Shown here piece after piece: positions 1 through 64,000 of a stretch of DNA of 64,000 nt (position 1 is the first letter of the stretch; every line of letters begins with the position of its first letter). The stretch lies in NCBI GenBank assembly GCA_039932315.1, contig JBDTQG010000006.1, forward strand, positions 10,160 through 74,159, in the 5' to 3' direction. Source of the stretch: Thermoanaerobaculia bacterium. GTDB lineage: Bacteria; Acidobacteriota; Thermoanaerobaculia; Multivoradales; JAGPDF01. The translations under genes were made by a program, and so were the position numbers. The notes beneath the pieces were generated by a model. The model was not told the DNA's origin. It searched no databases and saw nothing but the letters and a program-made list of their open reading frames with translations.

Positions 1-1897
1 CGCCGTCGCTCTGCGGATCGCAGAGTCCGTAGCCTTTGGCGACGAGCTGCCACCAGTCGATCCGTTCGACGAGCCCGCTGCCGGCGGCGAGCAGGTAGTA
101 CCGCACCAGATAGTCGGCCTGACTGGTTTCGTCGACCGCGACGCTGCGGCCGGCCGGCGAGTGCGGCCCTTCGCGCAGCGGCCAGTTGACCTCCGAGATC
201 CACTGCCGGGCGCTGGCCACGCGCCGGGCGGTGCCACCGATCGCCGTCAACAGGCGCACCTTTTCGACGGTGTCGAAGCCGAGCTGGCGGTTCTCCGGAG
301 CCCCGCGCCGATCGACGTAAAGCAGACTCGCCAGCCCGTCGAAGCGCAGCGCCGGATGCCCGAGATTCATCACCGCAGCGGTCACGTGCGCTTCGAAGTC
401 GATCACCGCCGGGCCGAAGAGCTCGATCCCGGGACCCCATCGGTCGTCGCGCAGGATCTCCGCAGCGCGCGCGGCGAGATCGAGATACTCGTCGTAGTTC
501 CAGATTCCCCACTTGCTGCGATTGATCGCCTGACCGATCTGAAAACGCCGGCCGAACGGCGTGAACAGTTCGGCGAGCCGCGCGATCGCCGCCGACCAGC
601 GCGCCGGATCGCGCACCAGCTCGCGGTTCTGCGGCAGCGTGAAGGCGATCTCGACGCCGCGCGCGCTGAGCTCGGCCGCGAGCGCCAGCTCATCGCCGTG
701 GTCCTCCTGCCAGGGATGAAGCCGCAGCGTCGCCCGTCGCGTGCCCAGGCGGTCGAATGCCGCAAGAAGCGCCGCCGGATTGTCCGGCCACGGACGAAGC
801 GCGATTCCAGGATCGGGCCAGGCGAACGGTGTGACCGGCGAAGCCGCCAGCTCGCGATAGCGCGAGCGAATGCGTGGCAACGCCGCCGTGAGAGCGGCGG
901 CGGCCCGAAGATGCTTCGGCAGATCGGCGATGCGGATGCGCGCCCTCGCCCACCGTCCTGCATGCTGATGGGGCTGATCCGAAAGCCGGTCCCAGACCGC
1001 GCGATCGCGCACCTCGGCTCCCGACGGCGGCGGCGGAATGTGCGCATGGACGCCGCGCGGGACGAGCCACGACTTCGCCGTCGTGAGTCCGCCGCGCAAA
1101 CGCGCCTTGAGGCGGTTCTTGCCGAGGAAGCTGCGGCGTGCGAGCTCGTAGCTCGCCCGCGCCGGTTCCGGAACCGGCGCCGGAGAGAAGTAGGCGGCGA
1201 GCAGCAGCTCGCGATCGGCGGCCAGCTCGAGCGGCAGCCGGCAGAGGTCGCGCATGCGCGCCGCTGAAGGCACCGTGGCGAGCACGCGGCAACGATTGAG
1301 GTCGAGCACCGCAACGTCGGCGATCTCTTCGGGGCGCGAGCCGGGCAGGAGCAGGAGATTCCCGATCGAGAAGTCGCGGTGGAAGAAACCGGCGTCGTGC
1401 ATCCGTCGGGCGTAGCGCGCCACCGCGGAAATCGCCGCCGCAGCATCGATGCGCGGAAAGCTCTCGCGGTCGGTGCCGGCGTTTCGCGCCCGCAGCAGAT
1501 AGCGCAGCTCCACGCGGTCGTCGAGGCTGGCGGTGACGAAGATCGCCGTCGGATCGCCCGCCAGGGCCTCCGCCCAGAGCAGCGGCTCGGGCGTCGAGAG
1601 CCCGGCGGCGGTGAACGCCGTCGCGATGCGGAAACTCTTCGCCGCTTTGCTCTCTCCGCGCCGACGCGCGACCCGCGCCCGCGCGCCTCGTCCGCGGAAC
1701 TGCTTCACGGCGACCGCAATCTCGCCGTCGACAGTCTCGAGAACGGCGCGATAGATGTAATTCCTCCCCCAGTGCAGCGTGGCAGTGGCCGCGCCCGGAT
1801 CGAGCAGCGCCCGGGAGGCGGCCGGAAGGTCGTCTGCAGCGAGGCGTGCCGCGGCCTCGCCGCGGAAGCCCGGCCACGCGAAGGAGATGACCGTCAC
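1..1897 (-). CDS. Partial (3' end off window) lipopolysaccharide-kinase (Kdo/WaaP/protein-kinase-like) domain protein fused to a long C-terminal domain of unknown function
   Basis: Hand-translated minus frame starts with a GTG overlapping the rng stop (GTGA). It reads VTVISFAWPGF...VDGEIAVAVKQFRGRG...RRMHDAGFFHRDFSIGNLLLLPG...ADVAVLDLNRCRV (K/HRD/N/D-x-D kinase-fold motifs). The frame was verified open from 1897 down to ~1200 and is presumed open to position 1, since no stop-delimited ORF is listed in this frame. It is absent from the ORF track because it runs off the window edge. Confidence 0.5.
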   Translation of the reverse strand, partial: MTVISFAWPGFRGEAAARLAADDLPAASRALLDPGAATATLHWGRNYIYRAVLETVDGEIAVAVKQFRGRGARARVARRRGESKAAKSFRIATAFTAAGLSTPEPLLWAEALAGDPTAIFVTASLDDRVELRYLLRARNAGTDRESFPRIDAAAAISAVARYARRMHDAGFFHRDFSIGNLLLLPGSRPEEIADVAVLDLNRCRVLATVPSAARMRDLCRLPLELAADRELLLAAYFSPAPVPEPARASYELARRSFLGKNRLKARLRGGLTTAKSWLVPRGVHAHIPPPPSGAEVRDRAVWDRLSDQPHQHAGRWARARIRIADLPKHLRAAAALTAALPRIRSRYRELAASPVTPFAWPDPGIALRPWPDNPAALLAAFDRLGTRRATLRLHPWQEDHGDELALAAELSARGVEIAFTLPQNRELVRDPARWSAAIARLAELFTPFGRRFQIGQAINRSKWGIWNYDEYLDLAARAAEILRDDRWGPGIELFGPAVIDFEAHVTAAVMNLGHPALRFDGLASLLYVDRRGAPENRQLGFDTVEKVRLLTAIGGTARRVASARQWISEVNWPLREGPHSPAGRSVAVDETSQADYLVRYYLLAAGSGLVERIDWWQLVAKGYGLCDPQSDG

Positions 1898-3525
1898 ACT
1901 TCGAGAATATCGAAGCTCGAATGGTGGAGCTTGGCGTCCCCCTGCAGAATGATCGCGACGCCGAGCGCGCGCTCGATCTCCTCGACCGTGCCGCGCTCCT
2001 CGCGCTGCAGCATGCGCGCGACATCGGGGTGAACGCGTACGAGCAGCTCCTTCGACGTCAGGGTCCCGCGCAGCGCGAGCGCCGAGCGCCGCATCGACAG
2101 GCAGACCGTGGCGATCGATTTGATTCGCCCGCTGCCTTCGCAGTAGGGGCAGGTCTGCGTCAACAGCCGCTCGAGGTTCGCCCGGCTGCGCTTGCGGGTG
2201 ATCTGGACCAGGCCGAATTCGGATATCGAAAGCACCTTGTGCTTGCCGCGATCCTTGCGCAGCTCGAGCTCGAGAGCCTGGAAGACCTGCTCGCGATGCG
2301 CGAGATCGGTCATGTCGATGAGGTCGAGGACGATGATTCCACCGAGATCGCGCAGCCGGATCTGGCGCACTGCCTCTTCGACCGCTTCGAGGTTCGTCGC
2401 GAGCGCAGTCTCCTCGAGATTGTGCCGGCCGACGAAACGCCCTGTATTGACGTCGATCGCAACCAGCGCCTCCGTCGGATTGATCACGAGATAGCCGCCC
2501 GACTTCAGCCAGACCTTCGGCTTCAGCGCCGCTTCGATCTCCTTCTCGAGGCCGAAACGCTCGAACAGTCCGCGCTCCTCGCGGTCGAGCTTCACGCGCG
2601 AGACGAGCTGCGGCTGCACCTGATCGAGAAATTCGACGATGCGCTCGTAGATCGATTCGCCGTCGACCCAGAGGAGGGAGAACTCGGCCGAAAACAGATC
2701 GCGCACCAGCCGCAGGGCGAGATCGAAGTCCTGATGCATGAGCGCCGGGGCCACGGCGGTCTCGGAGCGCCGGCGCACGGCTTCCCAGCGCGATCTCAGG
2801 AAGGCGAGATCGGCGGCGAAGTCCTCGCTGCTCCGGCCTTCGCCCGCAGTCCGCACGATCACTCCGCCTTCATGCGGAATCGACTCCAGAAGCTCCCGCA
2901 GGCGCAGGCGCTCCGCTTCGTCCTCGATCCGGCGCGACACACCCACGTGCGAAACGGTAGGAAGAAAGACGACGAATCGGCCGGGAAAGGTCACCTGCGT
3001 CGTGACCCGCGCGCCCTTGTTCGGCATCGGATCCTTCGTCACCTGAACGAGCAGTTCCTGCCCGACCTTGAGCAGCGCGTCGATCGTCGGCGACGTCGCG
3101 GGATCAAAGCGGTGCGGCTGACCGGCGAAGGTGTCGTCGTCCTGAACGTTCGGTCCGTGCTCGGGCTCGAGCTCGCCCCGCAGATCGTCGATGCCGCCCG
3201 AGTCCCGCGCCCCGGGGGCGTGCTCGTCGTGCGCGGCGCCGTTCCCGCCATTCGAGCCACTCGAGCCATCGACCGCTTCCGCTGCCTCGACGACGTCCGG
3301 AATGTAGACATCAGCGACGTAGAGGAAGGCGTCGCGGTCGAGGCCGATGTCCACGAACGCCGCCTGCATCCCCGGCAGCACGCGCGACACCCGCCCCTTG
3401 TAGACGTTGCCCACCACTCCGCGGTGATGGCGGCGCTCGAGGTAGATCTCCGTCAGCTGATCCTCTTCGAGCACCGCGACGCGGGTCTCGTGCGGATCGC
3501 TCTCGACCAGCATCTTGTGGGTCAA
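1894..3525 (-). CDS. rng: Ribonuclease G/E family (RNase G, CafA)
   Basis: N-terminal S1 domain, YKGRVSRVLPGMQAAFVDIGLDRDAFLYV...KGARVTTQVTFPGRFVVFLP...VAIDVNTGRFVG...GGIIVLDLIDM, matching the RNase E/G catalytic core. An acidic Gly/Ser-rich insertion follows the S1 region. Confidence 0.9.
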   Translation of the reverse strand: MTHKMLVESDPHETRVAVLEEDQLTEIYLERRHHRGVVGNVYKGRVSRVLPGMQAAFVDIGLDRDAFLYVADVYIPDVVEAAEAVDGSSGSNGGNGAAHDEHAPGARDSGGIDDLRGELEPEHGPNVQDDDTFAGQPHRFDPATSPTIDALLKVGQELLVQVTKDPMPNKGARVTTQVTFPGRFVVFLPTVSHVGVSRRIEDEAERLRLRELLESIPHEGGVIVRTAGEGRSSEDFAADLAFLRSRWEAVRRRSETAVAPALMHQDFDLALRLVRDLFSAEFSLLWVDGESIYERIVEFLDQVQPQLVSRVKLDREERGLFERFGLEKEIEAALKPKVWLKSGGYLVINPTEALVAIDVNTGRFVGRHNLEETALATNLEAVEEAVRQIRLRDLGGIIVLDLIDMTDLAHREQVFQALELELRKDRGKHKVLSISEFGLVQITRKRSRANLERLLTQTCPYCEGSGRIKSIATVCLSMRRSALALRGTLTSKELLVRVHPDVARMLQREERGTVEEIERALGVAIILQGDAKLHHSSFDILEV

Positions 3526-3586
3526 AAAGAGGGCCTCATGCGCCCGATCTTACCGGGAGCGGACCGCAGACGTCTGTCGCAATCTA

Positions 3587-3636
3587 CCTGCGCCAGCCTG
3601 CGTCAGCCTGCGCCAACCTGCGCCAGCCGGCGCCTA
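3587..3636. repeat. 10-nt tandem repeat (CCTGCGYCAR)x4-5 immediately downstream of the rodA stop
   Basis: cctgcgccag cctgcgtcag cctgcgccaa cctgcgccag ccggcgccta. Confidence 0.6.
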
Positions 3637-4776
3637 CCGATTGGCGAAGCGGCGGAAGTCGACGCCGAGGATGAGACCGAGGCCGATGAAGTTCAGCAGG
3701 GTGAAGGAGCCGCCGTAGGAGAGGAACGGCAGCGGGATCCCGGTCACCGGTACCAGCCCGATGACCATCGCCGAGTTGTAGAGAACGTGGAACGAAAACG
3801 TGCTCCCCAATCCGACGACGAGCAGAATCCCGGCGCGGTCCTGGGCCCGCATGGCGATCGCGGCGAGATTCGCGAGATAGGCGGCGTAGAGGAGCAGGAC
3901 CGCACCGACGCCGAGAAAGCCCCACTCTTCCGCCAGGACCGAGAGGATGAAGTCGGTGTGACGCGCCGGAAGAAAACGCAGCTGGCTCTGGGTTCCCTGA
4001 CCATAGCCCTTGCCCGAGAGCTCCCCCGAGCCCACCGCGATCTTCGATTGCCGCACCTGATATCCGGCCCCGAGCGGATCGGTATCGGGAGCGAGGAAGG
4101 TCAGCACGCGCTGGCGCTGGTAGGGCTTCATCCCCAGACTCCAGATGAGCGCAAGCGCGAGAAGTCCGGCGCAGAGCGTCGTCAGCAGAATACGTGGCCG
4201 CACTCCGGCGACCAGCAACATTCCGACTGCCATCGGCGCGAACATCGCCGCACCGCCGAGATCGGGCTCGAGAACGATCAGCATCATCGGCGCGCCAACC
4301 AGGGCGACCGCGATGAAGATCTGTTTCAGCGGCAGCTGCCTTGTCGTCGGCGCCGCGAGATACCGGGCGAGATAGAGCGCAGTGACGAGCTTCGCGAACT
4401 CGGACGGTTGCAGGCCGACGGAACCGAGACGAAACCAGCCCTGCGCACCGCCGGCTTCGTGTCCCAGCACCAGCACGAGCGCGAGCGCTACGAGGCTCAC
4501 GGCGTAGAGCGGCAGGGAGTAGCCGAGCAGCGTGTGGTAGTTGAAGCTGAAGGAGACGACCATCGCCACGAGGCCGACGCCGATCCAGACCAGCTGGCGC
4601 GAAAAGAAGTCCGTACCGAGCTCGGCCGACGCGCTGTGCACGGTGGCGAGGCCGATCGCCGCGAGAGCGAGCGCCGAAGCGAGCAGCCCCCAGCGGATCG
4701 TCGCCAGGTGCTCGAGCCGCGGGCGCTCGTCAGGAAACGGGAGCGGTGCCGAGATCTGGCCGGAAGAGCTTTTCAT
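3634..4776 (-). CDS. mrdB: Rod shape-determining protein RodA (SEDS family, FtsW/RodA)
   Basis: Polytopic membrane protein with ~10 TM helices, immediately downstream of PBP2 in the mre/mrd cluster. Carries an FtsW/RodA-like hydrophobic profile and the SYGGSS motif region. Confidence 0.85.
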   Translation of the reverse strand: MKSSSGQISAPLPFPDERPRLEHLATIRWGLLASALALAAIGLATVHSASAELGTDFFSRQLVWIGVGLVAMVVSFSFNYHTLLGYSLPLYAVSLVALALVLVLGHEAGGAQGWFRLGSVGLQPSEFAKLVTALYLARYLAAPTTRQLPLKQIFIAVALVGAPMMLIVLEPDLGGAAMFAPMAVGMLLVAGVRPRILLTTLCAGLLALALIWSLGMKPYQRQRVLTFLAPDTDPLGAGYQVRQSKIAVGSGELSGKGYGQGTQSQLRFLPARHTDFILSVLAEEWGFLGVGAVLLLYAAYLANLAAIAMRAQDRAGILLVVGLGSTFSFHVLYNSAMVIGLVPVTGIPLPFLSYGGSFTLLNFIGLGLILGVDFRRFANR

Positions 4777-6517
4777 AGAGAGCTTTCGCGATCGGTGCGG
4801 CGACGTGCGATCCCTGTCCGCCGTGCTCGACGAAGACGACGATGACGACCGTCGGGTTCACGAACGGAGCGAACGAAGCGAACCACGCGTGGTTGCGCTC
4901 CTCGTAGTCGCGCAGATTGGAGTTCTCGTAGGCGGTGTGCGCCACGACCTGGACGGTGCCGGTCTTGCCGGCGATCTCGACTCCCGCGACGCGTGCCGAG
5001 GCGCCGGTGCCCTGATCGTTGACCACGCGCCAGAGCCCGCGGCGGATGGGCTCGAAGACCTCCGGCGCGAGGGCGATCCGGCGTGGCGGATGCGAGTCGT
5101 CGCCGCGCACGAGATGCGGCGTGACGATGTAGCCGCCGTTGGCGAACGCGGCCGCCATGGTGGCCATCTGCATCGGCGTCGCGAGCAGCGCTCCCTGCCC
5201 GATCGCGACGGAGATCGTTTCTCCCGGATACCAGGGATGACGTCGTTCGCGCTGGCTCCAGGCGCCGTCGGGCACGAGCCCGCGCTTCTCGCCATCGAGA
5301 TCGATTCCGGTCGGCACACCGAAATCGAACAGGCGGGCGTAGCGCGCGATGCGCTCGATGCCGAGCTTCTGCCCGAGCTCATAAAAATAGACGTCGCAGG
5401 AGTTCTTGAGCGCCGTCTCGAGCGTCATGAAACCGTGGCCGCCCTGTTTCCAGCAGTGGAACGAACGCTTGTAGAAGGTCTTCGCGCCGTTGCAGAAGAC
5501 GCCGTCGGACGGAGTGATGACTCCCTCGGCGAGACCAGCCGCCGCCATCACCATCTTGAACACCGAACCGGGCGGGTAGGCGCTCGCGAGCGCGCGGTTC
5601 TGGAGCGGCAGCAGCGGATCCTGGATGAGCTGCTGCCACTCGGCGACTTCGAGACGCCGGGTGAAGAGGTTCGGATCGTAGCCTGGCGCCGAGACCAGCG
5701 CCAGGATCTCGCCGTTTCTCGGATCGAGGGCAACGATCGCGCCCGCCTTGCCGGCCAGCTGGCGTTCCGCCTCCTGTTGCAGGCCGGCATCGATCGTCAA
5801 CGTGAGCGCGCCGCCCGGGCGGCCGACTTCGCGGTCGAGCTCGGCAACCGACTGGCCGTGACTGTCGACCACGACGACGCGCTCGCCGTCCTCGCCGCGA
5901 AGCTTGGCGTCATATTCGAGCTCGACACCGCGGCGGCCGACCCAGTCGCCGCTTTTCAGGTCCTTGGCCGGGTCGGCCAGCTCCTCGGGGCGCGCCTCAC
6001 CGAGATAGCCGAGAACGTGCGCTGCCTGATTGCCGAGGCGATAGAGGCGGCGATGCGAGACATCGACGACGAACTCCGGATGAGAGAGCTGCTCGACTTC
6101 GAACCGCGCGACCTGATCGAGCGTGAGGCCCTCGGCCAGGAGAACGGGCTGAAACGACGGCAGCCCGCGATAGTGCTCCAGAAGCGCCACGAGGTCGGGC
6201 AGCGGGCGATCGAGAATCGGCGCGGCGAACTTCAGGCTGGCGTCGAAACTCGCGGCGCGACTACGGTCGAGAAGGAGGTTGTAGCTCGGAAGATTCTCCA
6301 CGATGACGCGTCCGTTGCGGTCGTAGATCGAACCGCGGGGCGCCTTGATCGCCACTTTGCGCAGGCGGTTGTTCTCCGCGAGATCCCGGTAGTAGGTGCC
6401 GCGCACCACCTGGACGAACCAGAATGCGCCCGCGATCGCAGCGAGAAAGATCCCCACTACACCGGAGAGGATCCGGACCCGGCCGACCAGCGCCTCCTTG
6501 TGTTCTCCCACCCGCAT
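4730..6517 (-). CDS. mrdA: Penicillin-binding protein 2 (peptidoglycan D,D-transpeptidase MrdA)
   Basis: N-terminal TM anchor plus PBP dimerisation domain, then a transpeptidase domain with SVFK (SxxK), SCD (SxN-like) and KTGT motifs. Synteny: mreBCD-mrdA-rodA. Confidence 0.9.
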   Translation of the reverse strand: MRVGEHKEALVGRVRILSGVVGIFLAAIAGAFWFVQVVRGTYYRDLAENNRLRKVAIKAPRGSIYDRNGRVIVENLPSYNLLLDRSRAASFDASLKFAAPILDRPLPDLVALLEHYRGLPSFQPVLLAEGLTLDQVARFEVEQLSHPEFVVDVSHRRLYRLGNQAAHVLGYLGEARPEELADPAKDLKSGDWVGRRGVELEYDAKLRGEDGERVVVVDSHGQSVAELDREVGRPGGALTLTIDAGLQQEAERQLAGKAGAIVALDPRNGEILALVSAPGYDPNLFTRRLEVAEWQQLIQDPLLPLQNRALASAYPPGSVFKMVMAAAGLAEGVITPSDGVFCNGAKTFYKRSFHCWKQGGHGFMTLETALKNSCDVYFYELGQKLGIERIARYARLFDFGVPTGIDLDGEKRGLVPDGAWSQRERRHPWYPGETISVAIGQGALLATPMQMATMAAAFANGGYIVTPHLVRGDDSHPPRRIALAPEVFEPIRRGLWRVVNDQGTGASARVAGVEIAGKTGTVQVVAHTAYENSNLRDYEERNHAWFASFAPFVNPTVVIVVFVEHGGQGSHVAAPIAKALYEKLFRPDLGTAPVS

Positions 6518-6589
6518 CGCGACGAACCTTTCTACTCCCGAAACCGGCGTTGCACAAGCGAAGTCACGAAGCGGCCCTCGGTTCCCGGC

Positions 6590-7108
6590 TCACCCGGGAA
6601 GCTGAATCTTCGTCGCACGGTTGGCGCGGCGGAAGCGCAGGCGGCTGGCGATGGCATTGGCTGAGCTCGTCCACGCGAGTCCGAGAGCGGCCGTCGTGCC
6701 GACTTTCACCAGCAACCAGAGAGGATCGGGGAGCTCGGCGTGATCGCGGAACGCGAGAGCCAGCGCCGCGAGAATCGCCTGCTGCGCCGCCGCCCCGGCG
6801 GCGAAGACCGCGGCAAGCCCGGTGGTCCGCTGCACCACGAGCTGCTGTGCCGCGCGCGCGATGCCGAATCCGACCGCCGTGTCGGCGAATCCCGCGAGAC
6901 CGTAAGGGCCTCCCGAAAGTCCATCTGCGAGAAGACCCGCGGCGAGTCCGGCGAACATTCCGGACACCGGGCTGCCGTGGCGCGCTTCGAGCGCCGCGAC
7001 GAGAAGAAACAGGTCGACTGCCTGCGAGAAGTGAGGAAAGAGTCTCTCGCCGGCGAAATGAAGGAGCGCCGCAAGTCCCAGTCCGAGGACGAATTTAAGG
7101 AGACGCAT
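6590..7108 (-). CDS. mreD: Rod shape-determining protein MreD
   Basis: Small, very hydrophobic membrane protein located between mreC and mrdA. The start was chosen at the internal MRLLKFVLG; the upstream extension in the track is Arg/Cys-rich noise overlapping mreC. Confidence 0.65.
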   Translation of the reverse strand: MRLLKFVLGLGLAALLHFAGERLFPHFSQAVDLFLLVAALEARHGSPVSGMFAGLAAGLLADGLSGGPYGLAGFADTAVGFGIARAAQQLVVQRTTGLAAVFAAGAAAQQAILAALALAFRDHAELPDPLWLLVKVGTTAALGLAWTSSANAIASRLRFRRANRATKIQLPG

Positions 7109-7940
7109 GTTCCTCCTCGGTCGCGAGCTCGCGCGGCACGGCTTCTCCTTCGAGCAGGTAGACGAAGGACAGACGCGAGAAATCGACCGCCGGCCGCACG
7201 ACGATGCGATGGAAAACCTCGTTGCCCGGTTCCACGGACACCACGGTGCCGACGCGAATGCCGCGCGGATACACACCGTCGATGCCGGCCGTCAGCACAC
7301 TCTCGCCGACCTCCACTTCGGCCTGACGGGGAATGAAGTCGAGCAGCAGCTCGCCGGGCGACGAACCCCGGACGACGCCTTGCCGGCGCGAGCGCTCGAG
7401 CTGCACGCCCGATGATGCCGCACGATCGGTCAACAGCTGCACTTTCGCGTAAGCGCCCGAAACCCGGATCACGCGGCCGACGAGCCCATCGTCCGAAAGC
7501 ACGGGCTGATTGACATGAGCCGCACCGGTGCCGACGTAGAGGATGAGCGAGCGCAGCCAGGAACTGAAGTCGGCATGAACGACCTCCGCGATGCGCAACT
7601 CGGTGGCCTGACGGCGTGAGAAATCGATCGTCTTCGACAGACCGTCGATCTCCTCTTCGAGTCCCGCCATGCGCAGTTCGCGGCGGCGGAGCTCGAGGAC
7701 TTCCCGTTTGAGATCCCGGTTTTCGCTCGCGAGATCGCCGCGCAACCGCAAGCCCTCGCGCGCCGACGCGAAACCTTCCGAACCGGCGTTCACCAGGCGC
7801 GCGAGCGGCCCGAGTGTGCGGAGTGTCAGGCCTTCGAGAAGGCTGCCGGCGCTGCCGCGATCGGGCTCCTGACCGGCGACGAGAAAGAGCTGGCCGACGA
7901 GAAGGGCGACGAACAGCAGACGGACGCGACGCGGGCTCAC
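7095..7940 (-). CDS. mreC: Rod shape-determining protein MreC
   Basis: N-terminal TM segment, a coiled-coil region (ENRDLKREVLELRRRELRMAGLEEEI), then β-rich MreC domains. Sits directly downstream of mreB. Confidence 0.85.
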   Translation of the reverse strand: MSPRRVRLLFVALLVGQLFLVAGQEPDRGSAGSLLEGLTLRTLGPLARLVNAGSEGFASAREGLRLRGDLASENRDLKREVLELRRRELRMAGLEEEIDGLSKTIDFSRRQATELRIAEVVHADFSSWLRSLILYVGTGAAHVNQPVLSDDGLVGRVIRVSGAYAKVQLLTDRAASSGVQLERSRRQGVVRGSSPGELLLDFIPRQAEVEVGESVLTAGIDGVYPRGIRVGTVVSVEPGNEVFHRIVVRPAVDFSRLSFVYLLEGEAVPRELATEEEHASP

Positions 7941-7982
7941 GGTCGCAAACGAGTCCCCGGCGGATCAGCCCTCGGGGTATCG

Positions 7983-9114
<1,132 letters not shown>

Positions 9115-9140
9115 TCAGCGAGTCCTGCAGTGAGAGAATT

Positions 9141-10577
9141 TCAGAGAGTTTCCACGAAAACACGATGGCGAACGGTGGTCTCGTTTCCGGACGAGTCGGT
9201 GGAGCGCAGTTCGAGGATGCTCCAGCCTTCCTTCGGGACCAGCACGGTCTTGGTGAACGTTCCGTTGGCCGCCACCGCGACCGTTTCGCCGTTGATCTTC
9301 AGACTCGCGCCGGCTTCCGTACGACCGGCGACGATGAAGATGTTGCCATAAGCCTGCACTTGATCGACGACCAGCTCCGGCGGCGTCTTGTCGCCCTTCT
9401 CCCCCGGGCTCTCGGCAGCAAGCACCCGGAACGTCCGCGGGGAGCTCCAGGGACCCTGCAGCCCGTCCCGTCCAACCGCCGCGACCCGCCATTCGAACGT
9501 TCCTTCGCCCTGCAGTCCGAGCGTCGCCGCGGTCTTCGTGCGCGAAGCGACATCGATGACGTTGTCGACGAACAGGCGGCTGCGCGAGACCTGCAAGGCG
9601 TAGCGAGCCGCCTGCGAGACCGGCTCCCACGACAGTCCCAGAGTTTTCACCGCCGTCAGCGAAACCTCGAAATTGTCGCTCGGCCGATCCTGTTCGGGCG
9701 CCTGCAGAAGGCGATGGGGATCGGAAAGCAGGTCGCCGGTCTGCACGACCTGCTCGAGCTCACCGACCGATTTCGAGAGGCCCGCGCCTGAGGCGACCTC
9801 GAGCGAACCGCGATAGGCAACGAAGCGACCGGTCGAGGAAGCCTTGTCGTAGGAAACCACCACCTCGGACTCGCGGCCGATCGTCGCTTCGGCGCGCGGT
9901 GTCGTGACGCGCCCGCCGCGCTGCGCCGTGTTCAGGTTCACCCAGCCGTATTCCATCGCGATGGTCTGTTCGGGAGGGGAACCGGCGGAAGCCGCCTGAC
10001 GGGTCACCAGGAAGAGCGTGTTCGGACGCACGGTATAGAGCGTGCCGTCGAGAAAGACGATCTCCGCCGAACCGTTGCCGGAGGTTTTCACGTAGTCGCC
10101 GGATTGCAGGACGACGCGCGTTCGCGCCTCTTCCCATTCGCCGCGCTCGCCGCGACGGAACTCGACGCCGCCCTGCGCGGCGATGAACTGGGCCTCGCCT
10201 GTCGACGCGCGCGCTGCCGCGGAATCGAGGACGGCGAGGAGCAGCGCGCGGCTCCGGCGCGCCGCGCCGACAGCGGCGGGAAAGTCCCCGGCGGCGTAGG
10301 CGGCGGCAGCCGTGATCCGGCCACGACGCGCCGATTCGATCTCTTCGACGAAGGACCCGGCGGGCTTTTCGGTATCGGCGCGCACCAGAAGCCCTTCGAT
10401 CTCTTCGAGAATCGACACCGCTTCGCGCTCGAGCGATTTGTGTTCCCACTGCCGGTAAAGGGCGTAGCCCGCGAGCGCAAGCGCAGCGAAGGAGGCGATG
10501 ATCACTGCGCCACGCAGCGTATCCACCGACACGGTGTACCAACCCCGGGTGCGTTTGTTCAGTGGATTGGACGGCAA
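9141..10577 (-). CDS. FecR-domain membrane protein (anti-sigma/FecR-like sensor) with C-terminal β-rich domains
   Basis: N-terminal TM helix (GAVIIASFAALALAGYALY). Central FecR signature region SGDYVKTSGNGSAEIVFLDGTLYTVRPNTLFLV. No cognate ECF sigma factor is adjacent in this window. Confidence 0.55.
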   Translation of the reverse strand: MPSNPLNKRTRGWYTVSVDTLRGAVIIASFAALALAGYALYRQWEHKSLEREAVSILEEIEGLLVRADTEKPAGSFVEEIESARRGRITAAAAYAAGDFPAAVGAARRSRALLLAVLDSAAARASTGEAQFIAAQGGVEFRRGERGEWEEARTRVVLQSGDYVKTSGNGSAEIVFLDGTLYTVRPNTLFLVTRQAASAGSPPEQTIAMEYGWVNLNTAQRGGRVTTPRAEATIGRESEVVVSYDKASSTGRFVAYRGSLEVASGAGLSKSVGELEQVVQTGDLLSDPHRLLQAPEQDRPSDNFEVSLTAVKTLGLSWEPVSQAARYALQVSRSRLFVDNVIDVASRTKTAATLGLQGEGTFEWRVAAVGRDGLQGPWSSPRTFRVLAAESPGEKGDKTPPELVVDQVQAYGNIFIVAGRTEAGASLKINGETVAVAANGTFTKTVLVPKEGWSILELRSTDSSGNETTVRHRVFVETL

Positions 10578-10797
10578 CGAACGCTCCTCTTTCGCTCTCC
10601 CCGGGCCCGGTCGAGATCACCCCTGTTCGCCCATCCGGGAGCCGAAGGGACTGATTCTACTTGAAGTTACGGGACATGGCGTGGCCCCGGAAAGGGCCTC
10701 CCCGGGCCCCGCCGCCGGGCCGGCCGGCGAGCTTCCGTTGGCGCTCTCGCGAGCGCCTTGATATCTTCGACCGTTCTCGCCCGGGCAGCTCGAGCCC

Positions 10798-12768
10798 GTG
10801 CCTCTGGAGTCTTCCATGCTCAAGGTTTTTCGCGACAACCTGAAGTACCTCTCCTGGATCCTCTGGGTCGTCATCATCATTTTCATCGCCTTCGTCTTCG
10901 TCGACTTCGGCGGCGGTCTTTCCCGCGGCAAAGGGGCGACCAACGGGGCGGCGACGATCGGCTCCGACCACATCTCGATGGCCGAGTTCGAACGCGAGTA
11001 CCGGCGCCTCGATGCGCAGTACCGCCAGGCCTTCGGCGAGAACTTCACGCCCGAGATCGCCAAACAGATGAAGCTCCCGCTGCAGGCGCTCGACCGGCTC
11101 GTCGATCAGCGGCTGCTGCTCAACGAAGCCGACGACCGCGGTCTCACCGCCTCCGACAGCGAGGTGCAGGACGCGATCTTCGAAATCCCCGGAATGAAGG
11201 GCCCGAGCGGCGATTTCGTCGGCGACGAGACCTACAAGCGTTTCGTGCGCTCGAACGGCTATTCCGTGCGCGAGTTCGAGGACGCGATCCGCCGCCAGAT
11301 CGTCCTCACCAAACTGAACGTCATCTTCTCTTCGACGGTCGCGATCTCCGACGCCGAAGTCGAGCGTGCCTACCGCGATCAGGCCGACACCGCCGCGATC
11401 CGCTTCGTCGTTCTGCCGGCGAACGGCTTCCAGACTCAGGCCACGGTATCCGATGCCGAAGTGGCGAGCTTCTTCCAGAGCCACGCGGACGACTTCCGTC
11501 TGCCGGTGCAGCGGGTCGTCAACTACCTGCTCATCGACTCGGTGCGGACGCGCGCCAAGATCAACCCCGAACCCGCCGAGCTGCAGAGCTACTACGGCGC
11601 GCACAGCGACGAATTCAAGCAGGAAGAACAGGTCCACGCGCGTCACATCCTGCTCAAGGTCGACGACAAGCGCACCGACGCCGCCGCGGAGAGCCAGCTC
11701 TCGGCGATTCGCAAGCGGATCGAAGGGGGCGAGGATTTCGCCAAAGTCGCGGGTGAGGTTTCCGACGATCCGGGTTCCAAGGCGCGCGGTGGCGATCTCG
11801 GCTTCTTCGGCCGCGGCCGGATGATCAAGGAGTTCGAGGACGCCGCATTCGGCGCCGCACTCGGAACGATGGTCGGTCCGATCAAGACCAGCTTCGGTTA
11901 CCACCTGATCCAGGTGATCGAGAAGCACGACGCGGGTCAGCGGCCGTTCGCCGAAGTCGAGGCGCAGGTGCGCACGCGCCTCGCCGCCGAGCGCGCGGAC
12001 GCAGCGGCAGAAGCGAAGGCGACGGAGCTCGCTACGCGAATCGCCAGCGAGAAGCTCACCACCGAGGCGCAGCTCAAGGCGCTCGCGGACAACGACACGG
12101 TTTCGTTCGTGACCACGCCGGCATTCGGTCGTGAAGAGGTGGTTCCGGGTGTCGGCCGTGGCACGCCGTTCTCCGCGGCGGCATTCGCGCTCGAGCCGGG
12201 GAAGGTCTCGACACCGGTGAAGATCGCGCGCGGCTTCGCGATCCTCTCGCTGGTGCAGGAGAACCCGGAGCGCTCGCCGACGCTCGCCGAAGTCGAACCC
12301 CGCGTCCGGCCGGCGGCAATGCGCGCCAAGGCCGGACAGCTCGCGCTCGCGCGCCTCACCCAGGCTCGCGGCGAGCTCGCCTCGGGACGCACCCTTGACG
12401 AGGTCGCGAAGGAGCTCGGTGTCGAAGCGAAGGACAGTGGCGACTTCGGCCGCGGCGGGAACGTGGCCGGGATCGCCGATTCGCGCGCCGTCATCGACGC
12501 TGCGCTCGCGGCGAAGAGCGGCGACATCGGAACGCCGGTGCTCACCGATCAGGGAGCCATCCTGTTCCAGGTCACGAAGCGCACTGGATTCGATGCCGCA
12601 GCGTTCGCAACGGCTCGCGTCGAAACCCGCGAGAACCTCGAAAAGAACGAGGTCAATCGCCTGCTGGGATCGATCATCGAGCAGAAGAAGCACGAGACCA
12701 AGGTCCAGTACGACAAGACCCTGCTCGAGCGCTTCGGGCTGGTCGGAGACGACGCGAAGGGAACCTAG
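10798..12768 (+). CDS. ppiD: Periplasmic chaperone PpiD-like (SurA-N plus parvulin PPIase domain)
   Basis: N-terminal TM anchor (YLSWILWVVIIIFIAFVFV). Single PpiC/parvulin domain HARHILLKV...GGDLGFFGRGRMIKEFEDAAF...GYHLIQV. Length 656 aa, comparable to PpiD. Confidence 0.75.
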   Translation: MPLESSMLKVFRDNLKYLSWILWVVIIIFIAFVFVDFGGGLSRGKGATNGAATIGSDHISMAEFEREYRRLDAQYRQAFGENFTPEIAKQMKLPLQALDRLVDQRLLLNEADDRGLTASDSEVQDAIFEIPGMKGPSGDFVGDETYKRFVRSNGYSVREFEDAIRRQIVLTKLNVIFSSTVAISDAEVERAYRDQADTAAIRFVVLPANGFQTQATVSDAEVASFFQSHADDFRLPVQRVVNYLLIDSVRTRAKINPEPAELQSYYGAHSDEFKQEEQVHARHILLKVDDKRTDAAAESQLSAIRKRIEGGEDFAKVAGEVSDDPGSKARGGDLGFFGRGRMIKEFEDAAFGAALGTMVGPIKTSFGYHLIQVIEKHDAGQRPFAEVEAQVRTRLAAERADAAAEAKATELATRIASEKLTTEAQLKALADNDTVSFVTTPAFGREEVVPGVGRGTPFSAAAFALEPGKVSTPVKIARGFAILSLVQENPERSPTLAEVEPRVRPAAMRAKAGQLALARLTQARGELASGRTLDEVAKELGVEAKDSGDFGRGGNVAGIADSRAVIDAALAAKSGDIGTPVLTDQGAILFQVTKRTGFDAAAFATARVETRENLEKNEVNRLLGSIIEQKKHETKVQYDKTLLERFGLVGDDAKGT

Positions 12769-12794
12769 GGTCTTTCGCTTCGCCAAGTTCCCGG

Positions 12795-12829
12795 GAGCCG
12801 GAAAGAACTCTTTCCGGCTCTTTTTGTTT
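12795..12829 (+). terminator. Rho-independent terminator of ppiD
   Basis: Perfect hairpin GAGCCGGAAAG-aactc-TTTCCGGCTC followed by TTTTTGTTT, 27 nt after the ppiD stop. Confidence 0.7.
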
Positions 12830-12865
12830 CATCCGCCCGCGCTGCCCCGGCGCTAGACTTCTCTC

Positions 12866-13987
12866 ATGCACTTCGAAACCCTCGCCGTCCACGCCGGCGG
12901 CGAGCCCGACCCCGACACCGGGGCGGTCTCGCCACCGATTCACCTCGCCACGACATTCGTTCACGGCCCGGAATGCGAGCCGCTTTTCACGCACGCCTAC
13001 CAGCGCGAGGGCAATCCGACGCAGGATCGCCTCGAGACCGCGCTCGCAGCCCTCGAAGGCGGGGAAGCAGCGCTCGCCTTCGCTTCCGGAATGGCCGCGA
13101 CGGCGACCTTTCTCGAGTCGCTGCCGGCAGGGACGACCGTCGCTTTCCATCGCGACGTCTATTCGGGTGTCCGCAGTCTCGCGACCGACTTCCTCCCGCG
13201 CTGGGGAATGCACGCGCTGTTCGTCGATCTCGGCGATCGCGCGGAGCTCGCGAAGGCTTTCGCCGCCGGAACGACCTGGCTCTGGGCGGAGAGCCCGACG
13301 AATCCCCAGCTGGAGATTCTCGATCTCGCCAGGCTCGCGGTCGACGCGCATGCCGCCGGCGCTCGTCTTCTCGTCGATGGCACTTTCGCGACGCCGGCGC
13401 TTCAGCGTCCCCTCGCGCTCGGTGCCGATGTCGTGTTGCACTCGACGACCAAGTACATCAGCGGGCACAGCGACGTCCTCGGCGGAGCGTTGGTGTTTGC
13501 GCGTCGCGACGGCGACTACGAAGCCGTCGCCTCGGCACGGCGCCGGCTGGGCGGAACCGCGAGTCCGTTCAGCTCGTGGCTGGTCCTCCGCGGTCTCCGT
13601 TCGCTCGCCTGCCGCATGGAGCGCCACTCGGCGAATGCTCTCGCGGTTTCGCGCGGGCTCGCCGGGCACCCGGCGCTCGCCGATGTCGTCTATCCCGGGC
13701 TCGAGGCGCATCCCGGCCACGAGATCGCGCGCCGCCAGATGAGGGCCTACGGCGGCATGATCGCCCTGCGGGTTGCGGGAGGCCGGAAAGGTGCGGTCGG
13801 AGTGGCGTCACGGCTCAAGCTGTTTCTCAATGCGACGAGTCTCGGCGGCCCGGAAAGTCTGGTCGAACATCGCGCTTCGAGCGATGGACCCGGAACGACC
13901 ACGCCCGAAGATCTCCTGCGACTCTCGATCGGTCTCGAGCATCCCGACGATCTGCTCGCCGACCTGCGACAGGCGCTCGATCGGTGA
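12866..13987 (+). CDS. Cys/Met-metabolism PLP-dependent enzyme (cystathionine gamma-synthase/beta-lyase family)
   Basis: FASGMAAT...DVVLHSTTKYISGHSDVLGG, the PLP-lysine motif of the MetB/MetC/MetZ family. The MetB/MetC/MetZ sub-class cannot be resolved from sequence alone. Confidence 0.85.
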   Translation: MHFETLAVHAGGEPDPDTGAVSPPIHLATTFVHGPECEPLFTHAYQREGNPTQDRLETALAALEGGEAALAFASGMAATATFLESLPAGTTVAFHRDVYSGVRSLATDFLPRWGMHALFVDLGDRAELAKAFAAGTTWLWAESPTNPQLEILDLARLAVDAHAAGARLLVDGTFATPALQRPLALGADVVLHSTTKYISGHSDVLGGALVFARRDGDYEAVASARRRLGGTASPFSSWLVLRGLRSLACRMERHSANALAVSRGLAGHPALADVVYPGLEAHPGHEIARRQMRAYGGMIALRVAGGRKGAVGVASRLKLFLNATSLGGPESLVEHRASSDGPGTTTPEDLLRLSIGLEHPDDLLADLRQALDR

Positions 13988-14000
13988 TGGGGGTCCGCCG

Positions 14001-14597
14001 ATGATCGGCTGGCTCTCCGGCAAGGTCGTCCAGGCGGCGCCCGACCGCCTGATCCTCGACGTCGGTGGCGTCGGGTATCTCGTCGCCGTGCCGCTTTCGA
14101 CCTATTACGAGGTGCAGAAGGCCGAGGCCGGGAGCGTCGTCCGGCTGTTCATTCACACCCACGTGCGCGAGGACGCGCTCGCGCTCTACGGATTCTGGAC
14201 GGAGCGCGAGAAGGAGCTTTTCGAACGCCTGATCGCGGTTTCAGGGATCGGTCCGCGGCTCGCTCAGGTTGTGCTCTCCGGAATGGCTCCCGACGAGCTC
14301 ATCGCCGCGCTCGCGGCCGGCGACGTCGCGAAGCTCGTGCGCATCCCCGGCGTCGGCAAGAAGACCGCGGAACGGATGGTCGTCGAGTTGCGCGACAAGC
14401 TGCAGGCGCTCGCGGCACAGCTCCCGGCGGCGCGCGCGACGGCGGCTTCCGACGACGATCTCGTCGCGGCGCTGGTCAATCTCGGCTACAAACCGGCTCT
14501 CGCCGAAGGCGCCGTCGGCGCGGCCCGAAAGGATTCTCCTGACGCCGCCTTTCACGAGCTGCTGCGGCTCGCGCTGCGCCGGCTGTCGCGCGTCTGA
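14001..14597 (+). CDS. ruvA: Holliday junction DNA helicase RuvA
   Basis: MIGWLSGKVVQAAPDRLILDVGGVGYLVAVP...LIAVSGIGPRLAQVVLS...LVRIPGVGKKTAERMVVEL (OB fold plus two HhH motifs). The start was set at the internal ATG at 14001, not the track start at 13773. Confidence 0.9.
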   Translation: MIGWLSGKVVQAAPDRLILDVGGVGYLVAVPLSTYYEVQKAEAGSVVRLFIHTHVREDALALYGFWTEREKELFERLIAVSGIGPRLAQVVLSGMAPDELIAALAAGDVAKLVRIPGVGKKTAERMVVELRDKLQALAAQLPAARATAASDDDLVAALVNLGYKPALAEGAVGAARKDSPDAAFHELLRLALRRLSRV

Positions 14598-14600
14598 GGG

Positions 14601-14713
14601 AGCGGAGCCGTCTCATCGTTCAGCTCCGCTCAGAGCGGAACCGTCTCATCGTTCAGCTCCGCTCAGAGCGGAACCGTCTCATCGTTCAGCTCCGCTCAGA
14701 GCGGAGCTACGGG
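14601..14713. repeat. Three tandem 33-nt units of dyad symmetry (REP-like hairpin array)
   Basis: GAGCGGA(A/G)CCGTCTCATCGTTCAGCTCCGCTCA x3 plus a partial fourth. Each unit carries GAGCGGA...TCCGCTC inverted repeats. The array lies between the convergent ruvA stop (14597) and the AraC-family gene stop (14696). Confidence 0.7.
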
Positions 14714-15658
14714 GATGCAGAGCTCGCATTCGAAGCGGCCGGTCGAAGGGTCGTAGCTTGCGGTTGTCGGATAGTGCTCGAACATCGGCCGTGCGTCGAG
14801 CTGCAGCCCGCTCGCTGGCAGCCAGTCGCGCAGCAATCCTTCCCAGGCTTCGACGATCTCTTCTCCGCGCCCATGAAACGCGAGCGCGGCATAGCGCCCT
14901 CCGGGCAGAATCGATCGCTGCGGGTGGCTCGAGAGAACCTGCTCCGGCGCGACCTCGGCCGCAGCGTCATAGCGGCATTTCTCATCTGCGGTCACTCCCG
15001 GGTCGTCGAGGCTGATGCCATAGCGCACGCGGTCGAGCAATCCGTTCTCGAGCGCCCACGGGTAGTAGGTGTTCTGCCAGAAATCCGAAACACCCTCTCC
15101 GTAGGGTCCGACGTAGCGCAGGTAGGCAATCGGGACAGGCTGACGATCGACGAGTTTGACGTTCATGGCGGTCTCCGGTCGGTGCTGCGTGGAGAGACCA
15201 TCCTTTTCGATCCGGCCGCTCGCTGCCGGACCGCCCTTGCTTCCAACCTGTCCGGAATTGCTCTTGTCCGTGCCTCCCTTGCTCTTTTCGTCTCGCACCG
15301 CAACTTCCGCGGCGCGCCAAGCCGAGGGTGAGGCGCCGTAGCGCTGCCGGAAGGCGCGGGTGAAGGCTTCCGCCGAACCGAAGCCGACGGCGAGCGCGAC
15401 ATCGAGCACCCGGGTGCGCGGTTGCGAGATCAGCCGCAGGGCTCCGCTCTCGATCCGCCGGCGACGCAGATAGTCACCCGGCGTTTCCCCGAACCAGGCG
15501 GTGAAGAGGCGATGAAAATGAAAGGGCGAGAAACAGGCGACGCCTGCGAGCGTCTCGAGATCGAGAGGCGCGTCGAGATGCCGGTCGATGTGCCCGATCA
15601 CCCGATGCATCCGGTCTTCGTACTCGGAACGGCTGTCGCGCGGACGACCGACTCTCAT
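14696..15658 (-). CDS. AraC-family transcriptional regulator with C-terminal GyrI-like effector-binding domain
   Basis: AraC HTH region HRVIGHIDRHLDAPLDLETLAGVACFSPFHFHRLF...AFRQRYGASPSAWR, followed by a GyrI-like domain. Start chosen at MRVGRP (AGGA ~13 nt upstream); the track ORF extends further upstream. Confidence 0.7.
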   Translation of the reverse strand: MRVGRPRDSRSEYEDRMHRVIGHIDRHLDAPLDLETLAGVACFSPFHFHRLFTAWFGETPGDYLRRRRIESGALRLISQPRTRVLDVALAVGFGSAEAFTRAFRQRYGASPSAWRAAEVAVRDEKSKGGTDKSNSGQVGSKGGPAASGRIEKDGLSTQHRPETAMNVKLVDRQPVPIAYLRYVGPYGEGVSDFWQNTYYPWALENGLLDRVRYGISLDDPGVTADEKCRYDAAAEVAPEQVLSSHPQRSILPGGRYAALAFHGRGEEIVEAWEGLLRDWLPASGLQLDARPMFEHYPTTASYDPSTGRFECELCIPVAPL

Positions 15659-15839
15659 CGACCCGCATCCTAAAACTTCGCAGGGCATCGCGGAACCGTC
15701 GCAGCGCTGCCCGCCTGGGCGTGACGAAGCGCGCCGGCCGCATGGACGCGAGGCAGGTCGCGTCGAGGTCCACTGCCGATCGGCGCCTGGCGCGAAACAT
15801 GCCGGTACAGGCGCGCGTATTCCTGGAGAGGGAGTCACC

Positions 15840-16331
15840 ATGTCCCAGCATTTTCGAGCGGCGACGCTCGTCGCCTGTTTCTTCTGCAGCGGAGGCGCGG
15901 CGCTCCTGGCCGCTGAGGCCGCTGCGCCGGCCCTGCCGGCCCTGCCGGCGACCGCGCTTCACGACGAGATCCTGCGGCTCGACAGCGAGATGTTCAAGGC
16001 CTTCAATGCCCATGACTCCCGCGCGCTCATGGCTTTCTTCGCGAGCGACCTCGAGTTCTACCATGACAAGGGCGGCTTGCAGACCTACGCCGAGGTCGAT
16101 GCCGGTTTCCAGCGCATGTTCGCGCAGGGTAATGGCATCCAGCGCGAGCTCGTCGCCGGCACCTTCGAGGTCTATCCCGTCCCCGGCTTCGGAGCGATGG
16201 AGACCGGTTCGCATCGTTTCTGCCACGTCGAGAACGGCCAGAATGAGTGTGGAACCTTTCAGTTCCTGCAGATCTGGAAGCAGGACGGCGCCAGCTGGAA
16301 AGTCACGCGCGTCATGAGCTACGGCCACTGA
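15840..16331 (+). CDS. Secreted NTF2-like (SnoaL/DUF4440-type) domain protein
   Basis: Signal peptide MSQHFRAATLVACFFCSGGAALLAAEAAA, then a ~130-aa cone-shaped α+β NTF2-like region. Strong SD (GGAGAGGGAG) upstream of the ATG at 15840. Confidence 0.55.
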   Translation: MSQHFRAATLVACFFCSGGAALLAAEAAAPALPALPATALHDEILRLDSEMFKAFNAHDSRALMAFFASDLEFYHDKGGLQTYAEVDAGFQRMFAQGNGIQRELVAGTFEVYPVPGFGAMETGSHRFCHVENGQNECGTFQFLQIWKQDGASWKVTRVMSYGH

Positions 16332-16346
16332 CATCGACCGGTCGGG

Positions 16347-16859
16347 CTACTCTTTCGGCGGCACCTTCGTCGCCTGCCACGTGACGGCCTGCCACTGACC
16401 GTGGCGGTAGAGAAACGTTCCGCTGTTGCGGTAGAACTGCACCGAACCGTCCGGGTTTTTCGCTACCAGACGGAAGGTGAGCGCCGCGGTGTCGCCGTAA
16501 GGACGAACGAGAATGTCCTCCGCGCTGTAGACCGCCTCCGGCTCGGGCGCTTTGCCGGTCTCTGCCTTGGGCGGCTCATCGAAGGACTTCAGAATGTCCG
16601 CCTTGCTCATCACGACGGCGCCCGAGCTCGTGTAGACGAGATCGTCGGCCCAGAAGCGCTCGTGCCCGGAGCGCTGGCCGTTCACCTGCGGCGTCAGGAA
16701 GTCATGGAGCAGCGCGGTGATCTCGGTCCGTGTCTTCTCGTCGGCGGCGGAGGATGGAGCCGCGGTGGCGCCCCGGAGAACCGTGGCGGATGAGACGAGC
16801 GCGACCAGAGCGACCAGAGCGAGCGCGAGGCGATGGGGGCGACGACGGGCGTTGAGCAT
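16347..16859 (-). CDS. Secreted NTF2-like (DUF4440/SnoaL-like) domain protein
   Basis: Signal peptide (LALALVALVALVSSATVLRGATA), then an NTF2-like domain. Convergent with the preceding NTF2-like gene. Confidence 0.55.
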   Translation of the reverse strand: MLNARRRPHRLALALVALVALVSSATVLRGATAAPSSAADEKTRTEITALLHDFLTPQVNGQRSGHERFWADDLVYTSSGAVVMSKADILKSFDEPPKAETGKAPEPEAVYSAEDILVRPYGDTAALTFRLVAKNPDGSVQFYRNSGTFLYRHGQWQAVTWQATKVPPKE

Positions 16860-16921
16860 GACGGTCTCCTCCCCGTCATGCTACTGGACGGACGGTCGCG
16901 GGGACTGCGATCGCACCGTCG

Positions 16922-17596
16922 TCAGAGACCGATCGCCGTCGACCAGTGGCAGGCACCGCCGCTCTCCGTCTCGAATCCGTCGACGTAGATCCGCGGCTGG
17001 ATGCCGAGATAAAGGCGGTCGATCTCGACGACGAACTGCGGTACGTCGACCGTCATCGGATTCGCATCAACCACGAACGCCACAGCCTGCGCCGAGGCGG
17101 CCAGCGTCACCGTTCCGCCGATCGAGTTCCAGGTTCCCGACGGATTGGCGAAGACGGGAGCCGAGAATCCAAGGTTTGTCGAGCAAGTCGGGTCGCTGAA
17201 CTGCTGGATCGCGAGCCGGGTCCAGACGTTGGCGATCGTGCGGTAGAGAGCGCCGATTTCGAGCGTCGGCGTCGCCACCGGATCGACCGGAATGCACTCG
17301 TGCGAGTACATGGCGAAGTACTGGCTCGAGGCCGACTGGGCGGACATCGCGAGCCCCGCGTTCGAGCCCGGACAGCCGCCCGAATCGAGAGTCAGCGACA
17401 AACTCCCGGGGCCCACCGACCAGTCACCCGGCACCGAGCCCGGATCGAACTCGCCGTTGGTGATCAGGTTCTGCGCGGAGGCGGCATTCAGACAACTGAG
17501 TACGGCGAGAACGCTCAGACCGACACTCTGGCAGCGGAACGGGCGAATCGAGCGGAACGAGCGGAACGAGCGGAACGAGCGGAACGACCGGAACAT
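16922..17596 (-). CDS. Secreted CBM4_9/galactose-binding-like domain protein ending in the GFExG-x4-W C-terminal tail
   Basis: Start at MFRSFRSFRSFRSFRSIRPFRCQSVGLSVLAVLSCLNAASAQ (signal peptide). The mature N-terminus NLITNGEFDPGSVPGDWS resembles a CBM4_9 first strand. The C-terminus is IYVDGFETESGGACHWSTAIGL*. Confidence 0.55.
   Translation of the reverse strand: MFRSFRSFRSFRSFRSIRPFRCQSVGLSVLAVLSCLNAASAQNLITNGEFDPGSVPGDWSVGPGSLSLTLDSGGCPGSNAGLAMSAQSASSQYFAMYSHECIPVDPVATPTLEIGALYRTIANVWTRLAIQQFSDPTCSTNLGFSAPVFANPSGTWNSIGGTVTLAASAQAVAFVVDANPMTVDVPQFVVEIDRLYLGIQPRIYVDGFETESGGACHWSTAIGL
17530..17596. repeat. 9-nt tandem repeat (GAGCGGAAC)x5 encoding (FRS)n at the N-terminus of a signal peptide
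   Basis: cgagcggaa cgagcggaa cgagcggaa cgagcggaa cgaccggaa immediately 3' of the ATG (minus strand). Confidence 0.8.
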
Positions 17597-17651
17597 TGGG
17601 AATCTCCTCTTCTCCGATCCGTGCAGAGAGCGGACGATTCGTATCAACCGG

Positions 17652-19274
17652 CTAGAGAACGGCAGCGCTCCAGGAGAAGGACGAACCGAGCTCGAAGCCA
17701 TCGGCGAAGAGCGCGCCGTAGAGAACGATCTCTCCTCCCGCCGCGATGCCGATGCCCTCGACCGTGCGGAAAGGTGTTCCCAGGACCAGATCCGCGCAAC
17801 CGTTGTCGTCGAAATCTCCGGCGGTGAGCGTCATCCCGACCTGCTGACCGACCTGGGCGGTGCCTGGAATTCCCGAGAAGCCGGGGGAGAGGAAGCGGAA
17901 ATAGTGCGCCAGGCCGCCGGGGCTGTCGCCGGTGAGAATCGTCACGCCGCCCCGTTCGCTCCCGGTCGCGCCGAGGTCCTCTCCCGGCTGGCCGATCGCG
18001 AGATCGTCCCGGCCGTCGCCATCGAAGTCCCCGGCGGCGAGCGCCGAACCGAAGCGGTCGCCCTCCTGCTGTGCCGCGGCGCCGAAAAGCATGCCCTGAT
18101 CGAAAGACTCCGCCGTGGAGAAATAGAGAACGGTGACCCGTCCGACCGAAAACCGCGGCTGGCCGGAAACGGTGAAGCCCACCATCGGCGCGCCGATCGC
18201 GAGATCGTCGGTGCCGTCGGCGTCGAAATCGCCGGCCGCGAGGGCCGCGCCGAAGTGGTCGCCGCTCGCCGCGCCGACGACGATCGGGCTGCGCGAGAAG
18301 TTGAGCCCGGAAGCCCCGCCGTAGATGCGCTGCACCGAGCCCGTGCTGCCGTTCTCGAACTGGACACCGATCGCGAGGTCATCCGCACCGTCGTTGTCGA
18401 AGTCACCGGCCGCGAGGACCTCACCGAAGTAGTTGGCGGAAGCGACGTTTCCCTCGACCCCCGGTTCCGCCCGCGACACGAGGTAGCCGCGAAAGGGCAG
18501 CAGTCCCGTCGCGGCGCCGTGGAAGACGGTGACCGTTCCGGCGTCGGTAAAGCCCTGGACCTCTTCGAACGGCGAACCCACCGCGAGGTCGTCGAACCCG
18601 TCGGCGTCGAAATCTCCGGCGGCGAGGCCGTTGCCGAACTGGTCGTTGTTCGCCGGCGTTCCCGGAATCCCGGCGACACCCTGTCGCAGGAACTCGGCGC
18701 CGACGAGCTCGATCTCTCCGGCGCGGCCGTAGAAGATCTCGACGCCGCCGGCCGTCGGAGCGCCGGTCTTGTTCTGCGGGATGCCGACCGCGAGGTCGTC
18801 GATCCCGTCGCCGTTGAAATCTCCCGCCGCGAGCGACCAGCCGAAGAGCTCGTTCGGCTCCGCGGGGTCGGGGCTGCCGGACGCGAGCTGCGTCAGGTAG
18901 GTGTCGGCAAGCCCGGGTTCGAGACGCCTTCCCGGCAGGCCGTAGCGGATGACGACGGCGCCCGTCCCCGGAATCGGATCGTTGACGAATCCGCTGTCGA
19001 GCGGCAGACCGGTCGCGAGGTCGTCGATGCCGTCGCCGTTGAAATCGCCGGCGACGACGGCGAGGCCGAACTGCTCGCCGGCCTCCGGCCCGTAGAAAAG
19101 AAGGTCCTCGCTCCCGAAGATCTGCGCCCCGACGCTCGACAGTCCGACGGAGGCGAGCTGCGCCGCCGCCGGACCGTTTCCCGCGGCGAAAACCAGCAGC
19201 AACGCGACGCCGTTGCAGATCGAAATCGGGATCGACGGAAACGAGCGCAGGCCGGGCAGATTTCGAGGTCGCAT
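17652..19274 (-). CDS. Secreted FG-GAP (integrin-alpha-like β-propeller) repeat protein
   Basis: Signal peptide, then at least 7 repeats of the AGDFNGDGxDDLAxG type (AGDFNGDGIDDLATG, AGDFDADGFDDLAVG, AGDFDNDGADDLAIG and others). The C-terminus is LYGALFADGFELGSSFSWSAAVL*. Confidence 0.75.
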   Translation of the reverse strand: MRPRNLPGLRSFPSIPISICNGVALLLVFAAGNGPAAAQLASVGLSSVGAQIFGSEDLLFYGPEAGEQFGLAVVAGDFNGDGIDDLATGLPLDSGFVNDPIPGTGAVVIRYGLPGRRLEPGLADTYLTQLASGSPDPAEPNELFGWSLAAGDFNGDGIDDLAVGIPQNKTGAPTAGGVEIFYGRAGEIELVGAEFLRQGVAGIPGTPANNDQFGNGLAAGDFDADGFDDLAVGSPFEEVQGFTDAGTVTVFHGAATGLLPFRGYLVSRAEPGVEGNVASANYFGEVLAAGDFDNDGADDLAIGVQFENGSTGSVQRIYGGASGLNFSRSPIVVGAASGDHFGAALAAGDFDADGTDDLAIGAPMVGFTVSGQPRFSVGRVTVLYFSTAESFDQGMLFGAAAQQEGDRFGSALAAGDFDGDGRDDLAIGQPGEDLGATGSERGGVTILTGDSPGGLAHYFRFLSPGFSGIPGTAQVGQQVGMTLTAGDFDDNGCADLVLGTPFRTVEGIGIAAGGEIVLYGALFADGFELGSSFSWSAAVL

Positions 19275-19345
19275 GCAGGACTACGCGGAAAGCGCAGCCG
19301 GCCGGGATCATCGGGCGGAGAAGCGGGCCGCTTGCGGGGAGAACT

Positions 19346-19945
19346 TCAGTCGCGGCGGCTGGCGACGAGATTCAGGTGGTGGGCGTTGTGATACTGGGTG
19401 AAAAAAAGCATCTCGCGCACGGTGAGCGGTCCGAGCAGGGGATGCGGCAGGCGGTAGCGATCGAGCGCGGGTTCCTGCCAGCGCGGGATGGCCGCCGTGA
19501 GCGCCGTCACCGCGGTGCGCCAGCGGCCGAGAACCTCGATCTGCCAGACGGCGGGATCGGCCGGAATCGGGCGTTTCGAGGGCGTGAAACGACCGGCCGA
19601 TGCCCCCTTCGCCAGTCGCGCGCGATAGAGCTCCCGGAGCTCCGGAAAGGCGCGCGACGGAGCGCTCGCACGACCGAACATCACGCGCAGCACGATCTTC
19701 GGCAGGCCGAGCGCCTTGACGACGGGAAAGGTCGACTTCGCGAGATGCCGCGTGTGATCGGCCGGCGACCACTTCTCGCCCTGGGCTCCCTGCGGTGCGA
19801 CGAACTCCGCACCGGGAATCGCCGCGAGGTAGCGCTCGGACTCCTCATGCAGCCGCACGAGCGCGGCCACGATCTCCGCACCGCTCGACGGCTCTCCGGT
19901 CGCGAACACCGGGGCTTCTCCGGCGACTTCGCCCCCTGGGGTCAT
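19346..19945 (-). CDS. DinB/YfiT-like (DinB_2) metal-dependent four-helix-bundle protein
   Basis: HTRHLAKST...FFTQYHNAHHLNLV, a His-triad pattern typical of the DinB_2 superfamily. Confidence 0.55.
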   Translation of the reverse strand: MTPGGEVAGEAPVFATGEPSSGAEIVAALVRLHEESERYLAAIPGAEFVAPQGAQGEKWSPADHTRHLAKSTFPVVKALGLPKIVLRVMFGRASAPSRAFPELRELYRARLAKGASAGRFTPSKRPIPADPAVWQIEVLGRWRTAVTALTAAIPRWQEPALDRYRLPHPLLGPLTVREMLFFTQYHNAHHLNLVASRRD

Positions 19946-20013
19946 GATCCTGTCCCCATCCGCGCTGAAACTCGGTTCGCGATGCTCACGAACTCATCCT
20001 ATCCGGGGGCCGG

Positions 20014-20454
20014 CTACGACTCCGCGGGACGCGCAGCCCTTGCCTCTTCGATCTGCTGGATCGCTTCGCGGACCCAGTCGATGAAGTCCGCGTCGCGGCT
20101 GCCGGAGAAGGCGGCTTCGGCGGCGAAACTCTGCAAAGAATCGAGCGCTGTCGGCGAGGCGACCGTGACGAAGCCGTCGAGGGCCGCCTTCCACACGTCG
20201 GGCCGGCGATCGCGCAGTCCGGCCTCGAGCATCGGCAGTGCGGTATCCAGACGATATTCGCGTGCAATCCGCATCAGCGTGCAGCGGCTATCTTCCGAGG
20301 TCTGCTGATCGAAGACCGCGCAGAGGAGCGGAACGACTCCGGGATCGAAACAGAGGAGCCCATGGGCCGCGGAGTCGAAGTCTCCGGCGCGCATCTCCGC
20401 GAGATAGAAGTCGACCGCCGCCTGCAGATCGGCAGGACTCTTTTCGCTCATCGC
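20014..20454 (-). CDS. Hypothetical protein (helical)
   Basis: Start set at MSEKSPADLQAAVDFYLAEM. The upstream part of the track ORF is Arg-rich noise. No recognisable family. Confidence 0.35.
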   Translation of the reverse strand, partial: AMSEKSPADLQAAVDFYLAEMRAGDFDSAAHGLLCFDPGVVPLLCAVFDQQTSEDSRCTLMRIAREYRLDTALPMLEAGLRDRRPDVWKAALDGFVTVASPTALDSLQSFAAEAAFSGSRDADFIDWVREAIQQIEEARAARPAES

Positions 20455-20476
20455 CGGTTCTGGATCGCCAGCGAGT

Positions 20477-20908
20477 TCATGGAAAGGTCTTCTTGACCAC
20501 TCTCTTCGCGCTCTTTTTCGCGGACTTCCTTCCCGAAGTGCGTTTCGCCGCGAGTGTCTTCTGCTCCGCCGCTCTCGCCTTCGCAAAACGCGCGATGAGC
20601 GCGTACGGCATCGGTTCGGAGAGCGGGAACTGGAGATTCCCCTTCGGCCCTCGGTACGGCGCGATCGCTTTCTGCAGCGCCGCATCGCCCTTCAGCGGCG
20701 GAAAGATCCCGATGTGCTTCTTGAACGCCGCAAAATAGATCACCGCCCCGTCGAGAAAGAGCGCCGGCATGCGATAGCTGATCCGCTCCTCGGCCTTCGG
20801 CAGCGCCTTCCGCAGCGTTGCGCGGAGCTTCCTCAAAACCGCCTGCGCCTCGGGAGCGGCGGCGGCGATGTAGGCATCGATGTCTTCCGGGATCAGACCG
20901 CTCCGCAT
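20477..20908 (-). CDS. DUF1801 (YdhG-like) domain protein with Lys-rich tail
   Basis: Domain-level resemblance to YdhG/DUF1801 (RISYRMPALFLDGAVIYFAAFKKHIGIFP), with a C-terminal KSAKKSAKRVVKKT basic tail. Confidence 0.45.
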   Translation of the reverse strand: MRSGLIPEDIDAYIAAAAPEAQAVLRKLRATLRKALPKAEERISYRMPALFLDGAVIYFAAFKKHIGIFPPLKGDAALQKAIAPYRGPKGNLQFPLSEPMPYALIARFAKARAAEQKTLAAKRTSGRKSAKKSAKRVVKKTFP

Positions 20909-21245
20909 GTTGCCTCCGTGGCGAGAATCGAACGCTGTTTACTGCACTAGCCCCATTGCTCGACGCTCCGACGATCGCTGCTGAGCCGTTCGCAAACCAC
21001 CGGAACGGCCATGCCTTCTTCGCCGGAAACATTTGGAGGCCGGACGAGAGATCCGCTGATGATATTCGGACTCTCCCGGAGCCAGAAACGGTCGCCGATG
21101 TCCTCGAGCGCTGGCGGGTCACCGGCCCCGGCTGGCAAACGCGGATGGCGGAGAGACTCAGCAAGGTTCGCTGAGGCACGCTCCTGACGTTGACCATTTC
21201 GGTGGCAGGAAAGGTCGCACCGCTCGAGTCTCCGTAGATGGGCTT

Positions 21246-21581
21246 CTAGTCGCCGACGAGAGTGGCGAGTTTGGCGAGCAGATCGGCGAGCACTTTGGCC
21301 GGGAGCTTACCGGCGAGCTCCGCCTTACGGGCGCGCCAGTCCAGGCTCTTGATCTGGTCGGCGAGCGCGACGCCTGCGACCGTCAAGCCGGCCGGCAGCG
21401 CGACTTCGAAAGGGTAGCCCTTGACCTGACTGGTGACCGGGCAAAGGAGCGCCAGGCCGACTCGGGCGTTGTAGGCACGCGGCGAGATGACGACCGCCGG
21501 GCGCCGCCCAGCCTGCTCATGGCCGGCCTGGGGGTCGAAGGAGATCCAGACGATGTCACCGCGATCCGGCGAGTAAGGCAC
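21246..21581 (-). CDS. mazF: Type II toxin MazF/PemK family endoribonuclease
   Basis: DRGDIVWISFDPQAGHEQAGRRPAVVISPRAYNARVGLALLCPVTSQVKGYPFEV...VALADQIKSLDWRARKA is collinear with E. coli MazF. Confidence 0.85.
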   Translation of the reverse strand: MPYSPDRGDIVWISFDPQAGHEQAGRRPAVVISPRAYNARVGLALLCPVTSQVKGYPFEVALPAGLTVAGVALADQIKSLDWRARKAELAGKLPAKVLADLLAKLATLVGD

Positions 21582-21587
21582 GTGCGG

Positions 21588-21830
21588 TTACCAGACCTCG
21601 CGGCCGACCGGCGCGCCGGACTCGACCTCATCGTGCCGATTGCGCTTCGTGACCCCGGAGAGCAGGCCCTCGAGCGTGAACGCCGGCGGCAGAATGGGCC
21701 GAATGACGAGGGTCCCCCGAACGAGGGTCAATTCCACCTCGCCCTGCTCCTCGAGCCCGACTTCGTCCGCGAACGGCTTCGGAATCCGCAATCCCAGACT
21801 GTTTCCCCACTTCTGGATCTTCGCATTCAT
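21588..21830 (-). CDS. mazE: Type II antitoxin MazE (SpoVT/AbrB swapped-hairpin)
   Basis: MNAKIQKWGNSLGLRIPKPFADEVGLEEQGEVELTLVRGTLVIRPI...EVW. There is a 6-nt gap to mazF. Confidence 0.75.
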   Translation of the reverse strand: MNAKIQKWGNSLGLRIPKPFADEVGLEEQGEVELTLVRGTLVIRPILPPAFTLEGLLSGVTKRNRHDEVESGAPVGREVW

Positions 21831-21939
21831 GCACGCCTCCGGTGTCTACATTGAATATACACCATTGGACCGAGAGACGACGGCCTCCTGCTTCGCCCGG
21901 GGTGGGCGCCGGAGAGAGACCGGCGGAACTGCGGAAAAG

Positions 21940-22488
21940 TCAGTCCAGATTCAATCCAGTGGCCTTCCCGAGAACCCGCAAGATGGCGTGGCGTGCAATG
22001 TTTTCTGGCGAGGAGGCGGTGTTCCAGGCTTTGCCCGATGACTCGCCTCGCATGAGGATCTTCCCGTCCGCGGCCACGACACGGAGGATCACGTGCACTT
22101 CGGCACCCTCTTTGCCGAACTGACTCTGTCCTGCGTGCGGAATGTCGATCAGCAGAACCGCCGAGACTCCGAGTGCCGTAAGTGCTTCGGCGCGGCGCGA
22201 GTCGTCGTATCGATCTAGACCCATGGCCATCAGCCGCTCCATTTTCACGGAGGAAACCACGGTGCGAAACGGCAATTTTCGCGTTGCTGCAAGCGTCGAC
22301 TCCACTTGCGACTCGACTTCAGAGGAGTTGATGACTTCGTTGCCTTGCGTCACGAAGACGGCGATGCGGTCTAGCCCATCGGCCCAGCCTTTCGGTGCTA
22401 CGACCGTGTCTTTGTAACCCGAAGCCAACACAGCGTTCGCAACGAAAGACAACAGAAACATGAATCGTGCCGCCCTAGTCCGGTTCAC
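21940..22488 (-). CDS. Hypothetical secreted/lipoprotein (lower-GC island gene)
   Basis: Signal peptide MNRTRAARFMFLLSFVANAVLASG, no recognisable domain, and local GC clearly below the flanking sequence. Confidence 0.4.
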   Translation of the reverse strand: MNRTRAARFMFLLSFVANAVLASGYKDTVVAPKGWADGLDRIAVFVTQGNEVINSSEVESQVESTLAATRKLPFRTVVSSVKMERLMAMGLDRYDDSRRAEALTALGVSAVLLIDIPHAGQSQFGKEGAEVHVILRVVAADGKILMRGESSGKAWNTASSPENIARHAILRVLGKATGLNLD

Positions 22489-22564
22489 TGTGTTCCATCT
22501 CCTTTCCCGCTCCGGTTGATCGGAAGGCAGACCCGCGCCACCGAGACGACGATCAACCTTGAAT

Positions 22565-23407
22565 CTACCTTCGTCGAGTCGCAGCTAGCACGAGCCGTCT
22601 CATGGTCGCGAGGGTGCGGCACGAGCCATCGCGATGCATCATGCGGTGACAGTTCGAACAGACAATGGCCAGATCGCCAAGCAAGGTGCGTCGAGAAGCG
22701 GAACTGGCCGCGAGTGGAGCGACGTGATGCACCTCACAGTAGCCTTCGCCGAGGGCACCGTAGGCGCTCTCAAAGTCAAACTCGCAAACTTCACATCGGA
22801 GCGGCTCTCCATCCTTCGTTACTTGCTCGATCTTTCGTCGACGAAGGATGCGATCGCGCTCGCGCGCATAGTGGATCATGAGGCGCCGACGTCCCTCGCT
22901 CGCGCCGTCTGGAAGGTCGTCGACATCACTAGCGACAACTTCCCGTTTCGGGCCTCTGCGAAGCGATGGCCACAACGATCCCGTCGTCGGATTCCTCCCG
23001 ACGACGAGCTGAAAGAGTGCCTCGGCTTCCTCGATCGAGAGACGGAACAACGTACCCGCAGCGCCGGACTTGAGGAATACGGAACCTTTGAGGGCGACGT
23101 GCTTTCTTGCTGCTCCGATGTGAACCGGATGTTCCAGATAGGAAGTCAGATAGATGACGTGGAAGCGCGCGACAACGCCTCGCCTCACTGGTCTGGTTGG
23201 AACCGAGACAATTTCGCCCAGTCCAACGACCTGGGTCTTGGGCGCTGCTTCCCAGAAAAAGACCCTATCGCCGGCTTTCCATCCACTGGGCGCAGCACGC
23301 GTCTGCCAGACATCCGCTGCCCCCGGAGCGAGCCAAGCCGCAAGGTCGTTCCTAGCCGGCCTGCCTTTCACCACCCAGTACCGACTTGTCACAGGTTCAC
23401 CGACCAT
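22565..23407 (-). CDS. EVE(PUA-like)-HNH fusion endonuclease (modification-dependent, type IV-like restriction enzyme architecture)
   Basis: The N-terminus SRYWVVKGRP...DRVFFWEAAPKTQVVGLGEIVS is an EVE/PUA-like modified-base reader fold. The C-terminal HNH motif is CEVCEFDF...YCEVHHVAPLA...CSNCHRMMH. Confidence 0.7.
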   Translation of the reverse strand: MVGEPVTSRYWVVKGRPARNDLAAWLAPGAADVWQTRAAPSGWKAGDRVFFWEAAPKTQVVGLGEIVSVPTRPVRRGVVARFHVIYLTSYLEHPVHIGAARKHVALKGSVFLKSGAAGTLFRLSIEEAEALFQLVVGRNPTTGSLWPSLRRGPKREVVASDVDDLPDGASEGRRRLMIHYARERDRILRRRKIEQVTKDGEPLRCEVCEFDFESAYGALGEGYCEVHHVAPLAASSASRRTLLGDLAIVCSNCHRMMHRDGSCRTLATMRRLVLAATRRR

Positions 23408-23905
23408 CTAGTCGCGAACAGCGTCTACGATGAGGTCCCATCTCGAACGAAACGGCTCCAGACTCCAGCCTGTACCCTCCCTTAGAGGGGGCAGGTGCAC
23501 CGCACGAAACTTGTTCTCCTTGCTCCTAGCCTGACCGTTCATGCCAGGAGTTGCTTCCCAGATCCTATGGTTCTCAGAAACTGCTTTCGAGAGTTCGAGC
23601 GAAGGAATCACGAAGAACTCGAAGGCCTTCGTGGATTCAGGCGCTGGAATTCCAGCAAGGACCCAGAAGAAGGACTTGCCGAAGTCCTTTTCCGCCTTCA
23701 GCCCGACGGCGCATGTCCCCCCACCTGGAATGAATGCTTTCACCTGGACGTGGACGAATCGAGTTGCAACAGAATTGCTTACGAGAATGTCCGTGTTCGG
23801 GCAGTTTCCCATCGTCACGACCGCGACCAACTCACGCCGACAGAGCTCTCCTGCAACAAAGAACTGGGCCGCGTCCGCTCGATACCCCTTGTCGCTACGC
23901 GTCAT
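23408..23905 (-). CDS. Hypothetical small protein with PD-(D/E)XK-like motif, co-operonic with the RM enzyme and EVE-HNH
   Basis: VVTMGNCPNTDILV...FVHVQVKA (hydrophobic strand-D ... hydrophobic-Q-x-K). Its start overlaps the RM gene stop by 11 nt and its stop abuts the EVE-HNH start. Confidence 0.4.
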   Translation of the reverse strand: MTRSDKGYRADAAQFFVAGELCRRELVAVVTMGNCPNTDILVSNSVATRFVHVQVKAFIPGGGTCAVGLKAEKDFGKSFFWVLAGIPAPESTKAFEFFVIPSLELSKAVSENHRIWEATPGMNGQARSKENKFRAVHLPPLREGTGWSLEPFRSRWDLIVDAVRD

Positions 23906-26819
23906 CTCTGATTTGTCCCGCCCTCTCGAGATTCAGGGCTAGCAACCGCTCGAGGATCTGCTCGTCGGTGAGATCGCTCGGCCAGCCATACGCCGTGAAC
24001 ACCGCCTCGTCGAGTTTCTTGTGCGCGAGGTCGAGCCAGGCGGGGCGTTCGTTGTAGAGGTTGGTGAGTGTCCGCTTGGCGAGCTTCTTCGCCGCCTCGG
24101 CATCGCGCGCCACGATCCGCGGCCAGCGCACCGTTCCCATTCCTCGCGCGTCGGCCTCGTGCACGAATCTCTTCCAGGGCCCGTCCACCGAACCCGGAAA
24201 CTCCAACACCTCCTCCTTCGTCCACTCCGGCGGATTCAGCCAGGCTCGCCGCAGGTCGTCCAGCTGTTTCGCCGCAGCGGTGATGGCGCCCGCTACGTGG
24301 TTTGCTGGTAAAGGAAAAGGAAAAGTCTCGAAGCATGTAGTGGGTGTATACCGAAATCCGCTTTCCTTCTCTCGTAACTGCGTCCCCTGCGCCAACGCCC
24401 AAACTTCATGGAGTCTCGAGTGTAGGACCCCGAATTCATAGTCCTCCGAGAATGCGAAAGCGACGATGGCATCGGTGGCCAGATTCTCCGGCGTGGACCA
24501 GACGAAAAGACGATGCTTAGAGACGCGCGGGGTTACGATGAAGCGATCACGACTTCGAAGAGCGGCCCTCATTGCCTTCTGCGGGTCACCTAGAATCCAC
24601 CATCTTGACGCCCTTGTCGCCCTTCGATTTTTCTCGCGAACTGGCTTCACAACTCGCTCCAGAAATGCGAAGGAAGCTCCATACAGGGCAGCTTCTGAAA
24701 CGCCCACCTCTGGCGGCATGTCGATTATCCAAAGCGTTCCTGGTCGCCGGGTGAGGGAGAGACCATTGAGCCACGGTCTCACGACATCCGAAGTTGGGCG
24801 CCCATGAGGGTTGGGCGTGTGCAGCTCCGCGACGGCCTCTTCCTCATTCAAATCAAAGGGCCCGTGAATCGCCGCTCCAATGAAGGAAAGGGTTGAACTC
24901 GGTACTAGCGTCAGCGCTGTCGAAGTAGCAGCTCCTGCGGAGAGATTCGCGTTGATCCGAACAACTGCCTTCCCATCAACAGTCTTGTCCTTATACGAAC
25001 CATCGTCGAAGCCCACCATGGCAACATGAACGTTAGCGCCATCAAGAATCCACTCTCGGTCGCTCCAGGCCCAGAAGATGTCGCCGGAAGCCATGATGCG
25101 CTCGAGAACGGCGCGATTGGCCCCTCCCCGAATTCCTTGGGTGGCGAGAAGGCCGGCACGCTGTGCCTGGTTTTCTTCTATTGAGCTTCGGGCTTTCTCG
25201 AACCAGTAGCAGCAAAGATCAGATTGACCAGGAATACGCCCGCCGTAGAGCTTCCGAACGGCTTCGACGTACTCATCTCCGAGCTCGCCGCGCATCATCT
25301 TGTCGCCGAGAAACGGCGGATTGCCGACGATGAAGTCGACTTTGGGCCAGGTGGGTTCTTGGGGGTTCTCGGGGTCGGTGAGGTCGAGGATGGCGTCTTT
25401 GTTTTCGATGTTGCTCATCGCCTGGAGGATCGGTTCTTTCCAGGTGGTGGTGCCGTGCTGGCGGAGCCACTGGAGGTAGCCGATCCAGACGGTCATCTGG
25501 GCGAGCTCGTGGGCGTACTGGTTGATCTCGATGCCGTAGAGCTGCCAAGGACCGACGCCGACGCGGAGAGGGGCCTGGAAACCGCGATCGAGCATGAAGT
25601 CGTAGACCTCGCTCTCGAGATCTTTCAACTTGCGCAGCGTCACGTAGAGGAAGTTCCCCGATCCGCAAGCTGGGTCGAGGACCTTGATCTTCTCCAGACG
25701 ATCCAGGAAACGCAGCGCGAAGAGTTCGGCCTCGGCCTTTGCCTTCCTGTGCTCGTTCGCCGAGAGCGGTTTCCCTGGTGCCGCAGCGTCATCCTTCCGT
25801 CCCGTTGCGAGCAATCGATCGACGAGCGCGCCAGTTTCCGCCCACTCCCGGCGGAGCGGCGCCATGACGACCGGCTCGACCAGCGTCTCGATGTCCTCCC
25901 GGCTGGTGTAGTGCGCCCCCAGCTGTGCGCGCTTCGCCGGATCCAGGCCGCGTTCGAAGAGCGTGCCGAAGATCGACGGATCGATCGCGCTCCAGTCGAG
26001 CCGTGCGGCCGAGGCGAGAAGTGCCAACTCCTCTTCCGAAAGCGCCAGCGCGGAGGCGTCGTCGAAGAGACTGCCGTTGATGTGCGGAATCCGGTCGACA
26101 CCGAAGAAACCGCCGTCGGCCATCTTGCGGAAGAGATCGCCGACCAGTGTTTCGAAGAGCTCCGGCTTACCGCGCGTCGCTTCGAACAGCTTGGAGGCGA
26201 CCTCATTCGGCAGCAGGCCGATATCTTCGGCAAAGAGCGCGAACAGAATCCGGTCGAGGAAGCGCGCGACGGCGCGCGGCTCGAAGCCGCGGTTGCGCAG
26301 GCGGAGGGCCAGCTCACCGAGCGCCTTGGCGGCATCGGCCGTGACGACCGGATTGATCTTCCCCGGCCGGAAGCGCTCGGGCTCGAAGAAGACCCAACGC
26401 AAAAGCTCGAGCTTCTCGGGCTGGACGAGCTCTTCGAGCGCGATCGGGTAGACGACGTGCTTGGCGTTCTGGAAGCTGGTGTGGATCTCGAGCCGGGCCG
26501 TGTCGCAGGTCACCAGCAGAGGCGGGTTCTCGAGGTCCGCCCGGTATTCGTCGAGCTGCTTCCAGGCCGCGTCGAGGTCCTTGTGCTTGCCCTTGTATTC
26601 GAGAGCGAAGAAGCCGCGCTTCCAGACATCGGCGAAACCGTCGCTGCCGCCGCGCTTCTCAGCGCCCTTCTCGAAGCAAAACGATTCGCCGGTCGGATCG
26701 AGCGCCGCGGGCTTGCCGTGCCCGACCAGCTCGCAGAGGTCGAGAAAATGCTCCTGCGCCGCCGAGCGCTCCTTGAGCGTCGCGGCCTTCCACTTGCGGA
26801 CGAAGTCGCGGGGGGTCAT
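23895..26819 (-). CDS. Single-chain type IIL/IIG restriction-modification enzyme (MmeI-family-like: N-terminal PD-(D/E)XK nuclease, N6-adenine methyltransferase, TRD)
   Basis: The N-terminal nuclease motif is FADVWKRGFFALEYKGKHKDL (D-x9-E-x-K). The SAM-MTase motifs are VLDPACGSGNFL (motif I) and IVGNPPFLG (motif IV, NPPF). A ~400-aa C-terminal region is a candidate target-recognition domain. Length 974 aa. Confidence 0.8.
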   Translation of the reverse strand: MTPRDFVRKWKAATLKERSAAQEHFLDLCELVGHGKPAALDPTGESFCFEKGAEKRGGSDGFADVWKRGFFALEYKGKHKDLDAAWKQLDEYRADLENPPLLVTCDTARLEIHTSFQNAKHVVYPIALEELVQPEKLELLRWVFFEPERFRPGKINPVVTADAAKALGELALRLRNRGFEPRAVARFLDRILFALFAEDIGLLPNEVASKLFEATRGKPELFETLVGDLFRKMADGGFFGVDRIPHINGSLFDDASALALSEEELALLASAARLDWSAIDPSIFGTLFERGLDPAKRAQLGAHYTSREDIETLVEPVVMAPLRREWAETGALVDRLLATGRKDDAAAPGKPLSANEHRKAKAEAELFALRFLDRLEKIKVLDPACGSGNFLYVTLRKLKDLESEVYDFMLDRGFQAPLRVGVGPWQLYGIEINQYAHELAQMTVWIGYLQWLRQHGTTTWKEPILQAMSNIENKDAILDLTDPENPQEPTWPKVDFIVGNPPFLGDKMMRGELGDEYVEAVRKLYGGRIPGQSDLCCYWFEKARSSIEENQAQRAGLLATQGIRGGANRAVLERIMASGDIFWAWSDREWILDGANVHVAMVGFDDGSYKDKTVDGKAVVRINANLSAGAATSTALTLVPSSTLSFIGAAIHGPFDLNEEEAVAELHTPNPHGRPTSDVVRPWLNGLSLTRRPGTLWIIDMPPEVGVSEAALYGASFAFLERVVKPVREKNRRATRASRWWILGDPQKAMRAALRSRDRFIVTPRVSKHRLFVWSTPENLATDAIVAFAFSEDYEFGVLHSRLHEVWALAQGTQLREKESGFRYTPTTCFETFPFPLPANHVAGAITAAAKQLDDLRRAWLNPPEWTKEEVLEFPGSVDGPWKRFVHEADARGMGTVRWPRIVARDAEAAKKLAKRTLTNLYNERPAWLDLAHKKLDEAVFTAYGWPSDLTDEQILERLLALNLERAGQIRDDA

Positions 26820-26840
26820 GTGGCGCGAGCGCTGCCGACG

Positions 26841-27107
26841 TCAGCCGGCGCGTTTCACAGGACGGGAATGACTTCGCGCACCCGCGAGCAATCCGGCGAC
26901 GCTCAAGTCTTCAACGATCGCGGGCCAGTGCATGCCGTCGTCGTCGCCGAGCAGCTCCCAGTTCTGTCGCTCGTTCGCATCCGCAGCCAGGAGGCGAGGA
27001 AACCAGACCAGGGGCGCCGAGATTCGGCGGCCGTCGGCAAGCTCGACGGATATCTCGTTGTCCGAGATCTCAACGCCACGCGCCAGTGGGCGCCCATGTA
27101 CACGCAT
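26841..27107 (-). CDS. DUF2442-domain protein (copy A)
   Basis: MRVHGRPLARGVEISDNEISVELADGRRISAPLVWFPRLLAADANERQNWELLGDDDGMHWPAIVEDLSVAGLL. 79% identical to copy B at 29703..29978. Confidence 0.6.
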   Translation of the reverse strand: MRVHGRPLARGVEISDNEISVELADGRRISAPLVWFPRLLAADANERQNWELLGDDDGMHWPAIVEDLSVAGLLAGARSHSRPVKRAG

Positions 27108-27113
27108 TCGTAC

Positions 27114-28427
27114 CTAAGGTTCGGTTGCCGACCATTCGAGGAAGTTGCCGGTTTCGAACGCTGACCAGAAGATGGTTGCACTTCGATCGTAGAATGTACC
27201 CGCGGGGTCAGCCCTGATCTCAACTCTAATTCGCGGAGAGCTGGATGGAGGCGCCATCGTATAGTGGAGTACAGCTCCTGGTTGCAAGAAGGACTCTACG
27301 ATCGCTGCCTTGCAAAAACCCACCGGCGGCGGTGCTGGACCGGACGGCACAAAGGCGAGCTCGACTTCCGCGTTGGCGCAGTCGAGCTCCAGGCTTAGGT
27401 GAACGCTGTAGTCGTCGGCGGTCGCGGCTATTCGATCCGCGCCGGTCATAGCAAATCGAATCATGTTGACATCTTCGGCCACAAGGCCCGAAAGTCGCGT
27501 TCCGGAACCAATCTTCGAGTACATAAGAGATTGCGTCCCGGGGTGCTGAAGCGAAGACGCGACGAATTCATTCGCGGAGGCCGCGTAGTTGCTGCCTGTC
27601 GGAAGTACAGTTAGAGATCGGGAAAAAGAAGCCTGTTGAATTGTGGTGCTATCGATCAGGACTGGATCGTTGTCAGAGCGTCGAAACCAAGAAACCGATT
27701 GCACCTGCATGGGTTGAATCGGGCAGTTTGGGCCAGGGCAAGGGGGGCAACATGGAGTGCACGCGGTAGAGCCCGAACCTTGAAGGGCTGCGAGTCGCGG
27801 CAATTCCAGTTCCTGGAATGCCGGAATGAACGGGCATGCGTTGTTGTGAATATCTGTGCGGTCGCCGGGTGCCGAGCCCTGCGAAACATTTGTAGCATTG
27901 ACAGATGCCGCAAGACTAGTCAGCTGACCGCAGCCGCTTGGCCCGTCAAGATCGCAGACGCCCGTTCTCCAGTACTTCGCGTCGTTGTAGAGACCTCCGT
28001 CCTCCGACACGTCAAGCTCAACAAGATTTGAATGCCCAAGGCCCATCGCGCAATGCCCGAGCTCGTGAAGTACCACCCATTGTAGGCTGGCTTTCCCGGA
28101 CGGAGCGGGTTCATTGGAGGTCCAACAATCGAAGCAGTTTCCGTACCTTGCCTTCAGTTCGTTCCAAGTTTCGACCGCCGACAAAAGTGGCAAGAGTAGC
28201 CCCTCGCTTCCAGCTTCGACACAAATGCCAATTTCAATCGCCCCACCAGCCTGGAGATAACCCACAGGATGCACGATTGCAAACGGCGGAACGTAGTTTG
28301 GATCGGTCGAGGGGAGTCGACGGGTGAAGCGGTCGATCTCGAAATAGGTGCCGGCAGAAAGATCCGAAGTCATGGCCGCAGCGAGCGCAACCCCTAGCAG
28401 CACCAGTCGAACTCGCGTCAGTTTCAC
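27114..28427 (-). CDS. Secreted metzincin-like zinc metalloprotease ending in the GFExG-x4-W tail
   Basis: Signal peptide MKLTRVRLVLLGVALAAAMT, then the zinc-binding motif VVLHELGHCAMGLGHS (HExxHxxGxxH) and a Cys/Pro-rich linker. The C-terminus is FWSAFETGNFLEWSATEP*. GC is lower than the genome background. Confidence 0.6.
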   Translation of the reverse strand: MKLTRVRLVLLGVALAAAMTSDLSAGTYFEIDRFTRRLPSTDPNYVPPFAIVHPVGYLQAGGAIEIGICVEAGSEGLLLPLLSAVETWNELKARYGNCFDCWTSNEPAPSGKASLQWVVLHELGHCAMGLGHSNLVELDVSEDGGLYNDAKYWRTGVCDLDGPSGCGQLTSLAASVNATNVSQGSAPGDRTDIHNNACPFIPAFQELELPRLAALQGSGSTACTPCCPPCPGPNCPIQPMQVQSVSWFRRSDNDPVLIDSTTIQQASFSRSLTVLPTGSNYAASANEFVASSLQHPGTQSLMYSKIGSGTRLSGLVAEDVNMIRFAMTGADRIAATADDYSVHLSLELDCANAEVELAFVPSGPAPPPVGFCKAAIVESFLQPGAVLHYTMAPPSSSPRIRVEIRADPAGTFYDRSATIFWSAFETGNFLEWSATEP

Positions 28428-29041
28428 GTACCCTCCTCAGCCGATCGGAGCCGCATCAACCAGCCCTTCAGCTTCTCTCCAAACCTGGCGATCCCTTCGA
28501 GGGCGCGTATATCGGGACGCTTCGTCCGGTAGCTGCTGAAGGGCTCGAGTGCGAAGGAAACGGTAGGCGACGCGACTCGCACTCCGCGTACCTCGACGGA
28601 CTTAAAGTTAACCGTCACGACGCACCCCGTCCCCGGCTCAGAAACGCCCGCATGAAATCTTCGACCGTCCGGAAGCACGCCATAGCTGGGCTCGAGCTCC
28701 TGATGTATAGCGGAAAGGTCTGCCCCTACGACTTCGTAGTCGACCAAGTCTGCCAGCGCCTCCCGCAGCTCCTTGCGATTTATCATAATTCCAGGGGATG
28801 ACGCGGCTCGCTGTCCCCCGGAACGAGTAGTGCGCCTCTGCAACCAGCCATCGCCAAAGAGCTCGAACTGCTCGAGGCCCGGGGCGAAAATGTCCTTAAT
28901 CTGAATCGTCACTACGACAACGTCAGGGTTCGTTGAAGCAGAGAAGTCTCTTGCAGGGGGTTCGGAAGCGCTCTGAGCCCCTAGAGTCAGGCCAAGAATC
29001 CCCACACAGCACATTGCAATTGCGAGTGGTGTCTGTTTCAT
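28424..29041 (-). CDS. Hypothetical secreted protein (island gene)
   Basis: Signal peptide MKQTPLAIAMCCVGILGLTLGAQSA, no recognisable domain, lower GC. Confidence 0.4.
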   Translation of the reverse strand: MKQTPLAIAMCCVGILGLTLGAQSASEPPARDFSASTNPDVVVVTIQIKDIFAPGLEQFELFGDGWLQRRTTRSGGQRAASSPGIMINRKELREALADLVDYEVVGADLSAIHQELEPSYGVLPDGRRFHAGVSEPGTGCVVTVNFKSVEVRGVRVASPTVSFALEPFSSYRTKRPDIRALEGIARFGEKLKGWLMRLRSAEEGT

Positions 29042-29065
29042 GGAGCGCTCCTTTTCGTGCGTCGT

Positions 29066-29662
29066 CTATTGTACGCCTGCGCTCACCGGACCCGGCAGAA
29101 GCAAACGAGCGACCTGACTTGGCTCGAGCGCGCGGTTTCGCAGGCGTTGCGCGAGGTCGCCGAGCGCTTTCGCGGCTTCCGCGGTGACGACCGGATTGAT
29201 TCTTCCGGGGCGGAACTTTTCCGGTTCGAAGAAGATCGCCCGCACGAGCTCGAGCTTGTCGGGCTGCGTGAGCTCCTCGAGGGCGATCGGGTAGACGACG
29301 TGTTTCGTGTTCTGAAAGCTGGTGTGAACCTCGAGCCTCGCGGTGTCACACGTGACGAGAAGCGGTGGGTTCTCGAGATCGGCGCGATACTCGTCGAGCT
29401 GTTTCCAGGCGCTATCGAGGTCTTTGTGCTTGCCCTTGTATTCCCAGGCGAAGAAGCCGCGCTTCCAGACGTCGGCGAAGCCGTCGCTGCCACCGCGCTT
29501 TTCAGCGCCTTTTTCGAAGCAGAACGACTCGCCCGTCGGATCAAGTGCCGCGGGCTTGCCGTGCCCGACGAGCTCACAGAGGTCGAGAAAGTGCTCCTGC
29601 GCCGCCGAGCGCTCCTTGAGCGTCGCGGCTTTCCACTTCTTCACGAAGTCGCGAGGAGTCAC
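29066..29662 (-). pseudogene. Truncated, diverged second copy of the RM-enzyme N-terminal nuclease domain (remnant of a related type IIL cassette)
   Basis: The first ~180 aa are ~90% identical to the 23895..26819 product, including an intact FADVWKRGFFAWEYKGKHKDL. The reading frame then diverges and stops, with no MTase or TRD following. Confidence 0.65.
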
Positions 29663-29702
29663 GATCGGAGCGCCACGGATCGGATGCGTCTGCGGGCGCC
29701 GG

Positions 29703-29978
29703 TCAGCCGGCGCGTTTCAAGGGTCGCGAGTGGCTTCGCGCACCCGCGAGCAGGCCGGCGACGCTCAGGTCCTCGTCAATGGAGGGCCAGTGGATCCCCT
29801 CACCGTCCCCCAGGAGCTCCCAGTTCTGACGTTCCGCCGCGTCTGCAGCGAGGAGGCGCGGAAACCAGACCAGCGGCGCCGAAATGCGTCGGCCATCCGC
29901 CAACTCCACGGCGAGCTCGTCGTCAGTGATTTCGACCCGCCGCGCCAAGGGCCGCAACTCAAGCACTGAAGAAATCAT
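29703..29978 (-). CDS. DUF2442-domain protein (copy B)
   Basis: Start set at MISSVLELRPLARRVEITDDELAVELADGRRISAPLVWFPRLLAADAAERQNWELLGDGEGIHW by alignment with copy A. Confidence 0.6.
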   Translation of the reverse strand: MISSVLELRPLARRVEITDDELAVELADGRRISAPLVWFPRLLAADAAERQNWELLGDGEGIHWPSIDEDLSVAGLLAGARSHSRPLKRAG

Positions 29979-30186
29979 TCCAAGCCTCCTTGAATCTCGC
30001 CCCATTCTCTTCGACCAGTCGCTGGATCTCGAACAGTTCGTGTGGGCGAAAGCCTGTGGATCCTGCCAGCCCGACCGGTTCGAGCCAAAACTTGGCCAGC
30101 ATTCGCTCTCGGCGCACATGAATATGGAGCGGCTCGAAACCCTCGTTCCCATAGAAAAAGAACCGATAGGGCCCTATCCGCGTCAC
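29959..30186 (-). CDS. DUF4160-domain protein (partner of DUF2442; putative TA-like pair)
   Basis: MTRIGPYRFFFYGNEGFEPLHIHVRRERMLAKFWLEPV. Overlaps the downstream DUF2442 gene start. Confidence 0.6.
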   Translation of the reverse strand: MTRIGPYRFFFYGNEGFEPLHIHVRRERMLAKFWLEPVGLAGSTGFRPHELFEIQRLVEENGARFKEAWNDFFSA

Positions 30187-30262
30187 CGTAGGAGACTCAG
30201 CTTCAGAATAGCAGGGAGAAGCCGGGCGTAAACCACGCTCCTGTCGGGTCTAGAATGCCCCC

Positions 30263-31312
30263 ATGCCCTCACCGCCCTCCGACCGTGTTCTCTCGGGTGA
30301 GCTCGAGATGGCGGAGGCTTCGGTCGAGCACTCGCTCCGACCGAAGCAGCTGACGGAGTACGTCGGGCAGGACCGGATCGTCGAGAATCTGAAGGTCTTC
30401 ATCCGCGCCGCGCGGGAGCGCGGGGAGCCGCTCGATCACGTGCTGCTCTTCGGCCCGCCGGGGCTGGGGAAGACGACTCTCGCGCACATCCTGGCGAAGG
30501 AGATGGACGCGCCGCTCCGCACGACCGCCGGGCCGGTGCTCGAGCGCGCGGGCGACCTCGCGGCGATCCTCACCAATCTGCAGGAGGGCGACGTTCTCTT
30601 CGTCGACGAGATCCATCGTCTCGGGCCGTCCGTCGAGGAGATCCTCTATCCCGCGCTCGAAGACTTCAAGCTCGACCTCGTCGTCGGGCAGGGGCCGGCG
30701 GCGCGCATCGTCAAGATCGATCTGCCGCGTTTCACGCTCGTCGGCGCGACGACGCGCGCCGGGCTCATCTCGTCGCCGCTCCGTGCGCGATTTGGCATCG
30801 TCCATCGGCTCGACTTCTATCCCCCGGCGCAGCTCGCGCGGATCGTGAAGCGTTCGGCCGAGCTTCTCGGCGTGGCGTCGGATGCGGCAGGTCTCGATGA
30901 GCTCGCGCGCCGGAGCCGCGGCACCCCGCGCATCGCGAACCGGCTGCTTCGCCGGGTGCGCGACTTCGCGCAGGTCGACGCCCATCTGCCGGGGATCGAT
31001 CTCGCGATGGCGAAAAAGGCGCTGGCGCTCCTCGAGGTCGACGACTTCGGCTTCGACGAGCTCGACCGGCGATTCCTCTCCGTGCTGATCGAAGTCTACG
31101 GCGGCGGCCCGGCCGGAATCCAGGCGATCGCCGCCGCGATCGGCGAAGACCGCGGCACGCTCGAGGATCTCTACGAGCCGTACCTCCTGCAGGAGGGCTT
31201 CCTGCAGCGCACGCCGCGCGGACGGGTCGCCACCCGGCGCGCCTACGACCATCTCGGCTACCCCCCACCCGCCTCGACGCCGGGCAGCGGCACGCTGTTC
31301 GATCCCTCCTAG
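30263..31312 (+). CDS. ruvB: Holliday junction branch-migration ATPase RuvB
   Basis: [23 protein letters not shown]...[18 protein letters not shown] (Walker A)...LFVDEIHRL (Walker B)...[16 protein letters not shown], then a winged-helix C-terminus. Confidence 0.95.
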
Positions 31313-31319
31313 CGGTCCA

Positions 31320-33677
31320 TCACGGGCAGGTGTCGAACCCTTCCGTGTCGAGGATGGGCGCGAACGGCTGGTTCAAGGGGCGATGGTAGGTCTTCGAGAT
31401 GTTCCGTAGCGTGTCGGTGACGCGCAGGTTGACCTCGACGTCGGTCGTGCCGCCGGCGAAGAGCCAGTAGTTGTCGAATCCGGATAGTCCGCAGGCGTCG
31501 ATCACCTTCACGACGAGCTCGATGTTCGCGGCCTCGAAGAACCAGAACGTGCCGGTGTCGCCGGTCAGGGGCGCCGCGATGGCGGCGCCGGCGGCGCCCG
31601 CTGCGGTGCGCCAATCGGCTTCGACGCGGAAGCGGCCGCCGCCGAGACAGAGGGTGTGCGCCCCGGGAACGCAGCTCCCCCCGCCGAGGAACGGCAGCGC
31701 AGGACCTTCCGGAGCGCTCTGCGTCGTGATCGGGGGCGAGAGTTCGGTGCCAGCCTCCTCCGCACCCTCCGTGCAATCCAGAAACTCACCATCGAGAATG
31801 GGTGCGAAGCTCTCGGCCTGCGGATTCTGGTAGGTCTTGCCGCGGCCGGTCGCGGTGTCGAAGACGAAGAGCTCGACTTCGAGATTGGTCAGGCCTGCGC
31901 TGTACGACCAGATGCGCTGGTTGAAGCCGCAGCCGTCGACGATCTTCGTCAAGACCTCGACGTTCGCGGGATCGAAAAACCAGAAGTAACCGCTGTCGCC
32001 GGTAAGCGCCACGCCGTGCGCGCGGCCCGCGGCCCCGGCCGGCGTCGCCCAGTCGCCCTCGACGCGGTAGCGGCCGCCGCCGAGACAGAGGCCGTAGTCG
32101 TCGGCGACGCACGGCTCGGGATCCCAGCGGCTGTTCACCCGCTGCCAGAACTGATTCATCGTCAGGCCCGCGATCGTGCCCAGACCGAGCCGGGCGCGCT
32201 CGCGGGCGAGCGTCCGGCGGAGCGCCGGCGAGCCCTCGGCTTCGAAGGCGTCGAGAATGCGGTTCAAGTCACCGGCCATGTCGGTGGTCACCCTCGCGCC
32301 ACCGCCCGCCAGCAGGGAACCGAGACCGTCGACCCAGGCGTCCTCCGAGAGGATGAGGTCGGCGAGCAGAGTGGGGCGGGAGACGAACGTGCGGAGGATG
32401 GCCGGCGAGAGCGTGTCGTAGAGCGCCGCGTAATACCGCCCGGCCGGTGTACTCGCCATCACCTCGTCGCGCACCGCCCGCAGCGTCGCGATCGCGTCGA
32501 CCGGCCCGCCCCAGGCATGCAAGCCCGGAGCGCCGTCCGGTGCGACGCCTCCGGAGGCGGACGACGCGTTGGGCAACAACCCGGCCAAACTTCCGGTCTC
32601 TGCCGGCGAGTAGCCCAGGAGCTCCAGATCCCGGCGCCACGCGGAGAGCGTCGTGAAGGAGCAGTCGTCGGTATAGGCCATGTACAGGAGCTTGAAAGGG
32701 TCGGCGAGCTGCGCCCCGACAGCCCCCGTGAGCTCGATGAGGGTCACGTAATCCCCGTGGAAGAAAGAGAGGCCCACCAGCCCGTTGACGGAGCCGGCCG
32801 CGACCGCCGCCGGGAAAGCGTACGGCGAGCCGTTGAGGCTGAAGGTGAAGGGAATGGCGACATTCGACGGCCGCGAGAGTCGCACCGTGAGCGGAGCAAC
32901 GCCGGAGTGGTCCATCGGCTGGGGGTGCATGGCGATCGGCCCCTGTACGGTCAGCAAGCGGCCGCTCTCGCCGAGAAGACGAATCCAGATCGGATCGGCG
33001 CCAGAGGCCCCGCGCGACTCGACCCGAAAGTCGTCGAAGTCGATCTCGAAGACATGCTCGAAGACCCCTCCCTGACTCGACTGGAAGCCGGAATCGACCC
33101 AGAGTCCGATAAGCAGAGGCGCGGCGGTGGCAGAAAAATCGGGCTGCACGGGGGCGTCCGTGGCGGTGAACTCACCAGCTACGAGGTCTCCGAGCGTCGC
33201 CTCCTGCCAGACCTGGGTGGGTTGATTTCCCTGCCAGCTGAAGATCTTTCGACTCGAAACGAATTTCCTGCCGCTCTGCACCAGCAGAACCTGGACCCCG
33301 ATGGCGCGGTTCGAGTAGAAGGATGGGCTCTCGCCTTCGAAGTGGGCGCGGAAGCGGCCCGAAACCGTGAAGGAGGTGAGGGCTCCGTCGCGAGACGGAT
33401 CGTAGATAGCGGCCGGCGAGGCCACACCCGCGACCTTGTGCGAGAGCAGCGGAGCCGTGTGGCGATGACGCACCGTCAGGTAGGAATTGTCGTAGGAAAA
33501 ATGGACGATCTCGATCAGGGGATCGGGTTGGGGAACGACGAAGTTCCACGCGCTGAGCTCGTGATCCTCGAACACGAGCTCGAGACTTTGTGCTTCGATC
33601 GCGCTCGGCCGCCCGAGGCGGACAGCAAGGAGCACGAGGAGCGCGAAGATGCGGAGCCGGATCTTGTGGGCGAGCAT
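31320..33677 (-). CDS. Large secreted protein of unknown function with two C-terminal ~105-aa tandem repeat domains
   Basis: Start at MLAHKIRLRIFALLVLLAVRLG (signal peptide). The two C-terminal repeats are CLGGGRYRVEGDWATPAGAAGRAHGVALTGDSGYFWFFDPANVEV...FAPILD and CLGGGRFRVEADWRTAAGAAGAAIAAPLTGDTGTFWFFEAANIEL...FAPILDTEGFDTCP*. Confidence 0.5.
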   Translation of the reverse strand: MLAHKIRLRIFALLVLLAVRLGRPSAIEAQSLELVFEDHELSAWNFVVPQPDPLIEIVHFSYDNSYLTVRHRHTAPLLSHKVAGVASPAAIYDPSRDGALTSFTVSGRFRAHFEGESPSFYSNRAIGVQVLLVQSGRKFVSSRKIFSWQGNQPTQVWQEATLGDLVAGEFTATDAPVQPDFSATAAPLLIGLWVDSGFQSSQGGVFEHVFEIDFDDFRVESRGASGADPIWIRLLGESGRLLTVQGPIAMHPQPMDHSGVAPLTVRLSRPSNVAIPFTFSLNGSPYAFPAAVAAGSVNGLVGLSFFHGDYVTLIELTGAVGAQLADPFKLLYMAYTDDCSFTTLSAWRRDLELLGYSPAETGSLAGLLPNASSASGGVAPDGAPGLHAWGGPVDAIATLRAVRDEVMASTPAGRYYAALYDTLSPAILRTFVSRPTLLADLILSEDAWVDGLGSLLAGGGARVTTDMAGDLNRILDAFEAEGSPALRRTLARERARLGLGTIAGLTMNQFWQRVNSRWDPEPCVADDYGLCLGGGRYRVEGDWATPAGAAGRAHGVALTGDSGYFWFFDPANVEVLTKIVDGCGFNQRIWSYSAGLTNLEVELFVFDTATGRGKTYQNPQAESFAPILDGEFLDCTEGAEEAGTELSPPITTQSAPEGPALPFLGGGSCVPGAHTLCLGGGRFRVEADWRTAAGAAGAAIAAPLTGDTGTFWFFEAANIELVVKVIDACGLSGFDNYWLFAGGTTDVEVNLRVTDTLRNISKTYHRPLNQPFAPILDTEGFDTCP

Positions 33678-33851
33678 GACGTCCTCCACCCGGAGTCGAA
33701 CGGGACTCCGGAAGGTCCGACTCTGGACCCAGTACGACGCGCTGTCCTGAGGTCCGGCTGAGGTCGAGCTCAGGGCGAGCTGAGGCTCCGACGTTCGGCG
33801 CGCCATAGAATGGCCGCGCGCTCCGCTCCTCCCCTTTCCGCCCTCTCTCCA

Positions 33852-35408
33852 ATGGCCACAACCCCTTCCGAGATTCCGAGCCCCCTGCGCATCGGTGAGT
33901 TCGTCGTCGATCCGGGTCTCAATTCCCTGACCGGGCCCGGGGGCGTCAGCGTGCTCGAGACCAAGATCATGGAGGTCCTCCTCTGTCTTGCCCGCCGGCA
34001 GGGAGAAACAGTCTCGCAGGAGGAGCTCCTCGCCGCGGTCTGGGAGGGAAAATTCGTCGTCGAAGCGGTGGTGACGAGGGCCATTTCGGAGCTTCGCAAA
34101 GCGTTCGGCGACGACTCGAAGGCGCCGCGCTACATCCAGACCGTCGCTCGCCGCGGCTATCGGTTGATCGCGGAAGTGGCGTCGGTCGAAGCTCCCGGTC
34201 GACTTCAGTCGGCCATTCCGCCGAAGGTCCCGCTGGCCGCTCCGGCAGTCGTTCAGGCAACAGCTGGGCCTGGCGGCCAGCTAGCCGGAATGCGAAGTGC
34301 CCGCGGCCGTTGGACCTTGCTCGCGGGCCTCCTCGTCGTCGCGGGGGCGGCGGCCGTGGCGGGCCTGTTCTGGACGGCGCGATCGCCCGTGCCTCCGGGG
34401 GTCGATACTCCGCCCGAAGCATTCCGGCTCTATGCCCAGGCACAGAAGGCCCTCGCCGGAGGGAGCTGTGTGGCGCATCAGGCGATCGTCGATCTCGAAC
34501 GCGCGCTGGCGCTGGCGCCCACTTTCGCTCCTGCCTGGGAGCAGTACGGCTGGGCGAAGTACAACCTGGTCTCGTCGTGCGGTGAATCGGGAGCGGCCTA
34601 CGGCGATGCTCTGCGCGCCGCCGAACGCGCCCTCGAACTTGCGCCGGCGAGCACCCAGGCGCTGGCGCTGAAGATCGCCGTCCTCGCTGAAACCGGCCGC
34701 GCCGAAGAGGCGTGGGAGCTCGGGGCACCGCGCGTCGGCGAATCGCCGCAGATCGCCTTTCTGGCTGCCTACGCGGCGACCTACGGTGGAGCTTTGGAAC
34801 GCGCGCGCGGGCTGATCGAAGAGGTCGCCCGGCGCGACGCCGGCTTCTTCGCCCGCGAGGGCTGGACGCCGAACGCCCTGCTCTACCTCGCGACGCCGGA
34901 CGACGTGGCGCGCTTCCTGACACTCCTGCCCGAGGGCGCGACGCCTCTGGTGCGGTTCTATCGCGGCTATGCGCTCTGGCGCAGCGGCCGGCCCGCAGAG
35001 GCCGCGCAGGAGCTCGGGCCGGCATTTCTCGAACGCCCGACCGATCCGTTCGCGCGTCTCGCCGAGGCGCTGGTCGCCGAGATCGAAGGGCGGAACGACG
35101 ACGCCCGGCTCCTGCTCGGCCAACTCGCGCTGCAACGCACCCGGCTCGCCGCGAGCGACGGTGAGCTCACGTTCCGCGTCGCAGAGCTCCTCGCGGGCGC
35201 GGGCGATTCCGAACGTTCCCTCGTCGAAGCCGAGCGGGCGCTTGGGCAAGGCTTCTTCTGCTCACGCTGCTTCGCGACGGCGCCGGCCTTCGCCGGGGTC
35301 TCCCACGAGCCTCGCTTCGCCGCGATTGTCGGTCGCGCGAAGAGGCGCGAGGCGGCGTTTGCAGCGACGATCGCCGGCCGGCCGCCGGCCGACGCGGCGC
35401 CGAGATGA
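33852..35408 (+). CDS. Membrane-anchored CadC/ToxR-like transcriptional regulator (winged-helix OmpR/PhoB-type DNA-binding domain, TM helix, periplasmic TPR-like domain)
   Basis: VSQEELLAAVWEGKFVVEAVVTRAISELRKAF...IQTVARRGYRL is a trans_reg_C domain. A TM helix (WTLLAGLLVVAGAAAVAGLFW) follows, then a helical repeat region. Start ambiguous between 33810 and 33852. Confidence 0.65.
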   Translation: MATTPSEIPSPLRIGEFVVDPGLNSLTGPGGVSVLETKIMEVLLCLARRQGETVSQEELLAAVWEGKFVVEAVVTRAISELRKAFGDDSKAPRYIQTVARRGYRLIAEVASVEAPGRLQSAIPPKVPLAAPAVVQATAGPGGQLAGMRSARGRWTLLAGLLVVAGAAAVAGLFWTARSPVPPGVDTPPEAFRLYAQAQKALAGGSCVAHQAIVDLERALALAPTFAPAWEQYGWAKYNLVSSCGESGAAYGDALRAAERALELAPASTQALALKIAVLAETGRAEEAWELGAPRVGESPQIAFLAAYAATYGGALERARGLIEEVARRDAGFFAREGWTPNALLYLATPDDVARFLTLLPEGATPLVRFYRGYALWRSGRPAEAAQELGPAFLERPTDPFARLAEALVAEIEGRNDDARLLLGQLALQRTRLAASDGELTFRVAELLAGAGDSERSLVEAERALGQGFFCSRCFATAPAFAGVSHEPRFAAIVGRAKRREAAFAATIAGRPPADAAPR

Positions 35409-36301
35409 GCGTTCCTGCGCCCCGTCGTCGACGCGCGCTTCTCATCTGGAATCCGCGCGCCGGGCAGCGCGTCGCGCGGCGCTCGATGCCGGAGATTCGT
35501 CGGGTACTATCGTCCGAATTCGATCTCACGGTGGAGGCGACGAGCGGACCGGAGCATTGCCGGGAGATCGCCCGCCGCGCCGTGGCGGAGCGTTTCGAGC
35601 TCTTCATCGTCGTCGGCGGGGACGGTACGCTGCGCGTCGCCGCGAGCGTGCTCGCGGGAACGGACGTCGTGCTCGGGGCGATTCCCGGCGGAACGACGAA
35701 CGTGGTCGCCGGCGCTCTCGGACTGCCGGTGCATCCCGTCGCTGCAGCCCGCGCGCTCGTCGTCGCGGAGACGCGAGAGATCGATCTCGGCGAATCGAAC
35801 GGCGAGCCGTTCCTCATGCAGCTTTCCGGCGGTCTCGACGCGCAGGTGATGGCGCACGTGAACCTGCGCACCAAGCGCCTTCTCGGCAAGGGCGCCGTGG
35901 CCCTCGCCGGACTCTCCGAGTGGTTCCGGTATCGCTTCCCGCAGTTCACTCTCGAGATCGACGGTGTCGAGGCGATGGCGACCGGATTCGTCGTCGCGAA
36001 TCTGCCGCAGTACGCCGGCCAGTTCGAGATCGTGCCGCAGGCGCGGCCCGACGACCGCCGTCTCGAGCTCCTGCTCTTCCACGGCCGGCGCCGGCGCGAT
36101 GCGGTGGGTTTCGCTCTCGCTCTTGCCCGCGGCCGGCATCTCGAGCGCAGCGACGTGGAGCTTCGCTCCTTCACCACCCTGCGGCTGACGTCGCCCGCAG
36201 CGCTCCAGCTGCAGGCCGACGGCGATGCCTTCGTCGCCGCGGCTCCGCTCGTCGTCGGCCTCGCCGCAAAGCGCCTCAAAGTCCTCGCCGCGCGGAGCTA
36301 G
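35405..36301 (+). CDS. Diacylglycerol-kinase catalytic-domain lipid kinase (YegS/DgkA-like)
   Basis: ELFIVVGGDGTLRVAA...GAIPGGTTN (DAGK_cat GGDGT motif). Its ATG overlaps the upstream regulator stop (ATGA). Confidence 0.75.
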   Translation: MSVPAPRRRRALLIWNPRAGQRVARRSMPEIRRVLSSEFDLTVEATSGPEHCREIARRAVAERFELFIVVGGDGTLRVAASVLAGTDVVLGAIPGGTTNVVAGALGLPVHPVAAARALVVAETREIDLGESNGEPFLMQLSGGLDAQVMAHVNLRTKRLLGKGAVALAGLSEWFRYRFPQFTLEIDGVEAMATGFVVANLPQYAGQFEIVPQARPDDRRLELLLFHGRRRRDAVGFALALARGRHLERSDVELRSFTTLRLTSPAALQLQADGDAFVAAAPLVVGLAAKRLKVLAARS

Positions 36302-36375
36302 AAGGAGCGATCTGATCTTCGCCCCGGCTTCGAGTGGGTTCGACGAACTACTGGTGAACCGCCCCGGACAGCGGG

Positions 36376-37128
36376 TCAGCTTCCGGGGTGACGTCGCGCG
36401 ACGATGCGCCGCATCGCGAGTCCCGCGAGCGCCAGGGCGAGCGCCACAGCTCCCAGGGGTCCTATCGCGGGAATCTCCACGATGGAGGGCAACGCCGGGG
36501 ACCGGAGGCAGAAAAGCTTGTCGCGGGTCTGTGGAACGGCGCCGAGGTAGGAGAGGTTGTCGTACAACGCGTCGTCGGTCTCGCCCGTCCACCAGAAGCG
36601 ACAGCCGGGCGTTCCTGTCTGACGCACGATGCTGATCCAGCTCGCCCCGGTCACATCGAGGGGAGCGAAGCTGAGATCGAAGCGGAAGAGGGATGGAGCT
36701 GGGGCGGCCGTGACCGTCGCGACCGCCGCCGGGAGCTGGGCGATGAGCGTTCCCGGCGCGCCGGCGGCATCGGCGTAGAAGTTGATCGTGAACGGCGTGG
36801 CTTCCGGCTCGTCGCACGTGGCGAGCTGCGGTTCCAGTTGCTCGCCCCAGAAACGGAGTCCGTCGATCGAACCGGAGAGCGGGGTGATCGCGAGGGCCGG
36901 ATCGATGAAGTCCTCGAACGTCGTGTCCGACTCCTCATCCGAGATCGAGGCCTGGAGAGGCTCGCCCTCCTGCCGATAGAAGTCGAACTCGTCGCAGGCG
37001 AGGATCACGCCTTCCGGGCTTCGCAAGGCGGTTCTCGCCGTTGGATCCGCGGCCAAGGCGGCGGATCCGCAAAGGCACAGCATCCAGCTGCCAATTCCCA
37101 ATGCGACGCGACCCCGAATGGCAGACAT
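36376..37128 (-). CDS. Small secreted protein with PEP-CTERM/IPTL-CTERM-like C-terminal sorting signal
   Basis: Signal peptide MSAIRGRVALGIGSWMLCLCGSAALAA. The C-terminus VEIPAIGPLGAVALALALAGLAMRRIVARRHPGS has a sorting motif, TM helix and basic cluster. Confidence 0.5.
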   Translation of the reverse strand: MSAIRGRVALGIGSWMLCLCGSAALAADPTARTALRSPEGVILACDEFDFYRQEGEPLQASISDEESDTTFEDFIDPALAITPLSGSIDGLRFWGEQLEPQLATCDEPEATPFTINFYADAAGAPGTLIAQLPAAVATVTAAPAPSLFRFDLSFAPLDVTGASWISIVRQTGTPGCRFWWTGETDDALYDNLSYLGAVPQTRDKLFCLRSPALPSIVEIPAIGPLGAVALALALAGLAMRRIVARRHPGS

Positions 37129-37513
37129 GGACTCTCCTCTTGATTGAACAAAGGCTAACACGTCCGTCCACCTGACAAATCTCATCGGCTCGCGGCGAAA
37201 CTCGAGCGTCGCTTCGCTGGCGCTCGGATCTTCGTGGAGAAATTCGCTTGAAGCTCGATGCGTTTCTGAAGCCGAGGCTCAGCCGATGTTCAACGCCAGC
37301 AGCGCCGCTTGCACCCTCTCCGCACGGACAGGCGGGCCCAGCGCGGCGCGATGCAGTGGAACTTATTCTTGCCCCTCGCTCGCGGCCGACATCTCGAAGG
37401 GCGCGGCGCCGGACTCTCCGAGCGCCGGCCTAGGGTCGTAGCCCTCCGACGCTGATTCACTCCGCTGTCCCCTCTTGCCGCCCGTCGTCGGAAGGAAGGG
37501 TGAGGGAGATTTC

Positions 37514-38872
37514 ATGCCTGTTCATCCGCTCCGATTGTCGATCCTCCTGTTCGTCCTCTGTTCGACCCTTTCGCTGCGCTCGGCCCGCGCCGGCAGCGGC
37601 GGCGATGGCACACTCGACCCCGCCTGGGGCGGCGACGGCATCTCGGGCGGTTTCACGAACACCGTTCCGCGCAGTGCTTTCGTATCCCACGACCAGCAGC
37701 TCTACTTCACGGGTCGGACGACGCTTCCCGACGAAACCGAGATGGAGTGGTGGCGCACACAGAACTCCGGCGACGACTCCTGGTACGGGTGCACTTACGG
37801 CCTTCCGTTCCTCGACCATTTCGACATTCGCGCCACGCTGGTCGACGTCTCTGGACATCTTTTGTTCGCCGGCACCGTGACGGTCTTCGGTTCCGAATCC
37901 GTCGAACGGGCGTTCGTCGCGCGCTTCACCCAGACCGAGGTCTGCTCGCTCGACTCCGCCTTCTCGGGCGATGGCTGGGAGATCTTCGACGACACGACAT
38001 TCTGCGACGACGAAGATTGCCGACTGATCGACATCGAGGCCTCGAACGACTCTTCGACCCGATACGTCGCGCTTCTCGAATCGGTACAGAACGCGCTGAT
38101 CTCGAAGTACTACCTCGTCGGACTCACTCAGAGCGGCGCTCTCGATCCGAATTTCGGCAGCGGTGGTTTCGCACCGGTCACCGCCGCGAACCTCGGTCTT
38201 CTGGGCGGGGGTAGTGGAGAGCTCGGCATCGATCGCTCCAACCGGCCCTACGTCCTGCTCTCCTTCTACGATCCGCTGGCAGATTTCGACCTCGACACTG
38301 CGCTGACCCGCTTCCAATCGGACGGCGATCTCGACACCACTTTCGGGGTCTCCGGGTCCTACTTCGTCCACAACGGAGATACGGTCGACACCGTTCCGTT
38401 GGCGCTCACGGTCGGCAGCGACGGACGGCTCGCGCTCACCTACCGCCTGCTCGACACGACCTTTTCGGGCCTCGTGGTCTTCGATGCGTCGATGAACCTG
38501 CTCCGGTCGACCACGTCGACACCGATCGAGTCCCGGGCACTCGCCTTCGACGGACTTGGCCGGCTGCTGGTGGCGAACGACCGGCTGGGGCAGGACGGGT
38601 TTCTCGTCACCCGCTATGCAAAAGACAGCTCCGGAGCGTTCGCGCTCGACGCGACTTTCGGCAGCGGCGGGAACGTCCAGGTGGACATCGACGGCGGCGG
38701 CGCCAACAACGAGGTGCCGATCGACCTGCAGCTCGTCGCCGGCCGGCCGATGGTTCTGGTCGACGCCAACCAGGACGGCGGCGGATCCCAGGCCTTCCTG
38801 GTCCGGCTCGAGACCCATCTCATCTTCGCCGACAGCTTCGACTGGGGGACGACGAGGTACTGGACGAACTAG
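37514..38872 (+). CDS. Secreted β-rich protein of unknown function ending in the tail motif
   Basis: Strong RBS plus ATG at 37514 and signal peptide MPVHPLRLSILLFVLCSTLSLRSARA. Repeated DxDxTFGxxG segments. The C-terminus is LETHLIFADSFDWGTTRYWTN*. Confidence 0.55.
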   Translation: MPVHPLRLSILLFVLCSTLSLRSARAGSGGDGTLDPAWGGDGISGGFTNTVPRSAFVSHDQQLYFTGRTTLPDETEMEWWRTQNSGDDSWYGCTYGLPFLDHFDIRATLVDVSGHLLFAGTVTVFGSESVERAFVARFTQTEVCSLDSAFSGDGWEIFDDTTFCDDEDCRLIDIEASNDSSTRYVALLESVQNALISKYYLVGLTQSGALDPNFGSGGFAPVTAANLGLLGGGSGELGIDRSNRPYVLLSFYDPLADFDLDTALTRFQSDGDLDTTFGVSGSYFVHNGDTVDTVPLALTVGSDGRLALTYRLLDTTFSGLVVFDASMNLLRSTTSTPIESRALAFDGLGRLLVANDRLGQDGFLVTRYAKDSSGAFALDATFGSGGNVQVDIDGGGANNEVPIDLQLVAGRPMVLVDANQDGGGSQAFLVRLETHLIFADSFDWGTTRYWTN

Positions 38873-38906
38873 AGCGGCGGCGAACCGTCGAACGTCCCCC
38901 TGCGCC

Positions 38907-40013
38907 TCAGGTCATGGTCTTGCGGAACGCCCGGCTGCTCGCGAGCACCAGCACCAGCGCGATCGCGAGGAGGGCCACGACGTGCCCCCACAGATCGTCG
39001 AACGTCGCGCCGCGCAGGATGATCCCGCGCGAGATGGCGATGAAGTGCGTTGCCGGCAGAATCTGCGAGATCGGCCGGATGAAGTCGGGCAGGCTCGAGA
39101 GCGGAAAGATGTAGCCCGACAGCATGATCGACGGCAGCAGGAACATCTGCGCCATCTGCACCGCCTCCATCTGCGAGGTCGCCCGCGACGAAATGAGCAG
39201 TCCGAGCGAGAGGAGCGCCGCGAGGTAGATGATCGACAGAGAGAGGAGGAGGAGGAGCGAGCCGTGAATCGGCACGCGGAACACCCAGACCATCAGCGTC
39301 AGGATCAGCAGCAACTGCAGAAAAGCGAGGACGAGGTACGGAACGAGCTTGCCGATGACGACGCCGACCGGCGACACGGGGGTCACCATGAGCTGCTCGA
39401 GCGTTCCGCGCTCGCGTTCCCGCACGATCGAAAAAGCCGCGAGGAGCGTTCCCGAGAAGGTCAGGAGAATCGCCACCAGACCCGGAATGAGCAGATTCGC
39501 GCTGCGCGAATCTGGATTGAAGAGCATCACCGGATGCGGCGCGATGGGCGGTGCACGCCGCCCCGCTGCCGCCATGAGCTCGTCGACCGAGCGCGACAGG
39601 ACAAGCCCCGTCGCCGCCGCCATCGCCTGCGATGCGACCGAAGAATCCGAGCCGTCGATCAGGATCGAAACGTCGGCGGTTTCGCCGGCGAGACGGCGGC
39701 GCGCGTAGTCGGGTGGAATCTCGATTCCCACCTGCGCGTGTCCGGCGACGATCTCCTCGCGCAGCGCATCGCGCGACGGAACGTAGTCGATGACATTGAA
39801 CAGGCTCGTGTTGACGAAGTCGTCGATCAGCGCCCGGGAGACCTGCGTGCGGCTCTGATCGAACACCACCGTCGGCACGTGCTTGACGTTGCTGTCGATG
39901 AGTCCGAAGAGCGCGAGCTGAAATGCGGGGATCATCAGCGCGAAGCGCAGCGTCGCACCGTCGCGCAGCATCTGCTTCGTCTCCTTGGCGAGGACCGGAA
40001 GCAGGCCTCTCAT
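38907..40013 (-). CDS. ABC-2 family transporter permease (YhiI/YbhS-type exporter membrane subunit)
   Basis: Large N-terminal extracytoplasmic loop, then 5-6 TM helices with an ABC-2 profile ([41 protein letters not shown]). Confidence 0.8.
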
Positions 40014-41011
40014 GCGGAGGCCGCACTCTTGGCAGCGGCGCCGGCTTCGGCCTGCAGGCGGGTGAGACGGACGAAGACATCCTCGAGGGTCGGCGCAATC
40101 GGGCGAATGTCGACCTTCGTCCCGGCGGCCGCTTCGAGATCTTTCGCCACTCGCGCGTCCGGCACGGACCCTTCGATCAGGAGATGCAGAGCGTTGCCGA
40201 AAATGGTGACTTCGCGCACGTAGTCGAGACCGCGCGCACGCTCCATGACGGATGCCGCACCGCGCGCGCAGGCCGCTTCCACCCGGCGCGTTCCCTCCGG
40301 CGTCACTTCGGGAAGATTCACCAGCTCATCGGGCCGCCCCTGGGCGAGCATCTTCGAGAGATAGAGATACGCGACGCGCCCGCATCGTTCGGCTTCGTCC
40401 ATGTAGTGCGTGGTGACGAGAAGCGTCACGCCGCGGCCGGCGAGCGTGAAGAGAAGGTTCCACAACTCCCGTCGCGCCACCGGGTCGATGCCGGCGGTGG
40501 GTTCGTCGAGAAAGAGAACACGCGGCTCGTGCATGAGCGCCGCGGCGAGCGACAGCCGCTGTTTCCAGCCGCCCGAGAGCTTGCCCGCGAGGCGCTCGCG
40601 ATAGGGATCGAGACCGGTGAGCCCGATCACCCATTCGCGGCGTTCGACGTGGCGCGCCCCGGTCAGACCGTAGACGGACGCGAAGAAGTCCAGATTCTCG
40701 AGCACCGTGAGGTCCTCGTAGAGCGAGAACTTCTGCGGCACGTAGCCGATGCGGCGACGGATCTCCTCGCCGGCGGTGGTGACGTCGAGACCGTCGACCT
40801 TCGCCCGCCCTTCCGTCGGGGCGAGCAGGCCGCAGAGAATCCGGATGAGAGTCGATTTGCCCGAGCCGTTCGGCCCCAGAAGCCCGAAGATCTCGCCGCG
40901 CGGCACCGCGAAAGACACCTTGTCGAGCGCCCGAAACGTGCCGAAATCGCGCGACACCCCTTCGACCTCGATCCCCAGCGGCGACTCCGCCGCGCCCGTC
41001 ACTTCACTCAA
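40010..41011 (-). CDS. ABC transporter ATP-binding protein
   Basis: [14 protein letters not shown] (Walker A), [15 protein letters not shown] (signature), [13 protein letters not shown] (Walker B), TTHYMDEAE (H-loop). TTG (41011) or GTG (41002) start overlaps the HlyD stop. The track ORF's extra 330 N-terminal residues are Arg-rich out-of-frame overlap with the HlyD gene and are rejected. Confidence 0.8.
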
Positions 41012-41967
41012 GGTGTGGCCTTCCCCGCCGCGGTAGCCGTCTGCAGCTCGACGAACGCCGCCATGCCCGCCTTGAGCTCCGGCGCGTCGTCGATCGCGAC
41101 CTTCACGCCGAACACCTGATCGGCGCGCTGGTCGAGCGTCTGCACGTTGCGCGGCAGGTACTCGGCGCGCTGCCGGATCTCCACCACGCGGCCGCCGAAC
41201 TTCCGGCCGGGAAAGCTGTCGACGAGGATCGCCACGCGCTGCTGGATCGAAACCTGCCCCAGACGCGTTTCGGGAACGTAGACCCGCACCCAGAGCTCTT
41301 TCGGTTCGAGGATGGTCGCGACGGGCTGATTCGGCGCGACGAGATCGCCGGGTCGCAGGTCGAACGCCTCCACCCGTCCCGCGGCGGGGGCTCGCACCGT
41401 GAGCTCTTCCCGCTGGCGCTCGAGATAGGCGAGATCGGACTGCTGCCGCGCGAGCGCGGCCGCCGCCGCGGCGCGGTCTTCGATCCGCGAGCCGCCGTTC
41501 GCCTCTTCCCAGTTCTTCCGCGAGGTGGCTTCCTGCACGAGCGCGCGATCGTAGTCCGCGCGGCCGACAACTCCATCCTTGTAGAGCGCTTCGAGACGTC
41601 CGAGATCGGTCTTCGACGCCTCCCAGGCGATCTTCGCCCGCGCCCGCACCTCCGTCCGAGGACCGGCGTTCGCGAGGTCGGACTGCGCCTTGGCCTGAGC
41701 GATCGCCGCGCGCTGGCCGTCGATCTGGCGATCCAGAAGGTCCGCCTCGAGGACGACGAGCACGTCGCCGCTCGCGACCTCCGCACCCTCTTCGATCCGG
41801 ATCTCCTCGACCCGCCCTCCCACCAGGGAGCCCACTTCGACGAGCCGCGCCTCGATCGAGCCGGAGAGGACGAGATGCTCCTTCTCCGCCGAGCGCTTGT
41901 GCCAGTAGTAGAAGGCGACTGCCGCTACCGCCGCGAGAAGAACCAGCCGCACGAGAATGCGTTTCAT
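41008..41967 (-). CDS. HlyD-family membrane fusion (periplasmic adaptor) protein
   Basis: Start at [22 protein letters not shown] (TM anchor). Coiled-coil plus lipoyl/β-barrel HlyD regions ([41 protein letters not shown]...[12 protein letters not shown]). Confidence 0.8.
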
Positions 41968-42072
41968 GGCACGAAGCGTATCGAGAAACCCGGGCCATTT
42001 GGCAGGCAGCCGGCCGCGAAGCGCGCCGCAGCGCAAGCGGTTACAATTCACTAGTATCCGATCGGAGGCACC

Positions 42073-42774
42073 TTGACGGCCCTCAATGACGCGACCTCTC
42101 TCGGCGACATCCCGCTTTTCCGGGGGATTCCCGTCGATCGCCTGAAGCGCCTGAACGACGTGATGCACAAGAAGTCCGTTCCGGCCGGTACCAACATGAT
42201 CACCGCCGAGCAGCCCGGCGAAGTGGTCTACGTTCTCCTCGAGGGAACGGTCAAGATCCTCATCGAGCAGATGGACGGGCGGGAGGTCATTCTCGCCTTC
42301 CTCGGCGCCGGGGACACCGTCGGCGAGATGAGTCTCGTCGACTCCTCGGGTCGCTCCGCGAACGTCATGACGATGGAGAAGTGCACCTTTCTCTGGATGG
42401 ACCGGGCGACCTTCCAGGATTGCCTGAAGAATGTCTCGGAGTTCACCCAGAATCTGGTCCGGCTCCTAGCCGGCCGCCTGCGGATGGCGAACGAGCAGAT
42501 CCAGTCGCTGTCGTCGCTCGACGTCGCCGGGCGCCTCGCGCGACAGCTCCTCGCCTTCACCGAACGTTACGGCTCGCCGGAAGAGGCGAACGGCGGCGGC
42601 GTGCGGATCAATCTCCGCCTCACCCAGACCGATCTCGCGGAGCTCGTCGGCGCCTCCCGCGAGCGCGTCAACCAGGTGATGGTCGAGTTCCGCCAGAAGG
42701 GCTACCTGTCGGTCGACAGCTCGCACCACATCCAGGTCCATCAAGCGTCCGCCCTGACGCGCCTCTGCCGCTGA
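42073..42774 (+). CDS. Crp/Fnr-family transcriptional regulator (cNMP-binding domain plus HTH)
   Basis: cNMP-binding β-roll (GEVVYVLLEGTVKI...GAGDTVGEMSLVD) and C-terminal HTH (RLTQTDLAELVGASRERVNQVMVEF). TTG start; divergent from the HlyD operon. Confidence 0.8.
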   Translation: MTALNDATSLGDIPLFRGIPVDRLKRLNDVMHKKSVPAGTNMITAEQPGEVVYVLLEGTVKILIEQMDGREVILAFLGAGDTVGEMSLVDSSGRSANVMTMEKCTFLWMDRATFQDCLKNVSEFTQNLVRLLAGRLRMANEQIQSLSSLDVAGRLARQLLAFTERYGSPEEANGGGVRINLRLTQTDLAELVGASRERVNQVMVEFRQKGYLSVDSSHHIQVHQASALTRLCR

Positions 42775-42960
42775 CGCGCCTCCGGCGCTGAGAAGCCAGC
42801 CGGGCGGAAATGCAGGCCGAGCCTCGCTTCGGCCTCCGCTGATCTTGCATCGGGCCTCTTCCGAGGCTCTCTCCTGCCGCTGAAACGCGCTCCCAAATGA
42901 AAACGGCCCGGAGCGCAACGAGCGCTCCGAGCCGCAGACGGAACTTCCGATTCCCAGTGC

Positions 42961-45900
42961 TTAGGGAACCGTCACCGACCAGAGAGAGGTATTTCCCGTC
43001 TCGAAGTCGCCGTGGAAGATCGTCACCGGGACAGCCACGCAGTTCTGAACCTTGACGTCGTCGATGAACCAGGCGCCGTTCGGACGATTCACCGAGCTGT
43101 CCGAAGCGAAACGGAAGCCGAACTGCACCGTCTGGCCGGCGAAGGCGCTGATGTTCACCACCGACCGCGTGAGCGGCTGCGGATCACCGCACCAAGCCTG
43201 CAGACCGCCGATCGGACTCGTGAACTGCGTGCTCACCGGACCGTCGTAGGGGTCGGTCAGAAGGTTCGCTCCGACGATCTGGGTGAACGTCGCCCCACCG
43301 TCCGTCGAGGCTTCGAGGATGGCACCGTCGAAACAGCCGGTGGTGCCGTTGTGCTCCATCTCCTGGGCGCTCCAGTACTGCAGCGTCAGACCCGAGCCGC
43401 TCGCCGGCAGGATGATCGCCGGGGAGACGAGACGCTGGTCGGAAACGATGCTCGGGCTCGAGGCTCTCCAGGAAGCCGTGCCGGAGTGCGGATTGAGCGC
43501 CGACTGGGCCCAGCTGTTGCCCGTCCCCGAGGAGGTCCAGCCGTTGGCACCGGTCTCGAAGCCGTAATCGTAAAGGCTGGCCGCGGACGTCCCGAGCCCG
43601 CAGTCGCCGGGCAGGGCGACCGTCGAGAACGACCGCGCCGCCGAGTAGCCGCCGTTACCGCAGGTGTTGATGCCACGGACACGCCAGAAGAGCTCTACGT
43701 TCGACGGCAGGTCGGGCGAGACCGTCGTCGACGTCGTTGCCGTCGTGGCGGTCCGGATGACATTGGCGAAAGCGTTGTCCGTTGCCACCTGAAGCTCGTA
43801 CGACGCGACGCCGGTCTGCGCCGCCCAGGTGAAGCTGGTCGCGAGCGGAACGTTCGTCGCACCGGCGCCCGGCGCCGTGAGCGACGGCGCTCCCGGTGAA
43901 GCCGCATAGGCCGTCAGCTGAAGCACGAGATTGAAGCTGGTCGAGCCATCGTTGCCGTTGACGGTGATCGGGTAGTCGCCGGCGGCGACGGCTGCCGTGT
44001 TGCCGATCGTCAGCGTCGACACCGCAGGAAGAGTTCCGACCACCGGATTCGGCGACAGGTTCGTCGTCGAACCCGCCGGGTTGCCACTGACACCGAGAGT
44101 GACCGGAGAGACGAACGGCGGGGTGACCGTAAGCGAATAGACCGCATCGGTGCCGGTGCAGATCGAGACCGCGCTGTTCGCGGCGCCGAGTCCCGCGGAA
44201 GGCGTGACATTCAAACAGCTGCTCGCGGCGCCCATGCAGGCGTCGCTCGCCCCGAACGGCGCGACGACATAGGAGTAAAGCCGGCCGTTCTTCAGCCCGG
44301 CATCGTGGAAGAAGAGCGAGCTCGTCGTGCCGACCATCGCCTTGCCGAAGTTGCAGCCGAACTCGCCTTCCGTGCGATAGATCTTGTAGCGCGTCGCGTT
44401 CGGCACGGCCGGCCACGAGATATCCGCAGCGGTGTCGTTCGGGCTGATGGTCGCCGTGACCGCTGCCGTCGGACCGCCGGCACAACCGCTGACCGTCACG
44501 GCGGGTGTCGCGCACCCGATCTCATGGCGATTGAACGCGTTGGCGATCGACGTCATGTGCGGCGTTCCGTCGGCGAGGCTGCCGTTGTCATCGTCGGCGC
44601 CGAGCAACTGCTGATAGCCGGAGGTGGCGGCGCAGCCGGCGGTGCCTACGGTCGTCCCGAACCAGGTCGTGACGTTGTCGGCACCCATGAAGGCGATCCG
44701 CGTCGCGACCTCGATCGCGGTGTTGGCGTCCATGCCCAGAAGCGGCAGGTCGCGCTTCGCCAGATCCCAGATCGCTTCGGCGTAGAGGGCGCCGCGGCAG
44801 TGGACGTTGCTGCTGGGGCACTGGGCGTTCCCGTTCGCCCAAGTCAGGGTATGCGGAATGGCCGACGTGCGGTGCGCCCAGTCGATGTCGCGGATGCCGG
44901 TGCAACCCGACGCGACTGTGCAGGGATCGCCGTAGCCGCCGCAGAGATCTGTGGTGAAGCCACGCCCGACGCACGAGTTGTCGAGGCGGAGCGCCGCATA
45001 GACGTCGGCGATGCCTTCACCGGGAGTCGAGACGCCGTTCGCGGTGCCGTTGAAGTCGAGTCCATGGCCCCATTCGTGATCGAACACGCCGGCGAGCTCG
45101 CCGGTGTTGAAGCAGCCGCCGCCCGAACGGTAGAAGTTCACCGTGAAGTTGGTGTTGCTCCAGAAAGCATTGCAGGTCAGGTTGATGTTCATGTTGGAGG
45201 TGAGCTGGGCGTTGAGCCAGGTGCTGGCCGGGCCGGCGCTCCACTGACCCCGAGCCATCTCCTTGATCCGGTTGAGCTCGTAGTAGCCGGTGCGGGAGGC
45301 ATGCGTGTCGCCCGCCGAAGCGCCGCTCGGAATGGCGCAGTCGGTGCCGGCACTGACGCCGAGCTCGAGATCGCCGCTGGCGCTGCTCTGGTTGACGGCG
45401 CCGCAGTTGTCGACGATCTTGATGTAAGGCCCGACGAGCTGGGTGGTCATGTTGCCGGTGACGCCGAAGATGTTGCCACCGGAGTCGGCGTTGGCCGTGC
45501 CGCTCGTGTGCGTCACGGTTGCGAAAGGCATCGGATATCCCGGCTGTTCGACGCCGTCCGGAACCTGTCCGTCGTTCGAGGCCGGGAGAACACCGCCATT
45601 GATGTTGCGCGTGGCGTAGCTATTCATGTCCTGGAAGAAAAGGACCTCGCCGCTGTGCGCATCGATCGCGGCCTCGTAGCTCTCGTTGCGACCCGCGAAC
45701 TGCGGCTCGACGATCCATGCCAGCCGGTGCGTGTAGCCGTGGCCGGGCGCGCCGTCGACGCCGACCGGCAGCAGCTCGAGGTGCGGCTTCGCGCTATAGC
45801 CGGACGGCGTGAACGCTTCGAGGTGCGCCACCAGGAGATTCATCGCCTCACTCGCTGAGATCGACGGCTCCGTCGAGACGTCGATCTTGCCCCACTGCTC

Positions 45901-46473
45901 GGCGCCGAGAAGAATGAGATTGCCGTGGCTGACCGTCGCCACGAGGCTCGAACCGCGCACCGGCACGCCGTTCACCTGACGCAGGCCGCGAATCTGGATG
46001 AAGTCGCCGCTTTCGTCGACGCTGGTCCTCGGCGTCAGCTCTTCGGCCGGGATGCGGAGCTCCGCCCGGTGCGCGTCGAGGTAGCGGACGAGCCCGTTCC
46101 AGGCGGAAAGACCCAGCTCGGATTTCGCCGGAGCTTGGCTCTCTCCGAGAGCGGCCCAGGTGAGGTCGTTGCCGACGCCGTCACCCGGAATGAGGGGCGC
46201 GCTCAGCCAGAGCGTGGCCCACTGGCCTCCTCTCGCGTCGATGAAGGCGTAGCGGGAGTCCAGCCCGAGGCGCGCGAGATCGTCGGAAAGTCGGCCGGCG
46301 ACCGCGGACTCGAGCTCCGAAACGGACTTGAGCGAGGGCTCGGTTGCGAGGCCGGCCAGGCGGACTTCCTTGTCCGCGAGGGGCGAAGCCTGCGGCACGG
46401 TCAACGCCGAGGTGATGCCTGCGACCGAGAGGAGAAGGGCGGATGCGGCGAGACAGCGATACCTCTGGTTCAT
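42961..46473 (-). CDS. Large secreted HExxH zinc metalloprotease with fibronectin-III-like and MAM/CBM-like domains, ending in the tail motif
   Basis: Start at MNQRYRCLAASALLLSVAGITSA (signal peptide). Zinc site VFDHEWGHGLDF. FN3-like segments (PNATRYKIYRTEGE, ASYELQVATDNAF). An internal jelly-roll domain begins YDYGFETGANGWTSSG. The C-terminus is PVTIFHGDFETGNTSLWSVTVP*. Confidence 0.7.
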   Translation of the reverse strand: MNQRYRCLAASALLLSVAGITSALTVPQASPLADKEVRLAGLATEPSLKSVSELESAVAGRLSDDLARLGLDSRYAFIDARGGQWATLWLSAPLIPGDGVGNDLTWAALGESQAPAKSELGLSAWNGLVRYLDAHRAELRIPAEELTPRTSVDESGDFIQIRGLRQVNGVPVRGSSLVATVSHGNLILLGAEQWGKIDVSTEPSISASEAMNLLVAHLEAFTPSGYSAKPHLELLPVGVDGAPGHGYTHRLAWIVEPQFAGRNESYEAAIDAHSGEVLFFQDMNSYATRNINGGVLPASNDGQVPDGVEQPGYPMPFATVTHTSGTANADSGGNIFGVTGNMTTQLVGPYIKIVDNCGAVNQSSASGDLELGVSAGTDCAIPSGASAGDTHASRTGYYELNRIKEMARGQWSAGPASTWLNAQLTSNMNINLTCNAFWSNTNFTVNFYRSGGGCFNTGELAGVFDHEWGHGLDFNGTANGVSTPGEGIADVYAALRLDNSCVGRGFTTDLCGGYGDPCTVASGCTGIRDIDWAHRTSAIPHTLTWANGNAQCPSSNVHCRGALYAEAIWDLAKRDLPLLGMDANTAIEVATRIAFMGADNVTTWFGTTVGTAGCAATSGYQQLLGADDDNGSLADGTPHMTSIANAFNRHEIGCATPAVTVSGCAGGPTAAVTATISPNDTAADISWPAVPNATRYKIYRTEGEFGCNFGKAMVGTTSSLFFHDAGLKNGRLYSYVVAPFGASDACMGAASSCLNVTPSAGLGAANSAVSICTGTDAVYSLTVTPPFVSPVTLGVSGNPAGSTTNLSPNPVVGTLPAVSTLTIGNTAAVAAGDYPITVNGNDGSTSFNLVLQLTAYAASPGAPSLTAPGAGATNVPLATSFTWAAQTGVASYELQVATDNAFANVIRTATTATTSTTVSPDLPSNVELFWRVRGINTCGNGGYSAARSFSTVALPGDCGLGTSAASLYDYGFETGANGWTSSGTGNSWAQSALNPHSGTASWRASSPSIVSDQRLVSPAIILPASGSGLTLQYWSAQEMEHNGTTGCFDGAILEASTDGGATFTQIVGANLLTDPYDGPVSTQFTSPIGGLQAWCGDPQPLTRSVVNISAFAGQTVQFGFRFASDSSVNRPNGAWFIDDVKVQNCVAVPVTIFHGDFETGNTSLWSVTVP

Positions 46474-46654
46474 TTCTGCTCCTTGCAAAGAGAGACGGGT
46501 GGAACTACTGCACGGAACCGTCGTCACAGAGCTACTGGCCTAAGGTAGCCGACACTTTACCGCAGCCGAAAGCGCGGGCCAATGCCGGTTTCCCCAGGGC
46601 CCCTGGAACCTCGGCCGGTGCTACGCTCCGCGAGAGATCCTGCGAGGATATTCC

Positions 46655-48289
46655 ATGCCGCTGTCTCGTCGCTTCCTTCGTCTCCGGACGATCCGTCCCG
46701 TCGCTCCCTTCTTGTCGCTGCTGTTTTCTTTTCCGGCGTTCTCCCCTGCACAGGCAGTCGCACCCGCAAACGTGGACCCCTGGGTGCTCGACGCAATGCA
46801 GCGATCGACGCGATCGACGCGGTCGACACGATCTGCGCCATCTGCGCCGGGCAGCGCGGGGACGAGCGAATTCCTCATCGTCATGAAGGAGCAGGCCGAC
46901 CTCTCGGGTGCGGCACGGTTGTCGACGAAAGCCGAGAAAGGCCGCTTCGTCGTCGAGCGTCTGCGGGAGACAGCGGCGCGATCGCAGTCGCCGGTTCTCG
47001 CGACTCTCGCCGCTGCGGGCGTCGAGCACCGCTCGTACTGGGTCGCCAATCTCATCTGGGCGAAGGGCGACGCGAATCTCGTCGCCACTCTCGCCGCGCG
47101 CTCCGATGTGCGCGGAATCGCAGCCAATCCCGTCGTCGCCGGGGAGCGCTCGCGGAGCGGCCAGCTGCCGGACTCTCTCCTCCCCGAAACCTTCGATGCG
47201 ATCGATGCCGTCGAGTGGAACATCTCTCTCGTGAACGCTCCCGCCGTCTGGGCCCTGGGCTATTCCGGTCAGGGCGCGGTCGTCGCGGGCGAAGACACGG
47301 GCTACGACTGGACTCACCTCGCGCTCAAGAGTCACTATCGCGGCTGGAACGGCGCGACGGCGGACCACAACTTCAACTGGCACGACGCGATTCACTCGAG
47401 CACGGGCGACTGTTCAGGCAATCACACCGAACCGTGCGACGACGTCGATCACGGTTCGCACACGATGGGCACGATGGTCGGCGACGACAACAGCGGAAAT
47501 CAGATCGGCATGGCGCCGCAGGCGAAATGGATCGGCTGCCGCAACATGGATCAGGGAAACGGCACTCCCGCGACGTACACCGAATGCTGGCAGTGGATGA
47601 TCGCCCCGACAGATCTCGCGAATGCCAACCCCGATCCAGCGAAGGCGCCGGATGCGATCAACAACTCCTGGGGCTGCCCCGCGGCGGAGGGTTGTGACGC
47701 CAACGCGACGGAAGCGATGCGCCTCGTCGTCGAGAGCGTCCGCGCCGCCGGGATCGTTCCGGTCTCGTCGGCAGGCAACAGCGGCTCCGGCTGTTCGAGC
47801 GTCAGCACACCGGCGGCGATCTACGACGCCATCTTCACCGTCGGCTCGACGACAATCAGCGACTCCATTTCGTCCTTCTCGAGTCGCGGGCCGGTCACCG
47901 TCGACGGCAGCAATCGCCGCAAGCCCGACATCGCGGCTCCCGGAAGCAACGTCCGCTCTTCGGTTCCCGGCGGTGGTTTTGCTTCCTTCAGCGGCACCAG
48001 CATGGCGAGTCCGCACGTCGTCGGGCTCGTCGCGCTGCTGATCTCCGCTGAACCGGCTCTTGCCGGCAACGTCGAGCGGATCGAAGAGCTCATCCGGGAG
48101 GGCGCTGTGCATCTCACCTCGAGCGCCCAGGTCTGCGGTGGACTCTCCGCGACGGTCTATCCGAACAATACATTCGGCTTCGGCCGCATCGACGCGATGG
48201 CGTCGATCGACCTGCTTCTCGCCGGTCTGCTCTTCCGCGACGGTTTCGAGAGCGGCCTCACCGACGACTGGACGCCGACCCTCCCCTGA
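46655..48289 (+). CDS. Secreted subtilisin-like serine protease (peptidase S8) ending in the tail motif
   Basis: Catalytic triad contexts VAGEDTGYD (Asp), DHGSHTMGT (His), GTSMASPHV (Ser). Signal peptide and propeptide present. The C-terminus is LLFRDGFESGLTDDWTPTLP*. Confidence 0.85.
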   Translation: MPLSRRFLRLRTIRPVAPFLSLLFSFPAFSPAQAVAPANVDPWVLDAMQRSTRSTRSTRSAPSAPGSAGTSEFLIVMKEQADLSGAARLSTKAEKGRFVVERLRETAARSQSPVLATLAAAGVEHRSYWVANLIWAKGDANLVATLAARSDVRGIAANPVVAGERSRSGQLPDSLLPETFDAIDAVEWNISLVNAPAVWALGYSGQGAVVAGEDTGYDWTHLALKSHYRGWNGATADHNFNWHDAIHSSTGDCSGNHTEPCDDVDHGSHTMGTMVGDDNSGNQIGMAPQAKWIGCRNMDQGNGTPATYTECWQWMIAPTDLANANPDPAKAPDAINNSWGCPAAEGCDANATEAMRLVVESVRAAGIVPVSSAGNSGSGCSSVSTPAAIYDAIFTVGSTTISDSISSFSSRGPVTVDGSNRRKPDIAAPGSNVRSSVPGGGFASFSGTSMASPHVVGLVALLISAEPALAGNVERIEELIREGAVHLTSSAQVCGGLSATVYPNNTFGFGRIDAMASIDLLLAGLLFRDGFESGLTDDWTPTLP

Positions 48290-48299
48290 CGGGCGCTCG

Positions 48300-48330
48300 G
48301 CCGCGCAGCGCGGCTAGCGCGCTGCGCGGC
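48300..48330. terminator. 13-bp-stem palindrome between the convergent S8 protease and cytochrome genes (candidate bidirectional terminator)
   Basis: GCCGCGCAGCGCG-gcta-GCGCGCTGCGCGGC. It begins 11 nt after the S8 stop and overlaps the last codons of the cytochrome gene. Confidence 0.5.
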
Positions 48331-50071
48331 GACGCCGCAGAACGAACCAGCCGGCAGCCGCGAGAAGCGCTGCGGCGGTCGCGAGCCCGGTCGGAGAAAG
48401 CGCCGGGATCTCGATGACACCGCCGGTACCTTCGACCACGATCGTCGCTTCGTTGCGCGCCACCTCGACCTCGATCGGGTCGCCGTGCGTGGTCACTGTC
48501 CACCCCTTGGTGACCGCGAGGGCGCGCCAGGCGCGACGATAGAGAAGCACCGCGGTGACCTCGACGTTCGATCCCGCGGGCGTCCCCGGCGGCACGGCGA
48601 ACTCGACCTCGGTCGTGTCAATCGTTCCGGAGGGGATCGTGGTGAGCGAGAAAACGCTCTCGGCATCGATGAACAGGACCGGCATCACCACCGGCCCCTG
48701 CCCGTTGATCCGCCCCTGCAGCACCTTCGCGAAGCCCTTGCCGGGCTGACCGGCGAGATCGCCCGGCTGATCGCCCGGGACGTCGTCCGAGCCCCAGAAC
48801 GGAATCTTCGGACCGGAGACCTGCGCGAGCGGCTGCCCGTTGAGGGTCGCCGTGATCCACAGCATCGCGTTGCGGATCGAGATCCCGGTGGGGAAGTCGT
48901 GCCCGGCGCCGAAGTTGTCGATCGAACTCGTGACCTTGACGTTTCCGGACGGCAGCTGCGCGGCGCTGCTCGTGAGCGCGATGTTCGCCGACAGCGTTTG
49001 CGGCGTCGAGCCGATGAACGTGTGCGCGTGGCGCTGCGCGCTCTGTCGTGTCGGCGCTCCGAATTCGCAGTTCTCGCCTTCGCCCGCGAGGTTCGGCATG
49101 TGGCAGTCCTGACAGACCTTGTAGTTCGGGCCGGGCGTGCCGTACGGCGAGCTCTGCCATTCGAGGAAGGTGTTCTGCCCCGGGGCGTCGGTCGTCGGGT
49201 TGTGGTACTGATGGCAGGAGGCGCAGATCTGGGATTTCGTGTGCAGCAGCGAGTAGGACGGTCTCATCAACGAGAACGTGACGTCGTTCATCGGTCCCCA
49301 GACGTACGAGGCCGTCGAGGCGCCCTTCGATGGAACCGGAAAGCGGTAGGTCGCCTTGCCGCGGTGATGGAGCGCATTGATGTGCGACTCGTCGATCGAA
49401 TCCATCTGATGGCAGGTGACACAGATCACGCCCTGGGCGCCGTTCGGTTCCGTGGCCTCGTCGAGCGGCACGCCCTCGGGCCGCGGATCCTGCAGGTCCT
49501 GCATCGGCGCGTGGCAGGTGGCGCAGAAGCCGGTTTCGCCCGGATCGTGACTGTTCTTGAAGACATAGCCCGCGCTCCCGCCGGGCGTCCCCGTTCCCGA
49601 GAACAGATCGAGCACCCACTTGTTCTGCGCCGTGTAGGCGTGGTGCGAGGTCGTCCACTGCTTGTAACGCTCGAAATGGCAGGCACCGCACTCGGAAACA
49701 TCGGGCGGCACGTAGCTCGGATCGTTCGTCGTCGACATCTCTTCCATGCGGATGTCGATGCCGGTATCTCCGTCGGCGGCCGTCGCGCCACCGATGATGA
49801 AGTTCTGCGGCGCGCTGCGCAGATAGGGAATCGACGCCGCGAGAAAGACCAGGCCCGGCGGGATGCCGGTGAGAGTGAAGCTGCCGTCGGCGGCGGAGAA
49901 AGTGCCGGGAGTCGTCAAGTCGGCCTGGATGTGAACGTAGGCCCCGGCGATCGGCGTTCCCGGCTCTCCGCTGCCTTCGACCCGGACGAGACCGGAGACG
50001 TCCGCTGACGCCGACGTGGCGATCGTCCAGAAGGCGGCAAAAGCGAACGTGCAGATCCGGCTGCGGGCCAT
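48314..50071 (-). CDS. Pentaheme c-type cytochrome with N-terminal carboxypeptidase-regulatory-like domain and PEP-CTERM/IPTL-CTERM-like anchor
   Basis: Start at MARSRICTFAFAAFWTIATSASA. N-terminal CarboxypepD_reg-like β-sandwich (GLVRVEGSGEPGTPIAGAYVHIQ...ADGSFTLTGIPPG). Five CxxCH sites (CGACH, CATCH, CVTCH, CASCH, CQDCH). The C-terminus is IEIPALSPTGLATAAALLAAAGWFVLRRRRAAR*. Confidence 0.7.
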   Translation of the reverse strand: MARSRICTFAFAAFWTIATSASADVSGLVRVEGSGEPGTPIAGAYVHIQADLTTPGTFSAADGSFTLTGIPPGLVFLAASIPYLRSAPQNFIIGGATAADGDTGIDIRMEEMSTTNDPSYVPPDVSECGACHFERYKQWTTSHHAYTAQNKWVLDLFSGTGTPGGSAGYVFKNSHDPGETGFCATCHAPMQDLQDPRPEGVPLDEATEPNGAQGVICVTCHQMDSIDESHINALHHRGKATYRFPVPSKGASTASYVWGPMNDVTFSLMRPSYSLLHTKSQICASCHQYHNPTTDAPGQNTFLEWQSSPYGTPGPNYKVCQDCHMPNLAGEGENCEFGAPTRQSAQRHAHTFIGSTPQTLSANIALTSSAAQLPSGNVKVTSSIDNFGAGHDFPTGISIRNAMLWITATLNGQPLAQVSGPKIPFWGSDDVPGDQPGDLAGQPGKGFAKVLQGRINGQGPVVMPVLFIDAESVFSLTTIPSGTIDTTEVEFAVPPGTPAGSNVEVTAVLLYRRAWRALAVTKGWTVTTHGDPIEVEVARNEATIVVEGTGGVIEIPALSPTGLATAAALLAAAGWFVLRRRRAAR

Positions 50072-50228
50072 CGGGTCAGGTCCTCCGAAGAGTGGGAACC
50101 GGCTCATTCTCCGTCATCGTCCGGGCGCTGGCTAGCCTGCTGCGGCGTTTTCTGCGGCGAGGCCTCCGCCCCTGTTGCCTCCTGCACAGCCCGCGTCCCT
50201 CGAGCGCCACAAAATCCGCCTTACTGTC

Positions 50229-51965
50229 ATGAGAAAACACTGGCTGGTGGCCGTCTTCGTCGCGGCAGCGCCGCTCCTCGCCGAACCGGTCCGGGCCGAC
50301 ATCGGTCTCTCGCTGGCGTATGTCGACCTCGGATCGCCGGCCTACGCGCGTTTCAAGAGCTTCGTCGATCAGGCGGTCGGGGGAAACCCGGGCTATGCCT
50401 TCTCCGCCACGGACGCGGTCTACATGTACAAGCTGACCGGCCAGCCGCAGTATGCGACGCTCGCCATCTCCTGGGTGGAGGATCAGGTGACCGCCGCCGA
50501 GGCGGCGATCGCCAGCAGCCAGAGCCCCGAGATCGCCGGCGACTCCTATCTCGCGGTCGGCGGAATGCTGCGCGACGTGGCGCTGGTCTACGACTGGTGC
50601 TATCCGCTGCTCACCCCGACGCAGCGCACCCGCTGGGCGGCCTACGCCGATCAGGCGGTCTTCAATGTCTGGAACCACGCCACGGCGAGCTGGGGCGGGC
50701 ACCCTTTTCCCTGGTCGGGCTGGTCGGTCGACAACCCCGGCAACAACTATCACTACAGCTTTCTCGAAGCGACGATGTACTGGGGCTTCGCCGGCGACCG
50801 GCAGAACTGGATCGACTACCTCGCGAACACCAAGCTGCCCGCTCTGGTCTCCTACTTCCAGGCGCTGCCCGGCGGCGGGAGCCGCGAAGGCACCGGCTAT
50901 GGCGTCGCTCTCGGCCGGCTCTTCGAGATCTACCGCCTGTGGAAGGACTCGACGCCGACGCACGCCGATCTCGGCGCCCAATCGACGCATCTCGCCGACA
51001 CTCTGGACTACTGGATTCACGGAACGGTACCGACGCTCGATCGCTACGCGCCGATCGGCGATCTCTCGCGCGAGTCCTATCCCTCGCTCTACGACTATCA
51101 CCGCAACCTGGTGCTCGAAGCCCGCGCCATGACCGCCGCGCCCGGCGGCACCGCCGTCGCCGCACGCGCGAGCTGGTGGCTGCACCACATCGCGGTCGAC
51201 GAGATGACGTCGGGCTTCAACTTCCGCGACGACCTCCTGCCGGCCGGCTCGACACAGACGCAACCCACGGCGCTCTTTCATCATGCGACCGGCGCGGGGC
51301 ACCTCTTCGCGCGCCGCAGCTGGGCGACGGACTCGCCATGGATCTCCTTCGTCGCGGGGCCGTACGTCGAATCGCACGCCCATCAGGACCAGGGCGCATT
51401 CAACTACTTCCACAACGACTGGCTGGCGGTGACGGAAAACATCTGGAGCCACAGCGGCATCGAACAGGGAACCGAGATCCACAACACTCTCCGCTTCCTG
51501 AACGGCAGCGCGACGATTCCGCAGACCGAGAGCACTTCGTCGATGACCGTCAGCGACAGCGCCGGCGTGCTGCACGTCGCCGCCAATCTGACTCCGGCGT
51601 ATGCATCTTCCGGGGTCATCAGCAACTGGCAGCGCGCTCTGGACTTCGATTCGACCAGCCTGACGGTGACGGACAACTGGAGCGCGGCCGGCGGCGTGAC
51701 CGCGGTCTTTCAGGTCAACGTTCCGGCGACGCCGAGCGTCACCGCGGGAGTGATCACCGCGGGCGCACTGCGGATCCGCCCGATCACTCCGGCGAACCCG
51801 GCGATTTCGATCGTCAACTGGCACAACGTCGACACCGAGGAGTTCAACTCCGGCTACAAGGTCGAGCTCCGTGGCGGCACGGGAACCTACGTCGTTCGAC
51901 TCGAGTACCTCGGTGGACTGTTCTCGAACGGCTTCGAGAGCGGCAACTTCAACGCCTGGGACTGA
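50229..51965 (+). CDS. Secreted heparinase II/III-like / alginate-lyase-like polysaccharide lyase family protein ending in the tail motif
   Basis: Signal peptide MRKHWLVAVFVAAAPLLAEPVRA. N-terminal α/α-toroid-like region and Hepar_II_III-like β-sandwich (VESHAHQDQGAFNYFHNDWLAV). The C-terminus is LEYLGGLFSNGFESGNFNAWD*. Confidence 0.55.
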   Translation: MRKHWLVAVFVAAAPLLAEPVRADIGLSLAYVDLGSPAYARFKSFVDQAVGGNPGYAFSATDAVYMYKLTGQPQYATLAISWVEDQVTAAEAAIASSQSPEIAGDSYLAVGGMLRDVALVYDWCYPLLTPTQRTRWAAYADQAVFNVWNHATASWGGHPFPWSGWSVDNPGNNYHYSFLEATMYWGFAGDRQNWIDYLANTKLPALVSYFQALPGGGSREGTGYGVALGRLFEIYRLWKDSTPTHADLGAQSTHLADTLDYWIHGTVPTLDRYAPIGDLSRESYPSLYDYHRNLVLEARAMTAAPGGTAVAARASWWLHHIAVDEMTSGFNFRDDLLPAGSTQTQPTALFHHATGAGHLFARRSWATDSPWISFVAGPYVESHAHQDQGAFNYFHNDWLAVTENIWSHSGIEQGTEIHNTLRFLNGSATIPQTESTSSMTVSDSAGVLHVAANLTPAYASSGVISNWQRALDFDSTSLTVTDNWSAAGGVTAVFQVNVPATPSVTAGVITAGALRIRPITPANPAISIVNWHNVDTEEFNSGYKVELRGGTGTYVVRLEYLGGLFSNGFESGNFNAWD

Positions 51966-54216
51966 CCGGGAGCTCCGCGGTCTCCGTCGGCCGGTCCTGG
52001 CCGAAGAGCGCCGGGACGAGCGTGAAGTCGGCGATGACGGCGATCACGATCGCGACGCCGGAGAGAACCCCGAAGCGCGCAGTCGGCGCGAAGTTGGAGA
52101 GCGCGCAGACGCCGAATCCGCACGACAGGATGATGCCCGTCAGCAGATAGGCCGGGGCGGTCTTTTCCATCCGGTCGGCGACCGCGGCGCGCTCTCCCAT
52201 TTCGACACGGAGCTCGCGATAGTGCGCCAGCGTATGGATGGTGTCGTCGACCACGAGCCCGAGCGTGATCGAGGCGACCATCACCGTCGCGATGTCGAGC
52301 GGCACCCCGAACCAGCCCATGCCACCGAGGATGAGCAGCACCGGCCAGAGGTTCGGCGCCAACGCGTAAAACGTGCCGCGCGCGTCGCGGAGCAGGATGT
52401 AGAACGTGAGCGCCAGCACCGGTAACGTGAGGATCAGCGACATCGCGAGCGTGGAGATGAGGTAGCGCTGCATGGCAAGGAGGAGCGGGAACTGGCCCGT
52501 GACGACGACCGCCGCGCCCGGAAGCGTCGTCGCGGCCACTCGTCGCACTTCGGCGATCAGCGGGTCGACGGCTTCGTAGCCCACCGTCGGAACGAAGAGG
52601 GTCAGGCGTGCGCGCGTGCCGTCCGGTGAGAGAAAGCGCTCGAGCGCACGGCGCCCGGCGGCGTCGCTCTCGACCAGCGGCAGCAGACGGGACCGGAGCT
52701 CCGCGGGAGTGAAGGCGCGCGCCATCGGGCTGGCGCGCCCAATGTCGTCCAGCAGATCCGTCGCCGTAACTGCCGAGAAGAGGCCCGGCAGCCGGCGAAG
52801 TTCCGCGGCGAACCGGGCGAGCTGATCGAGCCGTTCGGGGTCGCGGAAACCCGCGCCCTCCCCCGCCGCAGAACTGCCGGAAACGGACAGGACGAGCTCG
52901 ATCGACGACAGCCCGATCCCCTCGGCCTCGACCGCTTCGATGCTGGCGCGTGCGGGATGATCCGGCGCGAGATAGTGCAGCGCGTTGCTCGCCACCACGA
53001 GCCGCGGCAAACCGGTCACCGCGAGCAGCGCGAGACCGCCGTAGATGAGGAGCACCGTACGGCGATGATCCGCGGCGAGATCGGTCAAGCGCCGGCCGAG
53101 CTGCTGCAACCTCCGCTCGAGAACGCGTTCGGGCAGATTCGTTCGCCGCCCCATCGTCATCGCGAGCAGGCAGGGAAGGAGGGTAAACGCCGCTATGCCC
53201 GTGAAGGCGAGGCCGACGCCGGACCAGAGGCCGAGCGTGCGGATCGGCGCAACGGGAGTCGCCGCGAGCGAAAGAAAGCCGGCGAGCGTCGAGACCGTCG
53301 TCCAGAGGAGCGCCCGACTCTTGTCCTTGTAGGTCGCGAGCGTGGCTTCGACCGCGTCGAGTCCTTCGGCCTCGATGTCGCGACACCGCATCATGATGTG
53401 AACGGCCGAGGCCAGAGCGATGACGAAGAGGATCGGCGGCAGGATGGCGAGGACGAGGTTGAACTTCACTCCGCCGTAGCCCATGGCGCCGAGAACAGGG
53501 AGCTCCACCGCGGCGACGAAAACGAGCGGCACGGCGACCGCTGCGAGCTCGCGGAACATCGCCGCCAGAAGCAGTGCGGAGAGGATGAGCAGTAACGGGA
53601 AGTAGAACTGACCGACTTCGCGCGCCGACTCATCGAGCGCGCGCTCGAGCGTTGCCGCGCCGACGACGGACGCCTTCACACCCGCCGGTGGCGACGCCGT
53701 CCGGCGCTCGAGCTCGGCGAGGAGCGCCTCCTGCTCTCTACCCTGACCCGGCGCGAGCTCGACGACGAGAGAGAGCTCACTTCCACTCGCGGTGACGAAT
53801 CCCAGCGCGCGATCGAGATCGTTGGCGCGGAGGAGGGCACGAAAACCCGCCGGATCCGTCGGCGGAAACGTGACGAGCTCCCGGCGATGGTGACCGACCG
53901 GCCCGTTGACGCTCTGCACTCCCGGAATGCCGGCGATCTCGCGCTCGAGGCGGTCGAGGAAAGCGAGCCCATCGGCGCTCCACAGCTGCGTTCCGCCGAG
54001 GACGATCCGCACTCCGTGCCCCGTGCCGAAGCGGGCGACGAAGTCGCGATAGCTCGCGAGATCGCTCGATCCGGCGAGAAAGAAGACCTCGGGAGAGTTG
54101 TCGCTCTGGAGGCGTGCGACACCGGGCAGCAAGGCTGCGACGGCGAGCGCGAAAAACGCCAGAACGAACCGCCGTCGGCGGAGGACGGCTGCGACCAGTG
54201 CGTCGAGAAACTTCAA
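51949..54216 (-). CDS. MMPL/RND-superfamily lipid exporter (HpnN/MmpL-like)
   Basis: Two 6-TM bundles separated by large periplasmic loops, with an RND/MMPL hydrophobicity pattern. Proposed TTG start at 54216 (reading MKFLDALVAAVLRRRRFVLAFF) overlaps the upstream gene stop (TTGA). The track N-terminus is Arg/Pro-rich noise. Confidence 0.7.
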   Translation of the reverse strand: MKFLDALVAAVLRRRRFVLAFFALAVAALLPGVARLQSDNSPEVFFLAGSSDLASYRDFVARFGTGHGVRIVLGGTQLWSADGLAFLDRLEREIAGIPGVQSVNGPVGHHRRELVTFPPTDPAGFRALLRANDLDRALGFVTASGSELSLVVELAPGQGREQEALLAELERRTASPPAGVKASVVGAATLERALDESAREVGQFYFPLLLILSALLLAAMFRELAAVAVPLVFVAAVELPVLGAMGYGGVKFNLVLAILPPILFVIALASAVHIMMRCRDIEAEGLDAVEATLATYKDKSRALLWTTVSTLAGFLSLAATPVAPIRTLGLWSGVGLAFTGIAAFTLLPCLLAMTMGRRTNLPERVLERRLQQLGRRLTDLAADHRRTVLLIYGGLALLAVTGLPRLVVASNALHYLAPDHPARASIEAVEAEGIGLSSIELVLSVSGSSAAGEGAGFRDPERLDQLARFAAELRRLPGLFSAVTATDLLDDIGRASPMARAFTPAELRSRLLPLVESDAAGRRALERFLSPDGTRARLTLFVPTVGYEAVDPLIAEVRRVAATTLPGAAVVVTGQFPLLLAMQRYLISTLAMSLILTLPVLALTFYILLRDARGTFYALAPNLWPVLLILGGMGWFGVPLDIATVMVASITLGLVVDDTIHTLAHYRELRVEMGERAAVADRMEKTAPAYLLTGIILSCGFGVCALSNFAPTARFGVLSGVAIVIAVIADFTLVPALFGQDRPTETAELPVSPRR

Positions 54217-55454
54217 GCGCAGGTCGCCGGACGGGCCGCCATTGCGGCCGGGAGCGGCCAGGCAAGCCGGCTGCAGAGGCGCAGAGATCGGGCGAGCGGC
54301 AGTCCGGCGAAGGGGCGCCGTGCGCCGAGGAGGCCGAGGAAGCCCGAGAACAGAACCGGATCCGCCGAAAGCGCCGCGACCAGGCGCCGTCGCAGCGCCG
54401 GGCGGCGCGCGAGCGCGAGCAGAAGGTACGTCCATCGTTGCGGTAGCGCCGCGAGGTTCGCGGCGCGCCGGGCGTACACCCCGAGGTCTCCCAGTGCGAG
54501 AGCTTCACCGAGTTCGAGCGCGCTCTCGAACCCGAGCGAAAGCCCTTCGCCGGTGAGGGCGTCGACATAACCCGCCGCGTCGCCGACGAGCGCCAGCCGC
54601 CTGCCGGCGGAGACCGTCCCGCGCGTGCGTTGCAGAAAAGGCCCGGCGCCACGATCGCGACCGAGCGCCTCCGCTCCGGCAATGCGCTGCGCGAAGCTCG
54701 CCGGAATCCGCGACGCGAGGAGCTCGTCGAATCCGCCCTTTCCGCCACTCCACAGAATCGCGACGCCGATCTCGTCGGCGGCGAGCGGCGTCACATAGAC
54801 CTCGGCGCGATCGCCGAACGTCACCTCGACATGATCGGACCAGGGCGCGAGACGCAGATGCCGGGTCACGCCGAAGCGGGCGTTGCGCCCGGGCGTTGGG
54901 CTGCGCTCGCCCGGACCGCTGCGACGGGCGCGACCCGCGCGCTCCAGTCCGCTGTCGCGCCGGAGATGCGAGTGCAGGCCATCGGCACCGACGACGAAGC
55001 GGCAGGGCCAGACACGGTCCGCGGAACGCACCTCGCCGCTGCCGGCGGCGAGAACGCGAACGCCCCATTCGAAGGTGACTCCCACCGCGATCGCACGCTC
55101 GTGGAGCGCCGCGGCGAGCTCGGTGCGGCGGACGCCACGGCCGCAGAGACCGTCCGGGAAGGCGGCTTCGGCGACGCACCCGTCGGAGACGTAGCGAATT
55201 CCACGAAACGGCATCGAGCGCGCAGGAAGTGCGACGCCGAGCGCCCGGAGGGCCGCGAGACCGGACGGCATCAGGCCCTCGCCGCAGGCTTTGTCGATCG
55301 GCGGACGCTGGCGATCGACGACCAGGACCGTCAATCCGCGGAGCCGCGCGGCGATGGCGCTCGCGAGACCGACCGGGCCGCCACCGACGACAACGACATC
55401 CTGTGCCGGACCGGTCGACGGCGGCGACGCTTCCGGTGGCTCGTGAATATTCAT
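54213..55454 (-). CDS. FAD-dependent oxidoreductase of the geranylgeranyl-reductase family
   Basis: Start at MNIHEPP. Rossmann motif VVVVGGGPVGLASA. KACGEGL and LALVGDAAGYVDALTGEGL (GDAAG) are GGR-family signatures. Its ATGA overlaps the GT2 stop. Confidence 0.75.
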   Translation of the reverse strand: MNIHEPPEASPPSTGPAQDVVVVGGGPVGLASAIAARLRGLTVLVVDRQRPPIDKACGEGLMPSGLAALRALGVALPARSMPFRGIRYVSDGCVAEAAFPDGLCGRGVRRTELAAALHERAIAVGVTFEWGVRVLAAGSGEVRSADRVWPCRFVVGADGLHSHLRRDSGLERAGRARRSGPGERSPTPGRNARFGVTRHLRLAPWSDHVEVTFGDRAEVYVTPLAADEIGVAILWSGGKGGFDELLASRIPASFAQRIAGAEALGRDRGAGPFLQRTRGTVSAGRRLALVGDAAGYVDALTGEGLSLGFESALELGEALALGDLGVYARRAANLAALPQRWTYLLLALARRPALRRRLVAALSADPVLFSGFLGLLGARRPFAGLPLARSLRLCSRLAWPLPAAMAARPATCA

Positions 55455-56218
55455 CGCCGGAGCTCCGGCGGCTCGCCGGCAAAGCGCAGGAAACGCGGCC
55501 GCGCGAGCCCGGTGCGGGCGAGGAAACCCGCCAGAGCCACGTGCAGCACGCCGAAGCCGTAGCGCAGCGAAGGCAGCAGGGAGATCGACGAGGCCTCGGG
55601 GAAATACTTTGCCGGACAGGAGATCTCGCCGATGCGGAAGCCTGCGGCGAAGCACTGCACGAGGAGCTCGTTGTCGAAAATGAAATTGTCCGAGTTTTCC
55701 GTCAGTGGAAGGCGCTCGAGAACCTCTCGCCGGTAGGCGCGAAAGCCGGTGTGGTACTCCGAGAGCTTCTGCCCGAGGAGCAGATTCTCGACCAGCGTCA
55801 GAACGCGATTCGAGATGTACTTGTAGAGCGGCATGCCGCCGGCGAGCGCACCGCCGCCCAGAATCCTCGAGCCCAGGGTCACGTCGTATTCACCGTAGGC
55901 AATCATCGCCGCCATGGCCGGCACCAGACGCGGGGTGTACTGGTAGTCCGGATGGAGCATCACGATGATCTCCTCCGGACCGGCGAGGGCCGCCGCATAA
56001 CAGCTCTTCTGGTTGGCGCCGTAGCCGCGGTTCGCCGGGTGGAGGTAGGTCTCGATGCCGAGCTTCCGCGCGATCGCCACCGTATCGTCGCCGGAGGCAT
56101 CGTCGACCAGCAGGATGCGATCGACGATCTCACGGTCGATCTCGCGGAATGTCCGCTCGAGCGTCGACTCCGCGTTGTAGGCCGGCATCACGACGCAGAC
56201 GCGCTTTCCCAGGATCAT
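55451..56218 (-). CDS. Family 2 glycosyltransferase (DPM1/polyprenyl-phosphate sugar transferase-like)
   Basis: VCVVMPAYNAESTL...LLVDDASGDDT (DxD-containing GT-A fold N-terminus). Confidence 0.8.
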   Translation of the reverse strand: MILGKRVCVVMPAYNAESTLERTFREIDREIVDRILLVDDASGDDTVAIARKLGIETYLHPANRGYGANQKSCYAAALAGPEEIIVMLHPDYQYTPRLVPAMAAMIAYGEYDVTLGSRILGGGALAGGMPLYKYISNRVLTLVENLLLGQKLSEYHTGFRAYRREVLERLPLTENSDNFIFDNELLVQCFAAGFRIGEISCPAKYFPEASSISLLPSLRYGFGVLHVALAGFLARTGLARPRFLRFAGEPPELRR

Positions 56219-56295
56219 CGCCCGGCCATTCTATTCCCCCGTGTTACGCTCGATTCGATCGCTGCAGAACTGCGCGAACTGGGGGCGATGCCGTC

Positions 56296-59200
56296 GTGAC
56301 CGAGAGAGATCCACGCTTGCAGACGCTGCTCGATCGGCGCTATCGGATTCTCGAACGCGTCGGCGAGGGCGGTGCGGGGGTGGTCTATCGCGCGCGTCAC
56401 GAGGAGATGGACCGGACGGTTGCGATCAAGGTCCTGCACCCGGAGCTCTTCCCCTCGCCGGTCGCGCTGGCGCGCTTTCGCCGCGAAGCACGCGCCGCCG
56501 GTGTCCTCGTTCATCCGCACGCCGTCACGGTGTTCGACTTCGGACGCACCGACGAGGGCGAGCCGTACCTCGCGATGGAATACTGCGACGGCGGCGCCCT
56601 CTCCGACCGGATCGCCGCCGCCGCGGACACCGGCAATACCGCGGACGCTCTCTCCCCGACGGCGACGGTCGCTCTCCTTTCCGGAATCGTCGCGGCCGTC
56701 GACAGCGCGCATCGACAGGGGATCGTGCATCGCGACCTCAAGCCGGGCAACATCCTTTTCGCCGGCACGGTCGCGAAAGTCGCCGATTTCGGCCTCGCGC
56801 GGATGCTCGACAGCGATGATCCCGGTCTTACGGCGGGCCACGCCATCGGTTCGCCCTTCTACATGAGCCCGGAGCAGTGCCAAGGCCGCCCCGCCGGAAC
56901 CGCGAGCGACATCTACAGTCTGGGCGTCATCGCCTACACACTGCTCACCGGTCAGGTTCCGTTCCGCCGCGGCACGGCGCAGGAGGTCCTGCTCGCTCAC
57001 CTCACCGAGGAACCGCTGCCGCCGCAGGCGCTCGCACCGCGGCTCGGGAGAGCGCTCTCGGGCGCGGTGCTCCGCGCGCTGGCGAAGAATCCGGATGCCC
57101 GTCCGGCGACGGCGGGCGAATTCCACGCCGCCCTCGCCGCGGCGCTCGCCGAGACGACGCTCGAGAGCGCAATGCCGCTTGCGATCTCCGGACAGGGCAG
57201 CGCCGGAACGTCCAGGTCCGGCATGCCGGGCCACGGACTCGCTGCAGCCGGCTCATCGTCGAGCGCCTTGCGCGTGCGCCGAGCCCTGCGCGACCGGTCG
57301 ACCGGAGCTCCCAGCGAGCCGATCGGACGCGGCGAAGAGCTCGCTCTGCTCCAGGAACTGCTGCAGGCGGCGAGCTCGGGAAGCGGTCAACTGGTGACCA
57401 TCGCCGGCGAACCGGGCGCCGGCAAGTCGACCCTCGCCCACGCCTTCCTGCGGCGGGCGCGAATGACTGTCCCGGTCGCGCGGATCGCGCTCGGACGATC
57501 GCCGGAGCACTTCGGCTCCGCCGAAGCGTATTCGCCGTTTCTCGATGCGCTCGGCAATCTCCTCGCCGGCGGCGAGCGCACGCTGCTCCTGCCCCGCCTC
57601 CTCGATCTCGCGCCGACCTGGGCGCTCCATCTGCCGGGGGTCGCGAGTGAAGTCGAGGCCGGCGCCGGAGAGACGCTTGCCGGCATGCGCTCGCGCGACC
57701 GCATGCCGCGCGAGTTCGCGGCGTTCGTCGAAGCGACGACCGCCGACCGTCCGCTCGTCCTCCTGCTCGAGGATCTGCAGTGGGCCGATCCGGCGAGCGT
57801 CGATCTGCTGGTGCATCTCACCCTGCGGCTCGAGGGGTTGAGGCTTCTGCTCCTCGGCACCTATCGCCCGGCCGAAGTCGAAGCCCAACGCCATCCGCTG
57901 CGCGCGGCGCTCGCGCACCTCGGGCGCGGGAGTCTGCCGTGGAGCGAGATCTCGCCCGCGCCGTTTGCTGCCGGCGAGGTCGAGGCTTTCCTGCGGCGTG
58001 AGCTCGGCGCGCCGCCGCCGCCCGAGCTCGTGGCCTTCGCCCTGCGCCGGACCGAGGGCAATCCGCTTTTCCTTCTGAACGTTCTCAATCACCTTCTGCA
58101 GTCCGGCGCGGTCACGCGCGACGGAGATCAGGTGATTCTTGCGCGCTCGCTCGATTCGATGGAGCGCATCGTTCCGGAAGGAATCGTGGCGCTCATCCGC
58201 CAGAAAGTGGACCGGCTCGACGACTCCGATCAGCGGCTGCTCTCGGCGGCAAGCGTCGAAGGCCTCGAATTCACCGCCGCCGTCGCCGCTCGACTCTCCG
58301 GTCGCGACGAAATGGAAATCGAGGAGCGTCTGCGCGCGCTGCAGGCGACACACCACCTGGTCGAGCCGATCGACGAAGTCGAGCTCGCGGGAGGGCATTC
58401 CATCCAGCGCTATCGCTTCGTGCACTCGCTCTACCAGCACGCTTTCTACGACGCGCTCGCGCCCAAGCGTCGTGCCGCAGCGCACCTCGCGGCGGCCGAG
58501 GCGCTCATGGCGTTCCACGCCAGCCACCTCGAATCGATGCGCGTCGCCCTCGCGCTGCACTTCGAACGGGGACGGGATTTCCCGCGCGCGATCGAGCAGT
58601 GCCTCGCTGCGGCGGAGCTCGCCGGCTCGCGCAACCCACGCGACGCGCGGCCGCTGCTCGCGAAGGCGCTCGAGCTCGCCGGCAAGCTCTCGCCCGAGGA
58701 GGCGACGACCCGCCGCGCCGAGCTGCTGATCCGGCTCGGGCGCCACGACGCCGAGAGCGCGGAGTTTGCCGGCGATGTCGAGCTCTACGCGCGCGCCGAA
58801 GAGGCGGTCTCGGAGGCTCTCGAGCTCGAGCCGGGATCGGTCGAAGCCCGCACGGTGCTCGGCCTCATCCATCTAGAGCGGGGCGAGAACGAACGCGCTT
58901 TCCTCGACTTCGCCCGCACCCTCGAACGAGCGCCCGCGCACGCCGGGGCCTGGGACGGCCTGTCGTATCTGTTCAAGAACACCGGACTGTGGACGGCGTC
59001 GCTCGCCGCGCAGGAGCGCGCCGCCGAGCTCGACGACCGCTTCGCCTTCTCGATCCGGCGACTGTCCGTACTGATCTACCAGGATCGTCTCGAGGAGGCG
59101 CGCGCGGAAGCGACGGCGCTCGTCGAGCGGCGGCCGAAGTTCGCCCACTACAACTACTGGCGCGGAATCGCCTCCTGGTACGCCGGCGAGCGCGCCGAAG

Positions 59201-59610
59201 CCCGGCGCTGGATCGAGCAGGCCTATGCGCTCGATCCCGCCGATCCGATCGCCCAGTGCTGTCTGGCTTTCGTTCTTGCGGCGGAAGGGCTGACCTCGGA
59301 GGGAGCGCGCTGCCGTGAGCTTTTAGCGACGGCCGAGCCGGGCGCCGCTGCCGACGGCACCTTCACGTTCTGGATCGCCAAGGTGCACGCCCTGCTCGGC
59401 AATTCCACGATCGCCCTCGACTGGATCCGGAAGGCCGCGGCGCTCGGCTTCTGGGATGCGCCGTGGATGCGCAAGGACGCCGCGATCGCCAGCCTGCATC
59501 CGCTGCCGGAGTTCATCGCGCTCGCCGCCGAAATCGAAGCGCGGCAGAGCTCCTTCCGCGCCTTCGTCGCGAAAGAGGCGCCGACGGCGCTCGGTCGGCT
59601 CCAGCTCTGA
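56296..59610 (+). CDS. Ser/Thr protein kinase fused to AAA/NTPase (STAND-like) and TPR-repeat domains
   Basis: Kinase subdomains VGEGGAGVVYRA, AIKVL, HRDLKPGNIL, DFGLA, SPFYMSPE. P-loop GEPGAGKST. Long TPR-like C-terminus. GTG start proposed at 56296, after the divergent GT2 start. Confidence 0.8.
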   Translation: MTERDPRLQTLLDRRYRILERVGEGGAGVVYRARHEEMDRTVAIKVLHPELFPSPVALARFRREARAAGVLVHPHAVTVFDFGRTDEGEPYLAMEYCDGGALSDRIAAAADTGNTADALSPTATVALLSGIVAAVDSAHRQGIVHRDLKPGNILFAGTVAKVADFGLARMLDSDDPGLTAGHAIGSPFYMSPEQCQGRPAGTASDIYSLGVIAYTLLTGQVPFRRGTAQEVLLAHLTEEPLPPQALAPRLGRALSGAVLRALAKNPDARPATAGEFHAALAAALAETTLESAMPLAISGQGSAGTSRSGMPGHGLAAAGSSSSALRVRRALRDRSTGAPSEPIGRGEELALLQELLQAASSGSGQLVTIAGEPGAGKSTLAHAFLRRARMTVPVARIALGRSPEHFGSAEAYSPFLDALGNLLAGGERTLLLPRLLDLAPTWALHLPGVASEVEAGAGETLAGMRSRDRMPREFAAFVEATTADRPLVLLLEDLQWADPASVDLLVHLTLRLEGLRLLLLGTYRPAEVEAQRHPLRAALAHLGRGSLPWSEISPAPFAAGEVEAFLRRELGAPPPPELVAFALRRTEGNPLFLLNVLNHLLQSGAVTRDGDQVILARSLDSMERIVPEGIVALIRQKVDRLDDSDQRLLSAASVEGLEFTAAVAARLSGRDEMEIEERLRALQATHHLVEPIDEVELAGGHSIQRYRFVHSLYQHAFYDALAPKRRAAAHLAAAEALMAFHASHLESMRVALALHFERGRDFPRAIEQCLAAAELAGSRNPRDARPLLAKALELAGKLSPEEATTRRAELLIRLGRHDAESAEFAGDVELYARAEEAVSEALELEPGSVEARTVLGLIHLERGENERAFLDFARTLERAPAHAGAWDGLSYLFKNTGLWTASLAAQERAAELDDRFAFSIRRLSVLIYQDRLEEARAEATALVERRPKFAHYNYWRGIASWYAGERAEARRWIEQAYALDPADPIAQCCLAFVLAAEGLTSEGARCRELLATAEPGAAADGTFTFWIAKVHALLGNSTIALDWIRKAAALGFWDAPWMRKDAAIASLHPLPEFIALAAEIEARQSSFRAFVAKEAPTALGRLQL

Positions 59611-59666
59611 TCCAGACTCCGCGCTAGCCTCGTCGTTGTTGCGCTGGTAGGGGCCCGATCCGGCGC

Positions 59667-60206
59667 CTAGCGCAGCTCCCGCCGCATGATGACGCGCAGG
59701 TGCATGGGGAAACCGCCCATCGCTTCGCGCTGCTGCAGGCGGACGAGGCCGGGGGTGAGCTCCTCCGGTCGCAGGATGCGAAAGCCGCGCTTGGCGTAGA
59801 ACGGAGCGTTCCAGGAAACATCGGTGAGCGTCGCCAGCGTGATCGCGCGATAGCCACTCACGCGCGCGATCGCGGCGACCGCCTCGAGCAGCTGGCTGCC
59901 GACGCCTCGTCCGGAAACCTTCGGATGCACGTCGATCTCCTCGAGATGAGCGATGCCGTCGATCTCGCTGGTGTAGGCCATGCCCACCGGCGGCGAGTGG
60001 TCGATCGTCGCGACCCAGAGCGTGCGCGCGCGGACCTGCCGCGCGAAGAGATCGGGCGAAAAGTTCTGTCGCCAGAAGGCATCGAATGCCGGATGCCCCT
60101 CGAAGCGCAGGGTCGCCGCGCGTTCGATCGGCGCGAGCCACGGGATGTCCTCCATCTCGCCACGCCGGATCATCACTTCCCCGCCATTCATCGCCGCTTC
60201 CTCCAC
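59667..60206 (-). CDS. GNAT-family N-acetyltransferase
   Basis: Acetyl-CoA-binding motif region VSGRGVGSQLLEAVAAIARVSGYRAITL. Confidence 0.6.
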   Translation of the reverse strand: MEEAAMNGGEVMIRRGEMEDIPWLAPIERAATLRFEGHPAFDAFWRQNFSPDLFARQVRARTLWVATIDHSPPVGMAYTSEIDGIAHLEEIDVHPKVSGRGVGSQLLEAVAAIARVSGYRAITLATLTDVSWNAPFYAKRGFRILRPEELTPGLVRLQQREAMGGFPMHLRVIMRRELR

Positions 60207-62020
60207 ATTGCGAGCCGCGAGCGCACGAGTGCCGCGGCCAGGCGCAAAGCTCCGGTCGGTTCCGGAGGCGCCAGGGTTCCGGAAAGATATCGCTGCATCG
60301 CTTCGCCACGGCGGATTTTTCCCGATGACGTGCGCGGCAGCGTCCCGGGAGCGAGAATCTCGACCTGCTGGACGGCCAGCCCGACGCGCGTCAGCACAGC
60401 TTCGCGCGCGCGCGTGCGGAGGAGCTCGAAGCGCTCGGCCGGAACATCCTTCGCGTGCTCGACGAAGAGCACAACGGCTTCGGTGTCCCCGCCGGGCGGG
60501 AGATGGCTCGCCGCAGCCACACAGCCGTGACGGACGTCCGGCAACTCGGATACCGCAAGCTCGAGATCGGCCGGAGCGTAGTTGCGACCGCGCACCAGAA
60601 GAATCTCCTTGGCACGTCCGGTGAGGAAGAGCTCGCCGTCGTGAAGAAATCCGAGATCTCCCGTATCGAGCCAGCCGGCCACGAGCGACCGCGCGGTCGC
60701 CTCGGGCTGATCGAGATATCCCCGCATCAGCGAGGGTCCTGAGACGAAGAGCCGGCCGACGCGATCCGGCGCGAGGGCCCGGCCGTGACGGTCGCGGAGC
60801 TCGATGCGGAAACCCGCGAGAGGCTTGCCCACCGAAGCGATCTCGAGCGCCGCCGCGGGGTCCTCCTCACGTCTCGCCTCGCCGCGCTCGATGAGCGCCG
60901 AGCGGTCGAAGCTCAACGCCGTGAACGGGCGCTCGAGGTCGGAGAACGTCACCGCGAGCGCCGCTTCAGACAGTCCGTAGACCGGCTTCAGTGCCTCGGC
61001 GCGAAAGCCCCAGCGGGCGAAACGCTCCGCAAATGCGCGCAGCACGGCGGGAACGACCGTCTCCGCGCCGCACAAGGCGAGGCGCCAGGACGACAGATCG
61101 AGTCCCTCGAGCTCCTCGTCGCGAATCCGCTCGGTGGCGAGCGCGTACGCGAAGTTGGGCGCCGGAGAGATCGTCGCGCGATGCCGCGCCAGTGCGCGCA
61201 ACCAGAGCGCCGGGCGCGCGACGAAGGCCTCCGGAGGCAACAACGTCAACACCGCCGGCCGCTCGAGCGCCGGAAACACGCATCCGATGAGCCCCATGTC
61301 GTGGTACAGCGGCAGCCAGCAAACGCCGCTGAGCGGCGTCGAGTCAATTACCCCGCTCAGCGGCGTCGAGTCAATTACCCCGCTCAGCGGCGTCGAGTCA
61401 GTGACCCCGCCCGGCGGCGGCGATTCCTCTCTCTTCTCCGGCCAGAGCGCGTTCAGCGCCGCGACCTGCGCGAGGACCGCGCGCTGCGTGAGCGCCACCG
61501 GTTTCGGCTCGACCGTCGTCCCGGAGGAAAACTGAACCAGGGCGAGATCCTCCGGATCGCCGTTACTCGCCATCGGGGTGGCGTCGGGCAGCTCGTCGAG
61601 CGTCCGTCCGCCGAGAGCGAGATCCGCCGCGGCCAGCGTTTCGCCGAGGAGAGCGCCGATGCGCTTTTCCGAAAGCAGCAGTCGCGCCCCCGCCGCCCGG
61701 AGCATGGCGGCGGTTCGACCGTGGTACTCCGCCAGCCGTCCGAGACGGACGGGCGGATAGAGCGGCACCGGCACGGCACGCGCGAGGAGCGTCCCGAAGA
61801 AAGCGAAGAAAAAATCGGCCGACGTCGGATAGATCAGTGCAACGCGCTCGCCCGGCCGGACGCCGACCGCCGCCAGCCCGCCGGCGACGCGCGAGCTTCT
61901 CTCCGCAATGGCCGCCCAGGAGAGAAAGGTTTCGCGCTCGGCGCGATCGATGAGGCGCAGCCCGCTGTGCGGAAAGCCGCGAGCGCGCTCAAGGAGGCCC
62001 TGCAGCGTATCGGGTCGCAT
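60188..62020 (-). CDS. Fatty acyl-AMP ligase (FAAL) / AMP-dependent synthetase
   Basis: AMP-binding motifs LVQFSSGTTVEPKPVAL, YGLSEA, WLDTGDLGF, PRTSSGKIRR. The context (ACP and type III PKS downstream) favours a FAAL. Contains an in-frame (TDSTPLSGV)x3 insertion. Confidence 0.8.
   Translation of the reverse strand: MRPDTLQGLLERARGFPHSGLRLIDRAERETFLSWAAIAERSSRVAGGLAAVGVRPGERVALIYPTSADFFFAFFGTLLARAVPVPLYPPVRLGRLAEYHGRTAAMLRAAGARLLLSEKRIGALLGETLAAADLALGGRTLDELPDATPMASNGDPEDLALVQFSSGTTVEPKPVALTQRAVLAQVAALNALWPEKREESPPPGGVTDSTPLSGVIDSTPLSGVIDSTPLSGVCWLPLYHDMGLIGCVFPALERPAVLTLLPPEAFVARPALWLRALARHRATISPAPNFAYALATERIRDEELEGLDLSSWRLALCGAETVVPAVLRAFAERFARWGFRAEALKPVYGLSEAALAVTFSDLERPFTALSFDRSALIERGEARREEDPAAALEIASVGKPLAGFRIELRDRHGRALAPDRVGRLFVSGPSLMRGYLDQPEATARSLVAGWLDTGDLGFLHDGELFLTGRAKEILLVRGRNYAPADLELAVSELPDVRHGCVAAASHLPPGGDTEAVVLFVEHAKDVPAERFELLRTRAREAVLTRVGLAVQQVEILAPGTLPRTSSGKIRRGEAMQRYLSGTLAPPEPTGALRLAAALVRSRLAMWRKRR
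61326..61406. repeat. 27-nt x3 in-frame tandem repeat inside the FAAL gene
   Basis: CCGCT(G/C)AGCGGCGTCGAGTCAATTACC x3 (third copy GTGACC), encoding TDSTPLSGV x3. Confidence 0.85.
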
Positions 62021-62052
62021 TCCCTCGAAAGTGCGCGGAGACGGGCGGAAGA

Positions 62053-62295
62053 CTAGACGGCGAGTTTCTGCGCGAGAATCGTCGCGAGATCGCCGAGGGT
62101 CGCGATGGCGGATTCTTCATCGGGCTCGAGCGTGATCCGGAAGCGATTCTCGACTTCGGCGGCGAGCGTCACGAGCTTCAGCGAGTCGAAACCCAGATCC
62201 TCGACCAGCCGCAGTTGCGGTTCGAAGTCACCCTCGTAACCCAGATGTTCGCGCGCCACCGCGAGGATGCCGGCTTCGATCTCGGCGCGCGTCAT
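62053..62295 (-). CDS. Acyl carrier protein
   Basis: MTRAEIEAGILAVAREHLGYEG...LVEDLGFDSLKLVTLAAEVE (phosphopantetheine-attachment DSL motif). The track ORF's long Arg-rich N-terminal extension is rejected. Confidence 0.75.
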   Translation of the reverse strand: MTRAEIEAGILAVAREHLGYEGDFEPQLRLVEDLGFDSLKLVTLAAEVENRFRITLEPDEESAIATLGDLATILAQKLAV

Positions 62296-62894
62296 GCCTC
62301 TCCCCAGGGCAGCAGGCGGGCTCGCCCGGCGAGACGTTCCCGGTAGTTCCCGGTCGCCTCGAGCGCCCGCTCTTCGTGGCGGATTCGCGCCACGAGAAGA
62401 AGCGCGTTCGCGACCGTGGCAAGAAGCGCGGTGAGCCAGGCGCAGTGCACGAGCGGCAGCGCAGCGACCTCGAGAACCACCGCGACGTAGTTCGGATGGC
62501 GCACGAAGCGATATGGACCCGAGGCGACCGCCGCGGCTCCGGGCACGACCAGTACGCGCGTATTCCAGCGGTCGCCCAGCGTGACGATGGCCCAGTAGCG
62601 CAGCGCCATCGTCAGTACGACGATCCATGTCGCGACGATCGCGATCGGCGGAATGAACGGGCGCTCGAAAAGCAGCACTTCGATCGGTCCCGCGGCGAGA
62701 AAGACCACATGCGCGACCACCATCAGAAGGTAAAAGCCGCGCGACTCCCCTTCGACCGCGCCCAGCGCGCGAGCGCGTCTCGCGTTGCGCAGCGAGAGCG
62801 CCATTTCGAAGACGCGCTCGATCGTCACCAGGGCGACGAGAAGGAGGAAGAAGCGGGTGCCGGGCGCGAGAGTCACAGGCGCGAAAGCTACCAT
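62292..62894 (-). CDS. Isoprenylcysteine carboxyl methyltransferase (ICMT/PEMT)-family membrane methyltransferase (SrsB/FtpB-like)
   Basis: Start at MVAFAPVTLAPGTRFFLLLVALVTIERVFEM. Signature GPYRFVRHPNYVAVVLEVAALPL. Overlaps the ACP start (ATGA). Confidence 0.7.
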   Translation of the reverse strand: MVAFAPVTLAPGTRFFLLLVALVTIERVFEMALSLRNARRARALGAVEGESRGFYLLMVVAHVVFLAAGPIEVLLFERPFIPPIAIVATWIVVLTMALRYWAIVTLGDRWNTRVLVVPGAAAVASGPYRFVRHPNYVAVVLEVAALPLVHCAWLTALLATVANALLLVARIRHEERALEATGNYRERLAGRARLLPWGEA

Positions 62895-62910
62895 CGGCCG
62901 ACTCGCGTTC

Positions 62911-63990
62911 CTACCACCTGAGCAACACGAGCTCGCTGCAGAAGCCCGGTCCGAGCGCAAGCAGCATGCCCAGTGCCCCCGCCGGGGGCCGGCGCTCGGC
63001 CAGAGTGGCTTCGAGGACCAGGAGCACCGAAGTGGACGAGAGATTCCCCACTTCGCGCAGGCTCTTCCAGGTGAGCTCGAGAGCGCCGGGCGGCGTTTCC
63101 AGAGCGTTCTCCATCGCCTCGAGGACTTTCGGTCCGCCGGGATGACAGACCCACGAGGAGATGTCGCCACGCGTCAGGTTCCGCTCCGCGAGAAATGCGT
63201 CGACGTCGCCGCGCAAATGCTCTTCGACGACTTTCGGCACGTCGGCCGAAAGCACGATCTGAAACCCGGTCTCGGTGATGTCCCAGCCCATGACGCGCTC
63301 GGAATGGGGATAGAAAATCGAACGCGTCGCGACGATCTCGGGTCCGGTCGGCGCGGCGTTCGCCCGCTGCGCGAGAGAGCGCGCACGCTCGTCCCCGACA
63401 ACGACCGCGGCCGCGGCGCCATCGCCGAAGAGACCGGAAGCGACGAGGTTGGGAATCGAAATGTCCTGGCGCTGCAGCGTGAGGGAGCAGAGCTCGACGG
63501 AGAGGAGCACTGCGACGCCGTTCGGAAACGCGCGCACATAGTCGGCCGCGCGCGCGAGCCCGGCGGCGCCGGCGACGCAGCCCAGTCCGAAAATCGGATT
63601 CCGTTTGAGGTCGCTGCGCAGCCCCAGCCGGTTGATCAGGCGCGCGTCGATCGACGGCGTCGCGATGCCGGTGACGCTGACGAAATAGAGCGCGTCGATG
63701 TCCGTGAGCTCGAGCCCGCACTTGGCGACGGCCGATGTGATGGCTCGTCCGCCGACCTCTTCGGCAACGCGGATCCAGGCGTCGTTCGACTGACCGAACG
63801 TCGTGAGCGCCGGATACTCCTCGATCGGCAAGGCGAGGTGGCGACCGCCGACCAGGACATTCCGATGCAGCTGTTCGATCCGTTCAACGTTGAAATAGCG
63901 CCCTTCCCAGTACTGCCGGAAAGCGGCGATGAGGGTCGACTGATCGTAGAAGTTCGCCGGAAACGCCGACCCGACGGCGGCGATCTTCAT
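62911..63990 (-). CDS. Type III polyketide synthase (chalcone/stilbene synthase family; alkylresorcinol/alkylpyrone synthase-like)
   Basis: Catalytic Cys in FGLGCVAGAAGL, His in SWVCHPGGPKVL, Asn in EVGNLSSTSVLLVL. Length 359 aa. Confidence 0.85.
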   Translation of the reverse strand: MKIAAVGSAFPANFYDQSTLIAAFRQYWEGRYFNVERIEQLHRNVLVGGRHLALPIEEYPALTTFGQSNDAWIRVAEEVGGRAITSAVAKCGLELTDIDALYFVSVTGIATPSIDARLINRLGLRSDLKRNPIFGLGCVAGAAGLARAADYVRAFPNGVAVLLSVELCSLTLQRQDISIPNLVASGLFGDGAAAAVVVGDERARSLAQRANAAPTGPEIVATRSIFYPHSERVMGWDITETGFQIVLSADVPKVVEEHLRGDVDAFLAERNLTRGDISSWVCHPGGPKVLEAMENALETPPGALELTWKSLREVGNLSSTSVLLVLEATLAERRPPAGALGMLLALGPGFCSELVLLRW

Positions 63991-64000
63991 CGCGGGTCGC

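Follow-up and report, generated by a model that had tools for sequence, protein, structure and literature searches.

Enzymes of the MmeI family methylate a single DNA strand and cleave approximately 20 nt away from their recognition site. Type IIL restriction-modification (RM) enzymes cut through dimers of their nuclease domains, and in MmeI itself the nuclease domain comprises residues 1-155 and the spacer residues 156-300 (PMC4833311). In DrdV, outer subunits dock mainly by nuclease-nuclease contacts (bioRxiv 10.1101/2021.01.06.425610). The domains DUF4160 and DUF2442, which also occur at the locus described here, form the domain pair of the DhiT/DhiA toxin-antitoxin (TA) system (PMC8198452, PMC12065111). 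In Dickeya dadantii, this system is of type II, with a toxin that arrests growth and an antitoxin that neutralizes it (PMC8198452). Lastly, sequential displacement by homology-facilitated illegitimate recombination was reported for the T6SS effector-immunity modules of Vibrio cholerae and for the C-terminal displacement of Rhs proteins (PMC5361080, PMC3240628).

We analysed a 64,000-nt stretch of DNA (hereafter, the window) from a Thermoanaerobaculia genome. Starting from ruvB, its minus strand harbours DUF4160, DUF2442-B, a truncated MmeI-type gene (the stub, copy B), a 205-aa gene, a 437-aa gene, DUF2442-A, a full-length MmeI-type gene (copy A), a 165-aa gene and an EVE-HNH gene (Table 1). 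All genes of this array are on the same strand and separated by gaps of no more than 40 nt, and the island at 22-30 kb has a G+C content below that of its flanks. The two copies of the DUF2442-MmeI segment align over 835 columns with 79.6% identity and 4 gap openings (blastn, E = 0). The preliminary description of this DNA, which reported a repeat of about 840 bp, was correct as to its position and content, but its estimate of 85-90% nucleotide identity was too high. Homology spans DUF2442 from codon 6 and continues in the RM gene up to approximately codon 190, in agreement with the earlier claim that the repeat takes in DUF2442 and the first ~180 RM codons. Within the RM gene, nucleotide identity reaches 83.1% in the initial 540 nt and 88.9% in the first 180 nt; for DUF2442, it is 77.9%. 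The longest identical runs do not exceed 38 nt, all of them within the MmeI 5' region. At the protein level, the nuclease domains of the two copies are 90% identical, and the DUF2442 proteins share 85.5% identity over 83 residues. A sequence search of the 64-kb window found no third repeat copy.

Table 1. Features of the ruvB-adjacent region, ordered by position in the window
Feature	Coordinates	Strand	Evidence
Two tightly linked downstream genes: 165-aa protein of unknown function and 280-aa EVE-HNH protein	22565-23905	-	Pfam EVE and HNH
Full-length MmeI-family Type IIL/IIG RM gene, copy A, 974 aa	23895-26819	-	Pfam, PADLOC
Repeat copy A: DUF2442-A (from codon 6), 21-nt spacer, codons 1-~181 of the full-length MmeI-family gene	26278-27093	-	blastn and alignment
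DUF2442-A, orphan antitoxin homologue	26841-27107	-	Pfam DUF2442
Junction J2: stop of the 437-aa gene, then 6 nt later new ATG of DUF2442-A	27108-27116	-	Alignment
Unit U: 205-aa gene (29041-28424) and 437-aa gene (28427-27114)	27114-29041	-	Homologous to L005 9321-11279
MmeI_N stub ORF, 198 codons, GTG start	29066-29662	-	Pfam MmeI_N, PADLOC, 5HR4 alignment, AF2, Foldseek
Junction J1: MmeI-B homology stops, homology to the region upstream of the 205/437 unit (as in L005) starts	29085-29100	-	Three-way alignments
Repeat copy B: DUF2442-B (from codon 6), 40-nt spacer, MmeI codons 1-~181	29121-29955	-	blastn and alignment
DUF2442-B, DhiA-type antitoxin homologue; gene (GTG start) shares 8 nt with the end of DUF4160	29703-29966	-	Pfam, E = 1.3e-19
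DUF4160, DhiT-type toxin homologue, layer B only	29959-30186	-	Pfam, E = 3.1e-15; PMC8198452, PMC12065111
ruvB, divergent from the cassette array, hot-spot border	30263-31312	+	Pfam RuvB_N/lid/C; synteny with L005, L011, L012, L092

A DUF4160 partner had been noted next to copy B and found missing next to copy A. The corresponding Pfam match is indeed present beside B only, and layer B thus comprises a complete predicted TA pair, layer A an antitoxin homologue alone. Unit U, which lies between the two repeat copies, is not related to RM; the product of its 437-aa gene is metalloprotease-like, with an HExxH motif and a weak match to Peptidase_M10 in Pfam, and shares 100% identity with a protein from a Thermoanaerobaculia MAG (metagenome-assembled genome). 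Downstream of copy A, the 165-aa and EVE-HNH genes have spacings of -11 and 0 nt, and this pair weakly matches mREase_IV of PADLOC. Between 22565 and 30186, nine genes were called, and a Pfam search revealed no recombinase among them. Rfam, tRNA and promoter scans yielded nothing relevant, and a terminator scan gave a few weak matches to the consensus. RM switching of the phase-variable or shufflon type, by inverted repeats and a site-specific recombinase, was considered and discarded: the repeats are direct, and inverted pairs are short (at most 31 nt, 70-85% complementary).

Above threshold, the copy A protein matches the Pfam families MmeI_N (E = 5.2e-14), MmeI_hel, MmeI_Mtase (E = 1.3e-31) and MmeI_TRD, whereas its match to MmeI_C is sub-threshold. 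It also matches REase_MTase_IIG of PADLOC (E = 8.6e-273). Its translation contains the methyltransferase motifs DPACGSGNFL and NPPF, together with the nuclease motif DVWKRGFFALEYK, the equivalent of which in copy B aligns to D70/E80/K82 of 5HR4. As in MmeI and DrdV, a PD-ExK nuclease is predicted to be followed by a helical spacer, a gamma-class N6-adenine methyltransferase, a TRD and a C-terminal bundle. With its nuclease motif and all further domains in one polypeptide, copy A can be assigned by sequence to the MmeI family of Type IIL RM enzymes.

The stub matches MmeI_N (E = 1.2e-15) and no other MmeI domain, and it matches REase_MTase_IIG of PADLOC with an E value of 5e-41. Its segment DVWKRGFFAWEYK aligns with D70...E80-M-K82 of MmeI in the 5HR4 alignment, confirming that the fragment has retained an intact catalytic motif, as initially proposed. 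The D-x9-E-x-K motif is intact in both copies, and the family alignment (A1), with the N-terminus of copy A among its sequences, shows no variation at D64, E74 and K76. The family profile matches residues 13-245 of MmeI and the stub itself approximately residues 13-196; based on the domain limits of MmeI (PMC4833311), the stub thus represents the whole nuclease domain and about 40 spacer residues. Its AlphaFold2 model is compact, with a pLDDT of 87.4, values above 90 for residues 1-150 and a low-confidence tail, and the best Foldseek matches of this model are to DrdV. The start codon and the open 198-codon frame described previously are also present, and the same GTG start is used by the orthologues in the related loci L005, L011, L012 and L014. 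Similarity to MmeI does not extend over its full length, since MmeI_N alone matches and homology stops at approximately codon 190. Unlike the MmeI-family enzymes, the stub has no methyltransferase, no TRD and only a minor part of the spacer, and it is therefore predicted to be unable to recognize or methylate DNA. Judged by these matches, it is a fragment of an MmeI-family member and not a member enzyme. Annotators should label this ORF a truncated gene or pseudogene fragment rather than a methyltransferase or a restriction enzyme.

Analyses of relatives placed this arrangement in a broader context. In L005, the most syntenic of them, ruvB is followed by the 205-aa gene, a 426-aa gene, an imported 77-codon piece of the ruvB 5' end, HicA-HicB and an A-like MmeI gene with one in-frame stop; the counterpart of the 437-aa protein is 85% identical. 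L005 thus shares the 205/437 unit with the window, and also an 828-aa gene, but its ruvB directly adjoins the unit, with no layer B between them. The ruvB piece (~77 codons) differs from the ruvB of L005 itself mainly at synonymous sites and carries the GSLL insertion of the L012 ruvB, to which its dS is 0.26. Given this insertion and the synonymous differences, the piece was imported with the cassette from an L012-like donor. Unit U of L005 is flanked by direct repeats made of 370 bp of ruvB 5' sequence. In L011, a locus of another Thermoanaerobaculia genome, the order is ruvB, DUF433-DUF5615, a 27-codon MmeI stub, a short reversed remnant of the ruvB 5' end, DUF4160-DUF2442 and MmeI. In L012, codons 1-215 of MmeI run out of frame into codons 890-955. 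In L092 and L093, ruvB and DUF4160-DUF2442 are followed by MmeI codons 1-19 fused in frame to approximately codon 865 onward. In the more distant relative L091, the 205/437 pair belongs to an ordinary chromosomal operon, between glnA and a creatininase gene.

The MmeI stubs at the ruvB site are therefore 19, 27, ~190 (window) and 215 codons long. Three of the four directly follow a recognized TA pair; that of L012 comes after two small genes with no significant Pfam match and a sub-threshold TIR-like match only. Imported pieces of the ruvB 5' end were found in two relatives, L005 and L011. Taken together, these comparisons identify the ruvB-adjacent site as a hot spot of exchange and decay of TA-MmeI cassettes, and the earlier reading of the repeat as a footprint of RM cassette turnover is supported by the independent stubs and deletions of relatives at the same locus. 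The association of a fragment with a full-length gene is not a general architecture, as a second N-terminal copy was detected in only one of 90 loci (L011, 27 codons). We also discarded the idea of a recurrent nuclease-domain-only family: the genetic contexts of four short proteins (P0037, P0062, P0008 and P0021) share no architecture and are those of MmeI genes that have been split, have undergone a frameshift or have decayed. The best 120 matches in the search with the stub protein were all short, and closer long relatives, such as the 427-aa product of L005, were left out; the list thus appears biased towards short proteins, and the similar end points of short MmeI_N proteins stem from this selection of short, full-coverage matches.

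The alignments with relatives also document how the stub ends. Compared with A, L011 and L005, copy B has a 1-nt insertion at approximately codon 186, and its homology to MmeI is lost at approximately codon 190. From about position 29090, the sequence matches the region upstream of the 205-aa gene in L005, with GCGCAGGCGTACAAT, AAGGAG and then ATG; the last ~8-12 codons of the stub and its TAG stop fall in this region. From these alignments, the C-terminus of the stub is an accidental read-through into foreign upstream sequence after a frameshift. On the other side of unit U, DUF4160 is absent, and DUF2442-A resembles other DUF2442 genes only from codon 6 onward. Both J1 and J2, known from one MAG contig, are non-homologous, and no donor flank is visible in the window. 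J1 could come from a plain deletion.

The origin of the sequence from a MAG raises the question of a chimeric assembly, in which a strain with ruvB-TA-MmeI-B and another with ruvB-205-437-DUF2442-MmeI-A would have been stitched into one contig; a protein look-up showed that no called gene with exactly the stub's protein sequence has been recorded, which is in line with this idea. We nevertheless regard it as very unlikely. The sequences joined at J1 share no k-mer, and a graph error at the identical runs in the MmeI 5' region would yield a chimeric gene rather than the layout observed. Furthermore, independent assemblies of relatives show analogous layered remnants.

Over 180 codons, the A and B genes differ with a dS of 0.89 and a dN of 0.066 (dN/dS 0.074), and dN/dS is 0.063 for DUF2442. 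Identity at third codon positions is down to 62% for the RM gene and 52% for DUF2442. In neighbour-joining trees of the first 540 nt, A and L011 were sisters in 99.8% of bootstrap replicates, and A and B in 0 of 500; the trees gave B no firm place within the clade. Based on this level of divergence and on the grouping of A with L011, never with B, the comparison shows A and B to be diverged alleles and not the outcome of a duplication made in this genome. The earlier view that the repeat is no recent tandem duplication is thus upheld.

Some features would nonetheless suit a duplication inside the genome followed by divergence, either in tandem or through insertion of the 205/437 unit into MmeI with a long target duplication. 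The unit lies between direct repeats both here (835 bp) and in L005 (the 370 bp of ruvB), the repeat sequence is single in genomes devoid of the unit (second layer of L011, L092), and RM-linked insertions with long target duplications have been documented (PMC2853133). Besides the phylogenetic position of A, the synonymous divergence argues against this scenario: with a dS of 0.89, dN/dS is 0.07, when that of an inert duplicate should approach ~0.5. In addition, the L012-type insertion of the L005 ruvB piece indicates that this piece was imported and not duplicated. Of all the explanations considered here, a local duplication is the one that we find least probable.

We propose instead that in this clade the site next to ruvB accommodates a small defence cassette, composed of a TA pair followed by a single-polypeptide MmeI-type (Type IIL) RM gene, and that the window genome holds two diverged alleles of it. 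The ruvB-proximal layer B has an intact DUF4160/DUF2442 pair and only the first ~190 MmeI codons, and the distal layer A is a 5'-truncated cassette, with an orphan DUF2442, no DUF4160 and an intact 974-aa enzyme closest to that of L011. The stub may have arisen by deletion of the remainder of the MmeI-B gene, or by one-ended homology-facilitated illegitimate recombination that joined codon ~190 to foreign DNA. In either case, the partner sequence is the region upstream of the unrelated 205-aa and 437-aa unit. The stub is thus probably what cassette turnover or decay has left behind at a defence hot spot, and most likely harmless. It would be non-functional, probably co-transcribed with its neighbours and possibly translated. 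The preliminary description had favoured replacement of an older cassette, and the layout does not establish that this occurred in place: two conserved genes unrelated to RM (205 aa and 437 aa) lie between B and A, and in L005 these genes are next to ruvB without layer B.

Flanking genes provide a scale for the order of the two layers. Between the window and its relatives, dS is 0.80-1.09 for the DAGK-like gene, 1.0-1.25 for the 205/437 genes and 0.84 for the regulator gene, and among relatives it is 0.47-0.70. The dS values of B versus relatives (0.89-1.19) are at the window-versus-relatives level of the flanking genes, and those of A versus relatives (0.45-0.66) at the among-relatives level; between A and L011, dS is 0.51 over ~465-470 aligned codons. 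Based on the levels at flanking genes, B is favoured as the resident, and horizontal exchange is favoured for A or for its counterpart in L011; the sequences thus slightly favour B as the older resident allele and A as an import. L011 and L005 have the same polarity, their newcomers being the layers distal to ruvB. With ruvB alone (dS 0.46-0.60), A would look vertically inherited and the polarity would be opposite, but ruvB as the sole yardstick of divergence is contradicted by the other flanking genes. The absence of layer B from L005 also counts against B as the resident. Two other histories fit equally well, namely that B is a captured fragment of an incoming cassette, or that two old paralogous cassettes flanked unit U, the proximal one of which was deleted.

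In the first of these, layer B would have been brought in by ruvB-anchored one-ended recombination between ruvB and unit U, already truncated when it arrived and without function in this genome at any time. The gene order of L005, with the 828-aa gene and unit U and with ruvB beside the unit, is consistent with such a capture. By the ruvB measure, A would have diverged along with the genome and B would be foreign. The sampled genomes yielded no cassette resembling B: in the DUF4160 search, no match other than the source itself exceeded 75% identity, the best matches to the MmeI gene in a genome scan had 86% amino-acid identity and were A-like, and one metagenome scan revealed neither a B-like full-length gene nor a same-species strain. 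Conversely, the dS values of the flanking genes (0.8-1.25) agree with those of B and not of A, and the newcomers of L011 and L005 are ruvB-distal layers with donor ruvB pieces. Layer B is also collinear with the ruvB-DUF4160-DUF2442 haplotype of L092 and of the second layer of L011. On balance, we hold the capture of a truncated fragment to be a tentative possibility.

The changes unique to B comprise 26 synonymous and 11 non-synonymous substitutions, all replacements being conservative. They depart strongly from neutrality (binomial p = 1.3e-9), and their ratio is no different from that in the remaining lineages of the comparison (Fisher p = 0.46); the branch of B has a dN/dS of ~0.13. These counts show purifying selection on the branch of B, and B was thus part of a working, constrained gene for most of its separate history. 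Two observations were counted against the remnant reading. The B branch has no excess of replacements and its frame is still open, so that constraint on a free-standing protein would still be possible from the sequence, and the truncation falls just past the nuclease domain, where a selected domain-only gene would also end.

The stub might thus be a functional nuclease domain expressed from the TA operon, which would dock on full-length MmeI-A bound to DNA and supply or block the second catalytic centre that a double-strand break requires, tuning restriction as an activator or a decoy. Its intact D/E/K residues, its GTG start in common with orthologues, its compact and confident model, its low dN/dS and its position in a tight same-strand array are all compatible with this role, as are the cleavage by Type IIL enzymes via nuclease-domain dimers and the docking of the outer DrdV subunits by nuclease contacts. 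Other evidence points away from it. The stubs of relatives (19, 27 and 215 codons) are not comparable, the single second N-terminal copy among 90 loci is the 27-codon one of L011, and the C-terminus results from accidental read-through with a frameshift. A recent truncation would by itself leave dN/dS low, and the further short MmeI_N proteins known from databases come from genes that have been split or have decayed. With a free catalytic partner, the multi-site safeguard would be circumvented, so that such a partner would more likely be harmful. We consider this functional role improbable, and the free-standing nuclease or regulatory decoy envisaged in the preliminary description is not borne out, with stub lengths that vary among relatives, none conserved, and an ORF end that is a read-through. 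That the 198-aa protein is made and acts in trans on a full-length MmeI-type enzyme via the nuclease-nuclease interface is, from our analysis, more improbable still. If it did, the number of recognition sites needed for cutting might be changed or cutting might be damped, and a single-chain RM enzyme would have, in the stub, a naturally 'split' accessory subunit.

The TA pair of layer B resembles DhiT/DhiA of D. dadantii in its domain pair, with DUF4160 first, its small sizes and its overlapping frames (8 nt). It differs in that copy A has the antitoxin homologue only, that the pair in the window is known by sequence alone and that only members of this clade show it linked to an MmeI gene. A TA pair upstream of MmeI is not a general rule: among the 63 loci with enough upstream sequence, judged by eye, a recognizable TA gene is directly upstream in a handful of cases, and the TA-MmeI link holds as limited to the close clade. 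Based on five stub-like remnants in five genomes, the TA pair beside the stub probably protects the surviving 5' end of the MmeI gene from further deletion, since deletions that remove an addictive TA pair would be counter-selected.

By itself, the stub is an ordinary gene remnant, and its value lies in the local picture that it reveals. In this little-studied clade of Acidobacteriota, one ruvB-side site harbours exchangeable cassettes composed of a toxin-antitoxin pair and a single-chain restriction enzyme. The layered stubs and imported ruvB pieces record gain, replacement, deletion and one-ended recombination. The layered remnants possibly also show an addictive TA pair shielding the start of a neighbouring gene from deletion.

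Three described processes can be compared with this locus. As in the RM allelic substitution and decay at hot spots reported by Furuta, Abe and Kobayashi in 2010 (PMC2853133), differing or partly deleted RM alleles are found at one conserved position, repeats flank inserted DNA and the G+C content of the island is below that of its surroundings. In contrast with those hot spots, the repeats of the window are 80%-identical alleles from different lineages and not a duplicated target, and what lies between them is a two-gene unit unrelated to RM. The second process, insertion with long target duplication (Nobusato/Furuta/Kobayashi), would similarly leave repeats such as the 835-bp ones around the 205/437 unit, single-copy in L092 and in the second layer of L011, but its defining feature is lacking, as the two repeats are not sisters and have diverged to 79.6% identity and a dS of 0.89. 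Like the products of sequential displacement (PMC5361080, PMC3240628), modules would have been added beside earlier remnants, here the orphan DUF2442-A, the stubs and the ruvB 5' fragments of L005 and L011. The donor flank typical of that process is present in relatives, as the L012-like ruvB piece of L005 and the ruvB remnant by the 27-codon stub of L011. Unlike the 3' immunity genes left by sequential displacement, the remnants at the ruvB site are enzyme 5' stubs and TA pairs. The feature thus belongs with RM allelic substitution and decay and with sequential displacement, and is of a kind already known.

At the ruvB-adjacent site of the related locus L005, a 5' fragment of ruvB lies between a protease gene and the HicAB-MmeI genes. 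This fragment carries the GSLL insertion typical of the ruvB of another related locus, L012, and is nearest to that gene (dS 0.26). It is direct evidence of cassette import along with donor flank. A conserved string, GGGTCTAGAATGCCCCC, whose 3' end is the ruvB ATG, is kept in the imported ruvB remnants. As a TAGAAT -10-like box is located only ~7 nt 5' of the ruvB start, the sequence suggests that the ruvB mRNA is leaderless or has a very short leader. The G+C content of the cassette region (window positions 22000-30200) is 56-67%, versus 64-73% in the flanks, consistent with an island that undergoes horizontal exchange and has ruvB as its border on one side.

Among the nearest relatives, the type of toxin-antitoxin pair found directly 5' of the MmeI gene differs every time, and such linkage is rare at more distant MmeI loci. 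The MmeI gene itself has been damaged independently at the same locus in three relatives (L012, L092 and L005).

Features of the ruvB-adjacent cassette region in the window and at related loci
Feature	Locus	Position	Strand	Remark
GGGTCTAGAATGCCCCC string	window	30243-30265
GGGTCTAGAATGCCCCC string	L005	9163-9186; about 11624-11647
GGGTCTAGAATGCCCCC string	L011	about 2208-2230; 2970-2990
ruvB 5' fragment	L005	11384-11626		77 codons
HicA/HicB pair	L005	11693-12159		just 5' of MmeI gene
MqsR/MqsA pair	L006	352-1153		just 5' of MmeI gene
DUF433/DUF5615 (PIN-like) pair	L011	2305-2841		just 5' of MmeI gene
DUF4160/DUF2442 pair	L011	3047-3528		just 5' of MmeI gene
DUF4160/DUF2442 pair	window	29703-30186		just 5' of MmeI gene
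MmeI	L012	6001-6874		internal deletion, codon 215 joined to 890
MmeI	L092	7511-7660		codon 19 joined to about 865
MmeI	L005	12173-13456		one in-frame stop
205-aa + 437-aa gene pair	window	27114-29090
165-aa + 280-aa EVE-HNH genes	window	22565-23905	minus	downstream of MmeI-A
Internal repeat, secreted-protein gene	window	about 31486-31652
Internal repeat, secreted-protein gene	L005	7323-7517 / 7749-7940

The pairing of the 205-aa gene with the 437-aa gene is conserved, and the pair has a TACAAT box and an AAGGAG ribosome-binding site of its own, a G+C content of just 57-59% and a genomic context that varies among relatives. Both proteins have signal peptide-like N-termini, and the larger one harbours a HELGHxxxGLGH zinc-protease motif. 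The secreted protein encoded next to ruvB (828 residues in the window, 773 in L005, with only 53% identity between them) is absent from L011 and L012. Its gene contains an internal repeat of ~190 nt, with 73% identity in L005.

Downstream of MmeI-A, the full-length MmeI-family gene of the window, the 165-aa gene overlaps the MmeI gene by 11 nt and is followed with a 0-nt gap by the EVE-HNH gene. The 165-aa protein has no family match; in an Akkermansia MAG, a homologue with 53% identity (L040, 9904-10395) is encoded ~1 kb 3' of an MmeI homologue. The 165-aa gene may be a conserved accessory gene. The EVE-HNH protein weakly matches Type IV methyl-directed restriction enzymes.

Follow-up and report, generated by a model that had tools for sequence, protein, structure and literature searches.

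A pentaheme cytochrome c with an IPTL-CTERM-type tail in an uncultured Thermoanaerobaculia bacterium and its predicted sorting by exosortase H

Introduction

Bacterial multiheme cytochromes are known to reach the cell surface by means of lipoprotein signals, type II secretion and porin-cytochrome complexes. MtrC, OmcA and MtrF are outer-surface decaheme lipoproteins exported by type II secretion and docked on an MtrAB porin. Another possible address is the IPTL-CTERM sorting signal (TIGR04174), whose cognate enzyme, XrtH (TIGR04177), is labelled in the sources as "exosortase H (IPTLxxWG-CTERM-specific)"; to our knowledge, there is almost no experimental literature on this system. The sole experimentally studied protein carrying such a signal is the S-layer protein mela_00855 of Methylomirabilis lanthanidiphila (PMC8671808). 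An IPTL-CTERM protein can thus become the outermost layer of a diderm cell, and the genus Methylomirabilis has XrtH. In archaea, multiheme cytochromes of ANME-2a/2d with PGF-CTERM or PEF-CTERM archaeosortase signals were proposed to function in extracellular electron transfer (PMC5244752).

The family of pentaheme cytochromes termed PHC (PMC11976967) comprises proteins in which five CxxCH motifs in an alpha-helical region are followed by an Ig-like beta-sandwich, forming a pentaheme cap and an Ig stem. Its members include cytochrome c552 of Thermochromatium tepidum (PDB 5ZE8), a soluble protein of about 435 aa that was proposed to act in sulfur metabolism (PMC11976967), and ExtKL/MccSep of Geobacter (PDB 9WT8), which reduces polysulfide in the periplasm. 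MccSep occurs there as a soluble tetramer and uses a His/Cys239-ligated heme 2 and a selenocysteine, Sec325.

No link between IPTL-CTERM, XrtH or PEP-CTERM and a bacterial multiheme cytochrome was found in the literature searched. Here we describe a gene of an uncultured member of the Thermoanaerobaculia (Acidobacteriota) that pairs an IPTL-CTERM tail with a cytochrome of the pentaheme type, a pairing not previously described and with a function that is predicted. The tail annotation itself was public beforehand: the NCBI protein from this metagenome-assembled genome (P0001), 100% identical to the 585-aa product, bears a name that already flags IPTL-CTERM, and the idea of a sorting tail is therefore less new than the first-pass annotation of this DNA had implied.

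Gene and protein architecture

The gene lies within the 64-kb stretch of DNA that was analyzed (the window), in an ORF spanning 48314..50107 on the minus strand (Table 1). The NCBI gene model starts at the upstream ATG at 50107, directly abutted by a GGAGA sequence. The ATG at 50071, chosen in the first-pass annotation, is favored because a GGAGG Shine-Dalgarno sequence is located 10 nt upstream. From N- to C-terminus, the protein consists of a Sec signal peptide, a CarboxypepD_reg-like beta-sandwich, five CxxCH motifs, an Ig-like domain, and a tail made of a short motif, a TM helix and an Arg cluster; the anatomy described earlier is thus confirmed.

Table 1. Features of the cytochrome gene and its product (positions in the window)
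Feature	Position	Strand	Description
Whole gene	48314..50071	-	585 codons plus stop at 48314-48316; 585-aa protein
Shine-Dalgarno GGAGG	50082..50086	-	10 nt upstream of ATG at 50071
Sec-type signal peptide	50003..50071	-	residues 1-23; cleavage between ASA and D, read from sequence
CarboxypepD_reg-like beta-sandwich N-domain	49742..49996	-	residues 26-110
Pentaheme domain	49022..49702	-	residues 124-350; ExtKL NF040886 and PDB 5ze8 matches
CxxCH sites	49676-49690, 49511-49525, 49409-49423, 49211-49225, 49100-49114	-	heme motifs
Ig-like beta-sandwich domain	48437..49003	-	residues 357-545; AF2 strands
G-H-x-F-P-T-G loop of Ig-like domain	48884-48910	-	invariant
IPTL-CTERM sorting signal (predicted)	48317..48409	-	residues 555-585; IPALSPTG motif, TM helix, RRRRAAR

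The signal peptide, MARSRICTFAFAAFWTIATSASA, with cleavage before the following D, was read directly from the letters and bears out the description of a secreted protein; on inspection it has neither a lipobox nor a twin-arginine motif. In relatives, the mature protein nearly always begins with D-I-S-G. The N-terminal domain itself scores below the Pfam gathering cut-off for PF13620 (27.3 vs 32.3 bits). Its assignment as CarboxypepD_reg-like is nevertheless sustained by precomputed PF13620 matches on many homologues, by a beta-sandwich that AF2 predicts with confidence over residues 25-110 (pLDDT 82-92), and by profile similarity to the N-domain of SusC/TonB-dependent receptors.

The pentaheme core

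Exactly five CxxCH motifs occur in the protein, as had been claimed: CGACH (128), CATCH (183), CVTCH (217), CASCH (283) and CQDCH (320). All 15 of their Cys and His positions are invariant in 78 relatives. The window has 149 six-frame ORFs that reach 200 aa; 147 of them lack the motif, one has it once, and only the cytochrome ORF has it five times.

The best solved relative is cytochrome c552 (PDB 5ze8, E=1.2e-13), which aligned over both the heme region and the Ig loop, the PHAMPTG loop of c552 matching the invariant loop of the Ig-like domain in an H-x-x-P-T-G pattern common to both, where H391 is conserved in 78/78 relatives. The ExtKL profile NF040886 matched with E=1.4e-12 across 283 profile positions. 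AF2 placed a beta-sandwich at residues 360-545, although the model, run on a 31-sequence alignment, was poor overall (pLDDT 60.9, below 50 in the heme region); a Foldseek search of this model against the PDB, poor heme region included, gave no match at E<=0.001. Five CxxCH motifs followed by an Ig-like beta-sandwich, with detectable homology to c552 and ExtKL/MccSep, assign the heme core to the PHC family, as judged from sequence comparison. Unlike c552, this cytochrome carries a CarboxypepD_reg-like domain and a C-terminal anchor. The Pfam model of MtrC/MtrF domain II/IV gave a borderline match (30.3 bits vs a cut-off of 30), but the protein has five hemes rather than ten in two pentaheme domains, lacks a lipobox and shows no sign of type II export or MtrAB docking, and no porin or periplasmic cytochrome gene is located nearby; the Foldseek matches to 6qyc and 4lmh were not significant. 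A redox role at the cell surface is proposed for both.

Homology to ExtKL/MccSep and c552, together with the sulfur metabolism proposed for the latter, raises the possibility that the protein is a catalytic multiheme enzyme, either a polysulfide or selenite reductase like MccSep or a different sulfur- or nitrogen-oxide reductase, for which the tail would be no more than a tether. We regard this as very unlikely. A conserved P-G-Q-N-T segment, with Q299 kept in 69/78 relatives, stands where c552 and MccSep have the Cys ligand of heme 2 (Cys239 in MccSep). No conserved Cys or Sec is found in the Ig-domain loop of the 78 relatives, where an invariant His occurs instead; the alignment to MccSep ends before U325, so that the equivalent of this position is a presumed one. 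The score against the ExtKL/MccSep equivalog NF040886 is 46.9 bits, compared with a cut-off of 250. Conservation also reveals five candidate distal ligands, H144, H175, M269, H350 and H391 (picked on conservation alone, AF2 being poor over the heme region), which suggest that all hemes may be hexacoordinate, with four His/His pairs and one His/Met pair predicted, and point to electron transfer. Because P-G-Q-N-T replaces the heme-2 Cys and these five candidate ligands are present, electron transfer appears a better description than MccSep-type catalysis. The c552/ExtKL-MccSep family would thus be extended to an anchored, non-catalytic-looking form.

An additional Cys, Cys335, is conserved among the Thermoanaerobaculia members, which might speak for a catalytic role; it was rejected as a family-wide heme ligand or catalytic residue since it is present in only 39/78 members.

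The C-terminal sorting tail

The tail is composed of the motif IPALSPTG, the TM helix LATAAALLAAAGWFVL and the Arg cluster RRRRAAR; with the N-terminal signal peptide, these elements make up the tripartite layout of exosortase substrates. TIGR04174 matched over its full length (model positions 1-27 of 27 at residues 555-581) with 23.1 bits, above the curated cut-off of 20.5, and the tail scanned alone reached 28.9 bits. The first-pass annotation had described an exosortase-type, "PEP/IPTL-CTERM-like" tail and had named the profiles of both signals as a check: the IPTL part stands, whereas the PEP part falls, as the whole protein scored 12.7 bits against TIGR02595 (cut-off 16) and has no P-E-P motif. 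The Pfam IPTL-CTERM model PF18203 remained below its cut-off (17.5 vs 20.8 bits). Compared with the signature IPTLxxWG, the motif IPALSPTG keeps I, P, L and G, with A in place of T and T in place of W.

The tail is conserved across two phyla, with motifs that range from EIPTLAPWG to VPVPSL in relatives. Among 63 family tails of the TM type, 34 matched TIGR04174 (E<=0.01), 40 matched NF033207, the motif cut by XrtH, with E values down to 1e-8, and just one matched PEP-CTERM. These profile matches place the tail in the exosortase-type signal class, specifically IPTL-CTERM.

Similar tails also occur on other proteins. The IPTL-CTERM/XrtH system has several substrates with the same tail per genome. 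In the window, a second secreted ORF (36376-37185, minus strand) ends with VEIPAIGPLG, a TM helix and RR, but is not significant against TIGR04174. Three non-cytochrome proteins at related Acidobacteriota loci also have a tail of the same type. A tblastn search of a consensus IPTL tail against plasmids gave no match, low-complexity masking being the probable cause.

Exosortase H and the plain-anchor alternative

IPTL-CTERM signals and XrtH are genomically linked in general. At 10 of 120 metagenome loci carrying IPTLSEWG, XrtH genes (TIGR04177, 119-176 bits vs a cut-off of 86) are located within a few kb of canonical IPTL-CTERM genes, and at three loci examined for context IPTL-CTERM genes directly adjoin XrtH. 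XrtH has been named in Wenzhouxiangella, Rhodanobacteraceae and Xanthomonadales, and orthologues of the cytochrome with such tails occur in these gammaproteobacterial lineages as well.

No exosortase gene was found among the TM-rich ORFs of the window, nor by Pfam on 34 polytopic proteins encoded no more than 10 kb from the orthologue at loci of 80 other genomes. Two XrtH sequences used as phmmer seeds likewise matched none of the ORFs of 90 aa or more, either in the window or at any of the orthologue loci. No Thermoanaerobaculia label appeared among the approximately 240 XrtH matches listed from profile searches and from cluster and gene-context look-ups. A neighbor of about 270 aa with six TM segments in Wenzhouxiangella gave no XrtH match and looks AmpE-like by eye.

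These absences count against a sorting model, as do the departure of the motif from IPTLxxWG, including loss of the signature Trp, the low PF18203 score, and the soluble, periplasmic nature of the characterized relative MccSep. They speak for an alternative in which the tail is an ordinary C-terminal TM anchor and the cytochrome, left unprocessed, carries electrons in the periplasm while tethered to the inner membrane on its outer face. This explanation deserves serious attention but seems rather unlikely. A plain anchor needs no conserved Pro motif upstream of its helix, yet P556, the Pro of the motif, is kept in 70/78 relatives; the tail exceeds the curated NCBI cut-off, and family tails match the XrtH-cut motif as noted above. 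Moreover, in some orthologues the place of the tail is taken by a C-terminal FxDGFE tag or by dockerin-like repeats, non-membrane tags that fit poorly with an inner-membrane role and that we count in favor of an extracytoplasmic or surface destination.

Predicted mechanism

Two modules, the N-terminal CarboxypepD_reg-like beta-sandwich and the C-terminal IPTL-CTERM signal, would have been added to the pentaheme and Ig-like core of the PHC family. The reading that we prefer, with roughly even confidence, is that of a Sec-exported c-type pentaheme electron-transfer protein, matured in the periplasm, whose predicted processing by XrtH leads to attachment at the envelope or surface. In a first step, the TM helix and Arg cluster would retain the precursor in the inner membrane. 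An XrtH-type exosortase would then cut at the I-P-A-L motif and hand the mature protein over to the cell envelope or surface, where five hexacoordinate hemes would exchange electrons with a partner in the envelope or outside it and would not perform MccSep-type sulfur chemistry.

Surface sorting of the cytochrome is plausible, and we infer a surface or EPS location for it, as had been proposed. Two further points are counted toward such a destination: the IPTL-CTERM S-layer protein of Methylomirabilis (PMC8671808), from a genus with XrtH, and the presence of similar tails on other proteins in the window and in related genomes. The cargo differs, a multiheme cytochrome instead of an S-layer subunit. 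The ANME-2a/2d proteins likewise fuse a multiheme cytochrome to a signal of the exosortase/archaeosortase class; in contrast, they are archaeal, differ in signal class and sortase, include S-layer fusions, and have cytochrome architectures unrelated to the present one. By analogy with mela_00855, the sorted protein might build an extracellular conductive array, as a filament or an S-layer-like lattice, instead of acting as a monomeric surface cytochrome; this seems most improbable. MccSep is a closed tetramer, and the quality of the AF2 model does not permit an analysis of interfaces.

A signal of the exosortase class, borne by so widespread a family of cytochromes, would suggest that redox proteins can be installed in the envelope by another route. 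In its broadest form, the proposal would have an XrtH-type exosortase carry pentaheme cytochromes of the c552/ExtKL family past the outer membrane in diderm Acidobacteriota and Lysobacterales for display there, as a terminal that exchanges electrons with the exterior and needs no porin, perhaps in an array like the related archaeal AvECN nanowire or the Methylomirabilis S-layer, with interchangeable C-terminal address tags, including a previously undescribed FxDGFE...W tag. We consider this broad version decidedly unlikely.

Gene neighborhood and distribution

The gene had been placed in a block of secreted hydrolases. The description is correct in part: an S8 subtilase is the one clear case among the neighbors in the window, next to weakly heparinase-like, choice-of-anchor-J-like, FG-GAP and delta-60-repeat proteins. 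The neighborhood encodes no further cytochrome, no porin and no obvious redox partner, the sole other window ORF with any CxxCH having one motif, and the lack of a nearby partner is also counted against the sorting model. A dedicated operon with a redox partner was rejected as well, the conserved neighbors being an MMPL transporter, an S8 protease and a Crp regulator.

More than 500 relatives (clusters) are distributed in Acidobacteriota and in Lysobacterales/Wenzhouxiangellaceae. The genus Wenzhouxiangella is universally aerobic, as inferred from genomes (PMC7691419), and because the family also occurs in Wenzhouxiangellaceae, metal respiration is an unsafe default for its role. Wenzhouxiangella is a cultured carrier, with the cytochrome and XrtH both present in its lineage, which makes the system tractable. 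Habitats of the cytochrome family include soils, sludge and sediments.

Gene model and sorting tail of the cytochrome

The open reading frame of the cytochrome spans 50107-48314 of the minus strand. A Shine-Dalgarno-like GGAGG (50082-50086) lies 10 nt 5' of the ATG at 50071, whereas at the upstream alternative, the ATG at 50107, GGAGA directly abuts the start codon; the 585-aa gene of the first-pass annotation, 48314-50071, is therefore the better model. The five CxxCH motifs noted there in a secreted protein are not due to chance: translation of the window in six frames gives 149 ORFs of 200 aa or more, of which 147 lack the motif, one contains it once and the cytochrome ORF alone contains five, and all fifteen Cys and His positions of the heme motifs are invariant in 78 relatives.

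The tail had been described as PEP- or IPTL-CTERM-like, and the second half of this description was upheld by the CTERM models. TIGR04174 (IPTL_CTERM) matched end to end over residues 555-581 with 23.1 bits, above its curated cut-off of 20.5 (28.9 bits for the tail scanned alone), whereas with the PEP-CTERM model TIGR02595 the whole protein reached 12.7 bits, short of the cut-off of 16. The reading of the tail as a sorting signal was right in class, this being that of IPTL-CTERM signals and their cognate enzyme, exosortase H (XrtH). In Pfam, the IPTL-CTERM model (17.5 bits, cut-off 20.8) and CarboxypepD_reg (27.3 bits, cut-off 32.3) remained sub-threshold, MtrC/MtrF domain II/IV was borderline (30.3 bits, cut-off 30) and Cytochrome_C7 borderline or sub-threshold. 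The tail annotation is already public: the identical NCBI protein (P0001), from a 91-kb contig of a MAG, is named 'IPTL-CTERM sorting domain-containing protein [Thermoanaerobaculia bacterium]'.

The tail is conserved in both phyla in which the family occurs, with the helix and Arg cluster following the motif each time. Examples read E-I-P-A/T-L-S/A-P-x-G in Thermoanaerobaculia and A-I-P-T/A-L/I-G or V-P-V-P-S-L in Gammaproteobacteria, and the motif Pro is kept in 70 of 78 relatives. When 63 family tails were scanned one by one against NCBIfam (E<=0.01), 34 matched TIGR04174 (best E=3.7e-9), 40 the motif region of NF033207, 'midcut-by-XrtH protein' (best E=1.1e-8), and one PEP-CTERM. The orthologues of five Lysobacterales or Rhodanobacteraceae genomes end instead in ...LFADGFES..., and two others in dockerin-like repeats, which makes the cytochrome module a 'choice-of-anchor' cargo.

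The same type of tail, ...VEIPAIGPLGAVALALALAGLAMRRIVARRHPGS, closes a second secreted protein of the window, which has 269 aa and a signal peptide; it is not significant against TIGR04174, and neither Pfam nor NCBIfam assigns the protein to a family. Unrelated proteins in three orthologue loci (L013, L018, L039) carry similar tails.

Features of the cytochrome and its surroundings (window coordinates unless residues are indicated)
Feature	Position	Strand	Remarks
Pentaheme cytochrome	48314-50071	-	585 aa
Sec-type signal peptide		-	start of cytochrome; MARSRICTFAFAAFWTIATSASA followed by D
CxxCH motifs (five)	residues 128, 183, 217, 283, 320		cytochrome
C-terminal tail			cytochrome; IPALSPTG, hydrophobic helix, RRRRAAR
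Second protein with this tail type	36376-37185	-	
FxDGFE-tagged protein	16922-17830	-	
FxDGFE-tagged protein	17652-19280	-	
FxDGFE-tagged protein	37442-38872	+	
FxDGFE-tagged protein	42961-46539	-	
FxDGFE-tagged protein	46544-48289	+	
FxDGFE-tagged protein	50136-51965	+	
MMPL/HAE3 (HpnN-like) RND transporter	51952-54504	-	upstream of cytochrome
GT2 glycosyltransferase	55454-56230	-	upstream of MMPL/HAE3
Ser/Thr kinase-AAA-TPR protein, large	55969-59607	+	upstream of GT2/MMPL
Acyl-AMP ligase	60191-62116	-	upstream of GT2/MMPL
Type III polyketide synthase	62914-63999	-	upstream of GT2/MMPL; cut by window end
Lower-GC island	~22000-30000		59-62% GC, ~66-70% elsewhere
MmeI-type restriction-modification enzyme	23898-26840	-	in lower-GC island

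Exosortase H

To obtain seeds for XrtH, metagenome contigs were scanned for stretches that encode IPTLSEWG. The scan returned 120 loci, nearly all with genuine tails, 27-40 residues before the stop codon; ten of the 120 also encoded a small membrane protein (~160-220 aa). Two of these proteins scored 119.5 and 176.1 bits against TIGR04177, 'exosortase H' (cut-off 86), and the other eight were called by phmmer similarity to these two. The presence of XrtH in 10 of 120 loci directly shows that IPTL-CTERM genes and XrtH are genomically linked, and in further loci an IPTL-CTERM gene immediately adjoins XrtH. In databases the proteins are named 'exosortase H (IPTLxxWG-CTERM-specific)', with labelled examples from Wenzhouxiangella, Wenzhouxiangellaceae, Rhodanobacteraceae, Xanthomonadales, Ottowia and Candidatus Methylomirabilis; the gammaproteobacterial lineages of the cytochrome therefore also carry XrtH.

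The XrtH proteins (L096 5909-6508; L083 2049-2681; L145, two copies; L202-L210) have ~160-220 aa, roughly five TM segments and the conserved motifs G-C-[NED]-[GA], L-N-x-x-R and H-x-x-x-W-Q. Often a gene for a ~210-aa protein (Pfam XrtH_assoc) follows 3', or, in high-GC loci, one for a SEC-C-motif membrane protein. L202 encodes one protein with two IPTL-type motifs, mid-protein and C-terminal.

No exosortase is encoded in the window, where RodA, an ABC-2 permease and an MMPL transporter account for all polytopic ORFs; phmmer with the two seeds found no XrtH in the window or the 80 orthologue loci (1.39 Mb in total), and a Thermoanaerobaculia origin was shown for none of the XrtH matches listed or looked up. 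Sorting of the cytochrome would hinge above all on an XrtH in its own genome. The main rival explanation, under which the cytochrome would be a plain membrane-anchored periplasmic carrier, seems less likely; the swapped C-termini are more readily reconciled with an extracytoplasmic destination than with a role fixed in the inner membrane.

Heme core

An AlphaFold2 model, built from 31 sequences, was confident only for two beta-sandwiches, the N-terminal one (residues 25-110, pLDDT 82-92) and, in large part, the C-terminal one (~360-545). The heme region was modelled poorly, and a Foldseek search of the PDB was consequently uninformative. NCBIfam NF040886, multiheme (seleno)protein ExtKL, matched with E=1.4e-12 over 283 profile positions, its 46.9 bits lying far under the equivalog cut-off of 250. 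The family profile matches the pentaheme cytochrome c552 of Thermochromatium tepidum (5ze8, E=1.2e-13), the alignment covering the heme region as well as the beta-domain after it, with the loop N-x-G-x-G-H-x-F-P-T-G paired with P-H-A-M-P-T-G of c552; the match to the Geobacter selenoprotein MccSep/ExtKL (9wt8) is weak (E ~0.07). In the literature they are placed together in a pentaheme cytochrome (PHC) family that has an Ig-like domain (PMC11976967).

MccSep, a soluble tetramer of the periplasm, reduces polysulfide at heme 2; the ligands of this heme are His and Cys239, and Sec325, carried by an Ig-like domain loop, assists it (bioRxiv 10.1101/2025.11.18.688581). When aligned, the Cys of both c552 and MccSep coincides with a conserved segment of the present family that has no Cys, P297-G298-Q299-N300-T301, in which Q299 is kept in 69 of 78 relatives. 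Candidate distal ligands for the five hemes would be H144 (72 His and 6 Met in its column), H175 (68 of 78), M269 (69 Met and 6 His), and H350 and H391, the latter in the Ig loop (each 78 of 78). The additional Cys335, invariant in Thermoanaerobaculia, is found in just half of the family (39 of 78 members). Judged by residue conservation alone, all five hemes may be hexacoordinate and the protein an electron carrier, not an enzyme of the MccSep type.

Distribution, destination and role

At least 544 related clusters exist at 90% identity, almost all of ~580 aa. The 113 relatives in species-representative genomes form two groups, one from Thermoanaerobaculia, Holophagae and other Acidobacteriota, and one, at ~50% identity, from Gammaproteobacteria (Lysobacterales, Wenzhouxiangellaceae, Rhodanobacteraceae), with one cultured strain, Wenzhouxiangella sp. 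XN79A. New are this wide spread over two phyla, the interchangeable C-terminal tags, and the combination of a c552/ExtKL-family pentaheme core without the heme-ligating Cys of MccSep, an N-terminal beta-sandwich and an XrtH-class tail.

We give an even chance to the cytochrome being a sorted envelope or surface electron-transfer protein. For only one IPTL-CTERM protein were experimental data found in the literature, namely the S-layer protein of the diderm Methylomirabilis lanthanidiphila, whose cells have it as their outermost layer (PMC8671808). This genus has XrtH; the system can therefore deliver cargo beyond the outer membrane. No paper was found that ties an exosortase signal to a bacterial multiheme cytochrome; a conceptual precedent is offered by ANME archaea, with multiheme cytochromes carrying the sortase-class signals PGF-CTERM and PEF-CTERM (PMC5244752). 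Classical metal respiration is disfavoured, since no other cytochrome or porin genes lie near the gene and since the family occurs in Wenzhouxiangellaceae, the genus Wenzhouxiangella being, by inference from genomes, universally aerobic (PMC7691419). Pointing the other way, cultured Thermoanaerobaculum aquaticum is cited as reducing Fe and Mn oxides (in bioRxiv 10.1101/2020.10.01.322446).

Genomic neighbourhood and a second C-terminal tag

The closest Thermoanaerobaculia keep the order GT2 glycosyltransferase, MMPL/HAE3 transporter, cytochrome, convergent S8 subtilase and Crp regulator, with a heparinase-like gene on the opposite strand inserted between transporter and cytochrome in some genomes; in four, the MMPL gene abuts or overlaps the cytochrome start. 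In Wenzhouxiangellaceae the gene immediately upstream resembles hemJ, as judged by eye. Neither arrangement points to a redox partner. The transporter, of the lipid-export type, and, upstream of it, the GT2 gene lie upstream of the cytochrome in related Thermoanaerobaculia (L009, L017, L020, L028), and the acyl-AMP ligase, type III polyketide synthase and kinase-AAA-TPR protein suggest a phenolic-lipid or glycolipid cluster.

Six secreted window proteins share a tag, roughly [LIF]-F-x-D-G-F-E-x-G-x4-W-S-x3-P, at the carboxyl end. Among 970 proteins of the related loci (L001-L080), its FxDGFE core falls within the last 30 residues 48 times and elsewhere five times, with 4.2 expected under uniform placement, and no Pfam or NCBIfam model matches it. 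Because it stands in for the IPTL-CTERM tail in some Lysobacterales cytochrome orthologues, it looks like an undescribed secretion or sorting tag. In five Lysobacterales/Rhodanobacteraceae loci (L051, L064, L067, L069, L071; at positions ~11.7-13.9 kb in each), a paralogous pentaheme cytochrome of ~640-690 aa, ending in ...YGRSPPEDMVS... without an anchor, lies directly downstream of the tagged orthologue. The lower-GC island of the window was probably acquired horizontally.

Follow-up and report, generated by a model that had tools for sequence, protein, structure and literature searches.

We estimate a probability of roughly 0.8 that the genome of an uncultured bacterium of the Thermoanaerobaculia (Acidobacteriota) carries an ftp-type cluster making a long-chain phenolic lipid, with its starter coming from a fatty acyl-AMP ligase (FAAL) and an acyl carrier protein (ACP). 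The core of the cluster, encoding a type III polyketide synthase (PKS), an ICMT-family methyltransferase, the ACP and the FAAL, is of a known, characterised pathway type. An earlier sequence-only reading had proposed this ftp/srs-like logic, with FAAL and ACP feeding the PKS and O-methylation following, and it is supported by the lipid-type PKS, the FAAL features of the ligase and the conserved four-gene order. The cluster spans positions 51949-63990 of the window (the whole stretch of DNA analysed, 64,000 nucleotides), together with a small membrane-protein gene cut by the window edge. The features are as follows.

51949..54216, minus strand: MMPL/HAE3-type RND transporter, about 755 aa from a TTG start (Pfam MMPL, 8e-24)
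54213..55454, minus strand: FAD-dependent oxidoreductase, called "GGR" in the sequence-only reading, 413 aa (homology to PKS-linked flavoprotein genes)
55451..56218, minus strand: family-2 glycosyltransferase (GT2), 255 aa (Pfam Glycos_transf_2, 2e-22)
56296..59610, plus strand: Ser/Thr protein kinase with AAA_16 ATPase and TPR, about 1100 aa (Pfam, NCBIfam)
59667..60191, minus strand: GNAT-family acetyltransferase, 174 aa (Pfam Acetyltransf_1, 3e-12; Acetyltransf_7; Acetyltransf_10)
60188..62020, minus strand: FAAL, 610 aa (Pfam AMP-binding, 2e-55; FAAL families first in NCBIfam)
61326..61423, minus strand: 27-bp in-frame tandem repeat, 3.6 copies, encoding VIDSTPLSG repeats (Tandem Repeats Finder)
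62053..62295, minus strand: stand-alone ACP, 80 aa (Pfam PP-binding, 1e-7; NCBIfam ACP models)
62292..62894, minus strand: ICMT-family integral-membrane methyltransferase, 200 aa (Pfam ICMT, 9e-28)
62911..63990, minus strand: type III PKS of the alkylresorcinol/alkylpyrone synthase type, 359 aa (Pfam Chal_sti_synt_N, 3e-20; Chal_sti_synt_C, 1e-19)
63987..64000, minus strand: last codons (Asp-Pro-Arg-stop) of an upstream gene, cut by the window edge

Gene order and operon structure

All five genes picked out by the sequence-only reading lie on the minus strand at 59667-63990, where it had placed them, and Pfam and NCBIfam agree with its labels of PKS, ICMT, ACP, FAAL and GNAT. The tight spacing it described was also observed, as overlaps or as gaps of 16 nt (PKS stop to ICMT ATG) and 32 nt (ACP stop to FAAL start). 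Start/stop overlaps of the form ATGA or TTGA occur at four junctions in the window, indicating translational coupling; ATGA joins the ICMT stop to the ACP start and the FAAL stop to the GNAT start, and TTGA joins the flavoprotein stop to the MMPL start. The GTG at 60206, previously taken as the GNAT start, is probably not the real one.

Other genomes and metagenomes contain the order PKS-ICMT-ACP-FAAL at 15 independent loci, so that it is not a chance arrangement. PKS is followed by ICMT in all FAAL-linked loci, and contig L010 shows PKS-ICMT-ACP before it ends past the ACP. In locus L089, nine co-directional genes form one operon (small membrane protein, PKS, methyltransferase, ACP, FAAL, GNAT, GT2, flavoprotein and MMPL), and L085 has all of these except GNAT. 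Since this single operon is split in the window by the opposite-strand Ser/Thr kinase gene, the cluster takes in more than the five genes and reaches from 51949 to 63990, with GT2-flavoprotein-MMPL as a transcription unit apart from the PKS genes. The kinase start, GTG 56296, was inferred from the start of the alignments of its relatives. The kinase gene occupies the same position in L004, L082 and L084 and is absent from L085 and L089, where FAAL or GNAT abuts GT2; its role may be regulatory, or it may be an unrelated insertion in the lineage of the window.

At the other end of the cluster, the TGA stop of the upstream gene overlaps the PKS ATG. A co-directional gene of 138-145 aa lies directly upstream of the PKS in L081 (where it is called as 246 aa), L082, L083, L085, L087, L088 and L089. 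Its product is a conserved hydrophobic membrane protein of about 140 aa, and the four copies aligned share 56% identity and have no Pfam or NCBIfam match. Further cluster genes past position 64000, such as a hydroxylase, had been raised as a possibility; in the relatives, this membrane protein is what is encoded there.

Proposed starter activation, ring formation and O-methylation

From the gene set we infer a product, a substrate chain length, a ring type and an order of tailoring. Biosynthesis would begin with adenylation of a long-chain fatty acid by the FAAL and its loading onto the stand-alone ACP, whose Ser38 lies within a DSL motif; in ftp, the ACP is loaded by FtpD and then used by FtpA (PMC5707447). 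The top NCBIfam match of the ligase is the FAAL subfamily NF006624 (426 bits), with scores against FAAL families below the curated NCBIfam cut-offs. Among its solved relatives, FAALs or FAAL-type loading domains take all of the first 18 places, with EcFAAL (3PBK), FadD23, FadD32, FadD28 and LpFAAL (3KXW) among them, and CoA ligases rank lower, with partial alignments only. Trp235, Met242 and Phe290 correspond to the pocket-blocking residues of FAALs, and no gaps interrupt the alignment to EcFAAL across helix segment 263-269 and the insertion region; both the residues and the FAAL-specific helix region are described in PMC8460268. The ligase thus shows the features of a FAAL and not those of an acyl-CoA synthetase. 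The VIDSTPLSG repeat adds about 25 aa to a loop that has the P-loop motif on one side and the WLPLYHDMG motif on the other, an insertion missing in all 11 aligned relatives.

Following loading, the acyl-ACP is expected to serve as the starter for the type III PKS, which would add malonyl units and possibly some methylmalonyl units. The Cys-His-Asn triad previously read from the sequence was confirmed as Cys138, His283 and Asn316; these residues and Trp236 are invariant in the 85 homologues aligned. The best solved relative, over the full length, is Mycobacterium tuberculosis Pks11 (4JAO, E=7e-108), with which FtpA and SrsA have been grouped (PMC5916927). In a neighbour-joining tree of 85 sequences, the PKSs of PKS-ICMT-ACP-FAAL loci form one clade. 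The PKS thus falls with long-chain lipid enzymes; the link of the cluster to authentic FtpA-E, SrsA-C and ArsB/C is an indirect one.

Ring closure would most likely proceed by aldol condensation, giving an alkylresorcinol or alkylresorcylic acid. The same pathway could instead end in lactonisation, so that alkylpyrone methyl ethers are formed rather than resorcinols or quinones, as is the case for B. subtilis BpsA/BpsB or for Pks11 in vitro. JGI labels the homologues 'alkylresorcinol/alkylpyrone synthase', and Pks11, the closest solved relative, makes methyl-branched alkylpyrones according to its crystal-structure paper, as cited in PMC5916927. Against this, Trp236 aligns with Pks11 Trp230, which has been equated with ArsB Trp281, the resorcinol determinant (PMC5916927, PMC9927152), and a flavoprotein that acts on resorcinol-derived rings in srs/pkq (PMC9927152) is encoded beside the PKS in 47 of 80 loci. 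Because Pks11 has the same Trp and yet is reported, in that citation, to make alkylpyrones (PMC5916927), Trp236 does not by itself fix the ring type; a pyrone product is unlikely.

After formation of the resorcinol-type ring, a ring hydroxyl would be O-methylated by the ICMT-family membrane enzyme, presumably the phenolic lipid O-methyltransferase.

Presumed ring hydroxylation, decoration and export

In the next step, the FAD enzyme encoded at 54213-55454 would hydroxylate the ring to give an alkyl-methoxy-hydroquinone or quinone; alkylquinones are oxidation products of the Srs and Ftp products (PMC10896814). A homologue (32-52% identical) directly follows PKS or PKS-ICMT in those 47 of the 80 related loci scanned, and the gene after FAAL in L012 is 49% identical. 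This "GGR" gene, rather than one beyond 64000, is thus the likely hydroxylase gene of the cluster. By homology and position it appears to be the counterpart of the flavoprotein gene of srs/pkq/ftp-type operons, and is presumably a ring hydroxylase. The NCBI name for an identical protein is 'FAD-dependent monooxygenase'. Its best-scoring NCBIfam model is the geranylgeranyl-reductase (GGR) superfamily, while the GGR subfamily model gives 80 bits against a cut-off of 159. Its AF2 model (pLDDT 88) can be placed only at the level of the flavin monooxygenase/halogenase/GGR fold class, which does not discriminate among these. Because of that best score and the non-discriminating fold, a reductase role is possible.

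The lipid may then be decorated and exported, roles that we infer for GT2, GNAT, the MMPL transporter and the small membrane protein, with the kinase perhaps regulatory. GT2 resembles polyprenyl-phosphate sugar transferases: NCBIfam and the PDB rank dolichyl-phosphate hexose or mannose synthases and ArnC first for it, with every score well short of the family cut-off. The MMPL protein, presumably a lipid exporter, scores 167 bits against HAE3 in NCBIfam, with weak HpnN-like matches. In L085, L087 and L089, GT2 has FAAL or GNAT as its immediate neighbour on one side and the flavoprotein on the other; MMPL comes after the flavoprotein in these three loci and in L084.

An alternative as unlikely as the pyrone product concerns the physiological role only: the lipid could be a membrane polyketide quinone that carries respiratory electrons, as with mycobacterial and Streptomyces PkqABC, and not an envelope or defensive lipid. 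The triad of PKS, methyltransferase and flavoprotein defines the pkq operon (PMC9927152), and a pentaheme c-type cytochrome gene directly follows MMPL in L085 and the flavoprotein in L086. In the window such a gene lies 1.8 kb from MMPL, but a gene on the opposite strand separates the two, and an inner-membrane quinone pool agrees less well with an MMPL exporter and a GT2 than a decorated lipid destined for export does.

It is also quite improbable that the five genes are self-contained and that GT2-flavoprotein-MMPL are mere neighbours serving, for example, isoprenoid or envelope glycolipid metabolism. The intervening convergent kinase gene would agree with this, as would the GGR and polyprenyl-phosphate resemblances and the lack of GT2 and MMPL genes in L088. 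However, in L085 and L089 the three genes adjoin the PKS genes and run in the same direction, with overlapping junctions; in Acidobacteriota, Kribbella and Binataceae, flavoprotein genes come after those for type III PKSs; and the flavoprotein is gene 5 in loci of classic ftp order. The suggestion that these neighbours could provide tailoring and export is therefore supported beyond its original form, since they share the PKS operon in L085 and L089.

GNAT copies, 64-81% identical, occupy the same position in L001-L005, L007, L084 and L089, and the best solved relative is the PA2271 acetyltransferase (3e-15); GNAT belongs to the operon in the sub-clade of the window only, in the slot held by the flavoprotein in classic ftp-order loci. 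That FAAL and ACP feed GNAT to yield an N-acylated amine, with the PKS linked by proximity only, is very improbable: FAAL and GNAT overlap and are thus translationally coupled, but GNAT is absent from the FAAL-linked L008, L009, L012, L085, L087 and L088, its Pfam matches are small-molecule acetyltransferase families and not acyl-ACP-dependent N-acyl synthases, and the invariant core is PKS-ICMT-ACP-FAAL.

Relation to characterised pathways

In the Myxococcus xanthus ftp locus, FtpB is a methyltransferase, FtpC an ACP and FtpE an oxygenase. FtpA is a type III PKS and FtpD a FAAL, as reported from Hayashi et al. 2011 where it is cited in PMC5707447, PMC5006271 and PMC10896814. Compared by gene set and order, the window cluster resembles ftp in both enzymes and logic: a FAAL to load a stand-alone ACP, a type III PKS to be primed by the acyl-ACP and, alongside them, a methyltransferase and a flavoprotein presumed to be an oxygenase. 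The related loci L008, L009, L012 and L088 keep the classic order PKS-MT-ACP-FAAL-flavoprotein, in agreement with the layout that PMC5006271 gives for ftp in M. xanthus and in the Mor1 acidobacterium. Unlike ftp, the window has GNAT as gene 5, the flavoprotein between GT2 and MMPL, a small membrane-protein gene before the PKS, a kinase gene splitting the cluster, and a host in the Acidobacteriota.

In the Azotobacter vinelandii arsABCD pathway, dedicated type I FAS-like proteins synthesise the starter, whereas that of the window would be activated by a FAAL. A type III PKS in ars receives its long-chain starter straight from an acyl carrier (PMC5707447), as proposed for the window, and the product is an envelope phenolic lipid (cyst alkylresorcinols and alkylpyrones), as the window product is presumed to be. 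Trp236 corresponds to ArsB Trp281. The ars cluster has neither a methyltransferase nor a flavoprotein. Streptomyces griseus srsABC and Mycobacterium smegmatis/Streptomyces pkqABC, which convert alkylresorcinols to alkylquinones and yield polyketide quinones, share a PKS with the resorcinol-position Trp, an adjacent methyltransferase and an FAD oxidoreductase. Kribbella loci of this order (PKS-ICMT-flavoprotein) encode ICMT and flavoprotein 48-54% and 38-43% identical, respectively, to the window proteins. These operons have three genes, with neither a dedicated FAAL or ACP (PMC9927152) nor GT2, MMPL or GNAT.

Bacillus subtilis bpsA-bpsB likewise pairs a type III PKS with a membrane methyltransferase, which is ICMT-like, acting on a long-chain product. 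It consists of two genes only, makes alkylpyrone methyl ethers and, unlike the window, lacks FAAL, dedicated ACP, flavoprotein and exporter. Hopanoid HpnN and the mycobacterial MmpL exporters also have an RND/MMPL transporter gene beside lipid biosynthesis genes; the analogy covers the export step only. The window protein matches them weakly, with all scores far below family cut-offs, and no orthology is claimed.

The presence of GT2, MMPL, GNAT and the small membrane protein suggests that the lipid receives additional decoration and is exported from the inner membrane. With these conserved genes, the cluster is an undescribed variant of a characterised pathway.

Extent and organization of the cluster

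Five minus-strand open reading frames with clear family matches encode the type III polyketide synthase (PKS), ICMT-family methyltransferase, acyl carrier protein (ACP), fatty acyl-AMP ligase (FAAL) and GNAT acetyltransferase that had been recognized from the sequence alone, and that observation is borne out. Their coordinates were set after start-codon and junction checks.

Genes of the cluster in the window
62911-63990, minus strand: type III PKS (Pfam Chal_sti_synt_N/C, 3e-20 and 1e-19)
62292-62894, minus strand: ICMT-family methyltransferase (family match 9e-28)
62053-62295, minus strand: ACP, a PP-binding carrier protein (PP-binding 1e-7; the DSL serine is Ser38)
60188-62020, minus strand: FAAL (AMP-binding 2e-55)
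59667-60191, minus strand: GNAT (family match 3e-12)
56296-59610, plus strand: Ser/Thr kinase
55451-56218, minus strand: GT2 glycosyltransferase
54213-55454, minus strand: FAD enzyme (flavoprotein)
51949-54216, minus strand: MMPL, an RND transporter

ATGA overlaps were observed at the ICMT/ACP and FAAL/GNAT junctions, and spacers measure 16 nt between PKS and ICMT and 32 nt between ACP and FAAL. The GT2/FAD-enzyme junction is also an ATGA overlap, and the FAD-enzyme/MMPL junction is a TTGA overlap. The final bases of the window encode Asp-Pro-Arg-stop, the TGA overlapping the PKS start codon (ATG), which agrees with the end of a small membrane protein encoded ahead of the PKS in all relatives examined. 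Across 51-64 kb, a search for promoters and terminators returned fewer sites than shuffled controls and was thus uninformative.

The gene content was compared with loci from other genomes and metagenomes that carry relatives of the window PKS (handles beginning with L). In L089, from a groundwater metagenome, the PKS is 76% identical to that of the window, and nine genes that run in one direction, their ends abutting or overlapping, encode, in order, a 141-aa protein, PKS, ICMT, ACP, FAAL, GNAT, GT2, FAD enzyme and MMPL. The L085 locus has the same set without GNAT, followed by a multiheme cytochrome, and L087 carries the GT2-FAD-MMPL module after inserted peptidase genes. The window, L004, L082 and L084 keep the L089 order with an opposite-strand Ser/Thr kinase gene between GNAT and GT2, to which L084 adds a few extra genes. 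The five-gene extent first proposed is therefore too small, since GT2, FAD enzyme and MMPL share one operon with the PKS in L085 and L089; the gene calls of the relatives, together with the junctions and terminal codons of the window, place the cluster from 51949 to beyond 64000.

Several further observations concern gene calling and the flanks. GC content around the locus is ~0.66-0.70, which crowds mechanical lists of open reading frames. One such frame, on the minus strand at 50076-51824, was rejected as spurious: its translation is arginine-rich nonsense, and the opposite-strand frame 50175-51965 is conserved in L089. The latter (plus strand), convergent on the MMPL gene, encodes a conserved protein of 596 aa outside any known family, and L089 holds a 63% identical copy at the same position. 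In two loci from metagenome-assembled genomes (MAGs), L082 (16262-19700) and L084 (11059-13489), the genes for the kinase, GNAT and MMPL come out broken into several frame-shifted pieces, either pseudogenes or sequencing or assembly frameshifts, so that gene calls in these stretches are unreliable. Farther from the cluster, GC falls to 0.59-0.62, against ~0.67, across 22000-30000 of the window, which is probably an acquired defence island. In several relatives, a divergent ArsR-family regulator and SAM methyltransferase (Methyltransf_11/23/25), in appearance an arsenic-methylation pair, lie immediately upstream of the gene for the small membrane protein, a position that falls past the end of the window. 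Downstream of the cluster in L084, the closest long contig, 16064-20320 holds a second ICMT-family methyltransferase, a 4HBT thioesterase, a glyoxalase-fold protein, a DUF2938 protein and an Anthrone_oxy-like protein, which may be further aromatic-lipid tailoring genes.

Flanking features in the window and in relatives
Window 23895-26819, minus strand: MmeI-family restriction-modification enzyme, inside the lower-GC stretch
Window 22565-23407, minus strand: EVE-HNH endonuclease, inside the lower-GC stretch
L082 8260-9515, L087 2680-3833 and L089 8274-9484: ArsR regulator and SAM methyltransferase region
L081 8097-8981: SAM methyltransferase only, without ArsR

Gene order among relatives of the PKS

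Scanning a single genome from each species yielded 80 loci encoding relatives of the window PKS, onto which the window proteins were mapped. The co-directional order PKS-ICMT-ACP-FAAL, described as ftp-like in the sequence-only reading, recurs in 15 loci, to which contig L010, which stops after the ACP, can be added. The PKSs of the FAAL-linked loci are at least 64% identical to that of the window and form a single clade in a neighbour-joining tree, L010 being the only member without a FAAL. The other loci (Terriglobia, Acidobacteriaceae, Bryobacteraceae, Binataceae and Kribbella) have neither FAAL nor ACP; among them, the FAD-enzyme gene stands directly behind the PKS in 42, and five Kribbella loci read PKS-ICMT-FAD enzyme, the gene order of srs/pkq (PMC9927152). 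Because the cluster forms nest on the PKS tree, they suggest that genes were gained in steps, from a flavoprotein only, through addition of GT2 and MMPL and then of GNAT, to insertion of the kinase.

One FAAL-linked locus, L012, comes from a MAG labelled Myxococcota, and its PKS shares 70-73% identity with Thermoanaerobaculia proteins. Among the best 120 matches listed for this PKS, no entry named Myxococcus was found, and nearly all named matches are Thermoanaerobaculia MAGs. The contig may thus be mis-binned or horizontally acquired, and it is no stand-in for M. xanthus.

Predicted functions of the PKS, ligase and flavoprotein

The best solved relative of the window PKS is M. tuberculosis Pks11, which aligns over the full length (E=7e-108). 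The catalytic triad of the chalcone-synthase fold is present, with Cys138, His283 and Asn316 aligning with Cys138, His277 and Asn310 of Pks11. In a phmmer search against the PDB, Pks11 scored 364 bits, CylI 216, the RppA-type naphthalene synthase THNS of S. coelicolor 157, and plant chalcone synthases ~110. By these similarities the predicted enzyme is closest to lipid-utilising bacterial PKSs, the long-chain alkylresorcinol/alkylpyrone synthase group, and not of RppA, DpgA or plant type. DpgA is the top NCBIfam match, and this identity was rejected at 194 bits against an equivalog cut-off of 425.

The mode of ring closure was approached through Trp236, which aligns with Pks11 Trp230 and is invariant, like the three catalytic residues, among 85 homologues. 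Pks11 Trp230 is the counterpart of an ArsB tryptophan essential for resorcinol formation, conserved in FtpA, SrsA, PKS10 and PKS11 (PMC5916927), and the same argument has been made from Trp281 of ArsB versus Gly in ArsC (PMC9927152). A tryptophan at the ArsB-281 position is associated with aldol (resorcinol) cyclisation and would fit such a product, although alone it is insufficient for product prediction.

For the adenylating enzyme, the alternative is a true acyl-CoA synthetase, whose features had been singled out as those that would speak against a phenolic-lipid pathway. NCBIfam ranks FAAL models first, although below their curated cut-offs; the best, NF006624, scores 426 bits against 600, and its match is split in two by a repeat insertion specific to the window. 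Every one of the first 18 solved relatives is a FAAL or a loading domain of FAAL type, and CoA ligases align only partially. Rejection of CoA by FAALs has been attributed to Trp224, Met231 and Phe279 of EcFAAL together with a FAAL-specific helix (PMC8460268). Trp235, Met242 and Phe290 of the window ligase align with these three residues, the helix region is matched without gaps by segment 263-269 (PEAFVAR), and the FAAL-specific insertion region of the N-terminal domain (343-400 in the window ligase, 331-390 in EcFAAL) shows a single one-residue gap as read from the printed alignment. Since the residues that block the CoA pocket, the helix and the insertion region all match EcFAAL, the ligase is assigned as a FAAL and not a CoA synthetase, predicted to transfer acyl-AMP to holo-ACP rather than to CoA. 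The window-specific repeat insertion is an in-frame 27-bp tandem repeat at 61326-61423 (3.6 copies, 91% matching) that adds ~25 aa of VIDSTPLSG repeats to a surface loop. It was found in none of 11 aligned relatives and may reflect recent expansion by slippage or a problem of the assembly.

A hydroxylase had been mentioned as a gene that may lie beyond 64000. Instead, the candidate is the FAD enzyme at 54213-55454, which had been labelled a geranylgeranyl reductase (GGR). In four FAAL-linked loci (L008, L009, L012 and L088) the FAD enzyme is gene 5, right behind the FAAL, as in the ftp arrangement, and that of L012 has a single match in the window, 49% identical and on the minus strand (54300-55367), within this very gene. 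The GGR label does not hold well: the GGR subfamily TIGR02032 is the best NCBIfam match at 80 bits against a cut-off of 159, and homologues accompany type III PKS genes in 47 of the 80 loci. An identical protein is annotated by NCBI as a FAD-dependent monooxygenase. The AlphaFold model (pLDDT 88) ranks halogenases first in a fold search; because it matches halogenases, monooxygenases, squalene epoxidase, PqsL and a GGR-like protein about equally, at ~18% identity, the search gives the fold class only. A halogenase was rejected, as inspection of the sequence by eye did not reveal the WxWxIP motif. With a GGR score below threshold and a fold match at class level, we infer a ring-hydroxylase role from the precedent of srs, pkq and ftp (PMC9927152, PMC10896814).

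Proposed pathway and significance

From these family identities and the published biochemistry of ftp, srs and pkq, the core route would run from FAAL through ACP to the PKS, followed by O-methylation and then ring oxidation. Among the accessory proteins, whose roles are less certain, GT2 has distant similarity to sugar transferases of the polyprenyl-phosphate kind (DPMS, ArnC). The MMPL protein belongs to the HAE3/MMPL type of RND transporters and bears a weak likeness to HpnN, and the nearest solved relative of GNAT is an acetyltransferase without an assigned substrate. A reasonable reading is that the lipid may be glycosylated, acetylated and exported by these genes.

The window also encodes a pentaheme c-type cytochrome (48314-50107, minus strand) with five CxxCH motifs, an N-terminal CarboxypepD_reg-like domain and an IPTL-CTERM sorting tail. 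A homologue lies directly behind the MMPL gene in L085 and behind the flavoprotein gene in L086, which makes it loosely syntenic with the cluster. Two more specific products of the nine-gene cluster can be imagined, and we regard this extended proposal as rather improbable. In one, GT2 would add a sugar, GNAT would possibly acetylate, and a phenolic or quinone lipid decorated in this way would be moved by the MMPL pump to the outer membrane of a Gram-negative acidobacterium. In the other, an exported polyketide quinone and the cytochrome would act together in extracytoplasmic electron transfer.

Set beside Ftp, Srs and Ars by published descriptions, the core of the window cluster is a predicted further case of the ftp type. 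With ftpA-E of M. xanthus it shares a co-directional type III PKS, methyltransferase, stand-alone ACP and FAAL; the flavoprotein is also present but relocated from ftp gene position 5. With srs and pkq it has in common the triad of PKS, methyltransferase and flavoprotein. The M. xanthus cluster has been described as PKS, methyltransferase, AMP-dependent synthetase and monooxygenase, with an equivalent in the acidobacterium Mor1 and 47-58% identity between an acidobacterial cluster other than that of the window and that of M. xanthus (PMC5006271). One acidobacterium was already known from that paper to carry an ftp-like cluster. The sequence-only reading is supported overall, with two corrections, namely the presumed identity of the hydroxylase and the extension of the cluster down to 51949. 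The extension by GT2, MMPL, GNAT and the small membrane protein is apparently undescribed, as no account of this architecture emerged from literature searches covering type III PKSs with MmpL, a glycosyltransferase or Acidobacteria.

Several roles are known for the phenolic lipids that type III PKSs produce: they make cyst and spore envelopes stiffer, change antibiotic tolerance and, in actinomycetes, serve as back-up quinones in respiration. Soil and groundwater are rich in Thermoanaerobaculia and other Acidobacteriota, which are seldom cultured and chemically almost unexplored. In this under-studied phylum the locus extends a well-understood pathway family incrementally and introduces no new principle. 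If the decorated-lipid version were true, the product would be a diderm counterpart of the mycobacterial phenolic glycolipids. A whole clade of Thermoanaerobaculia and other Acidobacteriota carries what is predicted to be a FAAL-primed version of the pathway, and the nine-gene operon of the L089 type offers a concrete target for expression with a clear product prediction.
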